From positions 13,863 through 77,862 of the IMG/VR virus record IMGVR_UViG_3300012200_000001: DNA of 64,000 nucleotides. The stretch is one strand, 5' to 3'. Source of the stretch: a virus (taxonomy: Duplodnaviria > Caudoviricetes). A program made the position numbers and the translations under genes. Of this stretch, positions 1 to 64,000 are shown in pieces (position 1 is the first letter of the stretch; each line of letters opens with the position of its first letter). The notes under the pieces were generated by a model. That model had not been told where the DNA came from. It worked only from the letters and a program-made list of their open reading frames with translations, and searched no databases.

Positions 1-1
1 C

Positions 2-952
2 ATTGGCGTGATCGACGATCCGATCAAAGGACGCGCCGAGGCTAGCTCTCAGCTGATACGCGACAAGACGTGGAGTTGGATGACCGACGATTTCATGACG
101 CGGTTCTCTGATCGGGCCGCGCTGCTGATGATCATGACTCGCTGGCACTTGGACGATCCGGCTGGTCGATTAATGGAGAACCATCCTGATGTGCGTGTGT
201 GTCGTTATCCGGCGCTGGCCGAGGAAGACGAGAGAGCTGCCGACGGCACATTGTTGCGCAAGAAGGGCGTGCCGCTATTTCCCGAACTCAAATCATTGGA
301 GTTCCTCGAGAAACAACGTGGCTTGATGACCTTGGCGGGCTGGCAATCGGTATATCAGCAAGCACCGATCATTGTCGGCGGCGAGATGTTTCCGGTCGAC
401 AAGGCGGTGGTCATCCCAGAGCGTCCAGCGCAAGCCGATGTGCAGGCTGCTGTGCGCTATTGGGACAAGGCTGGGACCAAGGATGGCGGTGCATATACGG
501 CTGGCGTCCTGATGCTGCGCATGCGCGATGATACGTACGTCGTTGTTGATGTGAGGCGTGGGCGCTGGTCAGCATTGGATCGTGAGCGGATGATTAGGCA
601 GACTGCCGAGGTCGATCAAAAGCTCTATCACCTGACCAGGATTTATCTTGAGCAGGAGCCGGGCTCGGGCGGCAAGGAGAGCGCCGAGTCGAGCGTCAGG
701 ATGCTTGCCGGTTTCAGCGTCGAGGCGGATCGGGTGATCGGAGCGAAGGAGGTGCGTGCGGATCCGTTCGCAGCGCAGTGGCAGGCGGGCAATGTGCGGC
801 TTGTGCTCGGAGATTGGAACCGGGATTATCTGGACGAGCACGAGCACTTTCCGGTTGGCAAGTACAAGGATCAGGTCGATGCATCTACTGGCGCGTTCAA
901 CAAGATCGCGAGCAAGTATCGATATCCGTCCACGATGGATTGGGTGGGATGA
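2..952 (+). CDS. terL: Terminase large subunit, C-terminal part (5' end lies outside the window)
   Basis: Frame is open from the window edge. It has the Walker-B-like IDDPIKG, coupling motif MTRWHLDD, and RNase H-like nuclease motifs YWDKAG, YLEQEPGSGGK and DQVDAS. Confidence 0.93.
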   Translation: MGVIDDPIKGRAEASSQLIRDKTWSWMTDDFMTRFSDRAALLMIMTRWHLDDPAGRLMENHPDVRVCRYPALAEEDERAADGTLLRKKGVPLFPELKSLEFLEKQRGLMTLAGWQSVYQQAPIIVGGEMFPVDKAVVIPERPAQADVQAAVRYWDKAGTKDGGAYTAGVLMLRMRDDTYVVVDVRRGRWSALDRERMIRQTAEVDQKLYHLTRIYLEQEPGSGGKESAESSVRMLAGFSVEADRVIGAKEVRADPFAAQWQAGNVRLVLGDWNRDYLDEHEHFPVGKYKDQVDASTGAFNKIASKYRYPSTMDWVG

Positions 953-974
953 TGTGGATTAGATTGCGGAAGAA

Positions 975-1223
975 ATGGCATCATGTGCAGTGGTGTGGAT
1001 GGTGTCTATATGTGAACGGAACAAGGTGGATGTGATGTATATTTACTGTCCCAATGATCCCGAGCGCGTCTTCGGCACTCATACATGGATTGCGACCTGG
1101 CAGGGTCGGCTTGGCGATGAGCACCTACCGACACACTGTAAGAAGTGTGGCGCAGCGTTGACGCAACGCGCGAGTCCGAGTTTTCAACCTGTTTACATTG
1201 AATCTGATGAACCACGGTTTTGA
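975..1223 (+). CDS. Small hypothetical protein with possible Zn-ribbon (true start may be later)
   Basis: ORF directly after terL with YCP...H...CKKCG cysteine pattern. Confidence 0.5.
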   Translation: MASCAVVWMVSICERNKVDVMYIYCPNDPERVFGTHTWIATWQGRLGDEHLPTHCKKCGAALTQRASPSFQPVYIESDEPRF

Positions 1224-1226
1224 AGA

Positions 1227-1511
1227 TTGGATAATGCTTGGGGCGGTAGTGTTGGTTGCGCTGATGATAATCGGTGCAATGTTGCTGATCGGGTTACGAG
1301 GACTGTGAAATCGATGGCCCGGAAGATGAAACTGCATGACCTTGAATGCACGTTGATCCACGAGACTGACGGCGCGGTTCTGGTCACTGTGGACGGCGAG
1401 CACAAAGCGTGGCTTCCCAAGAGTGCAATCGAGGTCGAGCGAACGGAAGGCAGCAATGTCGTCGTCATAACCGCACCGGAAGAGCTGCTGGTCGATAAGG
1501 AATTGGTATGA
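1227..1511 (+). CDS. Conserved phage hypothetical protein (true start probably later)
   Basis: ETDGAVLVTVDGEHKAWLPKSAIEVE is a motif typical of small beta-rich phage proteins. Confidence 0.65.
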   Translation: MDNAWGGSVGCADDNRCNVADRVTRTVKSMARKMKLHDLECTLIHETDGAVLVTVDGEHKAWLPKSAIEVERTEGSNVVVITAPEELLVDKELV

Positions 1512-1543
1512 CGGCACGCAACATCGTCGTCATGGGTGTCGCG

Positions 1544-1580
1544 AAAAAAATCCCCCAGCCCGGTTAAGAGCTGGGGGTTT
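1544..1580 (-). terminator. Rho-independent terminator for the minus-strand gene 1584-2078, possibly bidirectional
   Basis: Stem CCCCCAGC/GCTGGGGG with a 7-nt A tract on the left (T tract on the minus strand) and TTT on the right. Confidence 0.8.
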
Positions 1581-1583
1581 GAG

Positions 1584-2078
1584 TTAGCGTTTGGTCGGAT
1601 GGAAGCCCATCGCTTTCATCCGCTTCTGCCTATCGAGCTGTCCCTCGACTTTCTGCAGCAGGTTTGGATCATCGGCGAGCTTCACCGGATTGACCGGTTT
1701 GCGCTTGGGCTCACGGCGCAAGTTCTTGGGTATGTCGAGGCCGTCATCCGGCACTCGCTCACCCTTGCCGTTGAAGCCCGGAGCGGGACCAAGTACGCCG
1801 AGCTGTGTGGTTGGATCAACCTTGACTGACTTAGGCTTGGTTGATCCAACCAGAGTATTGGCAGCCTCGGCTTTCGCTTTCACGATTGCCTTGTCGGCTC
1901 TGCGCCTCTTGCCGTTCATCACGGCGAGACGCTTGAGCCAGCGCTTGGCTGCCTTGTCGTGTTTCTCGAATGTGCGTTCGGCACGCTCGATGGTCACGAG
2001 AAGCTTTTCGCGCCGCGCTTCCATGCGGTCCAACTTTTTGTCCGGTGAGTTGACAACCGGCGCGGGAGATTGTTTCAT
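1584..2078 (-). CDS. Basic coiled-coil hypothetical protein, stand-alone antisense gene
   Basis: 164-aa Lys/Arg-rich ORF. GGGAG RBS precedes the ATG, and it has its own promoter and terminator. Confidence 0.75.
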   Translation of the reverse strand: MKQSPAPVVNSPDKKLDRMEARREKLLVTIERAERTFEKHDKAAKRWLKRLAVMNGKRRRADKAIVKAKAEAANTLVGSTKPKSVKVDPTTQLGVLGPAPGFNGKGERVPDDGLDIPKNLRREPKRKPVNPVKLADDPNLLQKVEGQLDRQKRMKAMGFHPTKR

Positions 2079-2118
2079 TCTCCCACCTCTGTTTCCGTGA
2101 ACACATAAGTGATCCGGG

Positions 2119-2148
2119 CCTCGGGCGCGTCAACGCCCGGGGTTTTCT
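2119..2148 (+). terminator. Probable rho-independent terminator
   Basis: 9-bp stem CCTCGGGCG/CGCCCGGGG (with one G-U pair) followed by TTTTCT. Confidence 0.6.
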
Positions 2149-2208
2149 GTTCGTGGTTCACAATGTCAAACATCCCGGTCAATCGAGACGACCTCGACTG
2201 AACGATGC

Positions 2209-2217
2209 ATTATAGCA
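2209..2217 (-). promoter_or_regulatory. Extended -10 sigma70-type promoter element for gene 1584-2078
   Basis: Minus strand reads TGCTATAAT (TGn + TATAAT) about 130 nt upstream of the start codon. Confidence 0.55.
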
Positions 2218-2512
2218 AATCGACTTTTGGGATTTTCCGATTTGACGCGACTCGCATGCAAGAAACCCGCATGATATAAGGCTTAGTGCGACGTGTTTCG
2301 AAAACTTGACATAGGTGGAATCGTGGTAACTACTGCGTCAATTGCAGTGGGCGATTCAAGAACCGCCCATTCCATCGAACTTGGTCGAGGCTAAAAAAAT
2401 ATTTATGGACGAAGGGTGAGCTATGTGTGGATGGGCACCGTTTGGGGCCTACGCTGGCGTGCTGATATGTTTGCTAATCCTCATCGTTCGTTTTTACGTC
2501 AAGAGGAAGTAG

Positions 2513-3085
2513 ATGCAGGAGCAGCCGGATCTTCGCACCTGGGATGCGTGGCATCTCACGCATCAACCGTTTGAGCTTCAGTGGTGGAAGGATCATCTTG
2601 CGAATGGCCACTCGCTAGACGATGCCGAATTCCTGAAAGTCTGGAGTGAGGTTAGGGAATTTATTAAGCCGTACGGTGTCGTCCTCGATATTGGCTGCGG
2701 TCCTCGTCCACCATTTGCGCCTTGCATTGCTATCGAGCCGCTCGCGCTCGAGTATCGCAAGTTGGTGCCGCCGGAGTGGTGGTACGGCGTGGAGGTTCAC
2801 GCGCACCCTGCCGAATTTCTGATCGACAAGCTGCATGCGAACACGGTGATCTGCTGGAACTGCATCGATCACACAATCGGCTGGTGCGCGATCCTCGACA
2901 ACATGCTTGCGTATGGCGACAAGAGGACTCGCTATGCGCTGGCGACCGACTTCTGGGAGCCGTTCGTTGGGCATCCCGGCTTCGAGCGTCAGGAGTTCAT
3001 GGCCGAGGTCGAGAAGCGTTTCGAGATAATCGACAAGCGTGAGCCGTTCGGCAGGGAGCTGGCGCTTATCATGATCAAGCGGTAG
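2513..3085 (+). CDS. Class I SAM-dependent methyltransferase-like protein
   Basis: Motif I VVLDIGCGP, acidic motif II IAIEP, and post-II VICWNCIDH. Confidence 0.75.
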   Translation: MQEQPDLRTWDAWHLTHQPFELQWWKDHLANGHSLDDAEFLKVWSEVREFIKPYGVVLDIGCGPRPPFAPCIAIEPLALEYRKLVPPEWWYGVEVHAHPAEFLIDKLHANTVICWNCIDHTIGWCAILDNMLAYGDKRTRYALATDFWEPFVGHPGFERQEFMAEVEKRFEIIDKREPFGRELALIMIKR

Positions 3086-3094
3086 GGAGGGTAT

Positions 3095-3307
3095 ATGAAG
3101 GCGAGCATAGAGGTTAAAGATCGTCGTGAGGCGGATGCTATTCGCACCGGACTGGATGATCCGGCGGTGCGAGCATTCGTCGTCATCATGGGCACGCTCA
3201 AGCCATTGAGTAAGCGCGCTCAGGCGCGTGTGCTGCATTACGTGCGTGATCGTTTCGAAGAAGAGGAAGAATTAACTTCTGAAGGAAACGGCGGAAAGCT
3301 GGAGTAG
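3095..3307 (+). CDS. Hypothetical protein
   Basis: 70-aa ORF with AGGGAGG RBS. Confidence 0.7.
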   Translation: MKASIEVKDRREADAIRTGLDDPAVRAFVVIMGTLKPLSKRAQARVLHYVRDRFEEEEELTSEGNGGKLE

Positions 3308-3384
3308 GTTGACTTTCGTTTCATGGTAGAGTTCGCGATGCGAGTCGGAGTTCAGCCAACCAAAAAATTAAATTAGGAGACGAT

Positions 3385-3864
3385 GTGATGTCGGGCTCGG
3401 GGTTGGTGCAGTTCCTGGTAAACGTAATTGCGCTGCTGGCGGCAGGCGGCATATTTTTTCTCTCAATCGACAAAGTGGCACCGGATGAGTTCTTTGCCCG
3501 CATTGCCAAGATCGCAATCGGAGCTTTGTTATTGATTGGGCTTGTGGTCACCATTGCTGCGGTCTTCGGATTGGCATCTGGGGTTACGGTTTCGCCATTG
3601 GGCATCGTGTGGTTTGCGGTTGCGGTGATCGTCGCTGTGGTCATTCTCTACATCATCAACCTGGTCATCGATTGGATCGGGAGAAACATGGGCGGCGGCC
3701 CGTGGATCACGCCGGTTAAGTACGTGTTGGGAGCGATAGTTCTGGTCGGTTTGTTAGTCGCTGCTGCCAACATGCTGTTCGGCTATAAGGTGCCTCTTCA
3801 ATTCGGAACTACACTATCCTCCGATAACGGCTCCGGACATTTGCGTAGATTGCAGGTGATGTGA
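3385..3864 (+). CDS. Four-TM membrane protein with an internal duplication
   Basis: Two similar halves, each with two hydrophobic helices ending in ..FG. AGGAG RBS. Confidence 0.75.
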   Translation: MMSGSGLVQFLVNVIALLAAGGIFFLSIDKVAPDEFFARIAKIAIGALLLIGLVVTIAAVFGLASGVTVSPLGIVWFAVAVIVAVVILYIINLVIDWIGRNMGGGPWITPVKYVLGAIVLVGLLVAAANMLFGYKVPLQFGTTLSSDNGSGHLRRLQVM

Positions 3865-4325
3865 TGCTTAAATCGCCGCGAGGGAACGGTGGGATGGGCT
3901 CGGCGGCGTTCCCGTCTCATCGTTTGCCTACGCTGGCATCGATGGCACAGAACGACATCGTCGATAGGAATACTCTGCGCGCCGATGTTCCGTGTGGAAA
4001 GTGTCAGCTCTGTTGCAAGACGCTGATCGTGCCGTTGGCCGAAGAGGAGTACGAGAAATATGATTGGGCTTGGATCACAGCACGAGATGGAACACGATTG
4101 GGTCGTGCTTTGCAGCGGAAGCCGAACGGTGATTGCGTGTACTTGGCTGAAAACGGCTGTTCAATCCATGGCCAAGCACCACACGTGTGCCAGCGATTTG
4201 ATTGTCGTGAGCTGTTCCTCAAATCGGATCGTGCGGGACGCCGTCAAGCTGTGAAGAGCGGCAAGATATCGAAGGAGTTATTCGACAAAGGCCACGAGAT
4301 GCTGGAGCAGACACGCGATGACTGA
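3861..4325 (+). CDS. YkgJ-like cysteine cluster (Zn/Fe-S) protein
   Basis: CGKCQLCC...CVYL...GCSIH...P..C..FDC pattern. Confidence 0.8.
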   Translation: MMLKSPRGNGGMGSAAFPSHRLPTLASMAQNDIVDRNTLRADVPCGKCQLCCKTLIVPLAEEEYEKYDWAWITARDGTRLGRALQRKPNGDCVYLAENGCSIHGQAPHVCQRFDCRELFLKSDRAGRRQAVKSGKISKELFDKGHEMLEQTRDD

Positions 4326-4434
4326 GCATCTACTTATGTTCGCATTAGGATTTGGCAGTGGCGTAGTCTGTATGACGCTGATCGCTTTCGTGGATGGCTG
4401 TGCCAGGTTCACAAAATAGGAGGCAGATCACGAA

Positions 4435-4650
4435 ATGACATATGGCGAGAAAGCAGTAGGGCTGAGCTTCAACCCGAGCGGCGATCACGACGTCGAGCGA
4501 ATTAAAAAGCTCTATGCCGAGATCATCGACTACTGCGACGACGCTCGTTCCGGCTCAAGCAGCGAGAAGGCGCGACTGTACTCGGTGGCGATCATCGAGG
4601 CGCAGACGGCGCAGATGTGGGCGGTGAAGGCGATCACGTGGAAGGACTAG
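4435..4650 (+). CDS. Small helical-hairpin protein, candidate Acb2/Tad1-like nucleotide sponge
   Basis: GEKAVGLSFNPSG...SVAIIEAQTAQMWAVKAITW. The C-terminal helix resembles the Acb2/Tad1 hairpin. AGGAGG RBS. Confidence 0.55.
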   Translation: MTYGEKAVGLSFNPSGDHDVERIKKLYAEIIDYCDDARSGSSSEKARLYSVAIIEAQTAQMWAVKAITWKD

Positions 4651-4809
4651 ATGAGCCTTATTCGTATTTATCTAACGACGGCGTACACATTGACGATGGC
4701 CGGTGAGTTCGCCTTGCTTAGAGAGTACATCGTTGGCGCGATGAAAGTTCTAAACGCCAAAGAGGTCATCATCATTCCGGGTGTCCCGCAGGACAAGCCG
4801 ATCAACTAA
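4651..4809 (+). CDS. Small hypothetical protein (52 aa, below the ORF-track cutoff)
   Basis: ATG abuts the previous stop and the ORF fills the gap to the next RBS. Translation begins MSLIRIYLTTAY. Confidence 0.45.
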   Translation: MSLIRIYLTTAYTLTMAGEFALLREYIVGAMKVLNAKEVIIIPGVPQDKPIN

Positions 4810-4821
4810 AGGAGAAAAATT

Positions 4822-5169
4822 ATGGTCGATTTCACTACCGAGCAGAAGCTTCCGTTCACTTTCGTTGTTAGGGATGGTCGTGGACGCCCCGCCGCCATCG
4901 ACGGCGCTCCGACTGCTGCGTCGTCTGACGAGACCGTGGCCAAAGTGTCGGAGCTTACTTCCACCGACAACATCACGTGGAGTGGCGAGGCCGTTAGTGT
5001 TTTGGCGGGTACATGTCGCATTGTCGTGACGGCGGATGCCGACACCACGCCGGAGGGCGTGCAAGATGTGATGGGGGCGATTGATTGCAACGTGACGCTC
5101 GATCCTCGCACCAGCGCTCGCGTTGTCACCATGGATCCCGGTACTCCGGTCGATAAGCCGGTCATTTAA
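4822..5169 (+). CDS. Ig-like beta-sandwich protein
   Basis: AAGGAG RBS. Thr/Val-rich with SSDETVAKV and GTCRIVVTAD, as in Big-type Ig domains. Confidence 0.6.
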   Translation: MVDFTTEQKLPFTFVVRDGRGRPAAIDGAPTAASSDETVAKVSELTSTDNITWSGEAVSVLAGTCRIVVTADADTTPEGVQDVMGAIDCNVTLDPRTSARVVTMDPGTPVDKPVI

Positions 5170-5292
5170 GAGGTTCGCCTCGCCCGCCGGGTCTAATCGG
5201 CGTGACCTGGGATGAGGCGGAGGTGGTCGGTGGCGTTGATGGTAGAGGGTCTGCCGGAGCCACCGACCCCGGTTAGGTGAAAGGGAGCGACG

Positions 5293-5649
5293 GTGTGGCG
5301 TCTAGAAGATTTGACTGTGCCGCAGCGGATCGTCGCGACGGTGGTCATAGTTATTGCCGCTCTCTTGGTATTGTTCGTTGTAGGGATGTTCACGGTGGAG
5401 GGGCAGCCAATCGCCCTCGTGCCGCCGAGATTCGAGAGCCACCTAATCAAACTGGATAGGGAGGCAATCGACGAAGCGTACAAAGCGCACATCAGGAGGT
5501 TGTTCGATATCTGGGTGACGGACTATGCCGCGAATATTGGTCAGCCCCCTCGAGCGGTGAAGGGAGCCAACAATGCCAGAGGCGCGTATGTTCAATCTAT
5601 AACCGCGATTGAGAAGCGAGAATCAGTTCTCGCACCGGAGAGCAAATGA
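5293..5649 (+). CDS. Membrane-anchored protein upstream of the endolysin
   Basis: One N-terminal TM helix. Its stop overlaps the endolysin start (ATGA). Confidence 0.65.
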   Translation: MWRLEDLTVPQRIVATVVIVIAALLVLFVVGMFTVEGQPIALVPPRFESHLIKLDREAIDEAYKAHIRRLFDIWVTDYAANIGQPPRAVKGANNARGAYVQSITAIEKRESVLAPESK

Positions 5650-7172
5650 AAATAGTCATCAGTTCGGGGCACGGCTTGCACATCCGCGGGGCCGCGGGTC
5701 CAGAGCCTTGGGGCCTCGATGAGGTTGACGAGGCGCGTCGGGTCGTTGAGCAGGTCGCGACTGTGCTGCGGGGCGGTGGTGTCGATACGACCACTTACCA
5801 TGATGATGTCAGCGACGACCAGAATGAGAATCTCAACCGCATCGTCGATTTCCATAACAGCAAGACGCGCGACCTCGATATTTCGGTCCACTTCAACGCC
5901 AATGTGAGTACCAGCAAACCAGTAGGGACCGAGTGTTGGTATGTAACGCAGAGCACGCTGGCGGAAGCGGTTGCGACCGCTGTTGCCGATGCTGGTCACC
6001 TGATTGATCGAGGGCCGAAAAAAAGCACCTCGCTTTTCTTCCTCAATAATACTGAGGAGCCCGCGATTTTGATCGAGGTATGTTTTGTGGACAGCAAGGC
6101 CGACGCCGACCTATATCGGGGGAATTTTAATTCTATAGCTACGGCAATCGCGCAGGCGGTGTCAGGCGAGGCGATACAGCCGGGGCCAACACCGCCGCCT
6201 GTCCCTGAGCCCGTGCCGCCATCTGGCGATAGACCGACGCTGCAAAAAGGGGACAAAGGGCCTTACGTTTCTGAGCTGCAGAAGTCGCTGGGCGTGCTCA
6301 ATGCGGACGGCAATTTCGGTTCGATCACTGATACGTGGGTGCGAGCATTTCAAGCGGCATGCGGCCTGGGTGTCGATGGGAAGGTCGGGCCTAAGACTTG
6401 GGAGCAGGTTGACGATCTGGATGAGCGTGTAAGAGAGGGCGAGCCTTGTCTGCCGAAGAACGTCGCTGATCAGATTTACGCGATGGCAGCTCAATCGGAA
6501 ATCGCGGACTATGAGTGGCCGGATCGCGACATCACGCCTCCTGGATATGTGCCTGCCATGGCGATGTCCTTTGCGTATGCTGCGCGCTTATTGCAGGAGG
6601 ATGACGACGCCGTAACCATCATGGCCAAGGCGCAGGGCAGTTCCGACAAGGATGCGCTGGCTTGGTATGAGCAAGAATTCACCAAGCTCGGTATAAGCAA
6701 CAAGAAGGCTGGCATCGATACGTTGCGGCACCTATTCGTGATGATGATTGGACTTGGTCCACGCGAATCAAGTGCCCGATATTGTGAGGGTCGGGATTTA
6801 TCGGCCTCCAATGTTGAAAGTACGACAGCCGAGGCCGGTTTGTTCCAGACATCGTTCAATATCAGCAGCGCCAGCTCCGCGATCCCGCCGTTGCTTGATG
6901 AGTTCTGGCTCAACCCGAATGGGTTCCTAAAAGAGTTCAAGGAAAACGTCGAGCCGACAGCGAACAACTTGAACTGCTACGGCAGTGGCGACGGCGCGCG
7001 CTATCAGTGGCTGTCGCGGTTCTGTCCGCTGTTTCATGTGATGGTCACAGGTGTTGGTATGCGGACGCTTCGGCAGCATTGGGGTCCGATCAACCGGCGC
7101 GAGGTGACACTCAAGAAAGAGGCGGACGATCTGCTCAGGCAAGTACAGGAGTTGATTGAAGCGGTTGCGTGA
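5646..7172 (+). CDS. Modular endolysin: Amidase_3 + peptidoglycan-binding domain + lysozyme/SLT-like domain
   Basis: Zn-amidase motifs ISSGHG, E, DISVHFNA and PAILIEVCF. PGBD TLQKGDKGPYVSELQ...DGKVGPKTW. C-terminal RESS...AGLFQ. Confidence 0.88.
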   Translation: MKIVISSGHGLHIRGAAGPEPWGLDEVDEARRVVEQVATVLRGGGVDTTTYHDDVSDDQNENLNRIVDFHNSKTRDLDISVHFNANVSTSKPVGTECWYVTQSTLAEAVATAVADAGHLIDRGPKKSTSLFFLNNTEEPAILIEVCFVDSKADADLYRGNFNSIATAIAQAVSGEAIQPGPTPPPVPEPVPPSGDRPTLQKGDKGPYVSELQKSLGVLNADGNFGSITDTWVRAFQAACGLGVDGKVGPKTWEQVDDLDERVREGEPCLPKNVADQIYAMAAQSEIADYEWPDRDITPPGYVPAMAMSFAYAARLLQEDDDAVTIMAKAQGSSDKDALAWYEQEFTKLGISNKKAGIDTLRHLFVMMIGLGPRESSARYCEGRDLSASNVESTTAEAGLFQTSFNISSASSAIPPLLDEFWLNPNGFLKEFKENVEPTANNLNCYGSGDGARYQWLSRFCPLFHVMVTGVGMRTLRQHWGPINRREVTLKKEADDLLRQVQELIEAVA

Positions 7173-7329
7173 GGAGGACTTTGCTTGCCTTTCGAATCGG
7201 GATTGAGGATTAAGAAAGCGTATAGATTTTTTGCGCTCCCTCGATGGCACAACAGCGAGTTTTGTCGGATTATCTCTTGGCTAGGTGTTTCAGTCGTAAT
7301 GGTGAAATAAAAAACTAAAGGAGGATGCG

Positions 7330-7758
7330 ATGGACCCGCTCACGATTCTTCAGCTCGCAATTCAGTACGGTCCCGCAGTCAAGGCAGCCATCGATGCGGC
7401 AAGTTCGAACAGCGATCTCAGCGCGAAAATAAAAGCGCTATCGCAGCCGCTGGCTAAGATTCTTGAGACCGTGGGCGGCGCTCTATTTCCATCCGCGAAG
7501 CCCGAACTTCACGTTGTCGGCGGTGCCATCGCGGCGTTCGATCCCAACGTGACGAAGTGGCTGCAAGGCAGTCTCAATGCTCTGGTCGTACCGAGCCCGA
7601 AACTTGTGGTTGATGGGCAGTATGGTCCAAGAACCCGCGCTGCGGTGCAGGCGTTCCAGAAGCAAGCTGGGCTTGTGGTTGACGGTCTCGCCGGGCAGCT
7701 CACGCAGGCGGCCGTCATTGCGGCAGTCGGAGCGCTTACTGGGCGCAAGACAGCCTGA
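7330..7758 (+). CDS. Peptidoglycan-binding domain protein
   Basis: WLQGSLNAL...VDGQYGPRTRAAVQAFQ...VDGLAGQLT. Confidence 0.85.
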   Translation: MDPLTILQLAIQYGPAVKAAIDAASSNSDLSAKIKALSQPLAKILETVGGALFPSAKPELHVVGGAIAAFDPNVTKWLQGSLNALVVPSPKLVVDGQYGPRTRAAVQAFQKQAGLVVDGLAGQLTQAAVIAAVGALTGRKTA

Positions 7759-7770
7759 TAGGAGGCGTCT

Positions 7771-8025
7771 ATGAATTTCGACATGTGGATGCAGCTGCTG
7801 CGATACAGCCTGTTGACGCTAGGTCCTGCCGCCGCCGCAACGGGATACGCAACAGGAGAACAGTGGTCGACCATTGTCGGCGGCATCGTTTGGCTGGTGA
7901 CATTCGTCTGGGGGATTTACGTCAAATACGGCACGACCTCGGTGCCGGATCGTGTGGCGATCCGCGCGGATGTCCCGACTGTGAATCCCATCACGGGAAC
8001 AGTGAAGACGGGAGCTGGCACCTAA
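7771..8025 (+). CDS. Putative holin
   Basis: 84 aa, two TM segments, charged C-tail, located in the lysis cluster, AGGAGG RBS. Confidence 0.6.
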   Translation: MNFDMWMQLLRYSLLTLGPAAAATGYATGEQWSTIVGGIVWLVTFVWGIYVKYGTTSVPDRVAIRADVPTVNPITGTVKTGAGT

Positions 8026-8225
8026 ATATTACGGAGAGCATTTCATGGAGGTCAATTTAATTGGAGTGCTGGATGCAGTCAGAGAATGGCGTGACGCGCG
8101 CATGGCATTCTGGCCGCCTGTGATACCGCGGTTTGAACGCCACCCGCCCGAGCGGTGGGCGAGATTGGAGCAGGCAGAGCAACGACTGATGGAGTTGGCA
8201 GAAAAGATTTAAGGAGAGACTTCGC

Positions 8226-8429
8226 TTGAGAGTTCCCGAGCGTCCAGTGTGGGCTAAGATTTACAAGGGGAGCGCGCATACGCCAAGCTGGCAAGATCAG
8301 CAGCTTGTGGCTGTGACAAGGCACACGTTGCACTTAGCGCGCTCGGCGCTACGGACACAGAACGCGATGGATTATTATGACAACTACGGTGCCGCCGAGC
8401 GCGAGATAAACGAAGCGCTGCAAGAATGA
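8226..8429 (+). CDS. Hypothetical protein
   Basis: AAGGAG RBS with TTG start. Its stop overlaps the next start. Confidence 0.55.
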   Translation: MRVPERPVWAKIYKGSAHTPSWQDQQLVAVTRHTLHLARSALRTQNAMDYYDNYGAAEREINEALQE

Positions 8430-8875
8430 TTGAGACGATGAGCAAACGGCTCACGGGGATTGTGATTGAACGAGAGGTCCAGGAGACCCATGTCGATGTC
8501 GTGGGTCTGGGCCTGAAGGCATTCAGTCTGCGTGCTGAGATCATGGCGCTGTGGGCCGACGCGCAGCCCATCATCGATGTCATCAAGCTTCAACTGCCCA
8601 AAGTGATCAGCCGCGGACGCGAGTTGTACGCTCGGATGATGCCGGAGGAGCAGGCCATGCTCGCGGCGCAGGCTCCCGTGGCCACGTTCGATGCTCTGTG
8701 GGTTCAGGAAAAGCTCAAAAAGCTTGGCTACGACCCCGGTCCGCTCGACGGCATTCACGGACAGATGAGCAGAGCGGCGGTGCGCAAGTTTCAGGTAGAG
8801 CATGATTTGCTCCCAGACGAGTGGCCGGGGCGCGAGACGGTCATCGCGATAGGCGTTGCTCTGGCCGGATTATGA
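8426..8875 (+). CDS. Peptidoglycan-binding domain protein
   Basis: WVQEKLKKLGYDPGPLDGIHGQMSRAAVRKFQ...DEWPGRET. Confidence 0.85.
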   Translation: MIETMSKRLTGIVIEREVQETHVDVVGLGLKAFSLRAEIMALWADAQPIIDVIKLQLPKVISRGRELYARMMPEEQAMLAAQAPVATFDALWVQEKLKKLGYDPGPLDGIHGQMSRAAVRKFQVEHDLLPDEWPGRETVIAIGVALAGL

Positions 8876-9345
8876 GCGATCCCTTCCACGCGCGGGCAAA
8901 TGGCGTTCTCTACCGATCTTTCCCCGCTATTGCCTCGGGTTTGCTCATCTTCTTAGCGACGCAGGCCCTTCTTGGTTTGATTTGGGCCGCGCAGCTTGGC
9001 GCACGGCTCTCGGCACTAGAGCTTCAAGCCACGAATATCGTGAACACCTTGCTGCGTTTTGACGAGCAAGGAACAAGACAACTGCCGCTGTTGCGACAGA
9101 CGCTAGAGCGCACAAACGCTCAGCTTGATGTTGGCATGAAACGGCTCGATGCTTTGGAGAATCGAAATCACGAGAATCTTGTGGTATTCACCAAGGAGTC
9201 CACTGTCATTCGCAGCAGTATCGATGTTCTGAAAAGCGATATGACTCGAGTGCAGGAGCAACAAACGAGAATCATTCAGTCGCTCGATTCGACCTATAAC
9301 CTGATCAATGAACATCTTCGCACCCATGCGGCAGAGCACAAGTAG
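8872..9345 (+). CDS. TM-anchored coiled-coil protein, possibly lysis or spanin-related
   Basis: ATG overlaps the previous stop. One N-terminal TM helix is followed by heptad-rich helix. Confidence 0.65.
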   Translation: MSDPFHARANGVLYRSFPAIASGLLIFLATQALLGLIWAAQLGARLSALELQATNIVNTLLRFDEQGTRQLPLLRQTLERTNAQLDVGMKRLDALENRNHENLVVFTKESTVIRSSIDVLKSDMTRVQEQQTRIIQSLDSTYNLINEHLRTHAAEHK

Positions 9346-9766
9346 AATAGGGATCGCCGGATTGTGTTGGCTTACGATGGTTTCGACGGCGGTGGCGCAA
9401 GGAGCTGGGGTCGGGGCGAACCGCATCGGGCATGCAATCGACATTCGCGGCACAGTTGAAAGCAACGTGATGGGTCATGCTTCGCCATTGTACAAAGGCG
9501 GTGTGGTCTACGGCGATCAATGGGTGAATACGCGCGCAAACAGCGTCGCCGGGCTTGGTTTGATCGACGAATCGAAGATCCACATCGGCCCAAATTCGTC
9601 GGTCAAATTGGACAAATCGAAATATGATCCGGCCAAACGCGGTGGTATCGTCAGTCTGCGGATCAGGGGTGGAACCCAAGCGCTGGTGAATACAGCTGCC
9701 ACCGATTCGACCAATTATCGCCTCAGGGACCCCAATGGGGTCTTGTCAGTCGGCGGCGGTCGCTGA
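9308..9766 (+). CDS. FecR-like domain protein with signal peptide
   Basis: Signal-like N-terminus (AVA-Q), then V..G.....TRANSVAGLGLIDESKIHIGPNSSVKLD...VSLRIRGG. Confidence 0.7.
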   Translation: MNIFAPMRQSTSRIGIAGLCWLTMVSTAVAQGAGVGANRIGHAIDIRGTVESNVMGHASPLYKGGVVYGDQWVNTRANSVAGLGLIDESKIHIGPNSSVKLDKSKYDPAKRGGIVSLRIRGGTQALVNTAATDSTNYRLRDPNGVLSVGGGR

Positions 9767-10292
9767 CGAACAAAGGGAGGCTTCATTGCGAGGGCTCATC
9801 GTCGTGACAGGTCTGTTGTCGTGCATGACTTGGGCTCACGCCCAGCAAGTACTCAGCGTCGGCAGCAACAAGGTCGAGATCGTGACTAATCCCGATCCGC
9901 GCGCCGAATGTGCGACCAAGCTCAGGCTGGTCGAAGGCGAGATCGAATACAAGATCGCGAAAACCGGCAAGATTGTTCGACTGAGAAATCGATACGAAAG
10001 CAATGTCGCCTGCATCACTCGAGCCGGTGACGTGAGGTATTCCACCAGCACGCGATCCATTCTAACTTTCTCCGCCGACGCATCCGCCTCTGAGTTCCCC
10101 GGCTCTGGGTTCGAAGCCACATCGGAGGGCATCGGAACGCCCTCTCAATTCTCCGGCGATGTTTCGGGCGCGGCGTTGATCGCGCCGAATGCCGCTCTCT
10201 CTGGGTTGTTCATCTTCGTCCCGGCGTTTGGTTTGATTGGTCCACTCTTCCTGTCTTCCGGCGCAGGCCAGCCTTCGCCGATATCGCCATAG
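9735..10292 (+). CDS. Exported or membrane protein
   Basis: Signal-like segment (AHA-Q) and a hydrophobic C-terminal segment. Confidence 0.55.
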   Translation: MGSCQSAAVADEQREASLRGLIVVTGLLSCMTWAHAQQVLSVGSNKVEIVTNPDPRAECATKLRLVEGEIEYKIAKTGKIVRLRNRYESNVACITRAGDVRYSTSTRSILTFSADASASEFPGSGFEATSEGIGTPSQFSGDVSGAALIAPNAALSGLFIFVPAFGLIGPLFLSSGAGQPSPISP

Positions 10293-10301
10293 GAGTGCGT
10301 C

Positions 10302-10487
10302 TTGGTCTGCGAGTATTGCGACGGAACTCAGACTATCTTAAACGATGAGCACTCAGCTTGGCCTGGAACATATAGGTGGTGCGAATGGTGTACTCCCCGC
10401 GGCAAGCCTAGGCCGCCGGGGCCCGGTCTGTGGCACTGCGCCACCACGACCGGTGTTCTGGCCTGGGAAAAAATCAGCGATTATTAA
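10302..10487 (+). CDS. Small Cys-rich hypothetical protein
   Basis: AGGAG RBS, with CEYC and CEWC motifs. Confidence 0.55.
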   Translation: MVCEYCDGTQTILNDEHSAWPGTYRWCEWCTPRGKPRPPGPGLWHCATTTGVLAWEKISDY

Positions 10488-10499
10488 AGGAGGATCAGG

Positions 10500-10664
10500 A
10501 TGACATTTTTCATGGATCGCACCGGCCCGCTGCTCCGGTACGAAGATGGAATCCTTCGCGTTGAGGATCTGAACCCTGAGATTAGGACTCGATGGCGCAT
10601 GACTCGCCGTGAGCGGTTTGTGGTTGGGCTCCGGTTCGTCTTGTCTGCGTTGTTGCAGAAATAG
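10500..10664 (+). CDS. Small hypothetical protein (54 aa, below the ORF-track cutoff)
   Basis: AAGGAGG RBS. Translation MTFFMDRTGPLLRYEDGILRVEDLNPE... Confidence 0.6.
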   Translation: MTFFMDRTGPLLRYEDGILRVEDLNPEIRTRWRMTRRERFVVGLRFVLSALLQK

Positions 10665-10676
10665 TATCAGTCAAAG

Positions 10677-10916
10677 ATGAGCGAAGCAGCAACAAGGGCC
10701 GCTACGCCGCCGCAGAGCGAGCAGAACTGCGGTAACTGCCGTGCGTACTTGGAAGATGTAACAACCCCTGATGGCGTGGGGTGGTGTCGCTTTTGGCCGC
10801 CCACCCTTCTCATGACTCCGCCGGTCGGAGGCTCCGCATTCGGCAATCCGGAGTCGTTTCATCCAGAGGTAAAGGCGGATGATTGGTGTGCGCAGTGGGC
10901 ACCGATGGAAAAATGA
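10677..10916 (+). CDS. Small Cys-cluster protein
   Basis: CGNC...GWCRFWPP...HPEV...WC pattern. Confidence 0.7.
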   Translation: MSEAATRAATPPQSEQNCGNCRAYLEDVTTPDGVGWCRFWPPTLLMTPPVGGSAFGNPESFHPEVKADDWCAQWAPMEK

Positions 10917-11101
10917 CCTGGGTCATGTGGGTTACCCTGTTGTCCGGCCAGGCGATCTACGCTGGCGAGTATCAAACTTGGCATCGGTGCAGTCGTGCAA
11001 TCGAGATGCAGCAGAGATACTGGGTCGGGAAGCACGCGGCAGATAAGATGGAATGCAGGCTATCGACGGTGACACCCCTAAAAGGAAGAGATAACTTTTG
11101 A
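10913..11101 (+). CDS. Small hypothetical protein
   Basis: ATG overlaps the previous stop (ATGA). Translation begins MTWVMWVTLL. Confidence 0.55.
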   Translation: MTWVMWVTLLSGQAIYAGEYQTWHRCSRAIEMQQRYWVGKHAADKMECRLSTVTPLKGRDNF

Positions 11102-11102
11102 A

Positions 11103-11384
11103 ATGAGCCTAATGAAACGCTGTGGCAACTGTTTCTTTGCGAGGCTTAATCCGCAGATTATCGCGCAGGATATATCGAAGCGGGTATGTTACGGCGCACC
11201 TCCAAGTGCGATCCAACTGCCAACGACAGGTGGCCGGATGACATTGCAAATGGCGCGGCCGATTGTAGGGGTAACCGAAGATGCATGCTCGCTACATCGC
11301 GCCAAGGATGAGGCGGATACGGCACGCGATCACGATGCCATGCACGAGCTGCAACAGATGAAGAATATGGAGACCAAGCAGTGA
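11103..11384 (+). CDS. Small Cys-cluster protein, similar to 10677-10916
   Basis: CGNC...VCYGAPP...RPIV...AC pattern. Confidence 0.7.
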   Translation: MSLMKRCGNCFFARLNPQIIAQDISKRVCYGAPPSAIQLPTTGGRMTLQMARPIVGVTEDACSLHRAKDEADTARDHDAMHELQQMKNMETKQ

Positions 11385-11520
11385 ACCGGAAATGGTGGCG
11401 CAGACTAGCTCAACGAATTGCCTACCCGAAAATGTGGCCGGTGGTTGTCTCGTATTGGATGCCGATGAACGATGAGACTGCGCCACCGCGAATCGGGGTT
11501 TCCGTTAATGGCACAGTGAT

Positions 11521-13107
11521 TTGGTATGGAGTTCTAACGTGAGCTACGTCACCTACCTCCGCGACTCGCTCCGCAACTTTGTCACGGGACTAGGTCAGCT
11601 CGGCGTCGATCCGAACAAGAGCGTTGAATACATTCTCACGCTGTTGGATCGAAACACTCTCGAAAATATGTATCGCGGAGATTGGTTGGCTCGCAAGATA
11701 GTCGAAGCGCCAGCCGAAGACATGACGCGCGAGTGGCGCGCCTGGCAAGCAAACCAGCAGCAGATTGAGGCGCTGGAGTTGGTTGAGAAGACCCTGGATC
11801 TTCAGCGCAAGGTCAAGCAATGGATCAGCAAAGCTAGATTGTACGGAGGCTCGGCACTCGTCATTGGCGTGGACGACGGTAATGATCCTAGCCAACCGCT
11901 TGATCTAGAAAAGTGCAGCAAGGATTGTCTGAAGTACGTGGTGGTGCTGCACCGCTTCGAACTCAATGCTGGTCCGCGCATCTACAACGTGATGGATCCC
12001 TACTACACGCGACCGGCCTATTACACCGTTGCGACGCCGATGTTTGGTTTTGAGGGCGGATCGGGGACGACGACGCCGTCGGTACGTGGACAGCCCGAGC
12101 AAGTGCCGGGTGCGGTCAATCCGGTCAAGAGCTTTTTCAGTAATGTGATTCCGTTTAGTAAAGGCCGACAACAAGAGCTAAGCACGATCCCCACAAACAT
12201 GGGCATGACACAGATTCATCCCAGCCGCGTGCTCGAGCTTCCTGGCAATGAGCTACCCGACTGGCGGCTTGCTCCGCTCGGCGGCGGCTGGGGCGATAGC
12301 GTGTTGCAGACCGTGGTCGATACGGTCAACAGTTTCACGGGCAGCATTCAATCCATTGCTGCAATGGTTAACGACGGCAAGATGGATGTTGTCAAAATCC
12401 CAAACATGGCGCTGAGCCTGATATCACCGGAATATAAGAACAAGATGCTTGATCGGTTCACTCTGTCGGCTCAGACCAAGAGTGCACTTTCCGTGCTGAT
12501 ATTGGACAAGGAGGAGGAGTGGGACCGGATACAGACCAATTATAGTGGCCTGCCGATGATCTTGCATGAGTTCATCACTCTCATCAGCGGTGCGGCCAGT
12601 ATTCCGGTTAGTCGTTTGTTCGGCACGGCATCGGGCATGGGATTGCAGGGCGGCAGTACGAGCGGCGGGCCGGACGATGTGCGCAACTATTACGATGATT
12701 GCGTGAACAAGCAGAAGAACGAGATCGCGCCGCGCCTCGCAATGCTCGACCAGGTGATGATGCGCAGTGCGCTCGGTAAGGCCGATCCTAACATTCACTA
12801 CGAATGGAATCCGCTGTGGCAACTCAGCGAAGGCGACAAGGCCAAGATCGGGCTTGAGAAGGCGCAAGCGACGCAAGTTTATGCAACCATTGGCATCATT
12901 AACGCGGATGCCTTCCGTGAAGGCGTGGTCAATCAGCTGATCGAGGATGGGACCTATCCGGGGCTCGACGATGCCATTGAAAAATATGGATCGGAACCAG
13001 AGGAAGGCGACGATACTGGAGGCTATCAACCCAGTGGCGAGCCCGCGCCCGATGCGAGTGGCGGAGGGAGTCCGGAACCAGGGCGGTTCAACTGGAAAGC
13101 ATCATGA
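11521..13107 (+). CDS. Portal protein (DUF1073-type)
   Basis: RDSLRNFVTGLG, YRGDWLARKIVEAPAEDMTREW, ARLYGGSALV, AASIPVSRLFG, NYYD. First gene of the head cluster. Confidence 0.92.
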   Translation: MVWSSNVSYVTYLRDSLRNFVTGLGQLGVDPNKSVEYILTLLDRNTLENMYRGDWLARKIVEAPAEDMTREWRAWQANQQQIEALELVEKTLDLQRKVKQWISKARLYGGSALVIGVDDGNDPSQPLDLEKCSKDCLKYVVVLHRFELNAGPRIYNVMDPYYTRPAYYTVATPMFGFEGGSGTTTPSVRGQPEQVPGAVNPVKSFFSNVIPFSKGRQQELSTIPTNMGMTQIHPSRVLELPGNELPDWRLAPLGGGWGDSVLQTVVDTVNSFTGSIQSIAAMVNDGKMDVVKIPNMALSLISPEYKNKMLDRFTLSAQTKSALSVLILDKEEEWDRIQTNYSGLPMILHEFITLISGAASIPVSRLFGTASGMGLQGGSTSGGPDDVRNYYDDCVNKQKNEIAPRLAMLDQVMMRSALGKADPNIHYEWNPLWQLSEGDKAKIGLEKAQATQVYATIGIINADAFREGVVNQLIEDGTYPGLDDAIEKYGSEPEEGDDTGGYQPSGEPAPDASGGGSPEPGRFNWKAS

Positions 13108-15098
13108 CGCTTGCTCTCAGCCTCTGCGGGCCCCACCGTGCTCTGCCCACGCATGCAGAGCTGCAGGATGCACGGGCTGGGAAAGACCCGACCAAGACGT
13201 ATTACCTACGCGCGCGCATGCGAGCGGAAGGTGACCGGCGCTGGCAGACGTTGGCGCAGACGGTGCGTCAGGCGTTGATCGAGCACGATCTCATAGGAAT
13301 GCGCGGTATCGGTCGGCTCCCATATGCCGACAAGGCCGAGGGCTTTGCGGCGTGGCTGCGTGAGGAGCTGCGGCACAAAGTATTCGGCTTGGACGGCCGT
13401 TGGCTCAGACCGTACGTGCAGCAGGCGGCCGTGATCGCACAGAAGCATGTGAACCAGTTAGCTCCTGGTGGGAAAGTTGACTCGACTCGAGTCGCTACCA
13501 TGGAGAACTTTGCAGTCAGCGAGCTACGCGGCATCTGTGAGGCGGCGCAGCAGCAGATGATCCGGGTCGTGACGCATTCGATCATGGCCAACGATACGCC
13601 GACGCAAGCGGCCAATGCGCTATCCGGCGTGATCAAGACCATGCGCAATCGCACGCGCGCTATGAGCGAGTATGTGATCGCCAAGACCCATGGCACTTGC
13701 ACGCTCAGCGCATTCCGTGATGCCGGAGTGCAGCAGGTTGGGATCATTCCCGAGCGATTGCGCAAGCGGCGTGTTGTGCAGGGTCCGCACGGTAAGACGC
13801 TCGTGAGCGATTGGCTACGTAGCCATTCATCTCGCGTAACTTTCTTCACTCACGAACGTGACATAAAAAAGTTACGTTCAGACAACCGCACGCAATCAAG
13901 GGACGCCAAGCAACCTGTCGGTGGCCCCGGCTCCCGTGTTAGCAGGACCGAGACGCCGTCGGCCGCCACGATTGCGCGTATCGAAAGGGCACAGGAGAAG
14001 ATCGAAGAGGTCGAGGGGATAGGGGGCGTCGAGGTGGTCACGGCGGGCGACGAGGACGTGTGCGTCATCTGCGAAGATATAAGCGACGAGGGCCCTTACG
14101 ATCTCGATACGGCGGAGTCGCTGATACCAGCCCACGCATGGTGCCGATGTAGCTTTTACCCTGCCGGTGAAACGACGGATGCGCTTTGGGATTGGGATCC
14201 GGAGCAGCATCCACGCGGCAAGACGTCAGAGCAATCGACAGGTGGAAGCTTTGCTCCTGGTGAATTACCGCTTTCGGGCGGTGGGGAACCAGAGCCGGGA
14301 AAGAACCGCTTTATCGAGGCGCTCGAGTCTGGCGAAGAAAAAATAGGCCAGACGTGGATGCAGCGCGGATCAACGCGAGATGTACAAAAGCTTGCGCGCG
14401 ATGCGGTCGTCAGCGTTGGTGATGATAATTTCGAAACCGCAGTCATTGTTGGCGAGCATCGTCCCGACGGGACACTTGTCGGAGCTGCCCCGGCGGGGGG
14501 TGCTCATAGTGTTGGTGTGTCGCCGAAACTGATAGCCAAATTCGGGGTGCATGAGCTGCATCATAATCATCCGTCACCATTACCTGTTTCCGGCCCGGAT
14601 ATCAGCTTGCTCAATCGACGTCCCGGGGAGTTGGCGGTGTGGGCGCACACCGATGACGCCTCGTCGAAGGCTAGCATCCCTGGCCGTGATGCCGAGCATC
14701 CAAACATGTCGATTGTCGGGGATGCCGATCCCAATGTTTATACATTGCGGGAGCCAAAGCCGACTGAAGCCTTCGATAGGTTCTTGATGGAATATCACGA
14801 CGAGGTTGGCAACGAAGCTGGAAACACCTTGCAGCGCCTTCAATACCAGCTGCGTAGAGAATTCGCAGACGAAAAGGAATTGGAGAGCGCCAACCGTTTT
14901 GTGCTCTATCATCCGCTGGTGCAAGGGCTGGTGAATGCGGGCCTGGTCAAGCATGATTATCAACCCGGGGCATTCGAGCGCGGGCTTTTGCGCAAACACG
15001 GTCGTGCCATCAAGCGGATCACCGAGATCGCTGACCGGGCCATGGCCGACGGAATCAAACGCCACAACCTGCATATCGCCGATGTTGGTCTCAATTGA
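13104..15098 (+). CDS. MuF (gp7-like) head morphogenesis protein with C-terminal JAB/MPN-like domain
   Basis: MuF Zn motif TAGDEDVCVIC...PAHAWCRC, then linker WDWDPEQHPRG, then E...HNHPSPLPVSGPD. Confidence 0.85.
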   Translation: MTLALSLCGPHRALPTHAELQDARAGKDPTKTYYLRARMRAEGDRRWQTLAQTVRQALIEHDLIGMRGIGRLPYADKAEGFAAWLREELRHKVFGLDGRWLRPYVQQAAVIAQKHVNQLAPGGKVDSTRVATMENFAVSELRGICEAAQQQMIRVVTHSIMANDTPTQAANALSGVIKTMRNRTRAMSEYVIAKTHGTCTLSAFRDAGVQQVGIIPERLRKRRVVQGPHGKTLVSDWLRSHSSRVTFFTHERDIKKLRSDNRTQSRDAKQPVGGPGSRVSRTETPSAATIARIERAQEKIEEVEGIGGVEVVTAGDEDVCVICEDISDEGPYDLDTAESLIPAHAWCRCSFYPAGETTDALWDWDPEQHPRGKTSEQSTGGSFAPGELPLSGGGEPEPGKNRFIEALESGEEKIGQTWMQRGSTRDVQKLARDAVVSVGDDNFETAVIVGEHRPDGTLVGAAPAGGAHSVGVSPKLIAKFGVHELHHNHPSPLPVSGPDISLLNRRPGELAVWAHTDDASSKASIPGRDAEHPNMSIVGDADPNVYTLREPKPTEAFDRFLMEYHDEVGNEAGNTLQRLQYQLRREFADEKELESANRFVLYHPLVQGLVNAGLVKHDYQPGAFERGLLRKHGRAIKRITEIADRAMADGIKRHNLHIADVGLN

Positions 15099-18000
15099 TC
15101 CGCCGGGATTGTTTGCAAAACCAGCACAGTGGCAGAGCTTTGTCGCTGATATGGAGCAGCGGCTAGCTGAGGGCCACGAGGATGCAAGGCCGTGGCTCGA
15201 ATGGGGGCGCAAGCATCTCGGCACGCATGACTTCGATCCTGACCAGCCGCGCGACCCGCAGGGTAAATGGACTGGCACGGGAGGAGGGACTCCGGCCTAT
15301 CATGGTTCGCCGTATGCCTTTTCCGAATTTGCGAGCAAGGTTGGCAGCGGTGAGGGCACGGATGCCTTCGGCCACGGGCTGTACTTTTCCGAGAACCGCG
15401 CGGTCGCCGAGCATTACCGGCGCGCGCTGAGCGGGCTGCGCGGGCAACCGGCGGGCGGCGTGCTGTACGAGGTCGATCTCGACGTCGAGCGCAGCAAGCT
15501 GCTTGACTGGGACAAGCCGCTAAGCCAGCAGCCGGAAATCTCCAAAATCCTGCGCGATCAAATTGGAACGGCGGCGACGCCGTTCAGCGGCGAAACGAAC
15601 AAGGATATTGCCGACCTGTTGCGTAAGGATGCGAAGGGCGAGGCGATCATGGAGAGGGTCAGCGGCTCCCCGCAAGGCGTTCTGCACAAGCTGAAGGAGG
15701 GCAGCGATGCGCTGCATGAGATCGGCATTCAGGGCGTGAAATATCTCGACAAGCGTTCGCGGGCAAAGGGTGAGGGTACGAGCAATTACGTCGTGTTTGA
15801 TCCGAAGCGCGTCCACATCGTGCATGCCCACCAGTTTGCAGATGCTGCGAAGAAGGGCATCAGGGTCTTCTTCATGGGGCTGGGGCATCCGCATCAACAG
15901 CCAGCAGGCGGCGGAGACGCCTATGACGATGATCGGGCACGCTACGATCCTGGTGAAATCAGCGTGCATGGTGGTGAGTTTGCACCGGAAGGCGGTGCGG
16001 TTGGCGGGCCTGATTACGAACCAGGCGGCGTCAAGTATGAGGAAGGTCGGCGGCTTACCAGCAATTACATCGCCCGCGAAGCCTCTGGCTATAAGCCCAA
16101 CTCACGTAAAGTGCCGGACGTTGCGCAGGAATTGAATGGCCGTGCGCAGAAAATTCTTCAGCAGGAAGTTAATGTCAAAGAAATCACGCGGGAGAACGCT
16201 ACTCCGCAGCTTGAGAATTACATCGCTAAGACGTTGGCTATGGAGCTGAAGGACGGGTTGCGCAACGGTCATTCGACGGAGACGTGGTACAGCGACAAGA
16301 TGCAGCGAACGATGCAGATTGCATCAAAGCTGCATCCCGAAATCAGCGCCGATCCAGGTAAACGGTTTGCGTTCATTGCTGCGCTTAGCATTGTTAGCCA
16401 GGGCGAGCGTGTTAACCGAGCCGGACGAAATGCCGATGAGGCATACACGCGCTTCAACAAAGACGGGAAATTTCCGACCGATATCAAGGTTGCTGATCCG
16501 AACATCACCGGCAATTTTCAGAAGATGAATAAGCTGATTGCTCGCTTTGGCCTCGAAGGCACCAAGAAAATTTTTGATACCCAGTACACCAATCGTGATC
16601 TGCTTGAGGCGACTGGCTATAAAGTTGGCAAGACCAACATGGATGACAAGGTCTATGGGTCTGCTGTGTTGGGCCCGAAGATCGGACAGGGCTTTTATCA
16701 GAATCTGAATGGCAACTTTGACCCGCTCACGATGGATATGTGGTTCATGCGTTCGTGGGGGCGTCTCACTGGCACTGGTATTGGCCATACCGACATGAAC
16801 GAGCAGCGCGACAAGCTGCGAACCGAGCTGAAGCGCAAAGGCAAAGCAGCGCCGTCAAGCATGGAGAGGCTTCTGGGCATTGCACAGAAAACAATAGATG
16901 TGCATGAGGCTGACTATAAAGAAACACGTAGACCGAAGACTCCGCTCGAACATGCCGCGGAGCGTTTTGTCTACAACTACAGTGGGGCGATGGTCGAAGC
17001 ACCGAAGGGTGGCAATGATCGTATTTGGATTACATCGGTCTTCGATAAAGCGCTTAATCTCTTGCATAAGGAAGGAACTCATCTTACGCGCGCGTCTGGG
17101 CAAGCTACGTGGTGGACGCCTGAGCAAGGACTGTACAAACGTCTTGGTGCGCGCGTCCCTCAATACGACACTGACTATGCTAAAGTGTTTGAGAGGATCG
17201 CCAGGGAAAAGGGCGTGACCGTGGATGCGAAAATGACACTCGAGTTCGCGCCGTGGATCGATGATCCCGATTCGCCTGATAACATGACCGAAGCTGAAAT
17301 GGATCGCATGGTCGAGGGCTTTGTCCATCTTCAAAGTAAAGCAGCAAGAGACTATGACCCGGATCAGCCGCGCGTACCAAAGGGTTCGGGCGAGGGTAGC
17401 GGAGAGTGGACAGCAGCCGGTGGCGGCGGTGGCTTTGAGTTTGTCTCGCCCAATATTGAGCACACCGGTTTCGAAGGTGCCCTACGTGGGCTGACCGGTG
17501 ATCGACAGCGGGCCTTGCGCCTAGCGGCGACCGAGATCGATGGCACTCTCGGCCTCGACAGTGTCCACACCAACATTGTGGGAGCCTGGTCCGATGGTGC
17601 CGAGAACTCGATCCTGAGCGAGGTGGAAAATCCGGACTGGGACAAGCTCAAGCTCAGCGGTGCAATGAAGGGTTATCTGGCCGACCAGAAGTCGGTCCTG
17701 TTGTTCAAGCAGGACGACAAGGGTAAGGCGGTCCTTTACAAGTGGGCGATGCCTGGTACGCTCGAGAGTGCCCACAGGGAGTTGATGCAGGCTGGTATTA
17801 CGGACCACACCTTGCAGAAACAGACATCTGGCGTTACGGCATATGTAGTTGATCGAGACGGAAAATTGCATGACAAAATCGCCCACGCCTCCTCCGGGGC
17901 AGACGTCGAATACCAGTTCGGACGCGCAGAATTTATCGGAACTACAAAAGACGACGGAACCGACCGCCAGCAGCGAGACGACGCGCGAAGAGCTTATGCG

Positions 18001-18489
18001 GAAATTATCAAGCAATCCCCGATTCAAAATGGCACGGAAGTCTGGGACCGGGTTCACAATCGGTGGGGTGAAGCGCTAAATCCCAAGAGCGGCAAGGTCA
18101 TTCAGATCGGCCGCAATCAGCCGTTTGAGGTGATGATCAATCCGAGTGAACGTGACTTGCGTAGCATGGTGCGCGAGTCTTCGGATCAAGAGATTCGTGT
18201 TTTACTCGATAAAGACAACAATCTATTTGCTTGGGATGCGCGGCATGCAATTCACGCTTCCGTTGAGGATGAACTACAGCTTAAGGCCAAGGAGTGGGAT
18301 AATTGGATTTTACATCGCGGTAAGTTGGTGTCTGGACGCTATTTTCGCCCTAATCCAAATATTTCCGAGGATGTTCAGCGACGTCATTTGCGTCAGGGAG
18401 AGACCGAGGTTCGTAGTTGGTTAAAACAAGTTCCGGCAATCGCCGCGTTCAATACAGCGCTTAGGGATGCGTCAGCTTCGATGATATGA
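15082..18489 (+). CDS. Large polyvalent head-associated protein: ART-like + HhH-glycosylase-like + two unknown domains
   Basis: YHGS...GHGLYF...LYEV...NYVVFDP; GPKIG...LTMDMWFMR; three DPDQPR-type linkers. Start reassigned to ATG 15082, which overlaps the MuF stop. Confidence 0.8.
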   Translation: MLVSIDPPGLFAKPAQWQSFVADMEQRLAEGHEDARPWLEWGRKHLGTHDFDPDQPRDPQGKWTGTGGGTPAYHGSPYAFSEFASKVGSGEGTDAFGHGLYFSENRAVAEHYRRALSGLRGQPAGGVLYEVDLDVERSKLLDWDKPLSQQPEISKILRDQIGTAATPFSGETNKDIADLLRKDAKGEAIMERVSGSPQGVLHKLKEGSDALHEIGIQGVKYLDKRSRAKGEGTSNYVVFDPKRVHIVHAHQFADAAKKGIRVFFMGLGHPHQQPAGGGDAYDDDRARYDPGEISVHGGEFAPEGGAVGGPDYEPGGVKYEEGRRLTSNYIAREASGYKPNSRKVPDVAQELNGRAQKILQQEVNVKEITRENATPQLENYIAKTLAMELKDGLRNGHSTETWYSDKMQRTMQIASKLHPEISADPGKRFAFIAALSIVSQGERVNRAGRNADEAYTRFNKDGKFPTDIKVADPNITGNFQKMNKLIARFGLEGTKKIFDTQYTNRDLLEATGYKVGKTNMDDKVYGSAVLGPKIGQGFYQNLNGNFDPLTMDMWFMRSWGRLTGTGIGHTDMNEQRDKLRTELKRKGKAAPSSMERLLGIAQKTIDVHEADYKETRRPKTPLEHAAERFVYNYSGAMVEAPKGGNDRIWITSVFDKALNLLHKEGTHLTRASGQATWWTPEQGLYKRLGARVPQYDTDYAKVFERIAREKGVTVDAKMTLEFAPWIDDPDSPDNMTEAEMDRMVEGFVHLQSKAARDYDPDQPRVPKGSGEGSGEWTAAGGGGGFEFVSPNIEHTGFEGALRGLTGDRQRALRLAATEIDGTLGLDSVHTNIVGAWSDGAENSILSEVENPDWDKLKLSGAMKGYLADQKSVLLFKQDDKGKAVLYKWAMPGTLESAHRELMQAGITDHTLQKQTSGVTAYVVDRDGKLHDKIAHASSGADVEYQFGRAEFIGTTKDDGTDRQQRDDARRAYAEIIKQSPIQNGTEVWDRVHNRWGEALNPKSGKVIQIGRNQPFEVMINPSERDLRSMVRESSDQEIRVLLDKDNNLFAWDARHAIHASVEDELQLKAKEWDNWILHRGKLVSGRYFRPNPNISEDVQRRHLRQGETEVRSWLKQVPAIAAFNTALRDASASMI

Positions 18490-18625
18490 CCGAAGGAGGG
18501 CGCGTTCAGGTTGAATGGGGGCTTCCTTAAAGACGCAAAGTCGAGTAATTACGATTTGATGCAGGGAATCGTTTCTGAGTCCGAGGCTGGCCGTCGGGGA
18601 GACACGTCGGCCACGGAGCAGATGA

Positions 18626-21600
18626 ATGCCTTACAAGGCAAGCCAGATCCCGAGCGGGACTGAGAAGGTTCCCAAGCACGGTCAGGCTATTTTCCGATCA
18701 GCATTCAATGCCGCCTTCGAGAAGTATGGCGAGGAGCGCGCGCACGCGATTGCGTGGTCGGCCGTTAAAGCAAAATATAAGAAGAAGGGCGACCGCTGGG
18801 TCAGCAAGGACGGATATGCCGTCATGCATCGGCTCGGGGACTACGACCCCGATCAGCCGCGCGTACCTGCCGGTGAATCAGGTGGCGGTCAGTGGGCTGG
18901 CGGCGGCGGTGGCCCCGCCGGTCGCGGCGAGCTGCATCTGACCAAGGCAGAAGGACTATCTGAAAAACCCGAGATCGCACGCACCTTTGGTTTTGGTCAG
19001 GGCATCGAAGGAATAAGCGGCGGGCTTGGAGGCGCTGAGGGAGAACTTGGTGCCGGGACATTCGGCAAAAGCGAACCTGCTGGTGGCGCGAAGGCCTCAC
19101 CCGGCGTTCCCAAGGAATTGGTGAAAGCCATTGAGGATCACGTCGGCGGGATGGGTGGTGAATTTGGCCAGCACGGCAGCGCCGATCTCACCAGGTGGCT
19201 GATGCTCGCGCGCAAAGACCAGATGCTCAAACTCATCGATGACATGCCAGCCAACAAGCGGCCAGCGCTGCTGCTGCACAAGGGTGATGAGAAGGCGGGC
19301 ATGCCGTCAGTATGGTTGTTGGGTTGGAGTGGGACCGAGCAGACGGACATCCACGATCATGTTCGTTCCGAAGTCGGCATTTCGGTGTTGCGCGGTAATA
19401 TTGCCAACGAATGGAATCATCCTCCTGCGGGCTATCTCGATGCCGCGAAGAGCCCTGACGGGCTGCGTATGCCGGTCAACAAGGACACGTTGCCCGAAGG
19501 CACAACTGTGCAGCTCGAGGCTCCGTATATCCACCTGATGCGCGGCACCGCGCCGTCGAAGGCGTCGGGAGAGCGCGACATTTCGGTGCATGCATATCAC
19601 CCGCCACTCAAGCAGATGCACTATTTCAAATCTCGAGGCGGTGCGCTGCATTACGACGGCGATTGGGATGAGGATCGCCCGCCGTCCGAATATTCGACTC
19701 GCGATTGTGCTTGCTGTTCGTTGCTTGACGAGGCGGCAGGCCATCCGTTCCGAGGTAACCAATATACGACGGGAGAGAGCGGCGGTGGCAATGGGCAACC
19801 AGCTGAGAGTACCGGTGAGCATGGTCAGAAGGTTAAGGCATTCCTCAGCTTATCGTCCGCTAAGTCGGTCATCAGAAGCGCAATCAATGAAACGATCAGG
19901 GCTGGAGAGCACATCGTAAAGCATGAATCCGAGATCGCCGTAACGAGCGGCATCCTCGCTGCCTTGACGGCGTTGGGTGCGCCATCGGTGCCAGCGGCAG
20001 TCTGTGCCACGATTGCTGGTTATGCGGTGCACCGCGTGGCCCATAGTCTTGGCATCGATGCCGGAGCTGCACACCGCTTATTGAAGGCCACGACCGGCGG
20101 GCTGCGGAATATGTCTGAACGAGCAAGGCGCTCTGGCATGCATGGCGGCGGCTTCCCCGAGCAGGCATTAGGTTTCGGCGATGCGGATGACGGTTCCGTC
20201 TCCCGGTCTTTGCGCTTGCTCGACGATGCATTGAATCGTCACACACTCGATGAGCTTGATAGATTTATCGAGGAGTACGAATCCGGCCGCTTCCATCGGG
20301 ATGAAGAGGCGGGTCATCCATTCCGCGGCAACCAGTACACCACGGGTGAAAGCGGTGGCGGAAAAGGCGAGGAGGGCGGCGGAGGGCGAGGCGGTGGTGG
20401 CGAGGAGGTCCATCCCGGGAAGGGCTACTCGAAGGAGGCCCGCGTTGACGAGAAAGGCGTCATCCATACCGAGAATGTTGATGATGCAGCGCGTGCGCTT
20501 ACCGAAGGGCGCAAGGTTGAACTGAATCAACCACGGCAAGTCTCAACCTTGCTCGACAAGCTTGGTGAGATAGCCAAAGCGGCGCTCGCTAAAGGCGAGA
20601 AGGCTCCAAATTTTAATTTGTGCGATGTGTCGGTAAAAGGCACCAACCTGTTCTGCGCGGAGACTAAAGGCTTCACGCGCATTGAGATGCCGCAGCTCGA
20701 GGATACCAAAGGTTTCCTCGATTACCTGAAGGCTCGAGGCCACACGGTAAAAGACGGCGAAGAATATGCGGCGCACTTGCGAGCAACACAGAACGAACTG
20801 AAGGGCGCGCAGGTCGCGGCCCTCGCCAATTTCATGGAGACCGGCATCGGTAAGGACGGCAAGGTCGACAAGGAAGCAGCCGCTAAGCTACAAGACCGGC
20901 CCATCGTTATTAGCAAGGACGATTACATTCTCGATGGCCACCATAGCTGGGCGGCAAAAATTGGCATGGACGCGCGCGACAACATCTTGGCTGACGACAA
21001 AAAGATGAATGTGCGCCGGGTCGACACCGACATCATCACATTGCTGTACGCCGCCGATGACTTCACCGGGGGTAAAGGGAAAAAAAGCGCAAAGGATCGC
21101 GCAAAGGATCGCGTCATGATGGACCAAAGGAAACAATGTCCCGGGTGTTACGGGAGCGGTTTGGACCTTGAAGGCGACCAGTGCGATGAATGCGACGGTA
21201 CTGGTTATATCGATAATGACGATGATGATGTTGAGGATGGCCGACGACGGCAGACAGATTCGATACATCTCATCGAGAACGCCGTATTTGTCCAAGATCG
21301 CGATGGCAAGATCGTACGCAAAACCAAGGATGGCTACCTCGTAGCGAATGCACGTATCGCTCGTACCGGCATTCAGCTCTACGACGGAGCAGAGATCGGT
21401 AAGCCCGACATGGGCGTGGTGCGGGTCTATCGACCGGAGAGCGAAGTCTTCAGCGCCAAGGCGATGCACAGCCTCGCGAACAAGCCGATCACGCTCAATC
21501 ATCCGCCGGTCATGGTGGATGCGAAGAATTGGGACGAATACGCGGTTGGTCACATAGGTGAGGAAGTCGCGCGCGATGGTGATTCGGTGCGCGTGCCGCT

Positions 21601-22474
21601 GGTGATCATGGATAGCAAGGCCATTGAGGCTTACGAGAAACATGGCGTGAAAGAATTGTCAGTTGGCTATTCGACCGACTTGCGGTGGGGCAAGGGCCGC
21701 ACACCGGATGGTGAAATCTACGATGCCAAGCAGACTGCGATACGCGGGAATCATCTGGCCGTCGTCCCCGCTGCCAGAGGCGGATCGCGATTGAAGATCG
21801 GGGACGATCACCAGAAAGGAAGGACCGACATGGTGAAGATTCTCGTAGACGGTCAGAGCATCGGGTTCGAGGACGAACTCGCTGCCAAGCACGTACAAAA
21901 CTTTATCGGATCGCTGCAAACGCAGTTGGATGCTGCCAGGAAAAAGAACGGCAACAACAATAACAAGGAGGGCAGTGCTGCCGAGGAAGAGCAGGAGAGC
22001 GAGAAGGAAGAGCGCGGCGAGAAGGATGCTGCATTCGCGGCCATGAAAGGCGAGGTGGCGGCGCTCAAGAAGCAACTCGCTGACGCTCTTGCCAAGACTG
22101 ATCCCAAAGCCATCGATGCGGAGGCGGAGCGGCGGATCGATCTGCTGCTGAAGGCCGATGCCGTGATGGAGGGCAAGGCCGACTTCAAAGGCAAGCCGGA
22201 TACGGAGATCGTGCGCACCGTCGTCATGACTAAGATGGGCGATGCCGCTAAGGACCTCTCCGACGCCGAGATGGTGGGCGCATTCAAAATCCTGACTGCG
22301 AACCTCAAGCCGCGTTCAGGCACAGACCGTCTCGCAGATAGCTTGTTGCTGCTCGGTCATGGCGGCGGCAGCAGCGATCAGACCAATCCCAAGGCGATCA
22401 GAGACAAAGCCTACGCGGATTATGTCGCCAATACCTCGAACGCCTGGAAGAATCCTCGCGGCGCGGCACAGTAA
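18626..22474 (+). CDS. Polyprotein: ChaB + cysteine-dioxygenase-like cupin + ParB/Srx-like + Zn finger + DUF2213-type prohead protease + scaffold
   Basis: AFNAAF...AHAIAWSAVK; IHDH...H...SVHAYHPP; ILDGHHSWAA; CPGCYGSG/CDECDGTG; DGYLVANARIARTG...LSVGY...GNHLAVV; acidic coiled-coil C-terminus. Confidence 0.87.
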   Translation: MPYKASQIPSGTEKVPKHGQAIFRSAFNAAFEKYGEERAHAIAWSAVKAKYKKKGDRWVSKDGYAVMHRLGDYDPDQPRVPAGESGGGQWAGGGGGPAGRGELHLTKAEGLSEKPEIARTFGFGQGIEGISGGLGGAEGELGAGTFGKSEPAGGAKASPGVPKELVKAIEDHVGGMGGEFGQHGSADLTRWLMLARKDQMLKLIDDMPANKRPALLLHKGDEKAGMPSVWLLGWSGTEQTDIHDHVRSEVGISVLRGNIANEWNHPPAGYLDAAKSPDGLRMPVNKDTLPEGTTVQLEAPYIHLMRGTAPSKASGERDISVHAYHPPLKQMHYFKSRGGALHYDGDWDEDRPPSEYSTRDCACCSLLDEAAGHPFRGNQYTTGESGGGNGQPAESTGEHGQKVKAFLSLSSAKSVIRSAINETIRAGEHIVKHESEIAVTSGILAALTALGAPSVPAAVCATIAGYAVHRVAHSLGIDAGAAHRLLKATTGGLRNMSERARRSGMHGGGFPEQALGFGDADDGSVSRSLRLLDDALNRHTLDELDRFIEEYESGRFHRDEEAGHPFRGNQYTTGESGGGKGEEGGGGRGGGGEEVHPGKGYSKEARVDEKGVIHTENVDDAARALTEGRKVELNQPRQVSTLLDKLGEIAKAALAKGEKAPNFNLCDVSVKGTNLFCAETKGFTRIEMPQLEDTKGFLDYLKARGHTVKDGEEYAAHLRATQNELKGAQVAALANFMETGIGKDGKVDKEAAAKLQDRPIVISKDDYILDGHHSWAAKIGMDARDNILADDKKMNVRRVDTDIITLLYAADDFTGGKGKKSAKDRAKDRVMMDQRKQCPGCYGSGLDLEGDQCDECDGTGYIDNDDDDVEDGRRRQTDSIHLIENAVFVQDRDGKIVRKTKDGYLVANARIARTGIQLYDGAEIGKPDMGVVRVYRPESEVFSAKAMHSLANKPITLNHPPVMVDAKNWDEYAVGHIGEEVARDGDSVRVPLVIMDSKAIEAYEKHGVKELSVGYSTDLRWGKGRTPDGEIYDAKQTAIRGNHLAVVPAARGGSRLKIGDDHQKGRTDMVKILVDGQSIGFEDELAAKHVQNFIGSLQTQLDAARKKNGNNNNKEGSAAEEEQESEKEERGEKDAAFAAMKGEVAALKKQLADALAKTDPKAIDAEAERRIDLLLKADAVMEGKADFKGKPDTEIVRTVVMTKMGDAAKDLSDAEMVGAFKILTANLKPRSGTDRLADSLLLLGHGGGSSDQTNPKAIRDKAYADYVANTSNAWKNPRGAAQ
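21830..22474 (+). CDS. Probable nested in-frame scaffold protein (internal start)
   Basis: Strong SD AAAGGAAGGA 5 nt upstream of in-frame ATG 21830, right after the protease domain. Confidence 0.6.
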   Translation: MVKILVDGQSIGFEDELAAKHVQNFIGSLQTQLDAARKKNGNNNNKEGSAAEEEQESEKEERGEKDAAFAAMKGEVAALKKQLADALAKTDPKAIDAEAERRIDLLLKADAVMEGKADFKGKPDTEIVRTVVMTKMGDAAKDLSDAEMVGAFKILTANLKPRSGTDRLADSLLLLGHGGGSSDQTNPKAIRDKAYADYVANTSNAWKNPRGAAQ

Positions 22475-22531
22475 AGTAACGCGCTGCAGTAAAGCTGCTG
22501 CGCTTTTGAAAATAGAAAAGGAGATAAGGGC

Positions 22532-23014
22532 ATGTTGACTCCGGCCCCCGTTCAAACCGACTACATTCGCTATCAACTTCCCGCCCAAAACGGGATGCTT
22601 GCTAGCTCGATCAACTACTCGGCGGACACGCGGATTGTAGAGGTCGTCAGTGGCGGTGCCACTGCTATCCCGTTTGGTCGCGCCGTCAGTCAAGGCGTAA
22701 AACCCAAAGGCTGCCACCTCGGCGGCACCGCCTTTGTGGGCCTTTCCCGCGCTGATCCGACGGTCGCTCGCTCGGAGACTCTTCCTATCGATGAGTATCC
22801 GGAGAACGACAACGCGGGCATCCTGGTGACCGGCGACCTGTGGGTCATCGTTGCCGGTGATGTGACTGCTGGCCAGTCGATCCATTACAACACAACCGAC
22901 GGCAAGCTTAGCGCCGCCGGTGGCACCGCCATCGACAGCTCACGCTGGATGACGACGGCTACATCTGGCCACCTCGCCGTCGCACGTCTCGGCAACATCG
23001 CTGGCAAAGCGTAA
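22532..23014 (+). CDS. Head decoration/cement protein
   Basis: Lies between protease and capsid. AIPFGRAV...GDLWV...AG..V.Y...DG.L pattern. Confidence 0.8.
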   Translation: MLTPAPVQTDYIRYQLPAQNGMLASSINYSADTRIVEVVSGGATAIPFGRAVSQGVKPKGCHLGGTAFVGLSRADPTVARSETLPIDEYPENDNAGILVTGDLWVIVAGDVTAGQSIHYNTTDGKLSAAGGTAIDSSRWMTTATSGHLAVARLGNIAGKA

Positions 23015-23035
23015 ACAGCGCTCAATACGGGAGAC

Positions 23036-24004
23036 ATGAATATGCGCCTTGATATCTACGACAACCCTCAACAGGCGCTCGGCTTCCTGTTGAGCCAGAC
23101 TGCTTTCATCGAGCAGGAAGTTTACCGGACGCAATACCCGGAAATAATTTATCAGCAGCTCATTCCTATCGACACCGCTGCTGGTGAGTGGGCCAAATCG
23201 GTCACCTACTTCAGCCTCGACCGGGTCGGTCAGGCTCAATGGCTGAGCAACGTAGCGACCGATATGCCGTACGCCGATGTCAATCGTAATAAGTACGAGC
23301 AAGGCATCGAGATGGCTGGCATTGGCTACACCTACACGCTCGAGGAGATCGGCCAGGCGTTGATGATTCCTGGTTTGAACCTCACCGGGGAGCGTGCCGA
23401 CGCAGCAAGATTCTCCTACGAAATGTTCATGGACAACCATGCGTATCGTGGAGATGCGACCAAGAACGTGACCGGATTGTTCAACAATCCGACCGTCACG
23501 GTGGTCACAGCGAAGACCGGTGCAGGAGGTTCGACGCACTGGTCGCTGAAGACGGCGGACGAGATCATCGGCGATGTGCAGGATGCTCTCACCGGCATTT
23601 ACGCAGGAAGCCTGACCGTTGAGATGGCGGACACGGTGTTGCTGCCAGTTGGCGAAATGCAGAAGCTCGCCAACATTCGCATCCCGAATACCTACGGCAA
23701 CGCACTCGACTATCTGGCTCGCTACAATCTCTACACGTTCAACACAGGTGCGCCGCTCACGATCCGCGGTGTGATTGGTCTCGACTCTGCGGGCGCAGAC
23801 GGTGGCGGACGCATGGTCGTATATCGGCGCGATCCGCGTGTGCTCAAGTTACACATTCCAATGCCGCACCGCTTCCTGCCGGTGTTCCAGCGTAGTGCGA
23901 TCCAGTTCGACATCCCTGGCATCTTCCGCGTTGGCTCCGTCGAGGTTCGGCGTCCGGGTGCCGTGCGGTATGTCGATGGCATCAGCGGTGTTGGGTCGCC
24001 CTAG
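23036..24004 (+). CDS. Major capsid protein (DUF2184-type, HK97 fold)
   Basis: GFLLSQTAFIE..VY..QYP, GYTYTLEE, TGLFNNP, RMVVYRRDP.VLKLHIPMP, EVRRPGA.RY.DGI. Confidence 0.92.
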   Translation: MNMRLDIYDNPQQALGFLLSQTAFIEQEVYRTQYPEIIYQQLIPIDTAAGEWAKSVTYFSLDRVGQAQWLSNVATDMPYADVNRNKYEQGIEMAGIGYTYTLEEIGQALMIPGLNLTGERADAARFSYEMFMDNHAYRGDATKNVTGLFNNPTVTVVTAKTGAGGSTHWSLKTADEIIGDVQDALTGIYAGSLTVEMADTVLLPVGEMQKLANIRIPNTYGNALDYLARYNLYTFNTGAPLTIRGVIGLDSAGADGGGRMVVYRRDPRVLKLHIPMPHRFLPVFQRSAIQFDIPGIFRVGSVEVRRPGAVRYVDGISGVGSP

Positions 24005-24081
24005 TAACTGAGTGCTTTTTGTTAGAGGCCGGGAGCGGGTGGGAGGCCCGCGCCTGGAAAAATTTTGGAGGAGAGAAGAAC

Positions 24082-24387
24082 ATGCCGACGAAGAAAAGTG
24101 AGACTGAGTGGAGCAATGAGCCGGTGGCGGACCTCGATGCGGAGAGGATGAAACCCACACCGCGTGAAAAGATGGTCGCTGACCTGACCGAAAAGGCTAA
24201 AGACGTTAAGCCGCAGCGCTACGACATCACCAGCAAGAACGCCAAGGCGCTGCGCGTGGTGCACGATCATCACGGCAACAAAGTCGCACTTCAGCCCGGA
24301 GAGACAAAGCGCAGCATCCTGCTGCGTCCGGATCTCGCCGAATATCTCGGCAAAGGGGACCTGACCCTGACGGCGAGCACAGTGTGA
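24082..24387 (+). CDS. Hypothetical virion-associated protein
   Basis: GGAGG RBS before ATG 24082, directly after the capsid gene. Confidence 0.65.
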   Translation: MPTKKSETEWSNEPVADLDAERMKPTPREKMVADLTEKAKDVKPQRYDITSKNAKALRVVHDHHGNKVALQPGETKRSILLRPDLAEYLGKGDLTLTASTV

Positions 24388-24815
24388 TGCGCCTTGGAAT
24401 GATGACGACGCAGGGAACGGGAGGTCATCCGGCATGGAAACATGCTGAGGTCACAGCCGATAAGCTGGTAATTGATCCAGAGCCGAGTGTTGCCGACTAC
24501 GCCGCCAAGTGCGAAGCGGCGGCCCACCTGCGGCGTAAGCTGCGTGACGCGCTTGAGAAGCATCATGAGGACGTGAAGCAGCACGAACTCGCACAGCTTC
24601 AGGCGAACTCTGCAACGCGGATCAAGGCGGCGCTCGAACCTGAGAGTCGGCACGTCGACGAGGCGGTTGCCACGATCCAGGGCCTGACCAAAGGCACGCT
24701 GCTAGAAGAGCACTATGCCAAACCAGAAGTGGTGCAAGCGATGCGCGAGGTGCTGGCCTGCGAGTTCAGGACGCAGCAGTACATTCACCGCCAGGAGGCG
24801 GGCAAGGGAGCATGA
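24384..24815 (+). CDS. Hypothetical protein
   Basis: Translationally coupled helical ORF. Confidence 0.65.
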   Translation: MMRLGMMTTQGTGGHPAWKHAEVTADKLVIDPEPSVADYAAKCEAAAHLRRKLRDALEKHHEDVKQHELAQLQANSATRIKAALEPESRHVDEAVATIQGLTKGTLLEEHYAKPEVVQAMREVLACEFRTQQYIHRQEAGKGA

Positions 24816-24818
24816 GCT

Positions 24819-25277
24819 ATGCCGGGCTTCACCACAGCAATGCCGACCAGTTACAAGGCGGAGCTGCCGCAGGCGATTCACAACCACACGGCAATAACCG
24901 GCGACGATTTCAAATGCGCGCTTGGCGTGGGAACGCCATCTGGTACATTCGACGCAACCACAACCAACTATTCGGCGCTTAGCTCCGACGAGGTTGCCAA
25001 CGGCAACGGCTATACAACCGGAGGCTTCGACTTCACTGCGGCCAACAACACCACACCATTAAGCGCAAGCGGCACGGCCTACTGGCAGTGGGGCGTGAAC
25101 CCGAGCTGGTCGAGCGCGACGTTCTCGACCTCGGGCTGCATCATCTACAACGCGAGCAAGTCCAACCGCGCAGTCTATGTCGGCTCGTTCGGCGGCATAC
25201 AGTCGGTGACCAACGGCACGCTCACGCTGGTCATGCCGACGAACGGGAACACGACTTCGCTGCTGAGAATCCAATAG
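24819..25277 (+). CDS. Virion structural beta-sandwich protein (appendage module A)
   Basis: Thr/Ser/Gly-rich. DFKCAL...EVANGNGYTTGG...V.GSFG...VTNGTLTL is typical of small virion fibre/adaptor proteins. Confidence 0.7.
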   Translation: MPGFTTAMPTSYKAELPQAIHNHTAITGDDFKCALGVGTPSGTFDATTTNYSALSSDEVANGNGYTTGGFDFTAANNTTPLSASGTAYWQWGVNPSWSSATFSTSGCIIYNASKSNRAVYVGSFGGIQSVTNGTLTLVMPTNGNTTSLLRIQ

Positions 25278-25286
25278 GGGCGGCTA

Positions 25287-26324
25287 GTGGCCCTGGTCTT
25301 CACAGACGCCTTCGACTCCTACGCCGCGACGGCAGACCTCATCAAGAAGTGGGGCACAGCATCCGGCGGCTTCACGTGGGGCGCGACTGCTGGCCGCAAC
25401 GGTGCAGGGGGTGTCACATGCGCGGCTGGAGCCGCAGGCGGTATATTTCAAACCCCGAGCATTCTTGGCGGTGTCGCGAGCGGAATCTTTCACTTTGGTT
25501 TTTACATCAAGTTTTCGGCGATCCCCTCTAGCCTCTATGAGTTTCTGGAACCTGTCCGCTCGGATACCGGGGCTCCAGGGCACTTGCTGGGAATCCAAAC
25601 CGGCACTGGCTTTCTGCAGCTGATAAATGCGGTTGCCACCGTACAGGCGACCGGAACCCGCAATGTCTGTGATAATAATTGGCACTGGATTGAGGTAAAG
25701 TACAATTTAGCGAACGCAGCCAATTTACAAACGGTATACGTTGACAGCACGCAGGATATTTCTGGGTCATTCAACGTGACCAATGCTTTTACTTTTGGGC
25801 CTATTCGCTTTGTGCAGGCCAACGTGGGCTGCGCGATCAACGGAATAGACGACGTCATCGTTTACGACGACACCGGAGATTCCCCGAAGGATTCGGATTA
25901 CCCGCTAGGCCCGCGTGAGATACTGACGTTACGCCCGAATGGCGACAGCGCGGTGCAATTCACGCCAAACAGCGGTGTGACCAACTGGACACGGGTGAAT
26001 GAGACCGTTGCCGATGGTGACACAACCTATGTGCAGGACGGCAACGTAGGCGATCAAGACCTCTATACCTATGCCGCTCCCGGTATCACGCCGTCGCAGA
26101 TCAACGGCGTGATGCTCAACTCTTACGTAGAGAATCCGAACGCGGGCACACTCAACTTCAAGCAGATTTGCAAGAACGGCGCGACGCAGATCGACGGCAC
26201 CAGTATGCAAGCGCCGTCGGGCTACACGACCAAGCAGCAGTATTTCGGACACGATCCCAACACCGGCTCGGTGTGGACGCCGAGCACGCTCGCCACGGCA
26301 ACATTCGGAATGAAGGTCGCCTGA
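25287..26324 (+). CDS. Virion protein with LamG/concanavalin-like domain (module A), paralog of 43301-44362
   Basis: MA..F.D.FD.Y N-terminus, WHWIEVK...VYVD, DGDTTYV, DPNT..W. Confidence 0.75.
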   Translation: MALVFTDAFDSYAATADLIKKWGTASGGFTWGATAGRNGAGGVTCAAGAAGGIFQTPSILGGVASGIFHFGFYIKFSAIPSSLYEFLEPVRSDTGAPGHLLGIQTGTGFLQLINAVATVQATGTRNVCDNNWHWIEVKYNLANAANLQTVYVDSTQDISGSFNVTNAFTFGPIRFVQANVGCAINGIDDVIVYDDTGDSPKDSDYPLGPREILTLRPNGDSAVQFTPNSGVTNWTRVNETVADGDTTYVQDGNVGDQDLYTYAAPGITPSQINGVMLNSYVENPNAGTLNFKQICKNGATQIDGTSMQAPSGYTTKQQYFGHDPNTGSVWTPSTLATATFGMKVA

Positions 26325-26325
26325 G

Positions 26326-26982
26326 ATGCAAAATGGAAAGATGCCACTCGTTGCACTCTGCCTTCCATCCGGCGGGACGTGGAAGGCGAAAATGGGAATG
26401 GATCTGCTCTACCTCGTCACCTACACGCTGAGCCAGGGCGTGCAGATCATGCCGATTTGCAACGAAGGTTCATCGATATCGAATGGCCGCAATCACCTTG
26501 TTCTCAACGCGCTGGCGATCAAGGCCGACTACCTGTTCTTCGTGGACACCGATATCACCCATCCACCGGACGGGCTGCTGCGATTGAAGGCACATGACAA
26601 GGACGTGGTGTGCGCCACGTATAACCGGCGCATTCCACCCTACGACACGCTCGGCGTTTGGGAGGGCGAGTGGAAGCCGGACAAGGACGGCAAGGTCGGT
26701 ATCGTCAAGGCAACCAAGATTCCGACCGGTTTCCTGCTCCTGAAGGCGGTAGTGTTCAAGAAGATGAAAGGGCCGCCGTGGTTCATGGAGGTTTACACGC
26801 AGGCAACCATCAGTGACCGCAATCAAACCGGCCACATCTCCGACGATTACGTGTTCTCGCACCGGCTAATCGAGGAGGGTTTTCAACCGTACATCGATCT
26901 CGACCTGACGTTTGAGATTGGTCACATCGGCGAGCGCGTGATCGTGGCCGAGCGGCCCAAGCTGCAGCAGGCCGCGCAATGA
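26326..26982 (+). CDS. GT-A fold (GT2-like) glycosyltransferase
   Basis: ALCLPSG, ISNGRN.LV..AL, YLFFVDTD (DxD), DKDVV.A.Y, TGFLL, SDDY.F. Confidence 0.85.
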   Translation: MQNGKMPLVALCLPSGGTWKAKMGMDLLYLVTYTLSQGVQIMPICNEGSSISNGRNHLVLNALAIKADYLFFVDTDITHPPDGLLRLKAHDKDVVCATYNRRIPPYDTLGVWEGEWKPDKDGKVGIVKATKIPTGFLLLKAVVFKKMKGPPWFMEVYTQATISDRNQTGHISDDYVFSHRLIEEGFQPYIDLDLTFEIGHIGERVIVAERPKLQQAAQ

Positions 26983-27317
26983 GAAATCTTTTACCCGATT
27001 GGATCAAGCGCCGCGAAGATCGCCACGGCTACCGGCTGATCGGGGCATATGCACGAACCGATCCGAAGGACGTGCGCGATGTCGCGCGCTTGTGCTTGGA
27101 GCGATGCCGCAACATGCGCTGGCATCCCAATATCGAGGACCAACTCGCGCTTGAGTTTTTCCTGGGTGCATCTGTGGGTGCAGTGGCGGCGGGAAGCACG
27201 CTGCTGGCAAACCGGATCGCCTGGGCCGCCACCAACATTGTGGCTAAGCACGGTATGCGCGGAATCGCCGCTCTTGAGCGTGGAGAGGCGGACATTCCCA
27301 AGAATGGAGCGAACTGA
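26979..27317 (+). CDS. Hypothetical protein
   Basis: Translationally coupled to the glycosyltransferase gene. Confidence 0.55.
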   Translation: MRNLLPDWIKRREDRHGYRLIGAYARTDPKDVRDVARLCLERCRNMRWHPNIEDQLALEFFLGASVGAVAAGSTLLANRIAWAATNIVAKHGMRGIAALERGEADIPKNGAN

Positions 27318-27883
27318 TGCCCAGTCAGGGATGGGAGCAGGCCATTGTCAATGCGCAGGCTGCGGGCAGTTCGGTCTCCAATACCACGACATCAACCACG
27401 CTGTTGCCGACGCACGCGCTGTTCACGCTTCCCGCCAACTTCTTCAACGTCGGTACGCTGCTCAAGTTCACCAGCATCGGCCAGATCAGCAATGTGGTGA
27501 CGACGCCTGGCACGATCACGCTCGACGTGCGCTTCGGTGCGGTTGTCGTGTTCAATGGTGGCGCGGCGCAGATGTCTACTACGGCGCACACGACGCTGCC
27601 GTATTGGTGGGAGGCAATATCAACGTGCCGCGCCATCGGCTCGGGCACCAGCGCAAACCTGATGAGCCAGGGCAGGCTGACGGGTCAGATGATCTCGGCT
27701 ACGGCGGTAGCCGACTCCACCTCGACGCATGGCACGTTGTTGACACCCAACACGGCGCCCGCGGTGGGCACCGGTTTTGACAGTACGGCCACACAGCAGA
27801 TCAACCACTTTGTGACATTCAGTGTCACGACCAACCCGACCAACATTACGCTTCAACAATGGATCGTTGAGTCCTTGAACTAA
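27317..27883 (+). CDS. Virion structural protein, Thr/Ser-rich beta protein
   Basis: High Thr content, coupled ORF in the structural operon. Confidence 0.7.
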   Translation: MPSQGWEQAIVNAQAAGSSVSNTTTSTTLLPTHALFTLPANFFNVGTLLKFTSIGQISNVVTTPGTITLDVRFGAVVVFNGGAAQMSTTAHTTLPYWWEAISTCRAIGSGTSANLMSQGRLTGQMISATAVADSTSTHGTLLTPNTAPAVGTGFDSTATQQINHFVTFSVTTNPTNITLQQWIVESLN

Positions 27884-28410
27884 TGGCCAACCCCCCGCCT
27901 ACAAACAGCCCACGGTCTAACAAGCCGTATGCGGTCCCTTTCACAAAGGGGCCATTTCGGCGTTTCCCTCAGCTTAAATCCGGGGCATCTCCAAGCGTTC
28001 GGCTATCGCAGCAATATACGGAGGTCGTCCACAGCGGCAGTGATCCCAAGATCCGGCTATCGCAGCAGTACACTGAGGTCGTTCAGAGCGGCGGCAACAC
28101 CAAGATTCGGCTGTCGCAGCAATACATCGAGGTCATTGTCAATTTCGGCCAACCCCCGCCCAACAACGGCAAGGGCAAGGCTCCGGGGCAAGGCAAGAAG
28201 CCGCCTAAAGATGTAACGGCATTGTGGCTCAAGCGGCTCCGTTTTGCCGAGGCGCGCAAGACCTGGCGCTTCATGCCGAATGCCCAGGTCTACGCGAGCC
28301 CGGGCTTTGCGTATGTTCCGCAAGTGCCGCCCCCGTACATGTGGCGCGACCGCAAGCATGTCGTCACGGTTGGCACTTCTTCCCGCGCAGTGAGGACAGA
28401 AAATGAGTAG
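27883..28410 (+). CDS. Virion protein with three tandem IRLSQQYxEV repeats, related to 44366-44683
   Basis: 18-aa period repeat visible in both protein and DNA. Confidence 0.7.
   Translation: MANPPPTNSPRSNKPYAVPFTKGPFRRFPQLKSGASPSVRLSQQYTEVVHSGSDPKIRLSQQYTEVVQSGGNTKIRLSQQYIEVIVNFGQPPPNNGKGKAPGQGKKPPKDVTALWLKRLRFAEARKTWRFMPNAQVYASPGFAYVPQVPPPYMWRDRKHVVTVGTSSRAVRTENE
27997..28140 (+). repeat. Coding tandem repeat, 3 x 54 nt
   Basis: Units start at 27997, 28051 and 28105 (xTxCGGCTxTCGCAGCAxTAxAxxGAGGTC). Confidence 0.85.
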
Positions 28411-28876
28411 GCGATACACAATCGTTGAGCCGTCCTTCGCTGCGGCGGCCAACATGAATCTGATCGAGATCAAGGGTGCGTCCGGCAAGGTGCTTGAAGT
28501 GCTGCGCTGGTGGTGGAGACCTACCGATAACACGCTCGCGCCCGCGCAGGTGCTCTACACCCGCTGTCGATTGCTTCCAGCGACAGTGACGGATGCGACA
28601 GGCGGCGTGAATAGCTCGCCGTCAATTATGGCCAACGACGGCGGTGACACCGCTGCTGGCTTTACCGCGATCACCAAGGGCACGGCGGGAGCCTCCACAT
28701 CCGGCACGGCGCGGCTCTACGACTCGGCAGGCTCGCATTCCTATAACGGCTATGACCAGACCATCGAGGAGGGCGTCACAGTCAAGTCCGGTGAGGCGTT
28801 TGTGTTTGAGATCGTCGGCAGCGTCACGACAACGATCAACATTACGGTCGGTGCGGAGGTTGAGGAGATCGGATGA
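28403..28876 (+). CDS. Virion structural protein
   Basis: Beta-rich ORF overlapping both neighbours. Confidence 0.65.
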   Translation: MSRRYTIVEPSFAAAANMNLIEIKGASGKVLEVLRWWWRPTDNTLAPAQVLYTRCRLLPATVTDATGGVNSSPSIMANDGGDTAAGFTAITKGTAGASTSGTARLYDSAGSHSYNGYDQTIEEGVTVKSGEAFVFEIVGSVTTTINITVGAEVEEIG

Positions 28877-29889
28877 CGCGCGTTCGCTACCGCGAGAGAA
28901 CTGTTGTCCGGCGTCTGGTCGCGGGCGGCCCATTCGCTGGGCCGGCAACATCCATCGATCTGACTGCGATTTTCGGGACTGGGACGGCGGGGACGCTCGC
29001 GCCGCAAATCAGCGATGTTCTTAATCTCGTTGGAGTGCTCGGCACCGGGGCAGCAGGTACGCTAGGGCCAATTACCCAGCTCACGCTCCCCAGCATTCAT
29101 GCAACCGGCACCGCGCAGGCGTTGGTTGCTGCGGTCTCGGTGGCGTTGCAGTCCGCACACGGCATCGGAGCTGCGGGCACGCCCGTGGCTGGCATTGCTG
29201 TCCCGCTCAGCAGCGCGCACGGCATCGGCACGCCTGCCACATTCGCGATCTCGGTGGGTCAGACGCTTTCGCTGGTTTCCGTTCATGGCATTGGCCAGAT
29301 GGCATCCTTCGGGGTGCAGTTCGGCAAGGACATCGCACTCGCCTCAGTATTCGGCGCGGGCGAGGCGGGTCTGTTGGTCAACAGGGTGGCTGTTCCGCTC
29401 GGCTCTGTGTTTGGTGCGGGGCATGGCTCTGCATTCTTCATCGAGGCTGGCAGCAATGTCCCGTTGGCTCCGGTTTATGGATTAGGGGCGGTTGCCAGCC
29501 TTACTACTGCCGAGCGCGTGGCGCTGGCAGCCATATTCGGCGTTGGCACAGTTGAGGAGCTTACACGTGAATTTGGTCTGCCGCTCACTGGCGCACTTGC
29601 CTACGGCGTGGCGGCACCGGTTGGGCTTGAATTTGAGGTATTCCTGCCGGGAGTGTTTAGCATCGGCCTGGCCGAGCCGTTTGAGCACATCTCATTTGCG
29701 CCGTGGCTGCTACGGCGGGTTGCGCTGCATGGGCAAGAGCCAACGGCGACCCTGCAGGGCGAGCGGCCTGTCCCGGTTATCAGGGGAGCGCAGTCAAGCC
29801 CGCTCCTGCGCGGGCGGCGTCTCAGCATCGATCTGCGCGGGATCGTGCCGCGCGTGACGATTAAGGGCGATTGGGAGAAAGACCATTGA
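28873..29889 (+). CDS. Gly/Ala-rich repetitive fibre-like protein
   Basis: About 20-aa repeats L.(S/G)V.G.G.AG.L. Confidence 0.7.
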   Translation: MTRVRYRERTVVRRLVAGGPFAGPATSIDLTAIFGTGTAGTLAPQISDVLNLVGVLGTGAAGTLGPITQLTLPSIHATGTAQALVAAVSVALQSAHGIGAAGTPVAGIAVPLSSAHGIGTPATFAISVGQTLSLVSVHGIGQMASFGVQFGKDIALASVFGAGEAGLLVNRVAVPLGSVFGAGHGSAFFIEAGSNVPLAPVYGLGAVASLTTAERVALAAIFGVGTVEELTREFGLPLTGALAYGVAAPVGLEFEVFLPGVFSIGLAEPFEHISFAPWLLRRVALHGQEPTATLQGERPVPVIRGAQSSPLLRGRRLSIDLRGIVPRVTIKGDWEKDH

Positions 29890-30260
29890 GTGCACTCATA
29901 CAGAACTTCTCGGTCCCAGCAGATGATGATGTGGAGGTCACTCTAAAGGTAGATCCGGACCTGGGCCTCGATACGCTTGAGGGCTCCGCGATCTACTGGC
30001 GCGTTTACGAGCAGCAGTTCGGCATTCCTGACTTTGATGCCTCGCCTTTGCCTCTGCTGGAAAAGTCCACACTCGACGGCTCGATTACGTTGCTGCCGTC
30101 GCCGCCGCCCATGGAGTGTCAGATCAAGATTGCACGCGCCGACACCGCGAATCTGCTACGCAACTACTACCACGAGACGACGCTGATTGATGTGGCCGGT
30201 AACTTATCGACGCTCAACTGCGGGATTGTGACCATTACGGCGACGGCGAACAGGCTCTAG
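29886..30260 (+). CDS. Virion beta-sandwich protein (BppU N-terminal-like)
   Basis: IYW.V...LEKST.DGSI...I.IA.ADTA.L...YYHE...GN..T...G..TI pattern. The TTG start overlaps the previous stop. Confidence 0.6.
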   Translation: MSALIQNFSVPADDDVEVTLKVDPDLGLDTLEGSAIYWRVYEQQFGIPDFDASPLPLLEKSTLDGSITLLPSPPPMECQIKIARADTANLLRNYYHETTLIDVAGNLSTLNCGIVTITATANRL

Positions 30261-30270
30261 GAGTGCGGCG

Positions 30271-30651
30271 ATGATAGTCCCCACTGTCACGAATATGAAA
30301 TTTAAGTTTCCTGAGTTCAGGAATGTAGACGATGGCACCGTCGAGTTCGCGATTGAGGAGGCGGTGGTCACGTGCGGGGGCGAAGGTCATTGGATCGATG
30401 ATGCAAATCAGACGCTTGCCATGATGTACTACGCGGCGCACTTGCTACAGGTCTCCATCATGCGGGCGGGGTCCGGTACGGGCCAGATCATTTCGAGCGA
30501 GCGCACGCCGGAGTTGTCGGTCACCTATGCAGTACCGAATATGAATGCGCCGATTGATTTTACCATGACGATCTACGGCGAGCGCTTTCTCGGTTTGGTA
30601 AGGAAGAACTTTCCCGCCATTCTTACGGTGGGCAGCGCGACGGCGATGTGA
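30271..30651 (+). CDS. Head-tail adaptor (DUF4054-like)
   Basis: FK.KFPEF..V.D, YYAAHLL, SV.Y, T.YG.RF..L. Confidence 0.82.
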   Translation: MIVPTVTNMKFKFPEFRNVDDGTVEFAIEEAVVTCGGEGHWIDDANQTLAMMYYAAHLLQVSIMRAGSGTGQIISSERTPELSVTYAVPNMNAPIDFTMTIYGERFLGLVRKNFPAILTVGSATAM

Positions 30652-31067
30652 TGGCCACGTTTTATGAACCCTTTCCCTACGGTGTGGGCCGCTCGCGTCG
30701 GATTTGGGATAGCATGATCAAACGATATGGCAACCTCGCATTGCTGCGACAGCCAGATCTGCCTGATCGGTTTGTGTCCATTCTTTCGGCAAACTTCACC
30801 GCACTTGAGAGACAGGGCGGCATCAGTAATCCCACCGACCGCAAGGTGCTCTTGTCGGCATTTAGTCCAGGCACCGAACAAGTGCTTGATCCGGAGCCGA
30901 GCGAGCGCGACATGCTAGTCACGCTGAGTCTCAATGACGACGGAAGTCCGGTGAAGGATGCAAGCGGCAATCCGGTGGAGGACGAGCATCTCAAGCTAGT
31001 CGCCCCGCCCGCCCGCATTGGTCCTAGCCGAAAACAGTTGTACTGGGTGCTGCAGGCACGGGCATGA
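30648..31067 (+). CDS. Head closure/stopper protein
   Basis: Synteny after the adaptor; MI..YG..A.L and TDRK.L.S motifs. Confidence 0.6.
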   Translation: MMATFYEPFPYGVGRSRRIWDSMIKRYGNLALLRQPDLPDRFVSILSANFTALERQGGISNPTDRKVLLSAFSPGTEQVLDPEPSERDMLVTLSLNDDGSPVKDASGNPVEDEHLKLVAPPARIGPSRKQLYWVLQARA

Positions 31068-31579
31068 CATTCGACCAGACACTGGACCGGCGGGAGGCCA
31101 TTCTGGATCGGCTGTTCGAGATCGGGCAGGGGCTTAGCGGTATTGCCGAGGCGCACCGCAACTACGGTCCGACCCCAAATGGCATCTTAGGCGTACAGCG
31201 CCCCGCGTTTTTGCTGTATGACGGCGGAGCCAGACTCACGCAGGATGTGCGGATGCACAAGGCGACCAAGATGCCCCCGACCATCTGGCGCATGGACCCG
31301 CAGATCGTGGTGCTGTTGGAGAGCAGAGATACCGTCGAGAACGTAAGGGTGGACGGGGTAGATCGCCCAGTCGGGCCTGAAATTTCCACTTGGTTCAACT
31401 TGATCAAGGACACCATCACCAATGACAGCGTCCTGCTCGATTTGGTCACGGCAAACGGCACGCACTTCGTGAGCGGCTGCGAGACTGATCTAAAGGTAGG
31501 CAGAACCATAGGAGCCCTCGGCGCGTGGCTCATGATGCTCTATGAGTTCTACTATCCGTTGTTTCCATCGCGCCAATGA
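31064..31579 (+). CDS. Tail terminator/completion protein
   Basis: RE.IL.RL N-terminus, P.FLLYDG, position before the tail tube gene. Confidence 0.6.
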   Translation: MTFDQTLDRREAILDRLFEIGQGLSGIAEAHRNYGPTPNGILGVQRPAFLLYDGGARLTQDVRMHKATKMPPTIWRMDPQIVVLLESRDTVENVRVDGVDRPVGPEISTWFNLIKDTITNDSVLLDLVTANGTHFVSGCETDLKVGRTIGALGAWLMMLYEFYYPLFPSRQ

Positions 31580-31603
31580 AGGAGGAGAGAAAGCGCAGAT
31601 GAA

Positions 31604-32137
31604 ATGCCTGTTCCCGGCCCTAGCCCAAATATCGGTAACTATGTTGTCGGTCGTGGCATCGGCTACGTCAAATTGGTAGCGCCGAGCCTCAGCCCAGATG
31701 TCGACTACGTGGACGTCGGCAACATCACCGAGTTCACGTTCCTGGTTAAGCCGACCCGTTTGGAGCACTACAGCTCCCGTGTCGGTGTGCGTAAGAAGGA
31801 CATGGTGGTCGTCACCGAAGTCGCTGCCACGCTGACCATGATCCTCGAGGAGTTCACAGCTCGAAACCTTGGCATGGCTGTTCTGGGTGCCGCTTCTGGC
31901 GGAACGGTCACGATCTTGTCGGAACCGCTGCTCTATGCGGCGTTTAAGTTCGTTTCGACCAACGCCATCGGCCCGCAATACACCTATACGTTTCCGCTCT
32001 GTCTGTTCACGCCGACAAAGGCGATTAGCCTTCTGCCGACGGGAAGCGGAACATGGGGGCAGATGGATTTCGAGGCGGATGTGTTGTTCGACGACGTCAG
32101 CGGAGGATTTGGAACTATCGTTGATACGACACACTGA
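31604..32137 (+). CDS. Major tail tube protein
   Basis: Y.VGRG, DVGNITEF.F.V....LEHYSSR.G.R.KD, L.MILEE...NL, W..M.FEA.VL. Confidence 0.82.
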   Translation: MPVPGPSPNIGNYVVGRGIGYVKLVAPSLSPDVDYVDVGNITEFTFLVKPTRLEHYSSRVGVRKKDMVVVTEVAATLTMILEEFTARNLGMAVLGAASGGTVTILSEPLLYAAFKFVSTNAIGPQYTYTFPLCLFTPTKAISLLPTGSGTWGQMDFEADVLFDDVSGGFGTIVDTTH

Positions 32138-32160
32138 CGTCGGCTGCAGAGGAGGAGAAT

Positions 32161-32655
32161 ATGGCTAGCATGTTGTCGCTGCTCGATGTCCTTCCGCGCC
32201 ATGAGCGGGTGGACATCGGCGGTGGCCAGAAGATCGATGTATACGGTATTTCTGGTGGAGACATCGGCAAAATTCTGGAGCGTTACCCAAACGCTTTTCA
32301 ACAGATTGCCGATTCTGGCAGTCAGCCTACGCGAATGGACGCGGGCTTGCTCGGTGCATTATTGGCAGCAAGTCAGCGCAACGGCGAGGATGAGTCGATG
32401 CTAAATAACGAGAAGGCGGAGAAGCGCGGCCGCGCTCTTGCTGTCAGCGACCAGATAAAGATCATGCAAGCACTGGGACGATGTACCTTCCCAGATGGTA
32501 TCGGCCCTTTTCTCGAAGACCTCGTATCAATGTCATCGGAGACGTTCAAAGCTACAGAGGTCATCGTACGAGTCGTTTCAAAGGATCAGCCTACGGAATC
32601 GCCGCCGACGCCGAAGCCCTCGGAGCCGCCCGACACCCCACCGTCTGGAAGTTAA
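32161..32655 (+). CDS. Tail assembly chaperone (G-like)
   Basis: Lies between tail tube and tape measure. Contains the slippery site in GPF codons. Confidence 0.78.
   Translation: MASMLSLLDVLPRHERVDIGGGQKIDVYGISGGDIGKILERYPNAFQQIADSGSQPTRMDAGLLGALLAASQRNGEDESMLNNEKAEKRGRALAVSDQIKIMQALGRCTFPDGIGPFLEDLVSMSSETFKATEVIVRVVSKDQPTESPPTPKPSEPPDTPPSGS
32505..32511 (+). other. Programmed -1 ribosomal frameshift site (C CCT TTT)
   Basis: X XXY YYZ heptamer in the correct phase. The -1 frame stays open to 32828. Confidence 0.75.
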
Positions 32656-32828
32656 CGCCGCGTCAGATGTCAGCGCTGTTGTTCATTGAGAATAAGCGCA
32701 AAGCATTTGAAAAAATTGAGTTGGTCAGCATGCTGCGGCTGGCGATGAACGGCTCAAAGCGAGACGTTGAAAAGGTTATGGAGCGATGGGCCAAGAGCGC
32801 TGAGATCGACCTAAAGTTCGAGGACTGA
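32505..32828 (+). CDS. Tail assembly chaperone GT extension (-1 frame)
   Basis: WKLTPRQM motif typical of T domains. Ends immediately before the next gene. Confidence 0.7.
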   Translation, partial: PFSRRPRINVIGDVQSYRGHRTSRFKGSAYGIAADAEALGAARHPTVWKLTPRQMSALLFIENKRKAFEKIELVSMLRLAMNGSKRDVEKVMERWAKSAEIDLKFED

Positions 32829-32829
32829 A

Positions 32830-33393
32830 ATGGAACTGAAAGTTAAGTGGAGCAACGAGCCGGAGGTAACCCGGAAGATCAAGCAGAATATGGATAAGCT
32901 TGGACACGTCGTCCGCGAAGCGATGCAGGAGGCCGCCGAGGAGACTGCCGAGTTCATCTTGTTTCGAGGTGCAGAAGACATTCAGGACGCTGGCAGGTTC
33001 GGTGATCGCTGGGTCGATGCGCTGCATGCTGATGTCAGTGAGACCCAGCGTACGGTTACCGTCGATGTGTCGATGCAGCCGGAGGGGCCGCCGGTCACGT
33101 ATTGGAAAGTGTTCGAATACGGCGCGACGATACATGCGAAAAATCCAAGCGGATTGATGTGGCTGCCCTTCGCTGGCTCTGAGGGCACGGATGTGTGGCC
33201 GCGCGCGTATTCCGGTGACTTATTTCGCCGCGGCCGGGCGCTGTTCGATGCCGAAACCGGAGAGAAAAAATACTTCGGCGTCCCGGAGGTAACGATCCCG
33301 AAGAAGTTTCATCTCAATGAAATCGTCAAGGATGAAGCTGCGAAGGCGCGTTCCGTGTTCAAAAGAATCCTCGCTGAAAAACGTGAGACCTAG
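32830..33393 (+). CDS. Tail completion protein (HK97 gp10-like)
   Basis: YW..FEYGA.I..K.....LWLP pattern, position next to the tape measure gene. Confidence 0.6.
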   Translation: MELKVKWSNEPEVTRKIKQNMDKLGHVVREAMQEAAEETAEFILFRGAEDIQDAGRFGDRWVDALHADVSETQRTVTVDVSMQPEGPPVTYWKVFEYGATIHAKNPSGLMWLPFAGSEGTDVWPRAYSGDLFRRGRALFDAETGEKKYFGVPEVTIPKKFHLNEIVKDEAAKARSVFKRILAEKRET

Positions 33394-33395
33394 CC

Positions 33396-36300
33396 ATGGC
33401 GACCGACGAGATCATTAAGATAACTTTCGGGCTCGACACAGGTGATGTCGCCTCGAAGGCGGCGGATGCGGGTAAACAGTCCGCTACCGCTTTCGAGGCG
33501 GGGTTTAAACCGAAGATTGACATTGTCCCTATTCCTACGAGCCAGACGGCGGCAAAAGTTGCTTCCTCATATGCGGATGCGATTAGGAAGCTTTTGACGC
33601 CGGAAATTGAGAAATCATTTTTCGACATTGACTTCGCTAAAACAGGTTTCGGCAAAAACATTCACGAAGCGGTCAGGAAAGCTGCCGAGACGGCTCCTCC
33701 AACCCCCGCTGCCCTTCCTGCGATTGATCCAAGAGCGACAGCGGAAACTATTGCCCATGGAATGAAGCCGGTCGTCGCCGGTTTGGAAGCTTTCACCGCC
33801 TTATTGAAGGGTGCCCCGCTGGGGGCAGCTGCTGCACTGGCGGTGCAGGGATTTGCACCAGAGCGAGAGCGGGGGCGGGGCGGCATACCCATTGCTCCGC
33901 CGCTTGGCGGAGCAGCACATGAGACTGAGGCTCAAAGAATAGAGCGAAGACTTGCAGCGATTCCCGGCGCCGTTCCACCTGAACCCAGTGGAGTTGGCGG
34001 CGGCTTAAAAGCAGCCGGTGCGGGTGCCGCCGCAGGAGCTGTGTTTGGCGGCCCCGGATCGATCATCGGCGGTGCCATAGGCGGAGCGCTTGGATTTGCT
34101 ACTCCAGTCCCAGGAGCAACAGCGGCTGGAATTGCTACCGGCATTGTTATTGGCAAGGCAGCCGAGGACGTAACCAAATCTATTTTCGGAGCTGGTGAAG
34201 CTGTCGAGGATATGGCCGAAAAGGCATCTCGATTGGACATCGAGCTGTTGAATATGGCCAAGACGCTGAACACCACGCCAGCGCAGCTCTTGCGAATGCG
34301 CCATGAGGTGGCAGCGACTGGAGGGGATTTCGATAGCTGGGGCCTTTCACTGCAACGGCTGGCGGTTCATGCAAAACAGCAGATGCCGGAGATTGAACGG
34401 CAGGTCGAGCTTTCCAGCGATGTCATAACGGAATCCAATATCAAGGTGGCAGAATCTACGCGCGGTGTTGCAAAGGCGCGAGATGATGAGCAGGCAGGTA
34501 TAGAAAGAGTTGCCAAGACTAGAGGTGAGTTAGAAAAGTTTGAAGCGACGCGCGCGCAGGAGCGAGAGCAACAAGCTCGAGCTGCTGCATTGGCTGTGAC
34601 CGGAGCGCAAATTGGTCTGCGTGGTGCGCAGATGCAACGGGCGCAGGCAGGTATCGGCCTCGCCTTTGCGCCACAAGAAGCACGCCAAGCTGATATCGCT
34701 GGACCATTGACTGTTGAAGGTGCCCGGCTGGGTCGTAGAGGCGCGGGAATTGCTCTTGAAGAAGCCCAAGCGCGTTGGCGACGATTCGATACCGGCGAAG
34801 AAGAAGACCCCGATGTTGTAGAGCAGCGGCAGCGAAGAAAGGAAATTCTGGCAGTCCAGACTGCTCGCCACAATTTTGAAGACAAGAAACTCGCTGAAGA
34901 CAAGGCGGAAACAGCCGAGCAGAAGCGGGTGACGATGAGGGGAGCTGGGCTTGGGCCTGAAGCGCAGGCTCAACAGCAAGCCGATCAAGCTGCTCAAGCC
35001 GAAGACCAAGCCAAGCTGCATCTCGAGCGGGTCACGACCGCTCAAACAGGATTAAAAATTCTACAGGAGACCAACACGCTGCAGATGGAGGGCAATGAAC
35101 TGCAGCGGCAACTAAACGAAGCGTTGCGTAATCAGCTTACTGGGCCGGAGGCAGTGCAGCGAGCGGAAGCAAAGCTGCGAAAGGACATACAAGAACAAAA
35201 GAAGGTTCCGTATGGAGACGTACTAACAGTTCAGAGTGCAATCGAAGCCTTTCAGCGCGGCGAGCCGGTTCCCGGCTTTAAGTTTGAGCAGGTAGAGCCC
35301 GGGGCATTACGCGGCGCGCTCTTTCGTATGGGTGGCGGCAGAGCGAGCGATATTGTTGAGCGGTTGTCTGAGTACATACGCGGTCCAGCAGGAGAAGATC
35401 AGGCCGAGCAGTTACGCGCCATTGCCGAGGTCATCCCCGGTCGGCGTGGTGAGCGGCAACGAATGCAGATGTTGGACTATTTGAAGCTCTCGCCGGAAGA
35501 GCGAGCCGGTTTATCGACACCCAAAGATATCGAAAGGTTTCAGCAGCTAGAATCAACCATGCTGGGCAGGGAACCGGCAGCCCGAGGGTATTTAGCTCAA
35601 CAGGGGATACGAGCCCTTGACGAACAAATGCGCGGGATGGTCACAGGGCTCGAAGGCATAAATGTGGGAGGGAAGGTTTCGGCATTTGGTGAAGCTGTTG
35701 ACCAGATTACGGACGCGGCAAAGCGAGTTGGCATCAATATCCCTGATTATCTTGCCATAGCACAAGGCGCGATCAAGGGAGCTGCAGATGCGCTCCACGA
35801 CGCGGTTGCGAGCAAGGCCGGTGAAATAAAAGCCATTGTAATCGGTCCTCCAACTCCTACTCCAGCTCCTACTCCTACTCCTACTCCTGCAGAGCGAATT
35901 AAGGGTGGGTTTGAAGCAATCGAACAGCAAACCGGTGGTTTGATTTCTGGTCCCGGATCGGAGACTAGCGATTCTATTCCGATCAGGGCTTCGCATGGCG
36001 AGTTCATCATCAAAGCGGAGCGCACGCGAGCATTGGGAGTGTCGTTCTTAAATGCGCTGAATGAAGGCAAGCTTGACTTTGCTAAAGGCGGTATCATTCC
36101 GCGTTTCCAGGGCGGCGGTCCTGTTGTGCGTACGGTGCGCCCGCCCGGTGATGATGAGTATTGGAAATGGGTTGAGGCCAGCGGGATTCGACCAAATCGC
36201 GCGGAATGGAATGAAGTCAAAGCGGCGGGACTAGATCCGAATACATCCTTCGACGCAGACGGCAGCCTCAGCCCAGAGGCCGCAGCTAAGATCAAGACCC

Positions 36301-38111
36301 ACAAGGCAGCAGCACCCAAACCAACCACGACAACGCAGGCGGCCGCCGCAGCGCGCGCCGTAACGCCCATAACGCCAGTCGGGGCCGGTATCAGGTTTGC
36401 ACCAGGCGCACAGCCAGAAGCGCAGCTAAGCGATGAGCAAGTAAGGGACCGTTTGAAGGATCGTGGCTTCAACGTACCGAAGGATGCGACCATCGTTCGC
36501 AATCCATTCTTTCCCGATGACAGCTTCCAGATTCGCCTGCCAAACAGGGGACCGGTGATCCTTATTCCTCCGACCACGGACCCGACTCGGCCGACGACGG
36601 ATTTCCCATCTCGACCACCTGGCCCGCCAAGCAAGCGGGATCTGTCTATCCCCTTTAAGGTGTCGCCCCGCGACCTAGCAACGCCGCAAGAGCCTGTCAC
36701 CAAACCGACGCTTATTCCTTCATCGACGTTGTCGATCCCGGTAGAACGCAAGCCTGGAGAGAGCAAGGCTGATTTTGATGAGCGGGTTCAGCGTTGGTAC
36801 GAAGAAAGGGATAGAGCGGCTCAGCAACGTGGGGACGCTGTCAAAGATGCCACAGGAAAAGTAATTCCGTTAGAGAAGCAGACGACCGACACCGGATTTA
36901 GTTTGTTATCGCCAGCCGAGATAAGGAAACAACTCGAACAGACTGCAGAGGGCCGCAAGACCCTTAAAGAGATTGCTCCCGAGGAAATCCCGCTTCCGCA
37001 ATCGAGGCCGCAAGAGGCTGGACTAGGGGAACTCCCGTTTCCGCGGCCAAGGCCGAAAGAGGCAGGACCACGGGAGCCCATACCTGAGCCTCAAAAGCGG
37101 GTCATGCCGCTTCCGGAAGCCGCAACTATCGAATCAATCGTAGAGCATCTAAAGACGCTCGTTCCGAAGGAGGAGCCGCAGCGCAAACCAACGATGGAAG
37201 AGCTGCGCGAGCAGTTGATCGAGCCGAGCACCCCAGAGCAACGAAAGATCGACCCGAACCTATTCCGTGGTGAACGGACGCCTGACGTTCAGCTAGCCAT
37301 GAAGCGCGAAGAGGAGGAGCGCGAGCGGCGTAGGCGCGAGGAGCAAGAGACCGAGGCGGCGGCGGGTGGCCTCGTTCAGCGATTGCAGGAAGGCGGCCCG
37401 GTTTACGGCTACGATTTTCCAGGTGAGGTGGACCGGCGCGTGGAAGCATTGTCAGCTTTGGCTGCCACGGAGGCCGGTGGTGCCTTGGCCCAAGAGGCTG
37501 GCCTCGGCGACGTCGCTAGGAAAAAGGAAGAACAGGTCTTCCGCCTACAAGGGCCCGAGCGCGAAGACAAGCCCCACGAGGAGCCCGCCGAGGGCAGAGG
37601 CTTCGCAGAGATGGCTAAGGGTTTTCCAGAGTCGCAACAGCCTTACTACTACGAGCGGCGGGGGGAACCGACCCCGCCGGAACTCAGCCTAGCGCAGGCC
37701 GGAGAATCGCTGGAGGATGTGACGTCCGGGGCACATGCCCCAAGCGTCGCGGCGAGTCTGGAGGCATTCGGGTTCAAGCCGAGGGCTTTTAAGTTTGCTG
37801 CGGGTGGTCTTGTGGTCGGCAGTAACGGTACTCGCGTTGATGTGGGCGATGCGATTACGCGTCTTGTGCGACCCGGCTTCCAGAGCGGCGGGATTGTGAA
37901 TGCGGATTTATTCGAGACGGGGTTTGCGGGCGACTCACGAGCTTATTCGGGCGGAGGTCAGAATACGCTTGGATTTCACCAGCTCGATATCCGAACCAAC
38001 GCTGGCGACTTCACCGCTGGTGTGAGTGCGGACACGATGGAGGCCCTGCAAAGGTCTTCACTCGGCGGCAAGCTGACGCAAACGGGGCCGCGTCCCACTT
38101 GGTACAGCTAA
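33396..38111 (+). CDS. Tape measure protein with long Pro/Glu-rich C-terminal region
   Basis: 1571 aa, mostly helical Ala/Glu/Gln-rich, Gly-rich hydrophobic stretch, GGLISGPGSETSDSIPIRASHGEFII motif. Confidence 0.88.
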   Translation: MATDEIIKITFGLDTGDVASKAADAGKQSATAFEAGFKPKIDIVPIPTSQTAAKVASSYADAIRKLLTPEIEKSFFDIDFAKTGFGKNIHEAVRKAAETAPPTPAALPAIDPRATAETIAHGMKPVVAGLEAFTALLKGAPLGAAAALAVQGFAPERERGRGGIPIAPPLGGAAHETEAQRIERRLAAIPGAVPPEPSGVGGGLKAAGAGAAAGAVFGGPGSIIGGAIGGALGFATPVPGATAAGIATGIVIGKAAEDVTKSIFGAGEAVEDMAEKASRLDIELLNMAKTLNTTPAQLLRMRHEVAATGGDFDSWGLSLQRLAVHAKQQMPEIERQVELSSDVITESNIKVAESTRGVAKARDDEQAGIERVAKTRGELEKFEATRAQEREQQARAAALAVTGAQIGLRGAQMQRAQAGIGLAFAPQEARQADIAGPLTVEGARLGRRGAGIALEEAQARWRRFDTGEEEDPDVVEQRQRRKEILAVQTARHNFEDKKLAEDKAETAEQKRVTMRGAGLGPEAQAQQQADQAAQAEDQAKLHLERVTTAQTGLKILQETNTLQMEGNELQRQLNEALRNQLTGPEAVQRAEAKLRKDIQEQKKVPYGDVLTVQSAIEAFQRGEPVPGFKFEQVEPGALRGALFRMGGGRASDIVERLSEYIRGPAGEDQAEQLRAIAEVIPGRRGERQRMQMLDYLKLSPEERAGLSTPKDIERFQQLESTMLGREPAARGYLAQQGIRALDEQMRGMVTGLEGINVGGKVSAFGEAVDQITDAAKRVGINIPDYLAIAQGAIKGAADALHDAVASKAGEIKAIVIGPPTPTPAPTPTPTPAERIKGGFEAIEQQTGGLISGPGSETSDSIPIRASHGEFIIKAERTRALGVSFLNALNEGKLDFAKGGIIPRFQGGGPVVRTVRPPGDDEYWKWVEASGIRPNRAEWNEVKAAGLDPNTSFDADGSLSPEAAAKIKTHKAAAPKPTTTTQAAAAARAVTPITPVGAGIRFAPGAQPEAQLSDEQVRDRLKDRGFNVPKDATIVRNPFFPDDSFQIRLPNRGPVILIPPTTDPTRPTTDFPSRPPGPPSKRDLSIPFKVSPRDLATPQEPVTKPTLIPSSTLSIPVERKPGESKADFDERVQRWYEERDRAAQQRGDAVKDATGKVIPLEKQTTDTGFSLLSPAEIRKQLEQTAEGRKTLKEIAPEEIPLPQSRPQEAGLGELPFPRPRPKEAGPREPIPEPQKRVMPLPEAATIESIVEHLKTLVPKEEPQRKPTMEELREQLIEPSTPEQRKIDPNLFRGERTPDVQLAMKREEEERERRRREEQETEAAAGGLVQRLQEGGPVYGYDFPGEVDRRVEALSALAATEAGGALAQEAGLGDVARKKEEQVFRLQGPEREDKPHEEPAEGRGFAEMAKGFPESQQPYYYERRGEPTPPELSLAQAGESLEDVTSGAHAPSVAASLEAFGFKPRAFKFAAGGLVVGSNGTRVDVGDAITRLVRPGFQSGGIVNADLFETGFAGDSRAYSGGGQNTLGFHQLDIRTNAGDFTAGVSADTMEALQRSSLGGKLTQTGPRPTWYS

Positions 38112-38582
38112 ATGATCACTCTCACCAACGGCACACTGCTAGTTCTTACGCCGCTGTCGGGTTTTGCGTCGCTACAGCTGACACCATTTGCAGCGCGCGG
38201 GCTTACGCAAACTCTTGAATTGATAAAGGGCGGCGGCGGGGGTGGTGGTGGTTGGCTGAGACGTGACGTGAATGGCATTCTGCGCTCCGTCGTAGACACG
38301 CGCTTTCGAAAATACAGAAGCACGGTCACGTGCAAGGACGGCGAAACGCCTTGCCTCGATAATGCGTGGATCGGCGAGCCCGTGCTGGTCAGTTGTGCCT
38401 ACGAGCTGAGCTATCCGACTGGAGCCTCTCCCGGGCGGCCCGTCGTGAGCGGCTCCACACGTACACAGGGCACCGTGACCTATTACCGCCCAGAACTTAC
38501 CATGATGGTTGCGGATATCAGACTGTCATTGCCGGAATGGCAAGCGCAGTATGATTGGCAAATTGATTTAGAGGAGATTTAA
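38112..38582 (+). CDS. Distal tail (Dit-like) protein
   Basis: First gene after the tape measure; LRRDVNG.L....D..FRKY.ST. Confidence 0.65.
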   Translation: MITLTNGTLLVLTPLSGFASLQLTPFAARGLTQTLELIKGGGGGGGGWLRRDVNGILRSVVDTRFRKYRSTVTCKDGETPCLDNAWIGEPVLVSCAYELSYPTGASPGRPVVSGSTRTQGTVTYYRPELTMMVADIRLSLPEWQAQYDWQIDLEEI

Positions 38583-38584
38583 AC

Positions 38585-40759
38585 TTGCCTGCCGGGGGGA
38601 TGGAATACACCTTCTTCTTTGCGTGGGTGCCGCCTGGTACGCCATGGGATGTTTCGCTCGCGCGCTTCGACGAAAACATATTTGATTTAGAGATCAATCA
38701 CGCCGAAGGTCAAATCCCCGAGGCCGTAGTCGAGATCGAGAATCCCCAGATTGGTCTTATTAACCCGGGCCGACAATACTGGGCATGGATCTCGTTCTCT
38801 TACGAAGCGTGTGGTCCACTTCCATTGTTCTACGGGCGGCTCGTTGGCATACCCGAGGATTTAACAGGGACCACGATCAAAATGAAGTTCACCGCGCGTG
38901 ACGCGAATTACATCTATCAGAAGCAGCAGGTGGCACGCTCTCTTAAGAAACTTCCGAATTATGATGCACTCTGCTTCGAAACGTCAAAGCGCGACGATCC
39001 CGATTCGATCCTTGAGGGTTGGTCAGCTTTATATCACGTTGACCGAGTGAACCTCCGCGTGAGCGCAAGTGACATTCTAGTCGGGGAGGACGGCACCATT
39101 ACCTTTGCGGCTCGGGATGTGTTTTACGATAGTTTAAATTTTAGGATTCTCCAATCGCCGCTGGTCGCGATCAACGTCAAGATGGAGGTGCAGTGGGCGC
39201 AACAATATCGTGGCGCGTTTCAGGTCGGGCAATGGGCCTGGCCGACATTGGGCTCGGACCCATTCGTCGGAGAATGGCCGAAGAGCGGGTCAGGGCTGGG
39301 CGGTGGTTGGTCCGCTGGGGTCGCCTGGGCAGGAGAGCGAGACCCAAGCATCGAGCAAGCAGCATTGTTGCAACTAAAGCCGCAGGTGGCATCGATTTCG
39401 TATCAATGGACGAACACGGCGAAGACGCACCGGGAAGGCGACACGATGTCGATCAGTATCAATTCCACACCGCCGTGGGGCAATACAATCGTATTAAAAT
39501 CAGAAACTCAAATGGGCTTGCTCGACCCCAACGCCGTAGACGGATATGGGGACCCGGCTCCGGTTAACAGACCAGCCAAACAGTCGGTTGATTGGTTCTG
39601 CTATCGCACCTTCGCGCTCAACTTTCTGGGCAAACAATCGCTGGCGACCCTCAGTCTTATCTACGCGGCGGATCGGAAGCGCTCAGAGCGACTAGAAATG
39701 ACCATCGCGGCGGATGTGCAGCCGGTACTCATCGATCCGACCGTCATCGAGGATACCGAACAGATCACGCTCAAGAGCGGCGACCTCTCACTGCCCCTCA
39801 TCGATTACCAAAATTGGGACAGCGTCGGAATGGGCGGTTCCGTCACACAGGGATTAATCGTTTTTCCCGACAACCCGCTGGTGCCGGGACAGACATCGTC
39901 GCAGATCGCCTTGAACTCCGGCACCACTGGAATGGTGCAGCCGACGTTCTCCAACATCGCGGGGCAGACTACCGTCGATGGCAGCGTCACCTGGGTCAGT
40001 CTCGGCGAGACGCAGCCAACTGAGGCAGCACAGGACTGGGTAAAGCTGGCGCGCGTGCCGCTCGGGGCGCTATTGCTCCCGAAGCCGGTTTCGGGGGTGC
40101 CCAACTTTGATTCGGTCAAAATTCCAGGTCAGCTCAATTTTCCGCCAACCGGGACCGGCGTGCCCCTCTTCAGCATATTCAGCGCGGGTGGTGGCGGCCC
40201 CGGCGATACGATGTACGAATGCAGCAGTGCAGGCATGCTGGGCGGGAGCGGGCCACAAGCAAGTTTCCGGAACTTCCACAACCCGACCGGGGCGTTTCTA
40301 TATATTTCGATTCAAGCGGGCACGACGGGGCAATTTCACATCAGCTTTCCTGAGACATCGGGCAGTCAAGTAACCGACGGTTCAGTGATCTGGCAATGCA
40401 TTGGGCCCGTGGAGCTGCCGATTGGCGGCTCGCCGGGAATGACGCCAGCCGCCAGCTACTTTTCAACCGACCGCGGGCGGCAGACCATATTGCATGGGTT
40501 TTGCAGAGCCCGCGCCAAGCTGCGCAAACGAGCACGAGCGGTGGAGGTCGCCTTTGATACGCGCTTTGAGGTTGCGGCTCAACTCTCGTGTCGAATGAAT
40601 GGCGCGCTCAGCGATGTCCGACTCCCGGGCGGCAAAGCTTGGGGCAAAGTGATCTCATACAAGCTCAAGGCCAATGGAGACAGCGGAGTAGTCAACGGCA
40701 CCGTTGTCCTTGGCTGCGGTATAGGTCAGAACAACATCGCTCCGGGGTTGCTGGCATGA
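38585..40759 (+). CDS. Baseplate hub/tail tip protein with inserted carbohydrate-binding-like repeats
   Basis: Hub-like N-terminus (F...I.H.EG..P...VEI.NP, LFYGRL.G.P). Repeated SG.TG..QP.F...G.T.DGSV.W units. Confidence 0.7.
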   Translation: MPAGGMEYTFFFAWVPPGTPWDVSLARFDENIFDLEINHAEGQIPEAVVEIENPQIGLINPGRQYWAWISFSYEACGPLPLFYGRLVGIPEDLTGTTIKMKFTARDANYIYQKQQVARSLKKLPNYDALCFETSKRDDPDSILEGWSALYHVDRVNLRVSASDILVGEDGTITFAARDVFYDSLNFRILQSPLVAINVKMEVQWAQQYRGAFQVGQWAWPTLGSDPFVGEWPKSGSGLGGGWSAGVAWAGERDPSIEQAALLQLKPQVASISYQWTNTAKTHREGDTMSISINSTPPWGNTIVLKSETQMGLLDPNAVDGYGDPAPVNRPAKQSVDWFCYRTFALNFLGKQSLATLSLIYAADRKRSERLEMTIAADVQPVLIDPTVIEDTEQITLKSGDLSLPLIDYQNWDSVGMGGSVTQGLIVFPDNPLVPGQTSSQIALNSGTTGMVQPTFSNIAGQTTVDGSVTWVSLGETQPTEAAQDWVKLARVPLGALLLPKPVSGVPNFDSVKIPGQLNFPPTGTGVPLFSIFSAGGGGPGDTMYECSSAGMLGGSGPQASFRNFHNPTGAFLYISIQAGTTGQFHISFPETSGSQVTDGSVIWQCIGPVELPIGGSPGMTPAASYFSTDRGRQTILHGFCRARAKLRKRARAVEVAFDTRFEVAAQLSCRMNGALSDVRLPGGKAWGKVISYKLKANGDSGVVNGTVVLGCGIGQNNIAPGLLA

Positions 40760-41499
40760 GTCCTCCGCTGACCGATCCAGGTGTTCCTTCCTACGTAGGC
40801 ATAGCGGGGCCAACGAATGGTTACGTGAAGCGTGGATATCAAAAATATTACAGCACAGGGACCACGCTGACACCGGGAGAGCCGGGCTATCAGCCGCCGG
40901 GCACGCCGCCCCAGCAGGGCGTTCCCTTTACTCCTCCACCGACGCCCGGAGCCATTGGCGGCGGCATCACGGAGCAGTGGCCGACTGTACCGCCCACGCT
41001 TCCCCCGGAGACGTGCCCGCCGCTGAACTCCGTTTGGTCATCGGGGCCGACCGAGCCCAGTGCGGATCAGATCGGTTACACGCCGCCTGTCAGCAATCCA
41101 AACGACGACGGCCTCACTTTCCCAGTATCATTTTCAGACGTGCGTCTGAAGCAAGAGTGGCACGGCGTCGCGTCAACGATAAACCCAGTCAACCTTACAA
41201 TCTACCAGCGGCAACTGGACCAAATCGTCCACGACGCGGTCGCTTCGGCCAACAGCAGCAAACAGATGAACTTCCCCTCCGTCGGCGGCACCGCAACGGG
41301 AACGATCAATGTTCCCGTTTCGCCTTTCTATGATATCCAGGTCGCCGTTGAGATGGCGGTCCTAAAAGAGATGCTGCAGGGAACAGGCCTTTGGTTCGAG
41401 CTGGTGCTCAAGCCGCTTACGAATGGACCGTTCGCGAACTATTACGTGGTCGACACTACCCCGCTGCAGATTCCGATGGGCATCAATTTGTCCGCATGA
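40756..41499 (+). CDS. Tail tip-associated protein
   Basis: ATGA overlap with the hub gene. Pro-rich N-terminus. Confidence 0.65.
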   Translation: MSPPLTDPGVPSYVGIAGPTNGYVKRGYQKYYSTGTTLTPGEPGYQPPGTPPQQGVPFTPPPTPGAIGGGITEQWPTVPPTLPPETCPPLNSVWSSGPTEPSADQIGYTPPVSNPNDDGLTFPVSFSDVRLKQEWHGVASTINPVNLTIYQRQLDQIVHDAVASANSSKQMNFPSVGGTATGTINVPVSPFYDIQVAVEMAVLKEMLQGTGLWFELVLKPLTNGPFANYYVVDTTPLQIPMGINLSA

Positions 41500-41508
41500 G
41501 ATGAAATC

Positions 41509-41736
41509 ATGCCGCTTGATGATACTGTACGTGCCTATCAGCTACCGACGCCCGCACCGGCACAGTTATATTTGTCGCAATACAATCTCGCGACCAATGC
41601 GCCAGTTTACATCACGCCGGGATTCGGTGGTTCAGGCGGTGGTCAACTGCCGCCGATCCAGACCGGATCGGCACACTACGACATAACAATAACTTCGTAC
41701 ATGGAGCAGGCCGCAGTAGAGGCACGGGAGCAATAA
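41509..41736 (+). CDS. Small tail protein
   Basis: In-operon ORF filling the gap between neighbours. Confidence 0.6.
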   Translation: MPLDDTVRAYQLPTPAPAQLYLSQYNLATNAPVYITPGFGGSGGGQLPPIQTGSAHYDITITSYMEQAAVEAREQ

Positions 41737-41737
41737 G

Positions 41738-42841
41738 GTGGCCTACAGATTCCGCACGCCCGGTCCATGGGGTCCCGGAGAAGCAGAAGACTTACCCCCA
41801 GATGCGATTGACGGTAATTTCTGGCAAGCGATCCAGGATATCGCGGCCAAGGCGGTCGCGGGCGTCGGCATCGCCAACTTCGTCGTGTCAGGCAATCAGT
41901 TCACGGTGGTCTTGACCGACCACACGCTATTAGGACCATACACACTCCCGGTAGTATTGCCGAAATTCAAGGGCGAGTGGCTGCCAGACTATAATTACCT
42001 CGCCGGGGATATCATCTCACACGCCGGAATCACCTATGGCATTAACGTCAATCATCTCAGTGAGGCGACTTTCGACCCGGGCGCAAATACGGATGGGAAC
42101 GATTGGTATACGGTACTGTTGGAAAACCCAGCCCTAATCATCCCAGCCGGTGGTGCCGCTGGGGCTTTCCTACGGAAGATCACGCTCGCCGACTACGACT
42201 TCACCTGGACAACGGCGGCCCTCGCCGATTTGACGGATGTCTCTCTGCCGATTTCTCCCGGTCCGGCTTCGGGCGACGTGTTGACCTTTTCCGGCGGCTT
42301 ATGGACGGCGGCTCCCCTTTCGGCGATGGAGTTGTTGCTCTCGCAGCTAGGCGACGTGGACGTATTGGAGTCGCCGTCACCGACAACCGGCCAACTGTTG
42401 ACGTGGAACGGAACGGCGTGGACGAATGATGATCCAGCATTTCAGCCCACGATAACCGCCCCGACGGCAGGTCAGCTGCTGACGTACGAGGCGGGCGCGT
42501 GGAAAAATACGAACACCGCAAACATTCCGGTCTTAGCTGGCGTCAACGTATTCGGTTCACTCACACTCGACTATTCACAGGGGTCTGTGCAGCGCGTCAC
42601 TATGACCAACGGCGTCACACTAAGCGGCATCACGAACTGGCCCGCCGCAGGACAATTTGGACGGCTCGTGCTGGAAGTGCGCAACACCGGAGCCTACACA
42701 TGGACGTGGCCTACCACATACAAATGGCCGGGAGGTGCTGATCCGGTGGTGTCGGTCAGCGGCAGGGACATCTTTGCGCTCACCACCTTCGATGGCGGTT
42801 CAACCGTGGACGGCAGCGTCATCGGACAAAACTATTTATAG
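41738..42841 (+). CDS. Tail fibre protein
   Basis: Y.AGD.I...G..Y module, repeated L..L.DV......GQLL.W.G..W.N units, and C-terminal TWP..YKWPGG..P. Confidence 0.78.
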   Translation: MAYRFRTPGPWGPGEAEDLPPDAIDGNFWQAIQDIAAKAVAGVGIANFVVSGNQFTVVLTDHTLLGPYTLPVVLPKFKGEWLPDYNYLAGDIISHAGITYGINVNHLSEATFDPGANTDGNDWYTVLLENPALIIPAGGAAGAFLRKITLADYDFTWTTAALADLTDVSLPISPGPASGDVLTFSGGLWTAAPLSAMELLLSQLGDVDVLESPSPTTGQLLTWNGTAWTNDDPAFQPTITAPTAGQLLTYEAGAWKNTNTANIPVLAGVNVFGSLTLDYSQGSVQRVTMTNGVTLSGITNWPAAGQFGRLVLEVRNTGAYTWTWPTTYKWPGGADPVVSVSGRDIFALTTFDGGSTVDGSVIGQNYL

Positions 42842-42856
42842 ACATGCGGGGCTGAT

Positions 42857-43297
42857 ATGGCGGTAGGTGGAAAAGGTCAGATATTCGACAATGATCTGTT
42901 GAAGCTCATTTTCAACGCAACCCCTATCGCCCAAATCGCGGACAACGCCGCAGTTTCGGCCCTGACAAACTTGTATTTCAGTTTGCACACTGGAGATCCC
43001 GGCATCGGCGGCAACCAGACAACGCTGGAGGCCGCGTACACCAGTTACACTCGTGTCGCAGTGGCACGGACCGCCAGCGGATTCGTCGTAACAGGCAACA
43101 GCGCCGTGCTGGCCGGTCCTGTGGCATTTCCGACGCCGAGCGGTGGTGCCGGGGAGATGGATACATTTTTTGCGGTCGGCACGGCAGGCAGCGGTACTGG
43201 CAAAATCCTGTACCGAGGGCCGATCACGCCCATCGTTACGGTCGTTGTGGGATTGGCTCCGGTACTCACCACAGGCACGACGATCACGGAGAACTGA
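42857..43297 (+). CDS. Virion structural beta-sandwich protein (appendage module B)
   Basis: LY.SLHT.DPG......E..YTSY.RVAV.R...FP pattern of small phage fibre proteins. Confidence 0.75.
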   Translation: MAVGGKGQIFDNDLLKLIFNATPIAQIADNAAVSALTNLYFSLHTGDPGIGGNQTTLEAAYTSYTRVAVARTASGFVVTGNSAVLAGPVAFPTPSGGAGEMDTFFAVGTAGSGTGKILYRGPITPIVTVVVGLAPVLTTGTTITEN

Positions 43298-43300
43298 CAA

Positions 43301-44362
43301 ATGGCGTGGTTGGTAGGCGACGGTTTTGATTTTTACAACGCCGCGGGCGACGTCGCATTGAACTCGGGAGTCTGGGCAGTAGAAACAAACTGCACCCTGC
43401 AACCATTTGGGACGTCGCGATTTGGGGCCGGGAATTGGATGACGTTGGGAAACCTCGGCTCCACAGCCGGAAACTTAGGGACAGCAGCGTTTGCAAATAG
43501 CACAACGATCTACGTGAACATGAACATCATCTCGAATCAGGCTCATGTGGGCGGCGGCACCACGCAGTGCGTGGGTTTCACCTGGCGGGACGGTGCTTCT
43601 ATCCAGGGCGGTCTTTTCTTACGCAATGGCGGAGACTTCGTCGTCACCAGCGGCGATAAAGGGAGCGCCGTGCTGGCCACGTCAAGCGTGTTAATTCCGG
43701 TGGTCAATGTGTGGCACCACATACAAGCCAAGATCGTCGTCAACAACGCGACCGGGACTGTCGATCTTCGCCTGGACGGTCACACGTCAGCGGATTTTAG
43801 TTCCGGGAGCATCAACACCCGCAACGGCACAGCCAACGCCTATGCCAACGTCATCAACATTACCTCAACAAGCCCCAGCCTCGATGGCGTCGACGATTTC
43901 TACGCATTCAACGATCAAGGTGCGGCCCCGAACACATGGCAGGGGGACGTGCGCGCCGTGCAACAGGTGCCGAACACGGACAGCGCGATTACCTGGACGC
44001 GCAACACCGGCCCGAATAATTGCTTAACGGTCGACGATCTGAGACAAGACGGCGACACGACGTACGTATCAACGAATGTCGTGAACAACGTGGACACCTA
44101 CGCGCTCGCGGCGCTGGCGACAACTCCTTCTGTGGTTGTTGCAGTGGTGCTTAAATATATAGCCCGTATGGACGACTCCGGGCCACATACAGTGACCGCT
44201 CAGCTCACCAGCGGTGGAACGACGGTTACTCTGCCAGATTACAGCACCACGAGTAGCTATGCTTACCAACAGGCCGTGTACACCACTGATCCGAACACGT
44301 CTGCGGCTTGGTCGGCAGCGGCGGTGAATGCGGCCTTAATCAGCCTCAAAGACGTTCTGTAA
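43301..44362 (+). CDS. Virion protein with LamG/concanavalin-like domain (module B), paralog of 25287-26324
   Basis: MA....D.FD.Y, WHHIQ.K...L.LDG, DGDTTYV, DPNT..AW. Confidence 0.75.
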   Translation: MAWLVGDGFDFYNAAGDVALNSGVWAVETNCTLQPFGTSRFGAGNWMTLGNLGSTAGNLGTAAFANSTTIYVNMNIISNQAHVGGGTTQCVGFTWRDGASIQGGLFLRNGGDFVVTSGDKGSAVLATSSVLIPVVNVWHHIQAKIVVNNATGTVDLRLDGHTSADFSSGSINTRNGTANAYANVINITSTSPSLDGVDDFYAFNDQGAAPNTWQGDVRAVQQVPNTDSAITWTRNTGPNNCLTVDDLRQDGDTTYVSTNVVNNVDTYALAALATTPSVVVAVVLKYIARMDDSGPHTVTAQLTSGGTTVTLPDYSTTSSYAYQQAVYTTDPNTSAAWSAAAVNAALISLKDVL

Positions 44363-44365
44363 GAA

Positions 44366-44683
44366 ATGGCAATCCGCGTCACCCAGGTCGGCAACGAAGT
44401 CTGGGTTGTCAATCCCAGCAAAATTCGTGTCACCCAAGTTGGCAATGAAGTCTGGCTCATCCCCACCGGGGGCAAAATCCGTGTCACCCAGGTCGGACTC
44501 GAAGTCTGGCGCTCCGTTGCAAACGAGCCACTGACCATCACGGGCCACGCGGACGGAGTGGCCCGGGCCTTCGCCTACACGCCCTTTACCTACCCGGTGG
44601 AAGGGCACGCGGACGGATATGCGACTGCTCAGGAAACGTCCGGAGTAAAGTGGTCAGCCATCATGGTCGTCATGGGCGTCTGA
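44366..44683 (+). CDS. Virion protein with three IRVTQVGxEVW repeats
   Basis: Repeat units start at 44372, 44423 and 44477. Confidence 0.72.
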   Translation: MAIRVTQVGNEVWVVNPSKIRVTQVGNEVWLIPTGGKIRVTQVGLEVWRSVANEPLTITGHADGVARAFAYTPFTYPVEGHADGYATAQETSGVKWSAIMVVMGV

Positions 44684-44684
44684 A

Positions 44685-45617
44685 ATGGCTGACAGCAAGC
44701 GCAAGGCCCACGTCAAACGTATCTATAAGATAGTCACCGATCCTGACACCAAGGAGGAGTTTCTCAGCACCGACATCTTTGTAGACGTGCTCAGAATCGA
44801 CGAGCTTCTCGTCAACTTTCAGAGCACGGACGATGAAAGACTCGGGCAAATCATCAAATACGTTTTGAAGTGGAATGACGACAAAGACAATCCGCTCGAC
44901 AATATCGACGCTAGCGCCGCGGACATCCAATTTGAGAACGCCAACGCCAAGCGCAAGACCGAAAAACGCAGAATAGTCGATCCGGGCGTCAAGACGGACA
45001 AGACCCCCCTGCCTGAGGGCAGCTCTGAGAGTGCCACCTCAACCGAGGACAACGACCTTTACCTTTGGATTATGAAGAGAGTGAAAATAATGATGCCGCG
45101 GGGGGAGGTTACCGGACGAGAAGATCAAATCGTTCAATTCGTGTTCAACAACCGTCCTTTATTCGATGATAGCGAAGGGCCCCCGAGCAATCGAACGACC
45201 AGCGTGATCAAGGTCGTCAACAACGATCTCGGCGGCATGAAAATGGCGACCGAACCGCAGGCCGATGGGGACGGTGCTGATGAGGATCCGCAAGCGATTG
45301 TTCGTGATTGGGATACCTACAGGAAGGCTCTAGAGGACGGCAAGACCGACAAAGATGACGAGTTATATCTCACCGTGGAATTTACGGACAACTTTACGGT
45401 TAACTTTGGTGCCGATGCGGAGAGAGGGTTAGAAGCTCAGGGCATCAAACACGTCCTGGGAAATAACCGGGCCATAGAGGACATGTTTGCGAAGGGCGAC
45501 CCAAAGGCTCTGGATCTCGATGGAAAATCAGCCCTAATTCGGCTCGATCCACTTCAGCTTATCGTCAACGTGGGTTCAAACATCATCGCTGTTGAGTTTA
45601 AGCCTGAGGCCGAGTGA
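44685..45617 (+). CDS. Acidic hypothetical virion-associated protein
   Basis: 310-aa ORF in the late operon. Confidence 0.7.
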   Translation: MADSKRKAHVKRIYKIVTDPDTKEEFLSTDIFVDVLRIDELLVNFQSTDDERLGQIIKYVLKWNDDKDNPLDNIDASAADIQFENANAKRKTEKRRIVDPGVKTDKTPLPEGSSESATSTEDNDLYLWIMKRVKIMMPRGEVTGREDQIVQFVFNNRPLFDDSEGPPSNRTTSVIKVVNNDLGGMKMATEPQADGDGADEDPQAIVRDWDTYRKALEDGKTDKDDELYLTVEFTDNFTVNFGADAERGLEAQGIKHVLGNNRAIEDMFAKGDPKALDLDGKSALIRLDPLQLIVNVGSNIIAVEFKPEAE

Positions 45618-45618
45618 C

Positions 45619-47418
45619 ATGGCCTACGAATATGTGGCCCCCGTGAAAGTGGCGGACGCAAGCAAGATCACTCTTTCTACGTGGGTCTATATCAGCAAAG
45701 AGGCGGTTGCTGCCCAGGCCAAGGTTGTTGCGGCTAAGACCCTGGACCCTCACTTTGCAAGCGATAGCGTCCGCAGCCGTATTCCCATCATGGAATTCGG
45801 CAACAGCATAGAGCCGCTCGTGGGCATTCGCATCGGAATGAGTATGACTTGGGAGGGATATCTGGGGTTTTTTTGGTGGTATGGCTTTCTCGACGCCCCA
45901 TACTTCCCGGACTACACCGCAGGATACATGATCGGCGGCAAAGGTCGGACCAGGAAGGGTTGGTTTCCTTTCGTCGGCGGCAAAGCAATAGCTTCTGTCG
46001 ATTACTCAGAGGAGTGGAAGAACGTCAATTTCGTCTTCCTTGGAACGGCAGCCTCCGGCGTCGGTACTGACTTTTACTACATGCCCCCAGGCACCGTGCT
46101 CCCACCCATCCACCCAACCGTACGGTATGACGGTTTTGACGACACGGGAATCCTTCCCTACAACGTCACCAACGCAGGTACGGGGGATTTTCCAGCGTAT
46201 CCCGGCGGCGATCACGCCGGTAAGTTTGCGCATCCAACGAGCTGGACTTTCCGGGGAGAGATGAAAGCTCTTGTGGTGAATGTCCCCAATCGCATATCAG
46301 TTTTGCCGAAGGACATCGTATCCGCAGCCGACGGTCTTCTCGTCGAGAGCGAAATACTTTTCAATAATTTTTGGTCCTCTCCGCTGAACTACACGATGCA
46401 ACCGACCCCCACTCCGGTCATGGGAGATAAGCCCGATATAAGAGTAGATACCGGCCCAGGCTCGGGCAAGTATTTCGCTTATGGCGACATGGTCCTCATT
46501 TTCCCGAAGCGCCCAAACGCAACCTACGCGACCGAGGAGCACGTAACAGCAATACCCTCCACGTTGTTCTACGAGGGCGAGACCATAAAATTCTTGCTAA
46601 CCGGCCGTTGGCCGGAGAAGACAACACCCCAAGACGATGAGATAGTCCCAACGCTGACCTTCTCCGCGGGAGGATTCAAAGTTGATAGCTGGAACCACAT
46701 CTTCCTCACAGTCGATCTGACAACAATGGTCATCAGCGGCGGTCAAGACGATCCCGAAAAGCTGATATGGATTGACACCATAGTAGGTCCTCAACTCGTA
46801 CCAGAGGGACTGCGGATACCAGAGATGGTCACGCCTCCCAAATGGGCAATGTACGTAAACGGCAAAGCGGCCACGAAAGGAACGGACCTAAATCCAAACC
46901 CTGTTGCTCAACTCACGGTCTATCCGAGCAAGAACGGTCACTGGAAATCCGAGAAGACTTTCAAGATGGCACTGAAGGATGGCCAGATCGGGCTTCCGCT
47001 CATTCCCGAGGAGATCGGCAGATACAAGACGACCGGACCAAATCAGAAGATTGAATACGCCTACACGCACATCTGGTTCGACAAATATATCGAGCCGACA
47101 AAGGCGAACCTGTCCAAGTTCTTCTGGAAAAGTAAGAACAAGGACTACAACTTTGTGATCCCGCCTCCGAACAAAAAGGCGGCAAGGAAGGCGTTCGGCA
47201 AACCAGACGTGTGGTTGTACCGCGATAAGGCGGGCGGCGTTGAGTGGAAGAACCTAGGAACAGCTGGGACGTTTAAGATTGTAGGTAAACCAAAAACTGT
47301 AACTGACAAAGATGAGACGGGCGCGGAGATTAAGAAAGAAGTGAAACCGCCATTCGATTACCGTCCGGGTCCGGGACAACCTAAAAGGAAAAAGACCACA
47401 ACCACCGTAACCGCCTAA
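45619..47418 (+). CDS. Large virion or receptor-binding protein with LamG-like elements
   Basis: TLSTWVY, WNHIFLTVD and MYVNG strands. Start reassigned to ATG 45619. Confidence 0.6.
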   Translation: MAYEYVAPVKVADASKITLSTWVYISKEAVAAQAKVVAAKTLDPHFASDSVRSRIPIMEFGNSIEPLVGIRIGMSMTWEGYLGFFWWYGFLDAPYFPDYTAGYMIGGKGRTRKGWFPFVGGKAIASVDYSEEWKNVNFVFLGTAASGVGTDFYYMPPGTVLPPIHPTVRYDGFDDTGILPYNVTNAGTGDFPAYPGGDHAGKFAHPTSWTFRGEMKALVVNVPNRISVLPKDIVSAADGLLVESEILFNNFWSSPLNYTMQPTPTPVMGDKPDIRVDTGPGSGKYFAYGDMVLIFPKRPNATYATEEHVTAIPSTLFYEGETIKFLLTGRWPEKTTPQDDEIVPTLTFSAGGFKVDSWNHIFLTVDLTTMVISGGQDDPEKLIWIDTIVGPQLVPEGLRIPEMVTPPKWAMYVNGKAATKGTDLNPNPVAQLTVYPSKNGHWKSEKTFKMALKDGQIGLPLIPEEIGRYKTTGPNQKIEYAYTHIWFDKYIEPTKANLSKFFWKSKNKDYNFVIPPPNKKAARKAFGKPDVWLYRDKAGGVEWKNLGTAGTFKIVGKPKTVTDKDETGAEIKKEVKPPFDYRPGPGQPKRKKTTTTVTA

Positions 47419-47428
47419 AGAGGTTGTC

Positions 47429-47638
47429 GTGACAACAGTATTCCTAGTGACAGCGGATCAAATCCCGATACTCGTGTTTTCTACAATGAGCGCTGCCCAG
47501 CGGTTCTGCTCGACGCGACCAGATTTAAAATATCATGAGTTCACGGTGTTGGAAGAATCGCGTGCTGTAGCAGAAGGTGAATGCCCGGAAACAGCATGTC
47601 CAGGACGGATGGCCGCTGGGTTACATTCACTGCCATGA
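47429..47638 (+). CDS. Small hypothetical protein
   Basis: GAGG RBS with GTG start. Confidence 0.4.
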   Translation: MTTVFLVTADQIPILVFSTMSAAQRFCSTRPDLKYHEFTVLEESRAVAEGECPETACPGRMAAGLHSLP

Positions 47639-50600
47639 TCTGCACGATACACAACGCCTCAGCCTCAGCTCGCATATTCTATGATGTGCAGAAGCGCGAA
47701 GTTAGGGTTGATCCCGGTTGTGTGCGCTACGCCGACATCGATGAGGGCACCTACGTAAGTCTTCGAGCCCGTAGTGATCTTATCGTGAAAGGGGCTTCAT
47801 TCGCGAAGCATGCGCCGCCGGAGCCGCCACCCGCAGCGCTGCCGATCACTCAAAAATCTCCGGTCGTCATTACTGGGCACTTCGGGATTGGAGACAACCT
47901 ACATCAGCGCGCGGTGATACGCGAATTGATGCCGACGCATGATGTGTGGCTGCACACGTGCCATTTCAATTTGTATCACGACTTAATCGCACAAGGCCTG
48001 AAGCTGGTCATGCGGGCGACCGGACTGCACGCGCAGGCGAAAACCGTCGCGCGCGAGCAGCAGCAGTTTGCGGACGCTAAGTTTCCGGCACCGCCGCGAA
48101 CCGCGCGCCAGTTGAAGATCGGCTATCCCAAGGTGTTGATCGATCAGCACGGCTCAATCCTAGAGGCGATGTTCGGCTGCGTCGGTCTCAAGATGCCGGA
48201 GCGCCCTGACTTCAGTTTGCCTATCAAACCAGAGTGGCGTTGCGCGATTCGCGAGGCGATCAGCAAATGGAATGTTGGTGGCAAGCCATTGATGGTGCAT
48301 CGGCCGATTGTCGTTCGCGGGGAGTGGGATGGTAAGTCACGCAATCCAGACCCGGTTGCTTACAATGAGCTGTATCGATCACTGCGGGACAGGTTCTTCG
48401 TGGTGAGCATCGCGGACCTACAGACGGGGCGGGAATGGATCGACGGGCCACGGCAGAACGTAGACATCGAACTGCATAAGGGGGAGCTGTCTTTCGAGGA
48501 GATGGCGGCGCTGTTTTCCGAAGCAAGTATGGTATTCTGCAACGCGGGCTTCGCTCCGGTGCTGGCGCAGGCAGTAGGCACTCCTGTTGTCGTAGTGTAC
48601 GGCGGACGAGAGAGCTTCCGCACCACCCAGCGCGTTGGCGCGCACCTTGCTCCCACGCTGCCGATTGATGTCATCAACCCCTGCGATTGCCATAGCGCGA
48701 AGCATTCGTGCAACAAGCGCATCGATCTCCCGATAGCGCAGCAACGCCTGCAGCAGTTTCTGGAACAGCGCAGAAGCACGCTTCTCTTCGGCACGTTCTA
48801 TGTCGATAGCCCGGATCGGGATGCTCTGACGGATCTATGGAAGCGGCTGCACCTGGCGCTCAATGACGACTGCGATGTTCTCGCGGTCGACTCGCATTCA
48901 CCGATCAAAAAGTTCGAGGACTGGCCACCTTATGATGGCAAGCGACACCGCCGCATGTATTTCAGCTTCCCGGATAACATTGGCCATCTCAGTAGGCCAA
49001 AGGTTACTCTCGGCCGGGACGGATGGGGACGCGCCTTCTGCAAGGGGCTCGAGGTTGCGTGCGAACTCGGTTATGAGTACGTCGCGCACATCGAAGGCGA
49101 CAGCTTGTTTCGCCTCTGCGTGTCAGATGTGGTCAAGCAGATGAAGACAGAGGGCATCGACTGTGCCTCAACTAATGTGCATGGGTTGAGAACGCCCGGA
49201 TTAGACAAGCAATGGATCGAGACAGGCTTGCTGTTTTTCTCGACCGATTATCTGCGGCGCAGCAGATTCATCGAACGCTATAACTGGCCCGAGCGTCAAG
49301 CATCTCCAACGCCGGAGCGCTACATTCGATTGACGATTTTGGAGAAGGACCTTGACGATAAACAATTGCGGATCATGCCGTGGAAGGCGCTGCGCGCCGA
49401 CAAGAACCAGATTACCAAAGACAATGTGTCGTCGTTGAATCTCGATTGGATCACGCATCAGCATGACAGCGCGCAGCAGGATGTCTACAGCAAATTCGTT
49501 GACATGGCTCTGAAGGCGGTGCGGCTGGATGGATCAACATCCGGGGAACTGGCGGGGACGACTGACAGCGTCCCCCGCATCGTCGTCCCCAGACTGAAGC
49601 TCAACCTCGGCTGCGGAACTAACAAGCTCGCGGGCTGGGACAATCATGATGCTGACGTGGACATCACCCGGCGGCTACCGTGGGCCAATGACAGCGCCAG
49701 CCATATCTTCATCGAGCACTGCGTCGAGCATGTGCCGTACAAAGCGGCCATCGAGTTTTTCAAAGAGGCGCACCGCGTGCTCGCCCCTGGCGGCGTGCTG
49801 CGCGTCACGGTTCCTTCGCTAGAGCAAATCGCCTGCTGCGATGATGCTGACTATCACCGTTTCACTACCAAGTGGCAGTCGTTCGGTTCGAATAAGCGCG
49901 GCGCAATGCATGCCATCATCTACGCGCATGGTCATGAGATGGTCTGGAATGCGCAGCTCCTCAGAGACACGCTCTACTTCGCGGCCTTCGATGATGTCCG
50001 CCTCTGTAAGCTGGGTGAATCGGATGATCCAGTGCTGCGAGGCGTTGAAGGGCATGGCAGGATTATCGGAGAAAAATTCAACCGCATTGAATCATGCTCA
50101 GTCGAGGCGCGCAAGAGCGGTCACTTGGCAGAAGCGACATCCGCGTCACTCGCCGAGCCCGTGGCAATCATTCTCGGCGGAGCGGAGTGCTGGCAGCAAG
50201 ATCTCGAGGAGGCGCGCAAGATCATCGGTAACGCGCCTGTCCGGTTCTTCCTCGTCAACGACCAAATCAAGTCATTTCCGGAGTCTGGCATCGCATGCAC
50301 GTTGCATCCCGACAAACTTAATGGCCACTTCGCGTGGTTGGTAATTCGGCGCAAGGCTGGGTTGCCAGACCCGGATGAAGTCTGGTCCCATCGTAAGCAC
50401 GCCGCGGTGACGCACGACACCGCGAGCAATGATTGGAGAGGCTCATCTGGCTTGTTCGCTGTGCAGGTGGCGCGGCGCAAGGGGCACCGGAAGATCATCG
50501 GATGCGGTGTGCCGATGACAGTCGATGGGAATCACTTCGAACGGCACATCAAATGGCAATCTGCGATAGCATTTCGCGATGGTTGGAAGCAGCGCAAAAA

Positions 50601-50688
50601 TGAGATCGCGCCGTACTTTCGCAGCCTATCAGGGTGGACAAGGCAAGAGTTTGGGGAGCCGGATGCGGATTGGATTGCTTCCCAATAA
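47581..50688 (+). CDS. Multidomain glycan-modifying enzyme: GT9-like GT-B + GT-A-like + SAM methyltransferase + MptE/Maf-like domain
   Basis: GIGDNL...MAALFSEASMVFCNAGFAPVLAQAVGTPVV; GWGRAF..GL.....YVAHIEGD; LNLGCG...EHCVEHVP...HRVLAPGG.LRV.VP; ILGGA...VND...GSSGLFA...GCGVPM. Confidence 0.85.
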   Translation: MPGNSMSRTDGRWVTFTAMICTIHNASASARIFYDVQKREVRVDPGCVRYADIDEGTYVSLRARSDLIVKGASFAKHAPPEPPPAALPITQKSPVVITGHFGIGDNLHQRAVIRELMPTHDVWLHTCHFNLYHDLIAQGLKLVMRATGLHAQAKTVAREQQQFADAKFPAPPRTARQLKIGYPKVLIDQHGSILEAMFGCVGLKMPERPDFSLPIKPEWRCAIREAISKWNVGGKPLMVHRPIVVRGEWDGKSRNPDPVAYNELYRSLRDRFFVVSIADLQTGREWIDGPRQNVDIELHKGELSFEEMAALFSEASMVFCNAGFAPVLAQAVGTPVVVVYGGRESFRTTQRVGAHLAPTLPIDVINPCDCHSAKHSCNKRIDLPIAQQRLQQFLEQRRSTLLFGTFYVDSPDRDALTDLWKRLHLALNDDCDVLAVDSHSPIKKFEDWPPYDGKRHRRMYFSFPDNIGHLSRPKVTLGRDGWGRAFCKGLEVACELGYEYVAHIEGDSLFRLCVSDVVKQMKTEGIDCASTNVHGLRTPGLDKQWIETGLLFFSTDYLRRSRFIERYNWPERQASPTPERYIRLTILEKDLDDKQLRIMPWKALRADKNQITKDNVSSLNLDWITHQHDSAQQDVYSKFVDMALKAVRLDGSTSGELAGTTDSVPRIVVPRLKLNLGCGTNKLAGWDNHDADVDITRRLPWANDSASHIFIEHCVEHVPYKAAIEFFKEAHRVLAPGGVLRVTVPSLEQIACCDDADYHRFTTKWQSFGSNKRGAMHAIIYAHGHEMVWNAQLLRDTLYFAAFDDVRLCKLGESDDPVLRGVEGHGRIIGEKFNRIESCSVEARKSGHLAEATSASLAEPVAIILGGAECWQQDLEEARKIIGNAPVRFFLVNDQIKSFPESGIACTLHPDKLNGHFAWLVIRRKAGLPDPDEVWSHRKHAAVTHDTASNDWRGSSGLFAVQVARRKGHRKIIGCGVPMTVDGNHFERHIKWQSAIAFRDGWKQRKNEIAPYFRSLSGWTRQEFGEPDADWIASQ

Positions 50689-50693
50689 GAAAC

Positions 50694-50732
50694 GGGCGAC
50701 GGCGGGCCCTGCAGCATCACCTGCCGTCGCCC
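50694..50732. terminator. 13-bp hairpin at the convergence of the late and early transcription units
   Basis: GGGCGACGGCGGG / CCTGCCGTCGCCC immediately after the stop at 50688. Confidence 0.65.
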
Positions 50733-50793
50733 GGGCGCGTCGCTATTCTTTACCGAGCCAGACGAGAGTCTCCTCCCCGTCGGCCGAGTTCAG

Positions 50794-51051
50794 TCATAGC
50801 GGCGCGCCAACCTTTGATTGGCGCACCCGTTCTTTGATTTCGACAGGTGGCGGAGGGTTGGTGAGATTGCCCTCGCGGTCGTAGACTGCTGGCTCCCAAT
50901 TGCTCGGTTTGAACACCGACCATTCACGCTTACAGGACCAGCAAGCGACGCCGGAAGTGTAACCAGCAGAATTAGTGAAGCCGTACTCATCAAACGCAAG
51001 CCGACAGTCTTGACGGTCACACGTCTTGACGATCTCCTGGATGATATTCAT
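50794..51051 (-). CDS. Small Cys-containing hypothetical protein
   Basis: C....C and CWSC motifs; last gene of the leftward operon. Confidence 0.55.
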   Translation of the reverse strand: MNIIQEIVKTCDRQDCRLAFDEYGFTNSAGYTSGVACWSCKREWSVFKPSNWEPAVYDREGNLTNPPPPVEIKERVRQSKVGAPL

Positions 51052-51223
51052 GTGCCCTCACTGGTCGATAGGGCGAGTCAAACCCGCCAGTTCTCCGTAC
51101 ATAACCAATTTCGTCAAACGTGCTACGCAGCGCATCCACCCATGGGCCGAACATTACGAGTCTGATATTGTCAGATCGGTTTGGCGGAATGCGACGGACA
51201 TAGCAATCTAGCGGCATCATCAA
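51017..51223 (-). CDS. Small hypothetical protein
   Basis: Start overlaps the stop of 51220-51396. Confidence 0.4.
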   Translation of the reverse strand: MMMPLDCYVRRIPPNRSDNIRLVMFGPWVDALRSTFDEIGYVRRTGGFDSPYRPVRAHEYHPGDRQDV

Positions 51224-51396
51224 ATGAGCTTCTCCGCCTCTGCAGCGGCTCGATAGTCGGCAGCGATCTCTAGCATGATCGCGATCTGTTTCTCTTGTGT
51301 CGGCGTGAGATCACCGCTGCGTCCGTAGACCCGATACCGCATGGTGATTTCACGCTCGGCTTCTTTCGCCTTTTCCTCGTTGCTGAACTTGCTCAT
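51220..51396 (-). CDS. Small conserved phage protein (58 aa, below the ORF-track cutoff)
   Basis: Translation MSKFSNEEKAKEAEREITMRYRVY...IAIMLEIAADYR. GAGGAG RBS. Confidence 0.65.
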   Translation of the reverse strand: MSKFSNEEKAKEAEREITMRYRVYGRSGDLTPTQEKQIAIMLEIAADYRAAAEAEKLI

Positions 51397-51727
51397 TTGC
51401 TCGCTCCTCGTACATCTTCATCAGCTCGCGGACGTGATTGATCTCCATGTCGAGCATCTCCTCGCCCATCTCGTGCGGCTGGAACCCACTTATCCACATC
51501 GCCAACAGATCGGCGATGATCCATCCTTGCGTGGCTGGTCCCAAATTCGTGAGCAACGGTCTTATCTTGCGCACGATCTTTTCCGACACTTGCATGATTT
51601 CGTCTGCATCGGCTGGATCAGGATGCTCGCCAAGGAATATGTGGCAGTTGCCGCAATAGAGATTGAGCACGTCGTTGACGTTATGCGAGGTCATGCCGCA
51701 GCGGGGACAGGTAATCGAGTCGCTCAT
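51350..51727 (-). CDS. Hypothetical protein with N-terminal Zn ribbon
   Basis: ITCPRCG..SHN.ND....YCGNCH. Confidence 0.7.
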   Translation of the reverse strand: MSDSITCPRCGMTSHNVNDVLNLYCGNCHIFLGEHPDPADADEIMQVSEKIVRKIRPLLTNLGPATQGWIIADLLAMWISGFQPHEMGEEMLDMEINHVRELMKMYEERANEQVQQRGKGERSRA

Positions 51728-51993
51728 GCGTGCCCCGTCATATCCGGCTGGCCTTCGAAGCGCTTGATCTGCTCCTTGAATAACGTGACGACGTCGCGGC
51801 GATCAGCTCCGTTGCTGATGTAGTTGCAGCGACCTTCCTGCTCACCAAACGGAAAAACCAGCAGCACGAAGCCGACCTTGCGGTTGGTGCCCTTGGCTTT
51901 GCCGTTGAGGACATCATCCAGCACCCTGGCGAGGCTGTTCATCGTGCTCATGTATTCTGGTTCAATCGGTGCATCGCCTAGACGCTCTGTCAT
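51724..51993 (-). CDS. Conserved phage hypothetical protein
   Basis: GFVLLVFPFG...RCNYISN. Coupled to both neighbours. Confidence 0.75.
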   Translation of the reverse strand: MTERLGDAPIEPEYMSTMNSLARVLDDVLNGKAKGTNRKVGFVLLVFPFGEQEGRCNYISNGADRRDVVTLFKEQIKRFEGQPDMTGHA

Positions 51994-52388
51994 TGCTTGT
52001 ACCTTTCTTCATCGATCAGTCGCTTGGTCGTCGCCATGATGGCGCAGCTTCGGCAAAGGTGGCTGCCAGCTTTAAAGGGATGGCCCTCACAGAGTTGGCG
52101 CTCGCCAGCGCTCTCAGGATTGGATGGACGGACCGGCTGTATGTCCTGCGAGATGCAGTACAAGGCTATGCCCGGTACGTCCCGCCTGTTGAGGCGCTGG
52201 CAATCAGGGTCGTCGCAAGAGATCGCTTTGTCCGGCTCAATTCTGAGTAAGCCATAGCGCGCACGATAGTCTGGTTTGCTCAGCATGATGGTTGCCACGC
52301 GGACAGTATCGCGCCACTGCTTTGCAGTTACGCCATGGCAGTGCGAGTGCCTCATGCCCTTCTCGTCGGTGATATATCCTTCATTCAC
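51990..52388 (-). CDS. Hypothetical Cys/His-rich protein
   Basis: GTG start overlaps the HNH stop. Contains HSHC, C..PDC, C..H and C..C. Confidence 0.6.
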   Translation of the reverse strand: MNEGYITDEKGMRHSHCHGVTAKQWRDTVRVATIMLSKPDYRARYGLLRIEPDKAISCDDPDCQRLNRRDVPGIALYCISQDIQPVRPSNPESAGERQLCEGHPFKAGSHLCRSCAIMATTKRLIDEERYKQ

Positions 52389-52735
52389 CTCAACCTCCGT
52401 TTTGGCCAGCGTGATCGCCGCACCGGCTTCTCGCCCGTACTCTTGAGCAGCATACGTTGCGCGTGTGCATTGACCGCCATGCGAACGTGCCGCTCCTTCG
52501 CCATGTCGGCAGCGTCGTGCTTGGTCTTCCATTTATGATCGTGCCGCAGGAGCGGACGAAGATTCCAGTGCGTATCAGGGCCACCATCGGCCTTGCGGAT
52601 TGGATAATGGTCGTACTCAATCATGCCGATGATCTCGTCCTCGGACAGCTCCTTGGCGATCCTGTGGGGCAGCTCCAACCAGGCGACGATGGTGGCAGCA
52701 CGCAGCGTGCGCTCGGAAATGTGCTTCCTGGTCAC
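52385..52735 (-). CDS. HNH endonuclease
   Basis: EYDHYPIRKADGGPDTHWNLRPL...DHKWKT. GTG start at 52735 overlaps the upstream stop. Confidence 0.82.
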   Translation of the reverse strand: MTRKHISERTLRAATIVAWLELPHRIAKELSEDEIIGMIEYDHYPIRKADGGPDTHWNLRPLLRHDHKWKTKHDAADMAKERHVRMAVNAHAQRMLLKSTGEKPVRRSRWPKRRLR

Positions 52736-52926
52736 TCGACGACCTCGATGATTTTCTCCACGCATTCGTCGCAGAGCTGCACGCACGCGCCCTCGTCGGT
52801 CCACATCATTAACGGAGCTTCGCTGACGGGTCCGAAGCAATTTGAGCACAACGGCGCGATCCGCGAATCCGGGCGGCTCCAGGTGAGCTTGCTGACATCG
52901 AAATTAGGCTTGAACCGCAGGTGCAT
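52732..52926 (-). CDS. Small Zn-finger protein
   Basis: CSNC...CDEC. Confidence 0.65.
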   Translation of the reverse strand: MHLRFKPNFDVSKLTWSRPDSRIAPLCSNCFGPVSEAPLMMWTDEGACVQLCDECVEKIIEVVE

Positions 52927-52941
52927 TCAGGTCACGCGCTT

Positions 52942-53271
52942 TCATATGTCGCGCAGAAAAATCTTCAATGATTTCGGAACCGGGTCAGCTCGCCCAAGAT
53001 CACGCCACAACAATCGACAAGCTGCGGCATTGAGTTCGCTTGTCTTAAAGGCACGCTTCAAAATCCGATCATGCTCCAACAACCAGAAACGAAATGCCGG
53101 ATCATCGCCGAAATCGCGCCCATCATCCGCTATATATTTTGCTGCGAGTTTAGATGGCTGCCATTCAAAACCCGCGATCCGACACCCGCACGGCGTTTGC
53201 ACCGCGCAGCCGAGATCGTCCACCAATCGGTTGCCGTGATGACACAGCATCTCAGCAAAAGTGCACGCCAT
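52942..53271 (-). CDS. Hypothetical protein
   Basis: In-operon ORF. Confidence 0.6.
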   Translation of the reverse strand: MACTFAEMLCHHGNRLVDDLGCAVQTPCGCRIAGFEWQPSKLAAKYIADDGRDFGDDPAFRFWLLEHDRILKRAFKTSELNAAACRLLWRDLGRADPVPKSLKIFLRDI

Positions 53272-53274
53272 GTT

Positions 53275-53667
53275 TTAACGCTTCATCCGCTTCAAACGCC
53301 GGATACGCTGAAGCCGACCATGTGATATTTTCCGCGCCGTCTTCAGTTGACGTGACAGCTCAGCGATCTTTTCCTCTTTTTCTTTACGCTCATTCTGTTG
53401 CCAACCTCCCCAAACAAAATTGGTGAGAGACATGAGTGCGGCATCTATCGGTCGATAATGACTACAGGTGTGGTTGGTCCATACATCAACGTGAACCGGA
53501 TTTAGGGCGCAAAGACCCTCCTGGTTTTTGCCGCTAGCCTCGCACATCGTCTTGCGGACATCGTAGATGTCATAGTGGTCGCCTTCATAGCGCGGCTTCC
53601 AACCGTCTGGCGGGACCGGCTTGAAATAGTCGCACAGCAGGCAGGCACCTTTAGTCATCAGCGCCAT
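53275..53667 (-). CDS. Cys-cluster + coiled-coil hypothetical protein
   Basis: C..C..F...C......GLCAL.P...C pattern. Confidence 0.6.
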   Translation of the reverse strand: MALMTKGACLLCDYFKPVPPDGWKPRYEGDHYDIYDVRKTMCEASGKNQEGLCALNPVHVDVWTNHTCSHYRPIDAALMSLTNFVWGGWQQNERKEKEEKIAELSRQLKTARKISHGRLQRIRRLKRMKR

Positions 53668-53692
53668 TGGGGTATTAGGGTAACTTTGTCCG

Positions 53693-54013
53693 TTACCGAT
53701 TCCGGCCCTTGTTTTCTCTATGTTTTTTGACGCGCTCGGCGGTCTTGGAGCGTGCTTCTGTGAGGCTTTTGCCGCGCCCGATTTGGATCAACTCATTGGC
53801 GCGGCTACGGGAAATGCCGCATTCGGTTTTCACGAGTTCCTCCCATCCGGCGCGCCGATAGGCTAGACGCTCGAGGTGCTGTCCGGCGGCCCGCCAGAAG
53901 GCCTGCTCCGACCGGCCGGTGCCGCGCCGCCCGCGGGCGATGGCCACCATGGTCCTAATGCCTTGCACGTCATGGGCGTCCTGGTCGGGGCGGTCGTTGA
54001 GCCACCGCATCAA
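53693..54013 (-). CDS. Hypothetical protein, possible HTH DNA-binding
   Basis: W.E.VK.ECGISRSRANELIQI. Confidence 0.55.
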   Translation of the reverse strand: MMRWLNDRPDQDAHDVQGIRTMVAIARGRRGTGRSEQAFWRAAGQHLERLAYRRAGWEELVKTECGISRSRANELIQIGRGKSLTEARSKTAERVKKHRENKGRNR

Positions 54014-54020
54014 AAACCCC

Positions 54021-55118
54021 TTACTTCCGCTTCTTGGCCGTCCGCAGCTCCGCGATCCGGCTCAGGACCATACCTTCCAGGCGCTTACGCACGGAGAGCT
54101 GGACCTTGAGGTCCGCCCGCATCTCTTTTTCGCCATCCCAGCGGGCCTCGAGATCGTCAGGGTTGTTGACCTTTTCGATCCACCTAGCGGCGTAGGCCAT
54201 GTACTGATCGGCCGTTTCTGGGGGCTTGGGAGGCTCAGGAGCGGCTTGTTTGGGCTCGGGGATTGGCTGGGCCTGGGGTGTCTCTTCCGCCGCGTCCTGG
54301 GGCTTCTCTGCGGCCTTGCGGGTCTTCTTGGTGGCCTTGGCTTCCTGGGCTTGTTCCGCCTCCTTGGCGAGACCGGCATCGACCACGTCGGTCTGGAAGC
54401 CCGCACCCTCCATCTTCCCCGGCAAGCGCTGCATTAGATTGGGTGAGGGCGGGATGACATTGGTTTCGTCCTGGGTCGTTTCCGAAAATTCCTCACGGTC
54501 GTATACGCCACCGAGGAGTTCCGGGGCATGGCGGCGGCCGAAATTCCGAACGGCATAATAGCCAAGCTGCTGGTCAGCATCTTTCGTCCACAGCGGTGAA
54601 CCTTTCACCACGCCGTCTTGGTTCTTGGGAGGGCGGCACACTCGGATCGGCGGCGTCGTATATTCCACCGCCGTTGCCTCGCCCTTGAACGTCGCGGTGA
54701 CCGTGCAAACGCGTTCCTCGCCCTCTCCTGAGTAGCTGTACCGGGGCCGTTCCTTTAGGAGTCCGGAGCTGAGAAGGATCGCGGCATGGACGGCCGCATC
54801 GTAGGCGATCAACGATTCCGCTTTGGCAATATATGAATGTTGAGAAACCCAGTAAGGCTCCAGTCTCCATCGTAACGATTGCGTCACAATCGCCAAACAG
54901 TCACCGGGATTGCCTTTGAGATACGCAGGAACGGAATGCTTTGCCTGCGCCATCACCTTGGCGAACTCGACGCATTCTCGATACTCCGCGAACGTGAGGC
55001 CAGCCCATCGGTCGACGACCATGTCACCGACGCGCTTGCGCTCCAATGGGGCGTCAACGCGCGTGAGCTGCTGAGCCAGTGATGGCTCAATGACATCCTG
55101 TTCGGTGCTATTAGTCAT
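54021..55118 (-). CDS. recT: RecT-family single-strand annealing protein
   Basis: VP.YLKGNPGDCLAIV.Q..RW.LEPY.V.QHSY, SPLW..D.DQQL.YYA.R..GRRHAPELLGGVY. Near a RecE-like gene. Confidence 0.8.
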   Translation of the reverse strand: MTNSTEQDVIEPSLAQQLTRVDAPLERKRVGDMVVDRWAGLTFAEYRECVEFAKVMAQAKHSVPAYLKGNPGDCLAIVTQSLRWRLEPYWVSQHSYIAKAESLIAYDAAVHAAILLSSGLLKERPRYSYSGEGEERVCTVTATFKGEATAVEYTTPPIRVCRPPKNQDGVVKGSPLWTKDADQQLGYYAVRNFGRRHAPELLGGVYDREEFSETTQDETNVIPPSPNLMQRLPGKMEGAGFQTDVVDAGLAKEAEQAQEAKATKKTRKAAEKPQDAAEETPQAQPIPEPKQAAPEPPKPPETADQYMAYAARWIEKVNNPDDLEARWDGEKEMRADLKVQLSVRKRLEGMVLSRIAELRTAKKRK

Positions 55119-55134
55119 GTTGTTCTCCGTTGGA

Positions 55135-55359
55135 TTAGTGGGCGTGGTAAAGTGCGTCCTCCCAGAATCTCGGGTCTTGGTCGAGTTTCAGAAGGTCGAC
55201 CCAGTAGGGAAGGTCGCGGCCTAACGACAACTCGATCTCACCAGGATAACGTGGGGGGAAGACAATCGCCTTCACCGGCATGATCAGCTCGGCATGCACG
55301 ATGGCGGGTGCCGCAATTAACGACACAGCACCAAACAGGAATCGGCGACGGTCAATCAT
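55135..55359 (-). CDS. Small protein with twin-arginine (Tat)-like signal
   Basis: MIDRRRFLFGAVSLIAAPAIVHA. Confidence 0.65.
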   Translation of the reverse strand: MIDRRRFLFGAVSLIAAPAIVHAELIMPVKAIVFPPRYPGEIELSLGRDLPYWVDLLKLDQDPRFWEDALYHAH

Positions 55360-56957
55360 TTTTGTCTATCCTCTTTCATTTCCTTTAGGGCTCGCCTTAG
55401 CGGAACTCCGCCCTCGACGTGGCGAGCAAGTGCGGTGGCAATCTCCTTACTGTCGATGAATTTGTCGCCCTTTGTCGTCCAGTAGCTGTCGCTCACACCC
55501 GGCATGTTTATTTCGGGAATGAAATAGTGGTCGCGGCCAGGGATGGTCACATGTACACGGTATCCAGCCCAATCGAACTCGCGTGCCCCACGGAAATGGC
55601 CTTTGACAACCGAGCCATCATGGCGCTCGTGGGGACGCACGTAGTGCAGAATGCGTTCACGCGCCCCATCGTGGACCACGACATCACGGTCGCGAAAGAA
55701 GTAGGCCGTGCGACGCGGGCTTATTCCGAATACGGCGGTTAGATCGCCCTTGTGCACGGACACTCTCGCCATCGACCAGTTGCTCCGCTCGTATTGGCGC
55801 ACCAGATTACAGAACATGTGCACAAGGTGGATTTGCGCCGTCAGTCCGTGCTGATGAGCCCATATCTCGTAATCGTCAGGGATGCGCCATGCCCGCTGCG
55901 GGATGTCGAACATGTGGCCCCGCAAAGGATTGCCGTTCTTATCGTGGCCTGTCTTGTGGCGCGCCGGGAGCAGCTTCGTTTCAAGCATGCGCAACAGTTG
56001 TATTGATTCCCCATCATCGCTGATGAAGATGCCGAAGTCCGAGGGACGACCCCACTTCATTTGCTTCTTATCTTCCGGACGATCCCACCACACCGTCATC
56101 TTGTAGATGTCGCCGCCGCGTTTCGGCTGTAGCTCGGGCGGCGGCCGTTCGTACTTGATGAAATACATGAACTTCGGCGTCCACCACGTGCCGCGGTCCG
56201 GCGATTCGCGTTCATGCTGCTCGTGCAGTGGATCGGTGCCCGTCGCAATACAGCCAAAGGCCGGACGATGTTGTTTGAACCAAGCCGGGATTTCGATTTC
56301 AGCTTTGTACGTCCGGAGTTCTTCCGCAGACATCTTGCCGTCGTGATAGTCATGCAAGGTAGAGTTGATTCCTGTCGCGCTATAGGGGACCAGCGTTGCG
56401 CCAATCTGTTTGTAAAATTCATAGGCGCTTGCGTCATGTTTCTTCATGCGCTCTAGGTAGACCCAATAACGGTCCAACTGTTCGAGGATGGAATCACGGA
56501 AATTGAACTCGCCGCGAAACTCGCTTTCCTTGAACAATACGTCGCCCTGACCGTCGCCAACTACCAGCTCGTCAGCGATTAGATATTCGTTTGTCTTGTA
56601 GTCCGGCTCCTCCTCTTCTTCCGCCTCTTTCGGACTTGGTTGCGGCGGCGGCTTCGCTGGCGTTTCGCGTTCCGGCCGCTTGATCTGGTCGAGTAGTTCG
56701 AGATTCTTCGGTGTGACAAGTTTGTCGCGCCTGACACGGGCGCGCTCCAGCTTACGCAAATCCCGCCGCATCGAGCGGCGCTCGTGGCGGTTCATGCCCC
56801 TTTGTGTTTGCGGTGCCGGTGCCTCAACCGCGGGTCCGCTCGTTATTGTTTGCGGTGGGAGATTAACCGGCGGCTCCGCTTGCGCATTTGCATGTGCTCC
56901 ATCCGGCCTGAACCAAGCCACCACCTGTTTCCACCACCTTGTGAACCGTGCCAGCAT
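55356..56957 (-). CDS. Hypothetical protein with C-terminal RPHxR...GHxRG motif
   Basis: 533 aa; VRPHERHDGSVVKGHFRG. Confidence 0.75.
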   Translation of the reverse strand: MLARFTRWWKQVVAWFRPDGAHANAQAEPPVNLPPQTITSGPAVEAPAPQTQRGMNRHERRSMRRDLRKLERARVRRDKLVTPKNLELLDQIKRPERETPAKPPPQPSPKEAEEEEEPDYKTNEYLIADELVVGDGQGDVLFKESEFRGEFNFRDSILEQLDRYWVYLERMKKHDASAYEFYKQIGATLVPYSATGINSTLHDYHDGKMSAEELRTYKAEIEIPAWFKQHRPAFGCIATGTDPLHEQHERESPDRGTWWTPKFMYFIKYERPPPELQPKRGGDIYKMTVWWDRPEDKKQMKWGRPSDFGIFISDDGESIQLLRMLETKLLPARHKTGHDKNGNPLRGHMFDIPQRAWRIPDDYEIWAHQHGLTAQIHLVHMFCNLVRQYERSNWSMARVSVHKGDLTAVFGISPRRTAYFFRDRDVVVHDGARERILHYVRPHERHDGSVVKGHFRGAREFDWAGYRVHVTIPGRDHYFIPEINMPGVSDSYWTTKGDKFIDSKEIATALARHVEGGVPLRRALKEMKEDRQK

Positions 56958-57658
56958 TAGTGAATGATCCTGTATGCTGTGCGGGTTGACAGGAAATCAT
57001 CGTCGGCGTTCACAAACACAGGATCAATCCAGATTCGTTTCACCAATAGATTGCCTACGCCGTAATGCTGGTTTCTGATATGTCCCCGCCTTAGATGCGG
57101 CCGCACAGGCCGTCCTGGTCGAGCCTCTTGGTCTGTTCCTCTCTCAAGCGAAGGGAATAGCTTGATCGTAGTGATGTACTCGTGCGCGTTAGAACCTATG
57201 CCGAGCCTTTGCCGCTTGTTCTGTCGCGTGACCTTCTCAATGCCTTTGCTTGCCAGTATTGCGACCAGTCCATCTCGCCACCATGAGCGCTTGTGAGCCG
57301 ATCCGGTTGTTTCCCTCATTCTGTGTCGGAACAAAAGCCTATGTTTATCTCGCTCTGGCGGCATTCGTTCAAACGGCACAGGTGAGGATTCCAGTTTAAG
57401 ATTAAATTCCGGCTGCGGTTCTCCTAGGCGGCCCACAATCACGCAATCCCACACAAATCCTTCCTCATCGGACCTATGCACGTCATGCGCTTCCGTAAAA
57501 AACATGGGACTTCTGATAATCCTGACGTTGATGCTTCCATTGTAGGGAAGCGAATATAGGCCAATCTCTCTAAGACCAGCCACGGTCGCGCCAACTTCTT
57601 CCTCAGACAAAGCGGTCCACACGCCTTGATCTATGCAGAATAAATGTGCGCGGGTCAT
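56957..57658 (-). CDS. Hypothetical protein with C-terminal RPHLRRGHIR motif
   Basis: RPVRPHLRRGHIRNQHYG...RIWIDPVFV. Confidence 0.75.
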   Translation of the reverse strand: MTRAHLFCIDQGVWTALSEEEVGATVAGLREIGLYSLPYNGSINVRIIRSPMFFTEAHDVHRSDEEGFVWDCVIVGRLGEPQPEFNLKLESSPVPFERMPPERDKHRLLFRHRMRETTGSAHKRSWWRDGLVAILASKGIEKVTRQNKRQRLGIGSNAHEYITTIKLFPSLERGTDQEARPGRPVRPHLRRGHIRNQHYGVGNLLVKRIWIDPVFVNADDDFLSTRTAYRIIH

Positions 57659-58632
57659 GACTTTCGGTCCAGCGTGATCGTTTCATCGATCCGCTTCTGA
57701 TCGAACTCGGATAGCTCGATGTACTGCGCGTCTTCACGGTTGCCGCGCGGTCCCGGCCAGCGTTTTTCCCGCATGCATTTATCGAACAGAGCAATCGCGT
57801 TCTCGCAGGCCTCAATGCCGCGTTGAATATCATTCTCCTTGAGCGTGACGATCTCAATGCAATGTGGCTCAGTGTTCTCGCAAAAGACCAGCGTGTAGGA
57901 ATTGAGCGGTTGGCCGAGGATCGCACGCACGCCCATCGCTGTGAGTCCGGCTTGCATGTAATAACCATAGTCGCGGATCGCGCGTTGCATGTCAGGCCAC
58001 ATAATCGACTTGGAGAGTTTCAAATCGACAAAGTCGAGCGAGTCCTTCGGCGTGGCGTCCGGACGAATCTTGAGCCAAATTCCGGTACGGTGTTTCCAGA
58101 ACCAGCTATGCTCGATCAATCCATTGAGCAATCCGGCCAGGATCAATGGATCCTTTTCTAATTCGCGGGCGATTCCCCTGATCGCCTTCATGTTGTCGGC
58201 GGTGACGACAGTCAACCCGAGATCGGCTTGCTTCTTGAGCCACAGCTTGCAGATGGTTTTGTTCGACTGCCAGGCTTCGCCATTGATCGTGGCGGGACGC
58301 ATGACAAACAACTCGCGGAAGTCGGCTTCACCAAACAGTAAGTGATGTGCCGCGCGACCTAAGACGAAGGCTTTCTTCTCGTCTTCATCGTCGTCAACGG
58401 TACGTTCCTGATTGTACGGGCTCCGACACCAGTAGTGTGCGGGGCTCGCCTTCACCCAGGGCAATGGGCTGTACAGGATACGTAGGCTGGAGGAGCTTAT
58501 ACTCGGCTCGATGCAGATATCGCCGTGGTAGTCCTCGAGCGAGATGTTGGAGTACACTCCCGGAAAGCGAATCCGCTTTCCGTCCCACGGCCTCGGTTTC
58601 AATGCCGCGATTGTTTTGCTGAGAGCAACCAT
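57655..58632 (-). CDS. RecE/exonuclease VIII-like PD-(D/E)XK nuclease
   Basis: YH.....ISSS.L, FVLGRAAH.LL, EHSWFW...LKIRPD...VDLK, Y.Y.MQA..... Start reassigned to ATG 58632 on the basis of a GGAGG RBS. Confidence 0.85.
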   Translation of the reverse strand: MVALSKTIAALKPRPWDGKRIRFPGVYSNISLEDYHGDICIEPSISSSSLRILYSPLPWVKASPAHYWCRSPYNQERTVDDDEDEKKAFVLGRAAHHLLFGEADFRELFVMRPATINGEAWQSNKTICKLWLKKQADLGLTVVTADNMKAIRGIARELEKDPLILAGLLNGLIEHSWFWKHRTGIWLKIRPDATPKDSLDFVDLKLSKSIMWPDMQRAIRDYGYYMQAGLTAMGVRAILGQPLNSYTLVFCENTEPHCIEIVTLKENDIQRGIEACENAIALFDKCMREKRWPGPRGNREDAQYIELSEFDQKRIDETITLDRKS

Positions 58633-58691
58633 TTGGCGGCCTCCGCTTTCCGCAGTCGTCATTGGCGACTCGTTAATCCGCCGGGGAATCA

Positions 58692-58720
58692 TTTATAATA
58701 GCAAAAATTATTTGCGGCAA
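58692..58720 (-). promoter_or_regulatory. Leftward sigma70-like early promoter
   Basis: TTGCCG-N17-TATAAA. The spacer contains AAATAATTTTTGC, shared with the promoter at 62531-62559. Confidence 0.55.
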
Positions 58721-58810
58721 CTAATTGAGGAGGATTTTTCCGTTTTCTTTCGTAAAAACACACAAGATGTGGTACGATTCTCGCTCCTCTAGCACCAGGA
58801 GCGAATCCCT

Positions 58811-59314
58811 ATGGCGAAAGCGAAAAAAAGAAGTTCTTCCAAGAAATCAAAGGGAAAGGTGATCGGCTTTCCTAGCAAGCGTAAACAGCGGGACGTCGAG
58901 GGTGATCATATCCGCTCGCTTGCCCCAGCGTCAGCCGTCCGATCCTTCATAAATGAAGTGATATCCACAAAAAATGCTACCAGCGAGGCGGGCCAGGGAC
59001 TGAGCACGGCAACCAAGCGTGCCACCGAACAAGGCGTCAATGTCCCGGCTGCGCGTATCGCAGCTCGCATCCTCAGCAAGGCCAAGCAGGACGGACTCAA
59101 GGCGCGGGTACTGTGGGAGGATGCACGGTATTACCTCGAGGACTGTACCGAATTCAATCGCATCGCTCCGGCTGGCATGTTCACGCCGGAGGAAAGTGGA
59201 CAGAAGCGCTCGCGCAAGAAAAAGCCGGAGCAGCAGGAGCTGCCGGTCGATGCGCCAGCCGATCCGATACAAGCCCAGGCTGAGGCCGAGCCAGAGCCAA
59301 TGGTGACGCACTGA
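58811..59314 (+). CDS. GapR/DsbA-like dsDNA-binding protein (tentative)
   Basis: Basic N-tail and helical core VRSFI.E......A.....S...K.A...G.N..A.R.A.R...Y, then an acidic tail. Confidence 0.5.
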   Translation: MAKAKKRSSSKKSKGKVIGFPSKRKQRDVEGDHIRSLAPASAVRSFINEVISTKNATSEAGQGLSTATKRATEQGVNVPAARIAARILSKAKQDGLKARVLWEDARYYLEDCTEFNRIAPAGMFTPEESGQKRSRKKKPEQQELPVDAPADPIQAQAEAEPEPMVTH

Positions 59315-59883
59315 TGGAAGCCAAGCCGGTCATCGCATCCTTCGACATTGCGACTTCGACCGGCATTTGTTGGGGGCGCATCGGGCAAAAGGTGCCCGAT
59401 CTAATCACTTGGAATATGCGCGAGGCGGGGCCGTGGCGTCCCGCCCGCCTGCTCCTGTTCTGGCAGAAGCTCGAGGACTTCTTCATCGAACAAGCCGAAA
59501 TCGCTCGCATCGATCAGGTTTGGTACGAAGCGCCGATGGCCATCGCGGTGGCCAACAAGATCGGTGCGAACGAGGAAACCATCGCGCTGTTACGTGGTAT
59601 GATCGGTGTGCTCGAACTCTGTGCTATGCGTGCGGGCATTACCGATATCAAATCCTTTTCCGTACAGGACGCGCGGCATCATCTGACCGGCCAGCGTCGA
59701 CACGGCAGAACCAAATCAGGAAAGAGCGAAGGCAAAGCCGAAGTCATGCGCGTTGCGCACATGCTCGGTGTTGAGGTTGCAAACGATAACGAGGGCGATG
59801 CCTTTGCCGGATGGAGCTACGCCTGTGGGCTCGCCAATCCCAGGCTCGCCCATCTCGTTACGCCACTGTTCGCGGGCACCTAA
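59314..59883 (+). CDS. RuvC-like Holliday junction resolvase
   Basis: IASFDIATSTG, VWYEAP, K.EV, NDNEGDA acidic catalytic pattern. Confidence 0.8.
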   Translation: MEAKPVIASFDIATSTGICWGRIGQKVPDLITWNMREAGPWRPARLLLFWQKLEDFFIEQAEIARIDQVWYEAPMAIAVANKIGANEETIALLRGMIGVLELCAMRAGITDIKSFSVQDARHHLTGQRRHGRTKSGKSEGKAEVMRVAHMLGVEVANDNEGDAFAGWSYACGLANPRLAHLVTPLFAGT

Positions 59884-60203
59884 AGCGGCTCGTCTTCGTA
59901 AACTATCTCATGCAATTTGAAGATTCCCTTTTCCGTACAGCATTCAGTGAACCAGCGGGAGGTCAAATATTCACTATCATCCGGGTCGATGATTTGGTTA
60001 AGCGCCTGGATCAAACCTTCGCCCTCGCTAAAATTGATCATCTCGCCATTGGGCCACTCGCCAGCCTTCAGTTGTTTGAAATGACGATAGATAAGCCAAT
60101 TGCGCAGGCCAGATAGTTCGGCTGCCTGACTGATGGTAGTCTCGACCGCTTCTTGAATGATTGAGATTTGCTCTTCTTTGGTCGCCTTCCGCTCCTGGGT
60201 CAT
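59880..60203 (-). CDS. Hypothetical protein
   Basis: Coupled to the MTase gene (overlap at 60200-60203). Confidence 0.55.
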   Translation of the reverse strand: MTQERKATKEEQISIIQEAVETTISQAAELSGLRNWLIYRHFKQLKAGEWPNGEMINFSEGEGLIQALNQIIDPDDSEYLTSRWFTECCTEKGIFKLHEIVYEDEPL

Positions 60204-61462
60204 TTGCGTTTCTCCTCGGCTTCATTACCCCATGCAGTCCATCCCGGCCGCGCCTTGCCGCGACAGTTGAGTTCGATCTTCGGCAGGTTCGGAAAGTATT
60301 CTTCGATCATCTTCATTGCACGAACTGGTTTTTCACTATGTTTGCCGCGTGCTGCAGAGATGATCGATTCCCATTGCTTGCCGGGTGCGGGAGCTGGGAT
60401 ATCGCCCTTGGTGCCGATCAGCAACAACTCGTGCCGCTCGCGATTCCAGTAGCCTGTCCCAGCTTTATTTTTCCTCCAGATATAATTGCTTTTGTAGTCG
60501 AAGTCCCATGCCGCCATAACCAACAGAGCGTGCGGAAGCATCGGTGTCGTCGCCCATAAGAACAGCACGCAATCCTTGGCCGAGATCGATGCCACGTCAC
60601 GCGCCTTGATCACTTCCAGCACCGAAGTCGGATAGTGATTGTCCGCCGCACGATCTAACCCGGTCTTGCGCGACCACGGCTCAAATCGCCATTCAGGATC
60701 AGCAACGATTACGCCATATTGTTTGGTCGGCAGCGCCACCTGTTTGGTGCTGAGTTCCTTCTCGCGCTGCTCCCGCTTGAGCTGCTTGAGTCGTAGTTTC
60801 GCGCTGACTTTCTCGCCACGTCGCGCTTGAGCGATAAGATTTTTACGCTCGTTCGGCGAAAGCTTGTTCAAGGCGTCGATCTCGGTGCCCTTGTCGAGGC
60901 AGGTGCCGACGATCTTTGAGAGCCAGCCACGCCCCTGTTTGCCGCGTTTGGCCTTTTTTGAAACGGTGCTTTTATGTCGTCCTGTCTTTTTTGCGGTATC
61001 TTTCACGAAAGATCGCCTTTTGCCTCCTTTCGCTTTCTTACCGCCACCGGATTTTCCTGGTGCGCCACCGTGTTTCGTTTCGGGATAGAGCTGCTCGTAC
61101 AAAGTTTTACGGCGGTCAAGGTGCTGCGCTTCCTCAGCCTCAGTAAGTTCAGCGCGGACCAGATTCTCGTCGATCTCGGCGAGCATTGCGTGATCGGCAT
61201 CAAATCCATCGAGCACGGAAGCCTTGATGCTTTCGCCCTTGAGTTTGCGAATAGCCATCAGGCGGTGCCAACCAGCAATCAGGATATAGCCCATGCCGCC
61301 GCGTGGCCTCGGGCGCACCACGATTGGTTGCAGCAAACCTTGTCGCTTGATTGATTCAACTAGTTCATTGACTACTTCTGAGCGCAGCCGACGCATGCGC
61401 TCAGGAAGAATGGTGATGCCGCTCGGGTTGAGCGACACCACCTTCGCAGACTTCTCAAGCAA
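60200..61462 (-). CDS. ParB N-terminal domain fused to MT-A70-family adenine methyltransferase
   Basis: SIKRQGLLQPIVV...LIAGWHRL..., then YGVIVADPEW, YPT, LFLWAT, W.F.YK..YIW.K, GTGYW.R..HELLLIGTKG, HSEKP. Confidence 0.88.
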   Translation of the reverse strand: MLEKSAKVVSLNPSGITILPERMRRLRSEVVNELVESIKRQGLLQPIVVRPRPRGGMGYILIAGWHRLMAIRKLKGESIKASVLDGFDADHAMLAEIDENLVRAELTEAEEAQHLDRRKTLYEQLYPETKHGGAPGKSGGGKKAKGGKRRSFVKDTAKKTGRHKSTVSKKAKRGKQGRGWLSKIVGTCLDKGTEIDALNKLSPNERKNLIAQARRGEKVSAKLRLKQLKREQREKELSTKQVALPTKQYGVIVADPEWRFEPWSRKTGLDRAADNHYPTSVLEVIKARDVASISAKDCVLFLWATTPMLPHALLVMAAWDFDYKSNYIWRKNKAGTGYWNRERHELLLIGTKGDIPAPAPGKQWESIISAARGKHSEKPVRAMKMIEEYFPNLPKIELNCRGKARPGWTAWGNEAEEKRK

Positions 61463-62474
61463 TGTCGGGGAACTCCTTGGCGCTGTCCCATTTCAGCATG
61501 GAAGCGGTGACCGGCGTGTTGCTGCGGTAGGCGTTCCAAGTCAAGATGATCATCGCTTGCAACTGTAGCTCATTCACGCGGCCTAACTGTTCCTTGCGCA
61601 GTTTATCCACTTGAGTCATCAGCTTGCGGATCCCACGGATCCGTTTGGCGAGGTCGGCAGCGAACGATTCCATTGTCCGTTTGCTTTTCTTTTCGAAAAG
61701 ATAAAGCAGGTAGGTCAATGATCCAGGCGGCAGCAGACGTCCGGCGCTGATGGCGCGGCGCGCCGCCAACTGAATAGCTTCGCTGTCAACATGCTCACGA
61801 TAATAATCGTGCAGCTCGGTGTTGGTGATCTGACGTCCACGGTCTTGCCCGATCATCAACCATCGCACAGCGGATGCTACGATTCTGCTGTGCGGTACGC
61901 CGACGATCTCCATCGTGTCAGCATTAGTGCGCACAGCATTGGTGTCGATCTTGGCAAAAGCCTCGGGCGCTATGCCGAAGACGGTGAGTGTTTTGAATGA
62001 CTTTCCCGAAGCCACGCTTGCGGCGAAACGGTTTTGCCCGTCAATCAGCGTGTGCTCGCTGCTGAACTTGACGGTATCGCCTGTTGCCGTCCATTCCCCC
62101 GCTGCCATGGCCGCTGAGAAGCGTTTGATATTTGCCGGGCGCTTACGCCGATTGTGATTGTTGAGATTCGTATTGATCCAATCGGACAGCTTGGGGGTGA
62201 ATGTGATCCAACGGCCATTCTCGGGTGGGTTGTTGATGAACATGCGTAGCTGCTCGATCTGCTTTTCGAGCGGAGCCTTTGGATCAACAAAGCGTGGGAT
62301 TTTCGCTGGCGGGAGTGAGGTTGGTAAAGCAGCTTTGACATCGGTGAACTTTTCTCCGCTCTTAATCTCGGCGATGCGTGCACCGTTTTCTGCAAAGTGA
62401 GCAGCAATATCGTGTTGCTTATCTCCTCGTGCGAGCATTCCTTTGATTACGGCGGCATCCTGGGCGCTCAACAT
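61455..62474 (-). CDS. HTH + ParB-like (DGQxR) domain protein
   Basis: N-terminal Q.DIAA.F....RI..IK.G HTH; NRR....I..F...M..GEW...G.T.KF.....LIDGQNR. Confidence 0.75.
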   Translation of the reverse strand: MLSAQDAAVIKGMLARGDKQHDIAAHFAENGARIAEIKSGEKFTDVKAALPTSLPPAKIPRFVDPKAPLEKQIEQLRMFINNPPENGRWITFTPKLSDWINTNLNNHNRRKRPANIKRFSAAMAAGEWTATGDTVKFSSEHTLIDGQNRFAASVASGKSFKTLTVFGIAPEAFAKIDTNAVRTNADTMEIVGVPHSRIVASAVRWLMIGQDRGRQITNTELHDYYREHVDSEAIQLAARRAISAGRLLPPGSLTYLLYLFEKKSKRTMESFAADLAKRIRGIRKLMTQVDKLRKEQLGRVNELQLQAMIILTWNAYRSNTPVTASMLKWDSAKEFPDIA

Positions 62475-62530
62475 GGCGCGATCTCCGTCTTGGCGCTATC
62501 GTCTGTGCCTCGACAGCATAGGCGACCGCG

Positions 62531-62559
62531 ATTATAGGCAAAAATTATTTATGCTGGAA
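62531..62559 (-). promoter_or_regulatory. Leftward sigma70-like early promoter
   Basis: TTCCAG-N17-TATAAT. The spacer contains AAATAATTTTTGC. Confidence 0.6.
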
Positions 62560-62621
62560 GGATAAAATGGATGGGTTACCGAAGATCGAACTCAATCGCC
62601 TGGGTCAGGGTTCGAATCCGC

Positions 62622-62668
62622 CCGAGTGGACTAGTTATATCAATGATTAGCTGAAATAGTCCGCTCGG
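62622..62668. repeat. 12-bp inverted repeat flanking an AT-rich 23-nt core
   Basis: CCGAGTGGACTA / TAGTCCGCTCGG (one mismatch) around GTTATATCAATGATTAGCTGAAA. Confidence 0.7.
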
Positions 62669-63722
62669 ACATCGGCCCCCGGGCACTTCTTGCTAAGGAT
62701 ACCGGATGTTTTTGGGGTTAGCGGCCTTCGGGTGTCTAGCAGTCAAATACCCCGCCCGGTGACTAGGCCGGGCACAAATACTAGTGCTTAAAAATAGGAC
62801 GTAGTCCAAACGTCAGCATGTAGAGCACGAGTTGCCAGCTAGGCCACCGTCCAGGTTGACAGCGGCCGGGATGACCGGGGGGCAAATTGCAAGACCATCT
62901 TTTCTCGTTCCGTATCCACCACATGTAAATCATCCTTGCGTCGGAGAGCGTACAGAGCGAGGATGAAACCCGCTGGCCCCCACGGATGCGGCGGACGAAG
63001 GGACCAGCGGGCCGATGAACGAGCCGGTCACGCTACAAACATGCAACAACAATCCAGCTCGCCAGTGCTCACGGTAAAACCGTAAGCGATTCCTTAAAAG
63101 CACGGCTCCCTGAGTCGTGCAATCTTTTTGTGCTGGCACCAAACGTCGCTCCCCAACTAACAAATTTTCCCCCTGTGTATATCGGGGAAGGCCTCTTGCC
63201 GTTTCCTACGAATCAGCGCTGAAATGAGTGCGCCCGCCCCTAGCGGTTGTGAGGGACGGGCGCGTAAATCCGATTGGCTTACCAGCGGTCGGATTTGAGA
63301 ATCGCAATATATACCAGTCTTTGCGGTTTTCAAACCCCCCAGCCCAGCCAATCCACAGCCGGTAGTACCCGCGTACGTGCGGATTCAGGCGCTTACCAGC
63401 AGTCGATCCGGTCCGCATAATGGCAATGCCCAATGGATGGGAGAGCGTCGCACATGGGCAGGGAGCAGGCGAACCAACAGGCTCCCGAAGGCGCGAAAAG
63501 GCGGGAACAGGAACCGTCTTTAAAAAAACTGTTGGGGCGGCTCGCCGCTAGCAACCAACTCTTGGCTGTGGCCTGACGACCGCGTCAGCCTACAGTTGGG
63601 AGCTGGCTGGCGGCCTCACCTTCGGTGAGGGATTCTCCTGTTGAATTTCTCTCTCTCAATTAAGAAAAGACTCTCGCGAAGAAAAAAGAACAGACTCTAG
63701 AAACAAGTAAGATCCTCAGTAT

Positions 63723-63908
63723 GTGGCACTAGGGACCGCAAAAATGACCGGCAAAATGAATTGGCGACGTGCTCAACTTGATGGCCGCAGGAAGTTAGAT
63801 CATCGTTTTGAGAATGAGTTTCCAGATCGTGCCGAGAAATGGTTGAAAAAAGTTGAACAGCGCAGGAAGGCAGTGCAACGACCCGAAAGAATTGGAAAAG
63901 GGAGGTAG
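63723..63908 (+). CDS. Small basic hypothetical protein
   Basis: Arg/Lys-rich 61-aa ORF; the true start may be later. Confidence 0.55.
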   Translation: MALGTAKMTGKMNWRRAQLDGRRKLDHRFENEFPDRAEKWLKKVEQRRKAVQRPERIGKGR

Positions 63909-63912
63909 ACGC

Positions 63913-64000
63913 ATGACGGGCATGAAGGACCTATTTGGTGATCGGCTCTACGAGCAGCGCCGACCGACACCGACACAGCTCCGCGACGAGGGGCTCGCAT
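63913..64000 (+). CDS. Hypothetical protein, 5' fragment running off the window
   Basis: GGAGG RBS, ATG 63913, MTGMKDLFGDRLYEQRR..., no stop before the edge. Confidence 0.6.
   Translation, partial: MTGMKDLFGDRLYEQRRPTPTQLRDEGLA

Follow-up and report, generated by a model that had tools for sequence, protein, structure and literature searches.

Peptide-tagged cargo modules on and beside the internal head proteins of an uncultured phage

An uncultured phage with a complete genome of 77,862 bp and terminal repeats carries about a dozen enzyme modules on or beside its internal head proteins, a rich instance of the already known "polyvalent protein" design. The window analysed is a stretch of 64,000 nucleotides of this genome (positions 13,863 to 77,862 of the IMG/VR record IMGVR_UViG_3300012200_000001), to which the coordinates refer (Table 1). 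Between the portal and the cement and capsid genes there are three real genes of 664, 1135 and 1282 codons over 9.4 kb (genes A, B and C), with homologues and family matches. Here it is proposed, at slightly better than even confidence, that they encode three polyvalent head-cargo proteins in which a conserved peptide tag would primarily be a recognition and loading signal, the cargo being ejected against host defence. In the same interval, Sinorhizobium phage HMSP1-Susan has a MuF protein of 272 aa and a DUF2213-scaffold of 377 aa, and Aminobacter phage Erebus has 300 aa and 368 aa, respectively. MuF and scaffold together take about 2 kb in these two cultured relatives, or 21% of the 9.4 kb, which agrees with an earlier note on this DNA that had described three large proteins where MuF and scaffold usually need about a quarter of the space.

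Table 1. Features of the head-cargo block and its neighbours (positions in the window).
Feature	Position	Strand	Basis or remark
Portal protein	11521..13107	+	PF06381 E 3e-85; phrog_146
Gene A	13104-15098	+	664 aa
Residues 1-362, divergent MuF-like minor head protein (anchor)	13104..14189	+	PHROG matches; CxxC...CRC end
Tag 1, D-W-D-P-E-Q-H-P-R type	14190..14252	+	between MuF-like core and C-terminal domain
Residues 395-664, cargo domain with JAB/RadC-like motif (candidate)	14286..15095	+	motif
Gene B	15082-18489	+	1135 aa; database gene call P0164
Leader, 49 residues	15082..15228	+	start overlaps gene A end by 17 nt
Tag 2	15229..15288	+	motif match
ART-PolyVal ADP-ribosyltransferase module	15295..15813	+	PF18760 E 8e-8; phrog_873
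Decayed tag	15940..16008	+	core Q-P-R part deleted relative to P0165
All-alpha module, HhH-GPD DNA-glycosylase-like fold	16012..17349	+	AF2 model, structural neighbours
Tag 3	17350..17433	+	motif; low pLDDT
Alpha+beta (double ferredoxin-like) module	17434..18078	+	AF2 pLDDT above 90; 30 homologues
C-terminal module, poorly modelled	18079..18486	+	homologues, AF2 model
Gene C	18626-22474	+	1282 aa
ChaB domain, N-terminus	18626..18838	+	PF06150 E 4.7e-16; PDB 1sg7
Tag 4	18839..18913	+	then Gly-rich spacer to about 19150
Cupin (cysteine-dioxygenase-like) module	19151..19732	+	PF05995 E 1.3e-8; HxHxxxE metal motif
Tag 5, H-P-F-R-G-N-Q-Y type	19736..19789	+	motif
Module with 32-residue hydrophobic stretch	19808..20305	+	Kyte-Doolittle 1.81 over 19 residues
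Tag 6, peptide identical to tag 5	20309..20362	+	motif
ParB/Srx-like module, D-G-H-H motif	20408..21040	+	Atlas 0.94 to ParBc_2 cluster; phrog_2859 E 1.4e-17
DnaJ-type double CxxCxGxG zinc finger and acidic run	21041..21277	+	PF00684 E 4.6e-5, below cut-off
DUF2213 / Pa193 gp24 N-domain (putative head protease)	21278..21820	+	PF09979 E 6.8e-50
Coiled-coil scaffold part	21821..22471	+	phrog_530 over residues 885-1278, E 6.5e-90
Cement protein	22532-23014	+	PF22758
Major capsid protein	23036-24004	+	PF09950

The protein of gene A has two modules, that of gene B four to five and that of gene C seven to eight. As for MuF / SPP1 gp7 proteins, gene A comes directly after the portal gene, its start overlapping the portal stop. 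The portal has a Gly-rich C-terminal end terminating in P-G-R-F, which resembles a vestigial tag. Residues 278-361 of the MuF-like core have PHROG matches to minor head / head morphogenesis proteins (E 5e-7 to 5e-6), the CxxC...CRC motif lies at residues 320-349 with C-R-C last, and the core is common to 50 homologues with exchanged C-terminal cargo. The Pfam MuF family (PF04233) gave no match in the gene A protein and a single one, below the cut-off, among 15 relatives (E 0.0032), and hhalign against two canonical MuF proteins gave a probability of 1.5%. The C-terminal domain, without a match in Pfam, has the JAB-like residues E444, H487-x-H489, S496 and D499, with a spacing of 6 versus 7 in JAB / MPN+ (E ... 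HxH x7 S xx D), and weak JAB leads in the Atlas (0.80-0.83). Its sole homologue is P0228, which has the architecture Acb1 - tag - this domain; elsewhere, that is, the domain travels with the anti-CBASS protein Acb1, an observation that is new here.

The open frame of gene B begins at 14935, and the database gene call P0164 at 15082. Scanned on its own in Pfam, the segment with the ART-PolyVal module reached 33.6 bits, above the cut-off of 31.2. The large module that follows, formerly "unknown", models as an HhH-GPD DNA-glycosylase-like fold, also new here: with the AF2 model (pLDDT 82), the top 23 of 48,161 chains were all HhH-GPD glycosylases or their kin (170-230 residues aligned), at Z values (9.7-6.0) in the tool's middling range for helical proteins. 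The module had no family in Pfam at E up to 1, and a Foldseek search by itself found nothing. The HhH hairpin G-P-K-I-G and the P.T.D.W.MR loop after it are invariant in 29 sequences; an Asp follows the hairpin, as for the catalytic Asp about 20 residues on in the superfamily, and inspection by eye shows no Lys where the lyase residue would be. In relatives this module is fused to MuF and also directly to portals; the direct portal fusion suggests chemistry on DNA bases just as the DNA enters. The model of the alpha+beta module weakly resembles phage SAM lyase, the third new point here (structural matches 6zm9 Z 8.4, 7ock Z 7.3 and 9gab Z 6.1), and in most relatives this module is joined to the glycosylase-like one without a tag between them.

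In gene C the ChaB domain, found in many relatives, is the usual N-terminus of this scaffold family. The cupin matches CDO_I (PF05995) with 35 bits against a cut-off of 23. The next module has a homologous module in L061, and apart from its hydrophobic stretch no segment of the three proteins is membrane-like. The ParB/Srx-like module is also carried by the MuF proteins P0165 and P0168, and both CxxCxGxG motifs of the zinc finger are present. The DUF2213 domain gave a profile match to PDB 9b40_G (E 1e-16) and has the invariant residues H959, D996, S1012 and H1043, of which H959, S1012 and H1043 are at 100% in 160 relatives. The protein is the longest among the 160 nearest DUF2213 family representatives found, 76 of which are extended N-terminally by 50 aa or more. 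From the domain list first drawn up, Pfam confirms ART-PolyVal, ChaB, cupin and DUF2213, and gives no confirmation of MuF, JAB and ParB. A high copy number of cargo through fusion to the scaffold, as had been supposed, is doubtful on volume grounds: at a hundred copies or more, a 140-kDa fusion would take up room needed for 78 kb of DNA, so that most of it would have to leave or be degraded.

The tags are of two forms, D-x-D-P-[DE]-Q-(H)-P-R...G..[WF] with a Gly run in four copies and H-P-F-R-G-N-Q-Y with a Gly run in two, and with the decayed one between ART and the next module they number seven. When the whole 77,862-bp genome was translated in six frames, the intact tags, six in all, were confined to the three ORFs. 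All are flanked by Pfam domains or by folds modelled with confidence; in both AF2 models their own confidence is low, next to folds with pLDDT above 90. The expectation that such linkers mark domain borders was borne out for the seven tags, which lie exactly at borders, also in homologues; it did not extend to every border, those from the ParB-like module to the zinc finger to DUF2213 in gene C being tagless. As read from their codons, the tags are under purifying selection on the peptide and not on the DNA, since tags 5 and 6 have the same peptide and differ in 13 of 18 codons, all synonymously. Both forms interchange at one position behind ChaB in orthologues (P0010 versus P0012). The DNA pattern for H-P-F-R-G-N-Q-Y was found in at least 100 stretches of IMG/VR, for a chance expectation of about one, and flanking positions outside the scan pattern have K in 59%, G in 94%, D in 91% and G in 100%. 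Specific residues are near-invariant over about 16 positions in unrelated phages (conserved length 16-20). Half of the unique tag-bearing ORFs elsewhere (42 of 84) have the tag among their first 60 residues, in some cases already at residue 2, and most could not be linked to head genes within the flanks covered. The peptide appears to be undescribed in the literature; a term search of Iyer et al. 2017 (PMC5512222) for the word "linker" gave no occurrence.

Among relatives, a variable block lies inside a constant portal...scaffold-cement-capsid frame, having modules that differ in kind and order on constant anchors (MuF-like, portal and ChaB/DUF2213-scaffold). The modules move among MuF-like, portal (PF06381), DUF2213-scaffold and free-standing proteins, usually with the tag in front: a tag was located at most 60 aa upstream of the N-terminus of the cargo module in 35 of 62 cases, versus 6.2 +/- 2.3 at random positions. 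The cargo swapping at linkers around a constant core that the earlier note had predicted is therefore seen. Its counter-defence role for the cargo is also plausible, the same anchors in relatives bearing Acb1 (anti-CBASS), NUDIX, ART and flavin reductase modules.

The gene structure, the listed domain assignments, the tags with their selective constraint and the exchange of modules among relatives are established from sequence, whereas packaging, ejection, a role in counter-defence and any cleavage are what we infer for this block. The cargo would consist of an ADP-ribosyltransferase, a HhH-GPD glycosylase-like, an alpha+beta (possibly SAM-lyase-like), a cupin, a ParB-like, a JAB-like and a membrane-active-looking module, each presumably headed by a disordered tag of 20-30 residues ending in a glycine run. 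Three routes to the capsid interior may be used: fusion behind the MuF-like minor head protein (gene A), insertion into the internal scaffold protein, after its ChaB head and before its DUF2213-scaffold body (gene C), and a free-standing tag-headed chain (gene B). Much as with the T4 capsid-targeting sequence, a conserved component of the head would recognise the tag, the glycine run would serve as a flexible joint and possible place of trimming, and the cargo would leave with the DNA to act early against host defence. The concept and precedents of polyvalent proteins have been described (Iyer et al. 2017, PMC5512222), and the polyvalent gp47 of phi24B was detected in virions. The tag is taken to be first of all a recognition or loading signal because many free-standing proteins are N-terminally tagged and gene B, with its tags, has no head-protein anchor. 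That both forms (D-P-x-Q-P-R...G-x-W and H-P-F-R-G-N-Q-Y) are one portable shared label, loading the procapsid or ejection route without covalent fusion, is put forward more tentatively, as an idea with less than even prospects.

The best surviving alternative, although improbable, takes the tags as cleavage sites of a DUF2213 prohead protease, the enzymes being freed in the prohead and targeted by covalent fusion only. The placing of tags at module borders fits this, as do the invariant His, Ser, His and Asp of DUF2213, whose catalytic roles are assumed; DUF2213 is the sole candidate head protease in a genome without S78, ClpP or S49 protease, PHROG labels its family head maturation protease, and Iyer et al. 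(2017) noted C-terminal peptidases of assemblin-like type in polyvalent proteins. However, gene B is tagged yet anchorless, in many free-standing proteins the tag lies between residue 2 and about 40 and has nothing to release, 16-20 conserved residues are long for a protease site, and a DUF2213 gene is in the flanks, which are short, of only 3 of 100 H-P-F-R-G-N-Q-Y loci. The protease role of DUF2213 comes from annotation only, and the canonical S78 protease in front of DUF2213 in the relatives P0014 and P0015 brings it into question. Pfam S78 had no match on the DUF2213 domain, and hhalign of the DUF2213 profile with the P0014 S78 domain, a single-sequence template, gave a probability of 0.1%. 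The paper on Pa193 presents gp24 as a scaffolding protein and never mentions a protease. The DUF2213 protein gp24 is documented only as a virion scaffold. Release of the cargo by the phage's own protease, as first suggested, is unsupported, and the tags resemble address labels more than they do cut sites.

Less probable still, by about half, the tags would be mere flexible joints for module recombination, carrying no signal, with polyproteins that act uncut like the N4 virion RNA polymerase. Their glycine runs and predicted disorder, the extensive shuffling of modules at them, the 29-nt stretch that two tags share at 93% identity, and the uncut transfer of N4 vRNAP and ArdC are in line with this; however, the peptide is conserved despite saturated synonymous change, its near-invariant residues across unrelated phages go far beyond the needs of a spacer, and N-terminal tags join nothing. 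Very unlikely is the absence of any delivery into the next host, the proteins being late cytoplasmic enzymes or MuF-type polymorphic toxins freed at lysis for interbacterial competition: fusions of MuF with toxins have been described as polymorphic toxins carried by temperate phages (Jamet et al. 2017, PMC5576092) and the ART and nuclease-like modules could be toxins, but the ORF list has no immunity-like small gene after the modules, no integrase was seen among the ORFs scanned (recombination and methylase genes are present), the same modules are portal-fused in relatives, and of the three carriers two belong to the internal head proteins, one of them to a family found in virions.

How proteins are loaded into capsids for delivery with the DNA is known mainly from T4 and P1. 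The locus offers a compact, testable case, having three kinds of carrier (MuF-like, scaffold and none), about a dozen modules and one conserved tag that is under strong selection at the peptide level and recurs across many uncultured phages that are unrelated. Should it prove to be a loading signal, candidates for injected counter-defence enzymes would be identifiable by sequence, and capsid loading would gain a tool. Should it also be a portable label that works without fusion, the injected proteome of thousands of uncultured phages could become readable from sequence, and proteins of choice could be packed into phage capsids.

As in the polyvalent proteins of Iyer et al. (2017), several conflict-type domains share a polypeptide among late virion genes, including ART-PolyVal, ParB-like (here an Atlas lead) and RadC/JAB-like (here a motif) domains, with MuF and portal fusions, a C-terminal peptidase-like domain and the same predicted fate of head packaging and injection. 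The hub domain of that class, a zincin-like metallopeptidase found in about 36% of its members and not obligatory, is absent here, Pfam giving no match to an HExxH peptidase or LPD family in the three proteins. Here, additionally, a ChaB/DUF2213 scaffold is one carrier and another chain is anchorless, a conserved peptide tag stands before the modules, and the cargo includes HhH-GPD-like, cupin and SAM-lyase-like modules. The P1 proteins DarA, DarB and DdrB are likewise head-packaged and defence-countering, one of them has a ParB-like domain, and loading is tied to head morphogenesis and processing; however, they are encoded by separate genes outside the head block and have other domains, and a shared tag was not seen. 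In T4, the capsid targeting sequence of the internal proteins and Alt is also a short peptide before the cargo; it brings the cargo, which includes an ART (Alt) as here, into the prohead core, from where the trimmed proteins are injected with the DNA. The T4 signal has about 10 residues, is strictly N-terminal and is cut by gp21 at a known site, whereas the tag has 20-30 residues and several internal as well as N-terminal copies; there is no likeness in sequence, and the analogy is one of working, not of membership. The closest counterpart of gene C is the putative scaffolding protein gp24 of Pseudomonas phage Pa193 (PF09979, PDB 9b40 chain G), which was found in virions, where part of it binds the capsid interior with a helix-turn-helix at the five-fold interior. 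Both proteins have the homologous DUF2213 N-domain with the same His/Ser/His-bearing motifs, a helical C-terminal part after it, and the same gene order before the cement and PF09950 capsid genes; however, gp24 has 478 aa without cargo, and the 1282 aa of gene C include about 880 residues of ChaB and four cargo modules in front.

The phage record of 77,862 bp is complete, with direct terminal repeats, the window being its bases 13863-77862. Genes A, B and C form a block flanked on one side by the portal gene (PF06381, E 3e-85) and on the other by the genes of the cement protein (PF22758) and the major capsid protein (PF09950). The same frame is found in HMSP1-Susan and Erebus, the closest cultured phages, with MuF proteins of 272 and 300 aa and DUF2213 proteins of 377 and 368 aa, respectively. 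The MuF and DUF2213 space takes about 2 kb in these phages versus 9.4 kb in the window, so the earlier note was correct in placing the usual size at roughly a quarter of the block. A megablast search of the block against cultured phages returned nothing beyond an 81-nt portal match. The start of gene B overlaps the end of gene A by 17 nt, in the +1 frame relative to gene A. A fusion of both through a frameshift was rejected and the arrangement is judged to be translational coupling, because gene B has an ATG of its own in the overlap, where the database gene call also begins.

Features of the window, with positions in window coordinates
Feature	Positions	Strand	Description
Gene A	13104-15098	+	ORF of 664 aa
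Gene B	frame open from 14935; gene call from ATG at 15082	+	ORF and database gene call P0164 (1135 aa)
Gene C	18626-22474	+	ORF of 1282 aa
Portal C-terminus	13040-13107		Gly/Pro-rich, final P-G-R-F
Endolysin gene	5646-7172		upstream of the portal, at the place first expected for the terminase
ParB-DNA methyltransferase fusion; RecT/exonuclease VIII recombination pair	60200-61462; 54021-55118; 57655-58692	-	elsewhere in the window

Pfam searches confirmed ART-PolyVal in gene B, which passes the cut-off with its segment scanned alone, as well as ChaB, DUF2213 and a cupin of the cysteine-dioxygenase type (HxHxxxE motif) in gene C. PHROG 530 spans DUF2213 and the helical scaffold tail of gene C, which also encodes a zinc finger with two CxxCxGxG motifs, a ParB-like module (Atlas neighbour cluster ParBc_2, 0.94, and a D-G-H-H motif) and a hydrophobic module, the sole membrane-like stretch of the cargo set. 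The identity of the gene A core as MuF is weaker than the earlier note assumed. Profile searches did not confirm it, with no MuF match in the Pfam search of gene A and an hhalign probability of 1.5% versus two canonical MuF proteins; however, PHROG minor-head families match the core at E about 5e-7, it lies directly after the portal, and it has a terminal Cys...C-R-C motif of the typical kind. The C-terminal domain of gene A is a putative JAB at the motif level only, and its only homologue has the architecture Acb1, tag and that domain.

The 450-residue module that follows ART in gene B has a confident predicted fold (pLDDT 82), and by the exhaustive structural aligner only, the 23 structurally closest of 48,161 chains all belong to the HhH-GPD DNA glycosylases or their near kin (Z 9.7-6.0), in agreement with the "HhH" read there by the earlier note. 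A Foldseek search of the PDB with this model had no match at E <= 0.001. Across 29 sequences, the module keeps an invariant hairpin and, downstream of it, an invariant Asp loop. The next module, with an alpha+beta fold, is well modelled and its weak likeness to phage SAM lyases (Z 8.4, rmsd 6.2) may be taken as a lead only. The C-terminal 136 residues of gene B form a further, poorly modelled module. P0199-P0207 and the phage records PQ492659, MW202640 and MW202722 show the glycosylase-like module in further settings, namely within proteins of about 1700 residues, at 28% identity, and in phages of 39 kb such as Limnohabitans phage DC33; its annotation there is "hypothetical" or "crystallin beta/gamma motif-containing".

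The module borders of the three proteins are marked by short tags, four of the form D-x-D-P-[DE]-Q-(H)-P-R...G..[WF] plus glycine and two of the form H-P-F-R-G-N-Q-Y plus glycine, with a decayed copy between ART and the glycosylase-like module. In a six-frame translation of the whole genome, intact tags are confined to genes A, B and C. The two H-P-F-R-G-N-Q-Y tags have 18 of 18 residues identical and 13 of 18 codons different, every change being synonymous; what is conserved is the peptide and not the DNA. The tags have low confidence in both predicted models, with adjoining folds above 90, and have the character of linear motifs, not of folded domains. Self-cleavage at Asp-Pro or Asn was rejected, as neither bond is conserved among tag variants. 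The C-terminus of the portal resembles a tag tail without cargo, and the same spot in relatives has complete tags and cargo.

Homologue searches with each of the three proteins gave dozens of matches. Cargo joined to the MuF-like core in relatives includes NUDIX, flavin reductase, ART of two kinds and an insert that bears an intein; the glycosylase-like and alpha+beta modules are found in either order, following MuF-like cores or PF06381 portals, or on their own with a tag close to the N-terminus. The MuF proteins P0165 and P0168 also carry the ParB-like module of gene C, and in one IMG/VR locus (L061) a separate ORF adjoining the scaffold gene holds the hydrophobic, ParB-like and cupin modules in a different order. 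Behind ChaB, one tag type takes the place of the other (relatives P0010 vs P0012). A tag is located at most 60 residues upstream in 35 of 62 cargo-module N-termini of homologues, compared with 6.2 +/- 2.3 for random positions. The loci of relatives have a variable block inside a constant frame of portal, scaffold, cement and capsid genes. Among the 160 closest DUF2213 representatives, the N-terminal extension has at least 50 residues in 76 and at least 400 in 12, gene C being the longest. The comparison of relatives proposed in the earlier note, for cargo exchanged at the linkers next to constant cores, thus speaks for its reading. In relatives P0013 and P0016, an intein-like insert, with Cys at its start and Asn at its end followed by Ser, splits a conserved module of about 60 residues that follows DUF2213 and precedes the scaffold helices; the MuF-like relative P0229 has a Pfam intein-splicing match. 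In a related phage (L106:6781-9724), the MuF-like polyvalent gene is separated from the scaffold gene by an insertion of ten small opposite-strand genes.

The exact DNA pattern of H-P-F-R-G-N-Q-Y was found in at least 100 stretches of IMG/VR, versus about 1 expected, and residues outside it are strongly conserved, with [IVL]-x-K-G-D-x-x-G ahead of the H. Of 84 unique complete ORFs, 42 have this tag no more than 60 residues from the first possible start, with several tags beginning at residue 2, and the D-x-D-P type is likewise near the N-terminus in free-standing homologues. Here, the tag is read primarily as a probable signal for recognition or loading, to which cutting may be secondary, because tags with nothing in front of them cannot only separate domains, and because gene B has tags and yet lacks a head-protein anchor. 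The exact pattern of the D-P-D-Q-P-R-D-P form gave 9 stretches, this tag type being too variable for exact patterns, and tblastn of the bare tags (24-27 aa), which are too short and glycine-rich as queries, had no matches in cultured phages. Outside this phage group, the surroundings of the H-P-F-R-G-N-Q-Y tag did not establish a head association: Pfam found one ART among ten random tag ORFs, and for a contig carrying seven or more tags the only PHROG result was a neck-protein neighbour. One contig with at least seven tags is IMGVR_UViG_3300045974_000513. In IMG/VR loci L006-L105, many small free-standing proteins have a common pre-leader of about 20 residues (M-[ST]-N-P-F ... E-I-L-K-G-D) directly before H-P-F-R-G-N-Q-Y.

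The earlier note had the cargo released by the phage's own protease, assigned to DUF2213. Invariant His959, Asp996, Ser1012 and His1043 in 160 relatives and the lack of S78, ClpP and S49 proteases in the genome count for this role. Against it, the relatives P0014 (L107:1194-3380) and P0015 have a canonical HK97-type S78 domain fused ahead of ChaB-DUF2213-scaffold, which suggests that the head protease of this capsid lineage may be something other than DUF2213, or more than DUF2213 alone; the hhalign profile comparison of DUF2213 with S78 protease was also negative. The DUF2213 family now carries the name of Pa193 gp24, whose chain in PDB 9b40 is matched by the DUF2213-domain profile (E 1e-16). 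This protein had been reported in Pa193 virions, with its helix-turn-helix beneath the capsid five-folds, and was described by the authors as a scaffolding protein for which cleavage could not be told; no report of protease activity of the family was found in the literature searched. Protease release is thus the least supported step. Overall, the observation of the earlier note is confirmed, and its interpretation is supported in part.

The cargo set fits a conflict with the host, with ART, a DNA-base enzyme, a ParB-like NTPase or nuclease, a cupin and a membrane-like segment, and the same anchors in relatives carry Acb1 (anti-CBASS), NUDIX and flavin reductases as further cargo. A literature search with the tag motif string gave nothing relevant; the word "linker" is absent from Iyer et al. 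2017 (PMC5512222), and Jamet 2017 (PMC5576092) mentions neither linker, motif nor cleavage. No account of the tag, of glycosylase-like cargo or of a carrier role for the ChaB/DUF2213 scaffold protein was met in the searched literature, and the locus is of interest mainly through its tag. MuF-ART fusions had been noted in cultured phages, and a polyvalent protein had been detected in phi24B virions. The concept of multi-domain effectors that are joined to MuF or portal, bear a C-terminal peptidase-like domain and are packaged by phages had been put forward by Iyer et al. 2017.

Follow-up and report, generated by a model that had tools for sequence, protein, structure and literature searches.

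What is the role of the short peptides that recur at domain junctions in the head-gene cluster of this phage? In the window, by which we mean the whole 64,000-nucleotide stretch analysed from a phage contig of 77.9 kb, all seven such peptides lie within three consecutive head genes, P0001, P0002 and P0003 (every feature named here is on the + strand). These cargo genes are flanked by the portal gene upstream (Phage_portal_3/DUF1073, 11521..13107; Pfam E=3e-85, with a PHROG portal match) and by the cement and major capsid protein genes downstream (22532..24004; Pfam Phage_cement E=2e-23, Major_capside E=1e-78), and when the 77.9-kb genome was scanned in full in all six frames, neither motif was found outside the three genes. 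A preliminary description had listed the seven peptides as two families of linker that mark each cargo start, and all seven were recovered at their positions with the translations given there.

The three proteins are chains of modules. P0001 (13104..15098) consists of a MuF-like minor head protein, a linker and a C-terminal JAB-like cargo module. Residues 278-360 form the conserved MuF-like core (PHROG minor head protein/head morphogenesis, E about 5e-7), a call that comes from PHROG alone, as a Pfam search of this region returned no MuF match. The homologue in the related phage L029 is 352 aa long and stops at residue 360, where the P0001 linker begins; it lacks the C-terminal extension of about 280 aa past the core. 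Between MuF and the C-terminal module stands a divergent family-1-like header, WDWDPEQHPRG...GGSFA (14178..14255, from translation). Directly 3' lies P0002, another cargo polyprotein (15082..18489, from translation; database gene call P0178, 1135 aa). The longest open reading frame for P0002 starts at 14935, compared with the gene-call start of 15082. After a leader of about 48 aa come a family-1 header, DFDPDQPRDPQGKWT (15229..15273), then GTGGG and an ART-PolyVal module (residues 121-293; 29.1 bits, E=1.9e-6, just below the 31.2-bit cut-off), a degenerate junction peptide, DAYDDDRARYDPGEISVHGGEFA (15916..15984, from translation), an unknown module, a family-1 header of a long subtype, DYDPDQPRVPKGSGEGSGEWT (17350..17412), and a Gly run leading into a further unknown module, so that the chain holds ART-PolyVal plus at least two other modules.

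P0003 (18626..22474; Pfam and PHROG domain matches) likewise joins at least two unrelated domains in one chain, namely ChaB, a cysteine-dioxygenase-like cupin, a ParB-like module, a zinc finger and DUF2213. Its N-terminal half runs from ChaB (Pfam, residues 12-61) through a family-1 header, DYDPDQPRVPAGESGGGQW (18839..18898), to an unknown module with the cupin (CDO_I, 223-336), a family-2 header, DEAAGHPFRGNQYTTGESGGG (19727..19789), and a hydrophobic module. The remainder comprises a second family-2 header, DEEAGHPFRGNQYTTGESGGG (20300..20362), the ParB-like module with a DnaJ-type zinc finger (DnaJ_CXXCXGXG, 815-860), and a DUF2213 head protease/scaffold (899-1060); PHROG matches are to head maturation protease (885-1278) and phrog_2859 (662-830). 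The headers in this phage connect cargo modules with each other and with two carriers of head assembly, MuF in P0001 and the DUF2213 protease/scaffold in P0003, and in P0002 a header sits after a short N-terminal leader. As the preliminary description had it, each copy is followed by a Gly-rich spacer and a new module. Its wider statement, that every cargo start is so marked, goes too far: module starts are tagged, but the N-terminal ChaB module of P0003 and the junction between its ParB-like/zinc-finger part and DUF2213 carry no tag.

To score the copies, we used profiles built solely from the copies of other phages, with the window left out. The family-1 profile gave 40.2 bits for the copy at 15229 (i-E 5e-12), 33.2 for that at 17350 and 29.1 for that at 18839, and the two family-2 copies at 19727 and 20300 scored 37.2 and 33.8 bits; any other open reading frame in the window reached at most 5.4 bits with the tag profiles. 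The copies at 14178 and 15916 gave no match with the family-1 profile. They have GG[SE]FAP in common, are positioned at domain junctions and resemble an intermediate subtype found in relatives (L029/L067: DYNPDQPRAASAPGHSSGEFA), and it is only plausible, through this intermediate form alone, that they belong to family 1.

Across phages, family 1 has the consensus D[FY]DPDQPR(D..G.W[TS] or VP.G...G.W[TA]) and family 2 (KGD or DE)..GH.F.GNQ[YWH]T. A header is a conserved peptide of about 12-20 residues followed by a Gly-rich spacer (glycine fraction 0.21 downstream of the header vs 0.06 upstream) and a domain-sized module. Headers are spaced a median of 212 aa apart and come within 40 aa of the C-terminus in only 3/350 proteins. 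For both motif alignments AlphaFold predicts coil (pLDDT 57-71), and the headers are accordingly predicted to be short disordered peptides.

Could such peptides simply be flexible linkers or recombination joints, kept by module exchange and with no function as peptides? The Gly-rich spacers would suit this, as would the way in which modules have been shuffled. Relatives L029 and L067 have the same modules as the window in permuted order with breakpoints at the motifs, and homology blocks between relatives begin or stop at tags. For example, the block common to P0003 and L029/L067 begins where the 19727 tag does, at residue 366-367; likewise, P0002 residues 833-960 align with residues 38-167 of L069, so that the module after the 17350 header is homologous to L069 from just past L069's own tag. 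However, the two family-2 copies of P0003 are identical at 20/21 residues although 15 of their 21 codon pairs differ synonymously (5 are identical and 1 is non-synonymous), and their longest exact DNA run is 5 nt. Their flanks are unrelated (1/40 and 3/40 residues identical). Across 268 family-2 copies every synonymous codon occurs at the H, F, G, N and Q positions, which stay invariant in hundreds of copies. Because so many codon differences are synonymous and so little DNA is shared, selection acts at the level of the peptide: the tag peptides are selected as protein, more strongly than the preliminary description had claimed. Module breakpoints do fall at tags, but its suggestion of recombination anchors is not supported at the DNA level: identity there (5 nt within the genome, and longest exact runs of 11-17 nt between genomes) is too low for homologous exchange, and the location of the breakpoints may simply reflect which chimaeras survive. 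Given this purifying selection, with synonymous sites saturated, we consider passive linkers highly improbable.

The relatives also connect the two families. At the ChaB junction, P0003 has a family-1 header (18839) and its relative L064 a family-2 header; at the junction orthologous to the family-2 header at 20300, L029 has a family-1 header, DFDPNEPRDPQGKWTTGGGG. Since close relatives have now one family and now the other at these two orthologous junctions, the two appear to be functionally equivalent.

Which proteins carry the headers more widely? At E<=1e-3, no fewer than 2,521 protein cluster representatives match family 2, and a single protein can hold as many as 9 copies. The exact pattern GHPFRGNQY was found in 117 IMG/VR stretches, where roughly 0.1 would be expected by chance, and in only 8 stretches in 596 Gb of cellular genomes. 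Tagged proteins are often fusions with MuF, portal or prohead-protease domains, or are encoded by separate genes adjoining those. The fused carriers are Phage_Mu_F, four portal families, Peptidase_S78 and XkdF proteases, DarA_N and DarA_C, and the cargo includes ADP-ribosyltransferases, PARP, ParB, Zeta toxin, 2H phosphoesterase, NUDIX, topoisomerase I, InPase, GNAT and pentapeptide repeats. Family-2 headers directly follow the MuF 'NCRC' end in L015, L018, L023 and L061, and are present in proteins of the DarA_N/DarA_C/InPase/SNF2 type and in the 'internal head protein' from GYRb1, a cultured Xanthomonas phage. Arrays of stand-alone tagged genes directly follow portal and XkdF protease genes (L022, L048), and among the nearest large neighbours of tagged open reading frames 39/95 encode portal, MuF, protease, capsid or terminase proteins. 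On these sequence grounds, both motifs are widespread module headers of head-associated cargo (polyvalent) proteins in many phages. The preliminary description had proposed asking whether profile hits are confined to head-cluster genes of DUF2213/DUF1073 phages; they prove specific to head-associated cargo proteins, but the carriers span several portal and protease families.

Neither family is covered by a Pfam or PHROG model or by any paper that we found. That at least 2,521 family-2 clusters stand against this absence from Pfam, PHROGs and the literature searched suggests a real annotation gap, and the headers look like an undescribed signal for capsid-carried proteins. We give about an even chance to the reading that both families are portable module headers of polyvalent cargo proteins that are internal to the capsid and ejected from it, and the putative function that we consider most likely is a loading and/or release signal for such cargo. 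A header would then be a sequence-specific signal read during cargo handling in the head, for docking and/or release ('address and cut here'). The chain would enter the prohead via its carrier domain or variable N-terminal leader, after which the conserved header would allow each module to be retained, detached or freed for ejection alongside the DNA. Given the header reading, a signal for loading or retention, with or without cleavage, comes somewhat short of an even chance, and a signal for cleavage only is appreciably less probable. Some of the matches in cellular genomes are DarA-like polyvalent proteins of integrated elements, whose association with virions is only putative, and this counts against capsid cargo. 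It also counts against this reading that a tag on every module is redundant as an address where the chain already has a carrier; where tags stand at internal junctions despite a MuF or DUF2213 carrier, a role in processing or handling explains them no less well than one as an address.

The headers might, on that point, be proteolytic processing sites and nothing else, the address residing wholly in carrier domains and leaders. Cuts at or near each header would yield single modules and remove the leader from stand-alone cargo. Candidates for the protease are the head protease (DUF2213/XkdF/S78), a cargo-borne peptidase and, once the cargo has been injected, a conserved protease of the host. Iyer et al. 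2017 (PMC5512222) predicted that polyvalent proteins are processed by peptidases of their own. Purifying selection acts on internal-junction tags even in chains with a carrier, direct fusions of cargo to prohead proteases are common, and the combination of variable leaders with a core that is universal among tagged proteins fits a division between address and cut site. On the other side, the motif has at least 12 constrained positions, far above known head-protease sites, such as the L/IxE of T4 gp21, and no L/IxE-type pattern is conserved in either motif. The motif is kept across unrelated protease families, and one junction can be served by two unrelated motif families. Moreover, the genome scan found no header in the capsid protein, the portal or the scaffold part of P0003; if headers are cut sites of the head protease, the protease would need other sites elsewhere. 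Taken together, we regard processing alone as unlikely, though as the strongest of these competing explanations.

The header core is conserved over phages with differing portal, protease and capsid families, which makes a phage-specific receptor or protease awkward. A slowly evolving universal partner would explain this near-invariance most easily, and such a partner could belong to the host, for example a conserved chaperone, protease, membrane or nucleic-acid machine that, after injection, refolds, activates, localises or releases each effector module. The headers, as predicted disordered short linear motifs of which each module has its own copy, would be suited to such binding. Yet neither header resembles a known host-binding motif, no candidate partner is known, one partner would have to fit two unrelated header families, and the association with head carriers and head genes is equally explained by the other readings; we think action in the host rather improbable. 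Breadth would also be accounted for by intrinsic chemistry that is independent of any single phage protein family, either self-cleavage (e.g. Asn-mediated at GN|Q) or a covalent tether of the Lys-Asn type to a capsid component. Family 2 does have invariant reactive side chains (His, Asn and Gln, with Lys/Asp in KGD), and there are precedents in asparagine-lyase cleavage and HK97-type isopeptide bonds. But the predicted coil offers no fold to place catalytic groups, and family 1 lacks those residues, has no conserved Asp-Pro, and nevertheless replaces family 2 at the same junctions, so we have very little expectation of such chemistry.

Returning to a signal read in the head, a bolder and distinctly tentative proposal is that the headers are a putative signal for 'capsid cargo' that is general among tailed phages, portable, and recognised by a conserved partner. 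If so, a single machinery would read both families, as these can stand in for each other at one junction, injected proteins would be recognisable by sequence alone across thousands of uncultured phages, and a 15-residue tag could load foreign proteins into capsids. Among the capsid-borne proteins that enter with the DNA are enzymes against restriction and other defences; such proteins can now be found only by virion proteomics. A header that marks modules would give a listing of candidate injected effectors in uncultured phages from sequence alone, would explain how capsid cargo proteins are built and reshuffled, and would provide a means to load phage particles with designed cargo.

How do the headers compare with known systems? 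The preliminary description had likened them to the T4 capsid-targeting sequence of IPI-III and Alt, which is also a short conserved peptide on unrelated, fast-evolving anti-defence proteins; the T4 proteins are loaded into the prohead core and then injected, and Alt is an ADP-ribosyltransferase (PMC3012670). That sequence, however, is strictly N-terminal, is cut by gp21 at L/IxE and occurs in T4-like phages alone. The headers have no sequence similarity to it and no recognisable protease site, are mostly internal and repeated, and are spread over phages with several portal and protease families. Here 6/7 copies are internal, and only the first copy of P0002, which follows some 48 aa after the called start, is close to an N-terminus; nor do the copies end in a prohead-protease motif shared with capsid or scaffold, as the motifs occur nowhere else in the genome. 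The likeness to T4 comes down to an analogy.

Similar in architecture are the phage-type polyvalent proteins of Iyer, Burroughs, Anand, de Souza and Aravind 2017 (PMC5512222), large multidomain proteins from phage head modules with ART-PolyVal, ParB-like, peptidase, MuF and other conflict domains, which were proposed to be packaged, injected and processed by peptidases. That paper describes no conserved junction peptides, and 'linker', 'glycine' and 'low-complexity' are absent from its text; the headers here are a punctuation common to polyvalent proteins that also heads stand-alone small genes. The Dar antirestriction proteins of phage P1 (DarA, DarB, Hdf) are head-internal and injected as well, and their incorporation is ordered via protein-protein dependencies, with no shared tag known (PMC5512222, PMC13478112). 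A match to P1 Hdf spans query residues 20-152 only, and the header, at about residue 216, lies outside it. MuF polymorphic toxins (Jamet et al. 2017, PMC5576092) combine an N-terminal MuF with a variable C-terminal effector, a layout that P0001 probably shares by its PHROG matches, and come with a cognate immunity gene downstream, in a temperate phage, whereas P0001 is directly followed by the cargo polyprotein P0002; their description includes no junction motif, and 'linker', 'motif', 'pre-toxin' and 'junction' are absent from its text. What differs here is that the same headers also join modules in chains with a portal, protease or DarA-type carrier and in proteins that have no carrier.

A further parallel is with the pre-toxin junction motifs of bacterial polymorphic toxins, such as VENN of CdiA and the Rhs PxxxxDPxGL, which are likewise short conserved peptides at the boundary of exchanged, and sometimes released, variable C-terminal modules. 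Each such toxin, a secreted bacterial protein, has a single pre-toxin motif, which in some cases lies inside a folded autoproteolytic domain, whereas the phage headers are predicted to be disordered, can number up to 9 in one chain and belong to putatively virion-associated proteins.

The tagged genes lie in the head module of a single-contig, 77.9-kb phage genome, 64 kb of which make up the window. In this module the portal gene (Phage_portal_3, 11521-13107) is followed by P0001 (13104-15098), which joins a MuF-like core, assigned by PHROG, to a C-terminal extension; by P0002, whose longest ORF spans 14935-18489 and whose database gene call, P0178 (1135 aa), begins at 15082; by P0003 (18626-22474); and by genes for a cement protein (22532-23014) and the major capsid protein (23036-24004). 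Pfam and PHROGs matches place a putative ADP-ribosyltransferase (ART-PolyVal) module at residues 121-293 of P0002 and, in P0003, a ChaB module (residues 12-61), a cysteine-dioxygenase-like cupin (223-336), a ParB-like region (phrog_2859, 662-830), a DnaJ-type zinc finger (815-860) and a DUF2213 head protease/scaffold domain (885-1278). The longest P0002 ORF has 164 nt in common with P0001 (14935-15098); the P0178 call shares 17 nt with the end of P0001, a hint of translational coupling. The C-terminal module of P0001 (14328-15098) had no Pfam match at E<=0.01; it carries an E...HHNHPSPLPVSGPD pattern resembling a JAB/MPN zinc site and may represent a head-borne peptidase. Residues ~389-558 of P0003 (19790-20299), between two family-2 headers, contain a long hydrophobic stretch, ITSGILAALTALGAPSVPAAVCATIAGYAV, which suggests a membrane-inserting ejection or pilot module.

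The preliminary description had quoted seven header peptides from these genes, assigning those at 14178, 15229, 15916, 17350 and 18839 to family 1 and those at 19727 and 20300 to family 2, and translation confirmed all of them. When scored with profiles made solely from other phages' copies, the headers at 15229, 17350 and 18839 reached 40.2, 33.2 and 29.1 bits for family 1, and those at 19727 and 20300 reached 37.2 and 33.8 bits for family 2. Nothing in the rest of the window scored above 5.4 bits with either profile, and a six-frame scan of the whole genome found no motif outside P0001, P0002 and P0003. Family-1 membership thus held for three of the five proposed copies, while those at 14178 and 15916 went undetected by the profile. 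Because these two copies have GG[SE]FAP in common and resemble a subtype at a module junction in close relatives (DYNPDQPRAASAPGHSSGEFA in L029), we regard them as plausible divergent members, not as established ones. As had been described, every copy leads into a Gly-rich stretch, behind which a new module begins. Untagged junctions also exist: neither the N-terminal ChaB module nor the junction between the zinc finger and DUF2213 carries a tag.

The two family-2 copies of the window are identical at 20 of 21 residues, yet only 5 of the 21 codons are the same, with 15 synonymous differences and 1 non-synonymous. They share no DNA run longer than 5 nt, and the flanking 40 residues on each side are unrelated. 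Since the codons diverge synonymously and the flanks are unrelated while the peptide is kept, selection acts on the peptide, in agreement with the earlier claim of conservation at the protein level. The same description had proposed that the linkers might double as recombination anchors. At the DNA level this was not supported: with no shared run beyond 5 nt, a DNA-level repeat or recombination site is rejected. In a comparison between genomes, a header of 22 identical residues matched at 55 of 66 nt, the exact runs reaching at most 11-17 nt, enough for microhomology only. Anchors acting through DNA homology and purely passive linkers are, of the explanations considered, the least likely.

Family 2 has the consensus KGD..GH.F[RH]GNQ[YWH]T ahead of a Gly-rich stretch, and its H, F, G, N and Q do not vary among 132 diverse copies; family 1 reads KD[FY][DNS]PDQ[PA]R, then D..G[RKQ]W[TS] or VP.G...GG.W[TS]. 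The exact back-translated pattern for GHPFRGNQY was found in 117 stretches of IMG/VR viral contigs, against a chance expectation of ~0.1 estimated from the information content of the pattern, and in just 8 stretches of a 596-Gb cellular genome collection; the family-1 pattern D[FY]DPDQPR[DV] occurs in 24 viral stretches. When 1.84 billion cluster representatives were searched exhaustively with the profile, 2,521 family-2 proteins were recovered at E<=1e-3 (508 at E<=1e-10), and a single protein can have as many as 9 headers; because single-copy proteins mostly score below significance, 2,521 is a lower bound. Word-indexed searches gave 280 family-2 and 166 family-1 proteins among 8,000 candidates scored. 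The few matches in cellular genomes fall in DarA_N/DarA_C/InPase/PBECR1/SNF2-type proteins and one portal C-terminal extension, and one lies beside an integrase; they may not all belong to prophages. On five cellular contigs (L144, L145, L142, L147, L148), integrated elements of Betaproteobacteria and Xanthomonadales carry a recurrent variant, EW.AMP..D....ALDGDF.GHPFRGNQYRKASR.SG.AV, after DarA_N-type domains; one copy adjoins an integrase.

Pooled over 350 retrieved proteins, the distance from header to header has a median of 212 aa (quartiles 162-297), which matches a domain in size. Among these proteins, 163 have their first header no more than 60 aa from the N-terminus, and just 3 have a header within 40 aa of the C-terminus. 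Glycine makes up a fraction of 0.21 of the 12 residues after the core and 0.06 before it (0.094 overall). Thus, by spacing, terminal position and glycine asymmetry, headers precede modules rather than trail them. In tandem small genes of uncultured phages (L009, L022, L028, L047, L048, L057, L068) the core lies ~20-40 residues into the gene, behind short leaders that belong to a few recurring classes, such as FTTNELLYPLTKGD and NPFS...L.P.W..A.EILKGD. Within the arrays at L009 3299-7677, L028 8670-12193, L047 7933-9246 and L068 6377-9064, each gene opens with a 10-25 aa leader and then the family-2 core; the leaders include at least four classes that reappear in different uncultured phages and coexist within one genome. 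Positions 1-45 of DUF5872 (SAVANGWVVQEYKRRGGTY...) make up a mini-module frequently located directly upstream of a family-2 header (L022 6040-6270; P0032, P0063 and P0027), and we rejected DUF5872 as a model of the tag since its matches are to this small upstream module.

Fusion partners of tagged proteins are Phage_Mu_F, four portal families (PF04860, PF06381, PF06074 and PF05136) and the prohead proteases Peptidase_S78 and XkdF. The MuF 'NCRC' end stands directly before a family-2 header in four loci (L015, L018, L023, L061), and in two others (L022, L048) arrays of tagged genes begin straight after a Mu-type portal and an XkdF protease fusion. Among the large untagged neighbours nearest to tagged ORFs, 39 of 95 matched portal, MuF, protease, capsid or terminase families. 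Behind the headers lie ADP-ribosyltransferases, PARP, ParB, Zeta toxin, 2H phosphoesterase, NUDIX, topoisomerase I, InPase, GNAT, pentapeptide repeats and PI3/4-kinase-like modules, which is the known polyvalent-protein repertoire. Restriction to one type of head cluster had been suggested as a check; the motif profiles do mark head-associated cargo proteins, but these are not confined to one portal, protease or capsid type. In the cultured Xanthomonas phage GYRb1 (PQ569993), a family-2 header occurs in a 1221-aa 'internal head protein' beside a DarA-like gene. The header reads ...DGDFSGHPFRGNQHRKGSR... (L149 ~19396); its gene (CDS 51801-55466) has DarA-like, metallopeptidase and SNF2-type ATPase genes adjoining, and GYRb1 is a possible experimental model.

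Comparing the three window proteins with ORFs of fetched loci by BLAST, and then reading the junctions, showed that headers coincide with the edges of shuffled blocks. The MuF homologue of L029 (352 aa) stops at P0001 residue 360, the exact start of the P0001 linker. P0003 residues 96-364 (a module of unknown type plus the cupin) and 366-828 (the hydrophobic and ParB-like modules) recur in L029 and L067 at 46-69% identity in reversed order, with block edges at headers. After the ChaB module the window has a family-1 header and L064 a family-2 header; before the ParB-like module the window has family 2 and L029 family 1 (DFDPNEPRDPQGKWTTGGGG). The DUF2213 proteins of the phages with exchanged headers are 53-58% identical. 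The two families are therefore interchangeable at orthologous junctions. No homology between them was detectable (profile-profile probability 11%, the sole alignment being an aromatic-Thr-Gly tail), and just 8 of the 350 proteins carry both.

These sequence comparisons show that the headers are selected as peptides, stand at the head of modules, are portable between carriers and are specific to cargo proteins associated with the head. AlphaFold predicts coil for both motif alignments (134 and 35 sequences) at pLDDT 57-71; the peptides behave as short linear motifs. No Pfam or PHROGs model covered either motif, and the PDB gave no family-2 match. For family 1 it gave one weak match (E=0.7), to a phage 7-7-1 baseplate protein: in PDB 9rku chain Af (baseplate core, PMC12796354), a 454-aa 'putative tail biosynthetic protein', a family-1-like core, QPRDASGRFAYSGGPGS, occupies residues 83-99. 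Searching cultured phages by tblastn with the bare peptides gave nothing usable; one match in Xanthomonas phage Elanor (E=9) was spurious, running across two small ORFs. Literature searches on the motif strings found nothing relevant, and the key polyvalent-protein and MuF-toxin papers do not mention junction motifs. Virion proteomics of phi24B shows that polyvalent proteins can be abundant in the capsid and yet not be seen in the reconstruction; neither motif was found in the phi24B protein, nor was a tag found in Sulfitobacter phage phiGT1, which has the ART module in its head cluster.

On our best reading, the headers would be a signal for cargo handling in the head, acting in loading or retention and/or in release. 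The odds that they form a universal capsid-loading signal are modest. An address role can be argued from the stand-alone tagged proteins, which have no other shared element and are located in head modules. A role in processing or handling can be argued as well: internal junctions keep the tag under selection despite the carrier domain, and cargo is often fused to a prohead protease. For either role, a phage-specific reader is argued against, since the same core occurs in phages that differ in portal, protease and capsid family, one junction can be served by either of two unrelated tags, and the capsid, portal and scaffold of the window phage carry no tags. A host-side partner and an intrinsic chemical role are therefore retained as less probable alternatives. 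Acid-labile Asp-Pro cleavage in family 1 was rejected because Asp-Pro is not conserved, and 2A-like ribosomal skipping, which is not known from bacteria, was rejected because it leaves the N-terminal tags of stand-alone proteins unexplained.

The tags had also been likened to the T4 capsid-targeting sequence. Position, sequence and protease-site ending each failed to agree, and the likeness is one of analogy only. By the definition of Iyer et al., 2017, the products of the three tagged genes would count as polyvalent proteins, and P0001 appears to be laid out like a MuF toxin. Another likeness is to the pre-toxin junction motifs of bacterial polymorphic toxins, since the headers, too, mark exchange points. 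What is new is the header itself, which is conserved, repeated and interchangeable.
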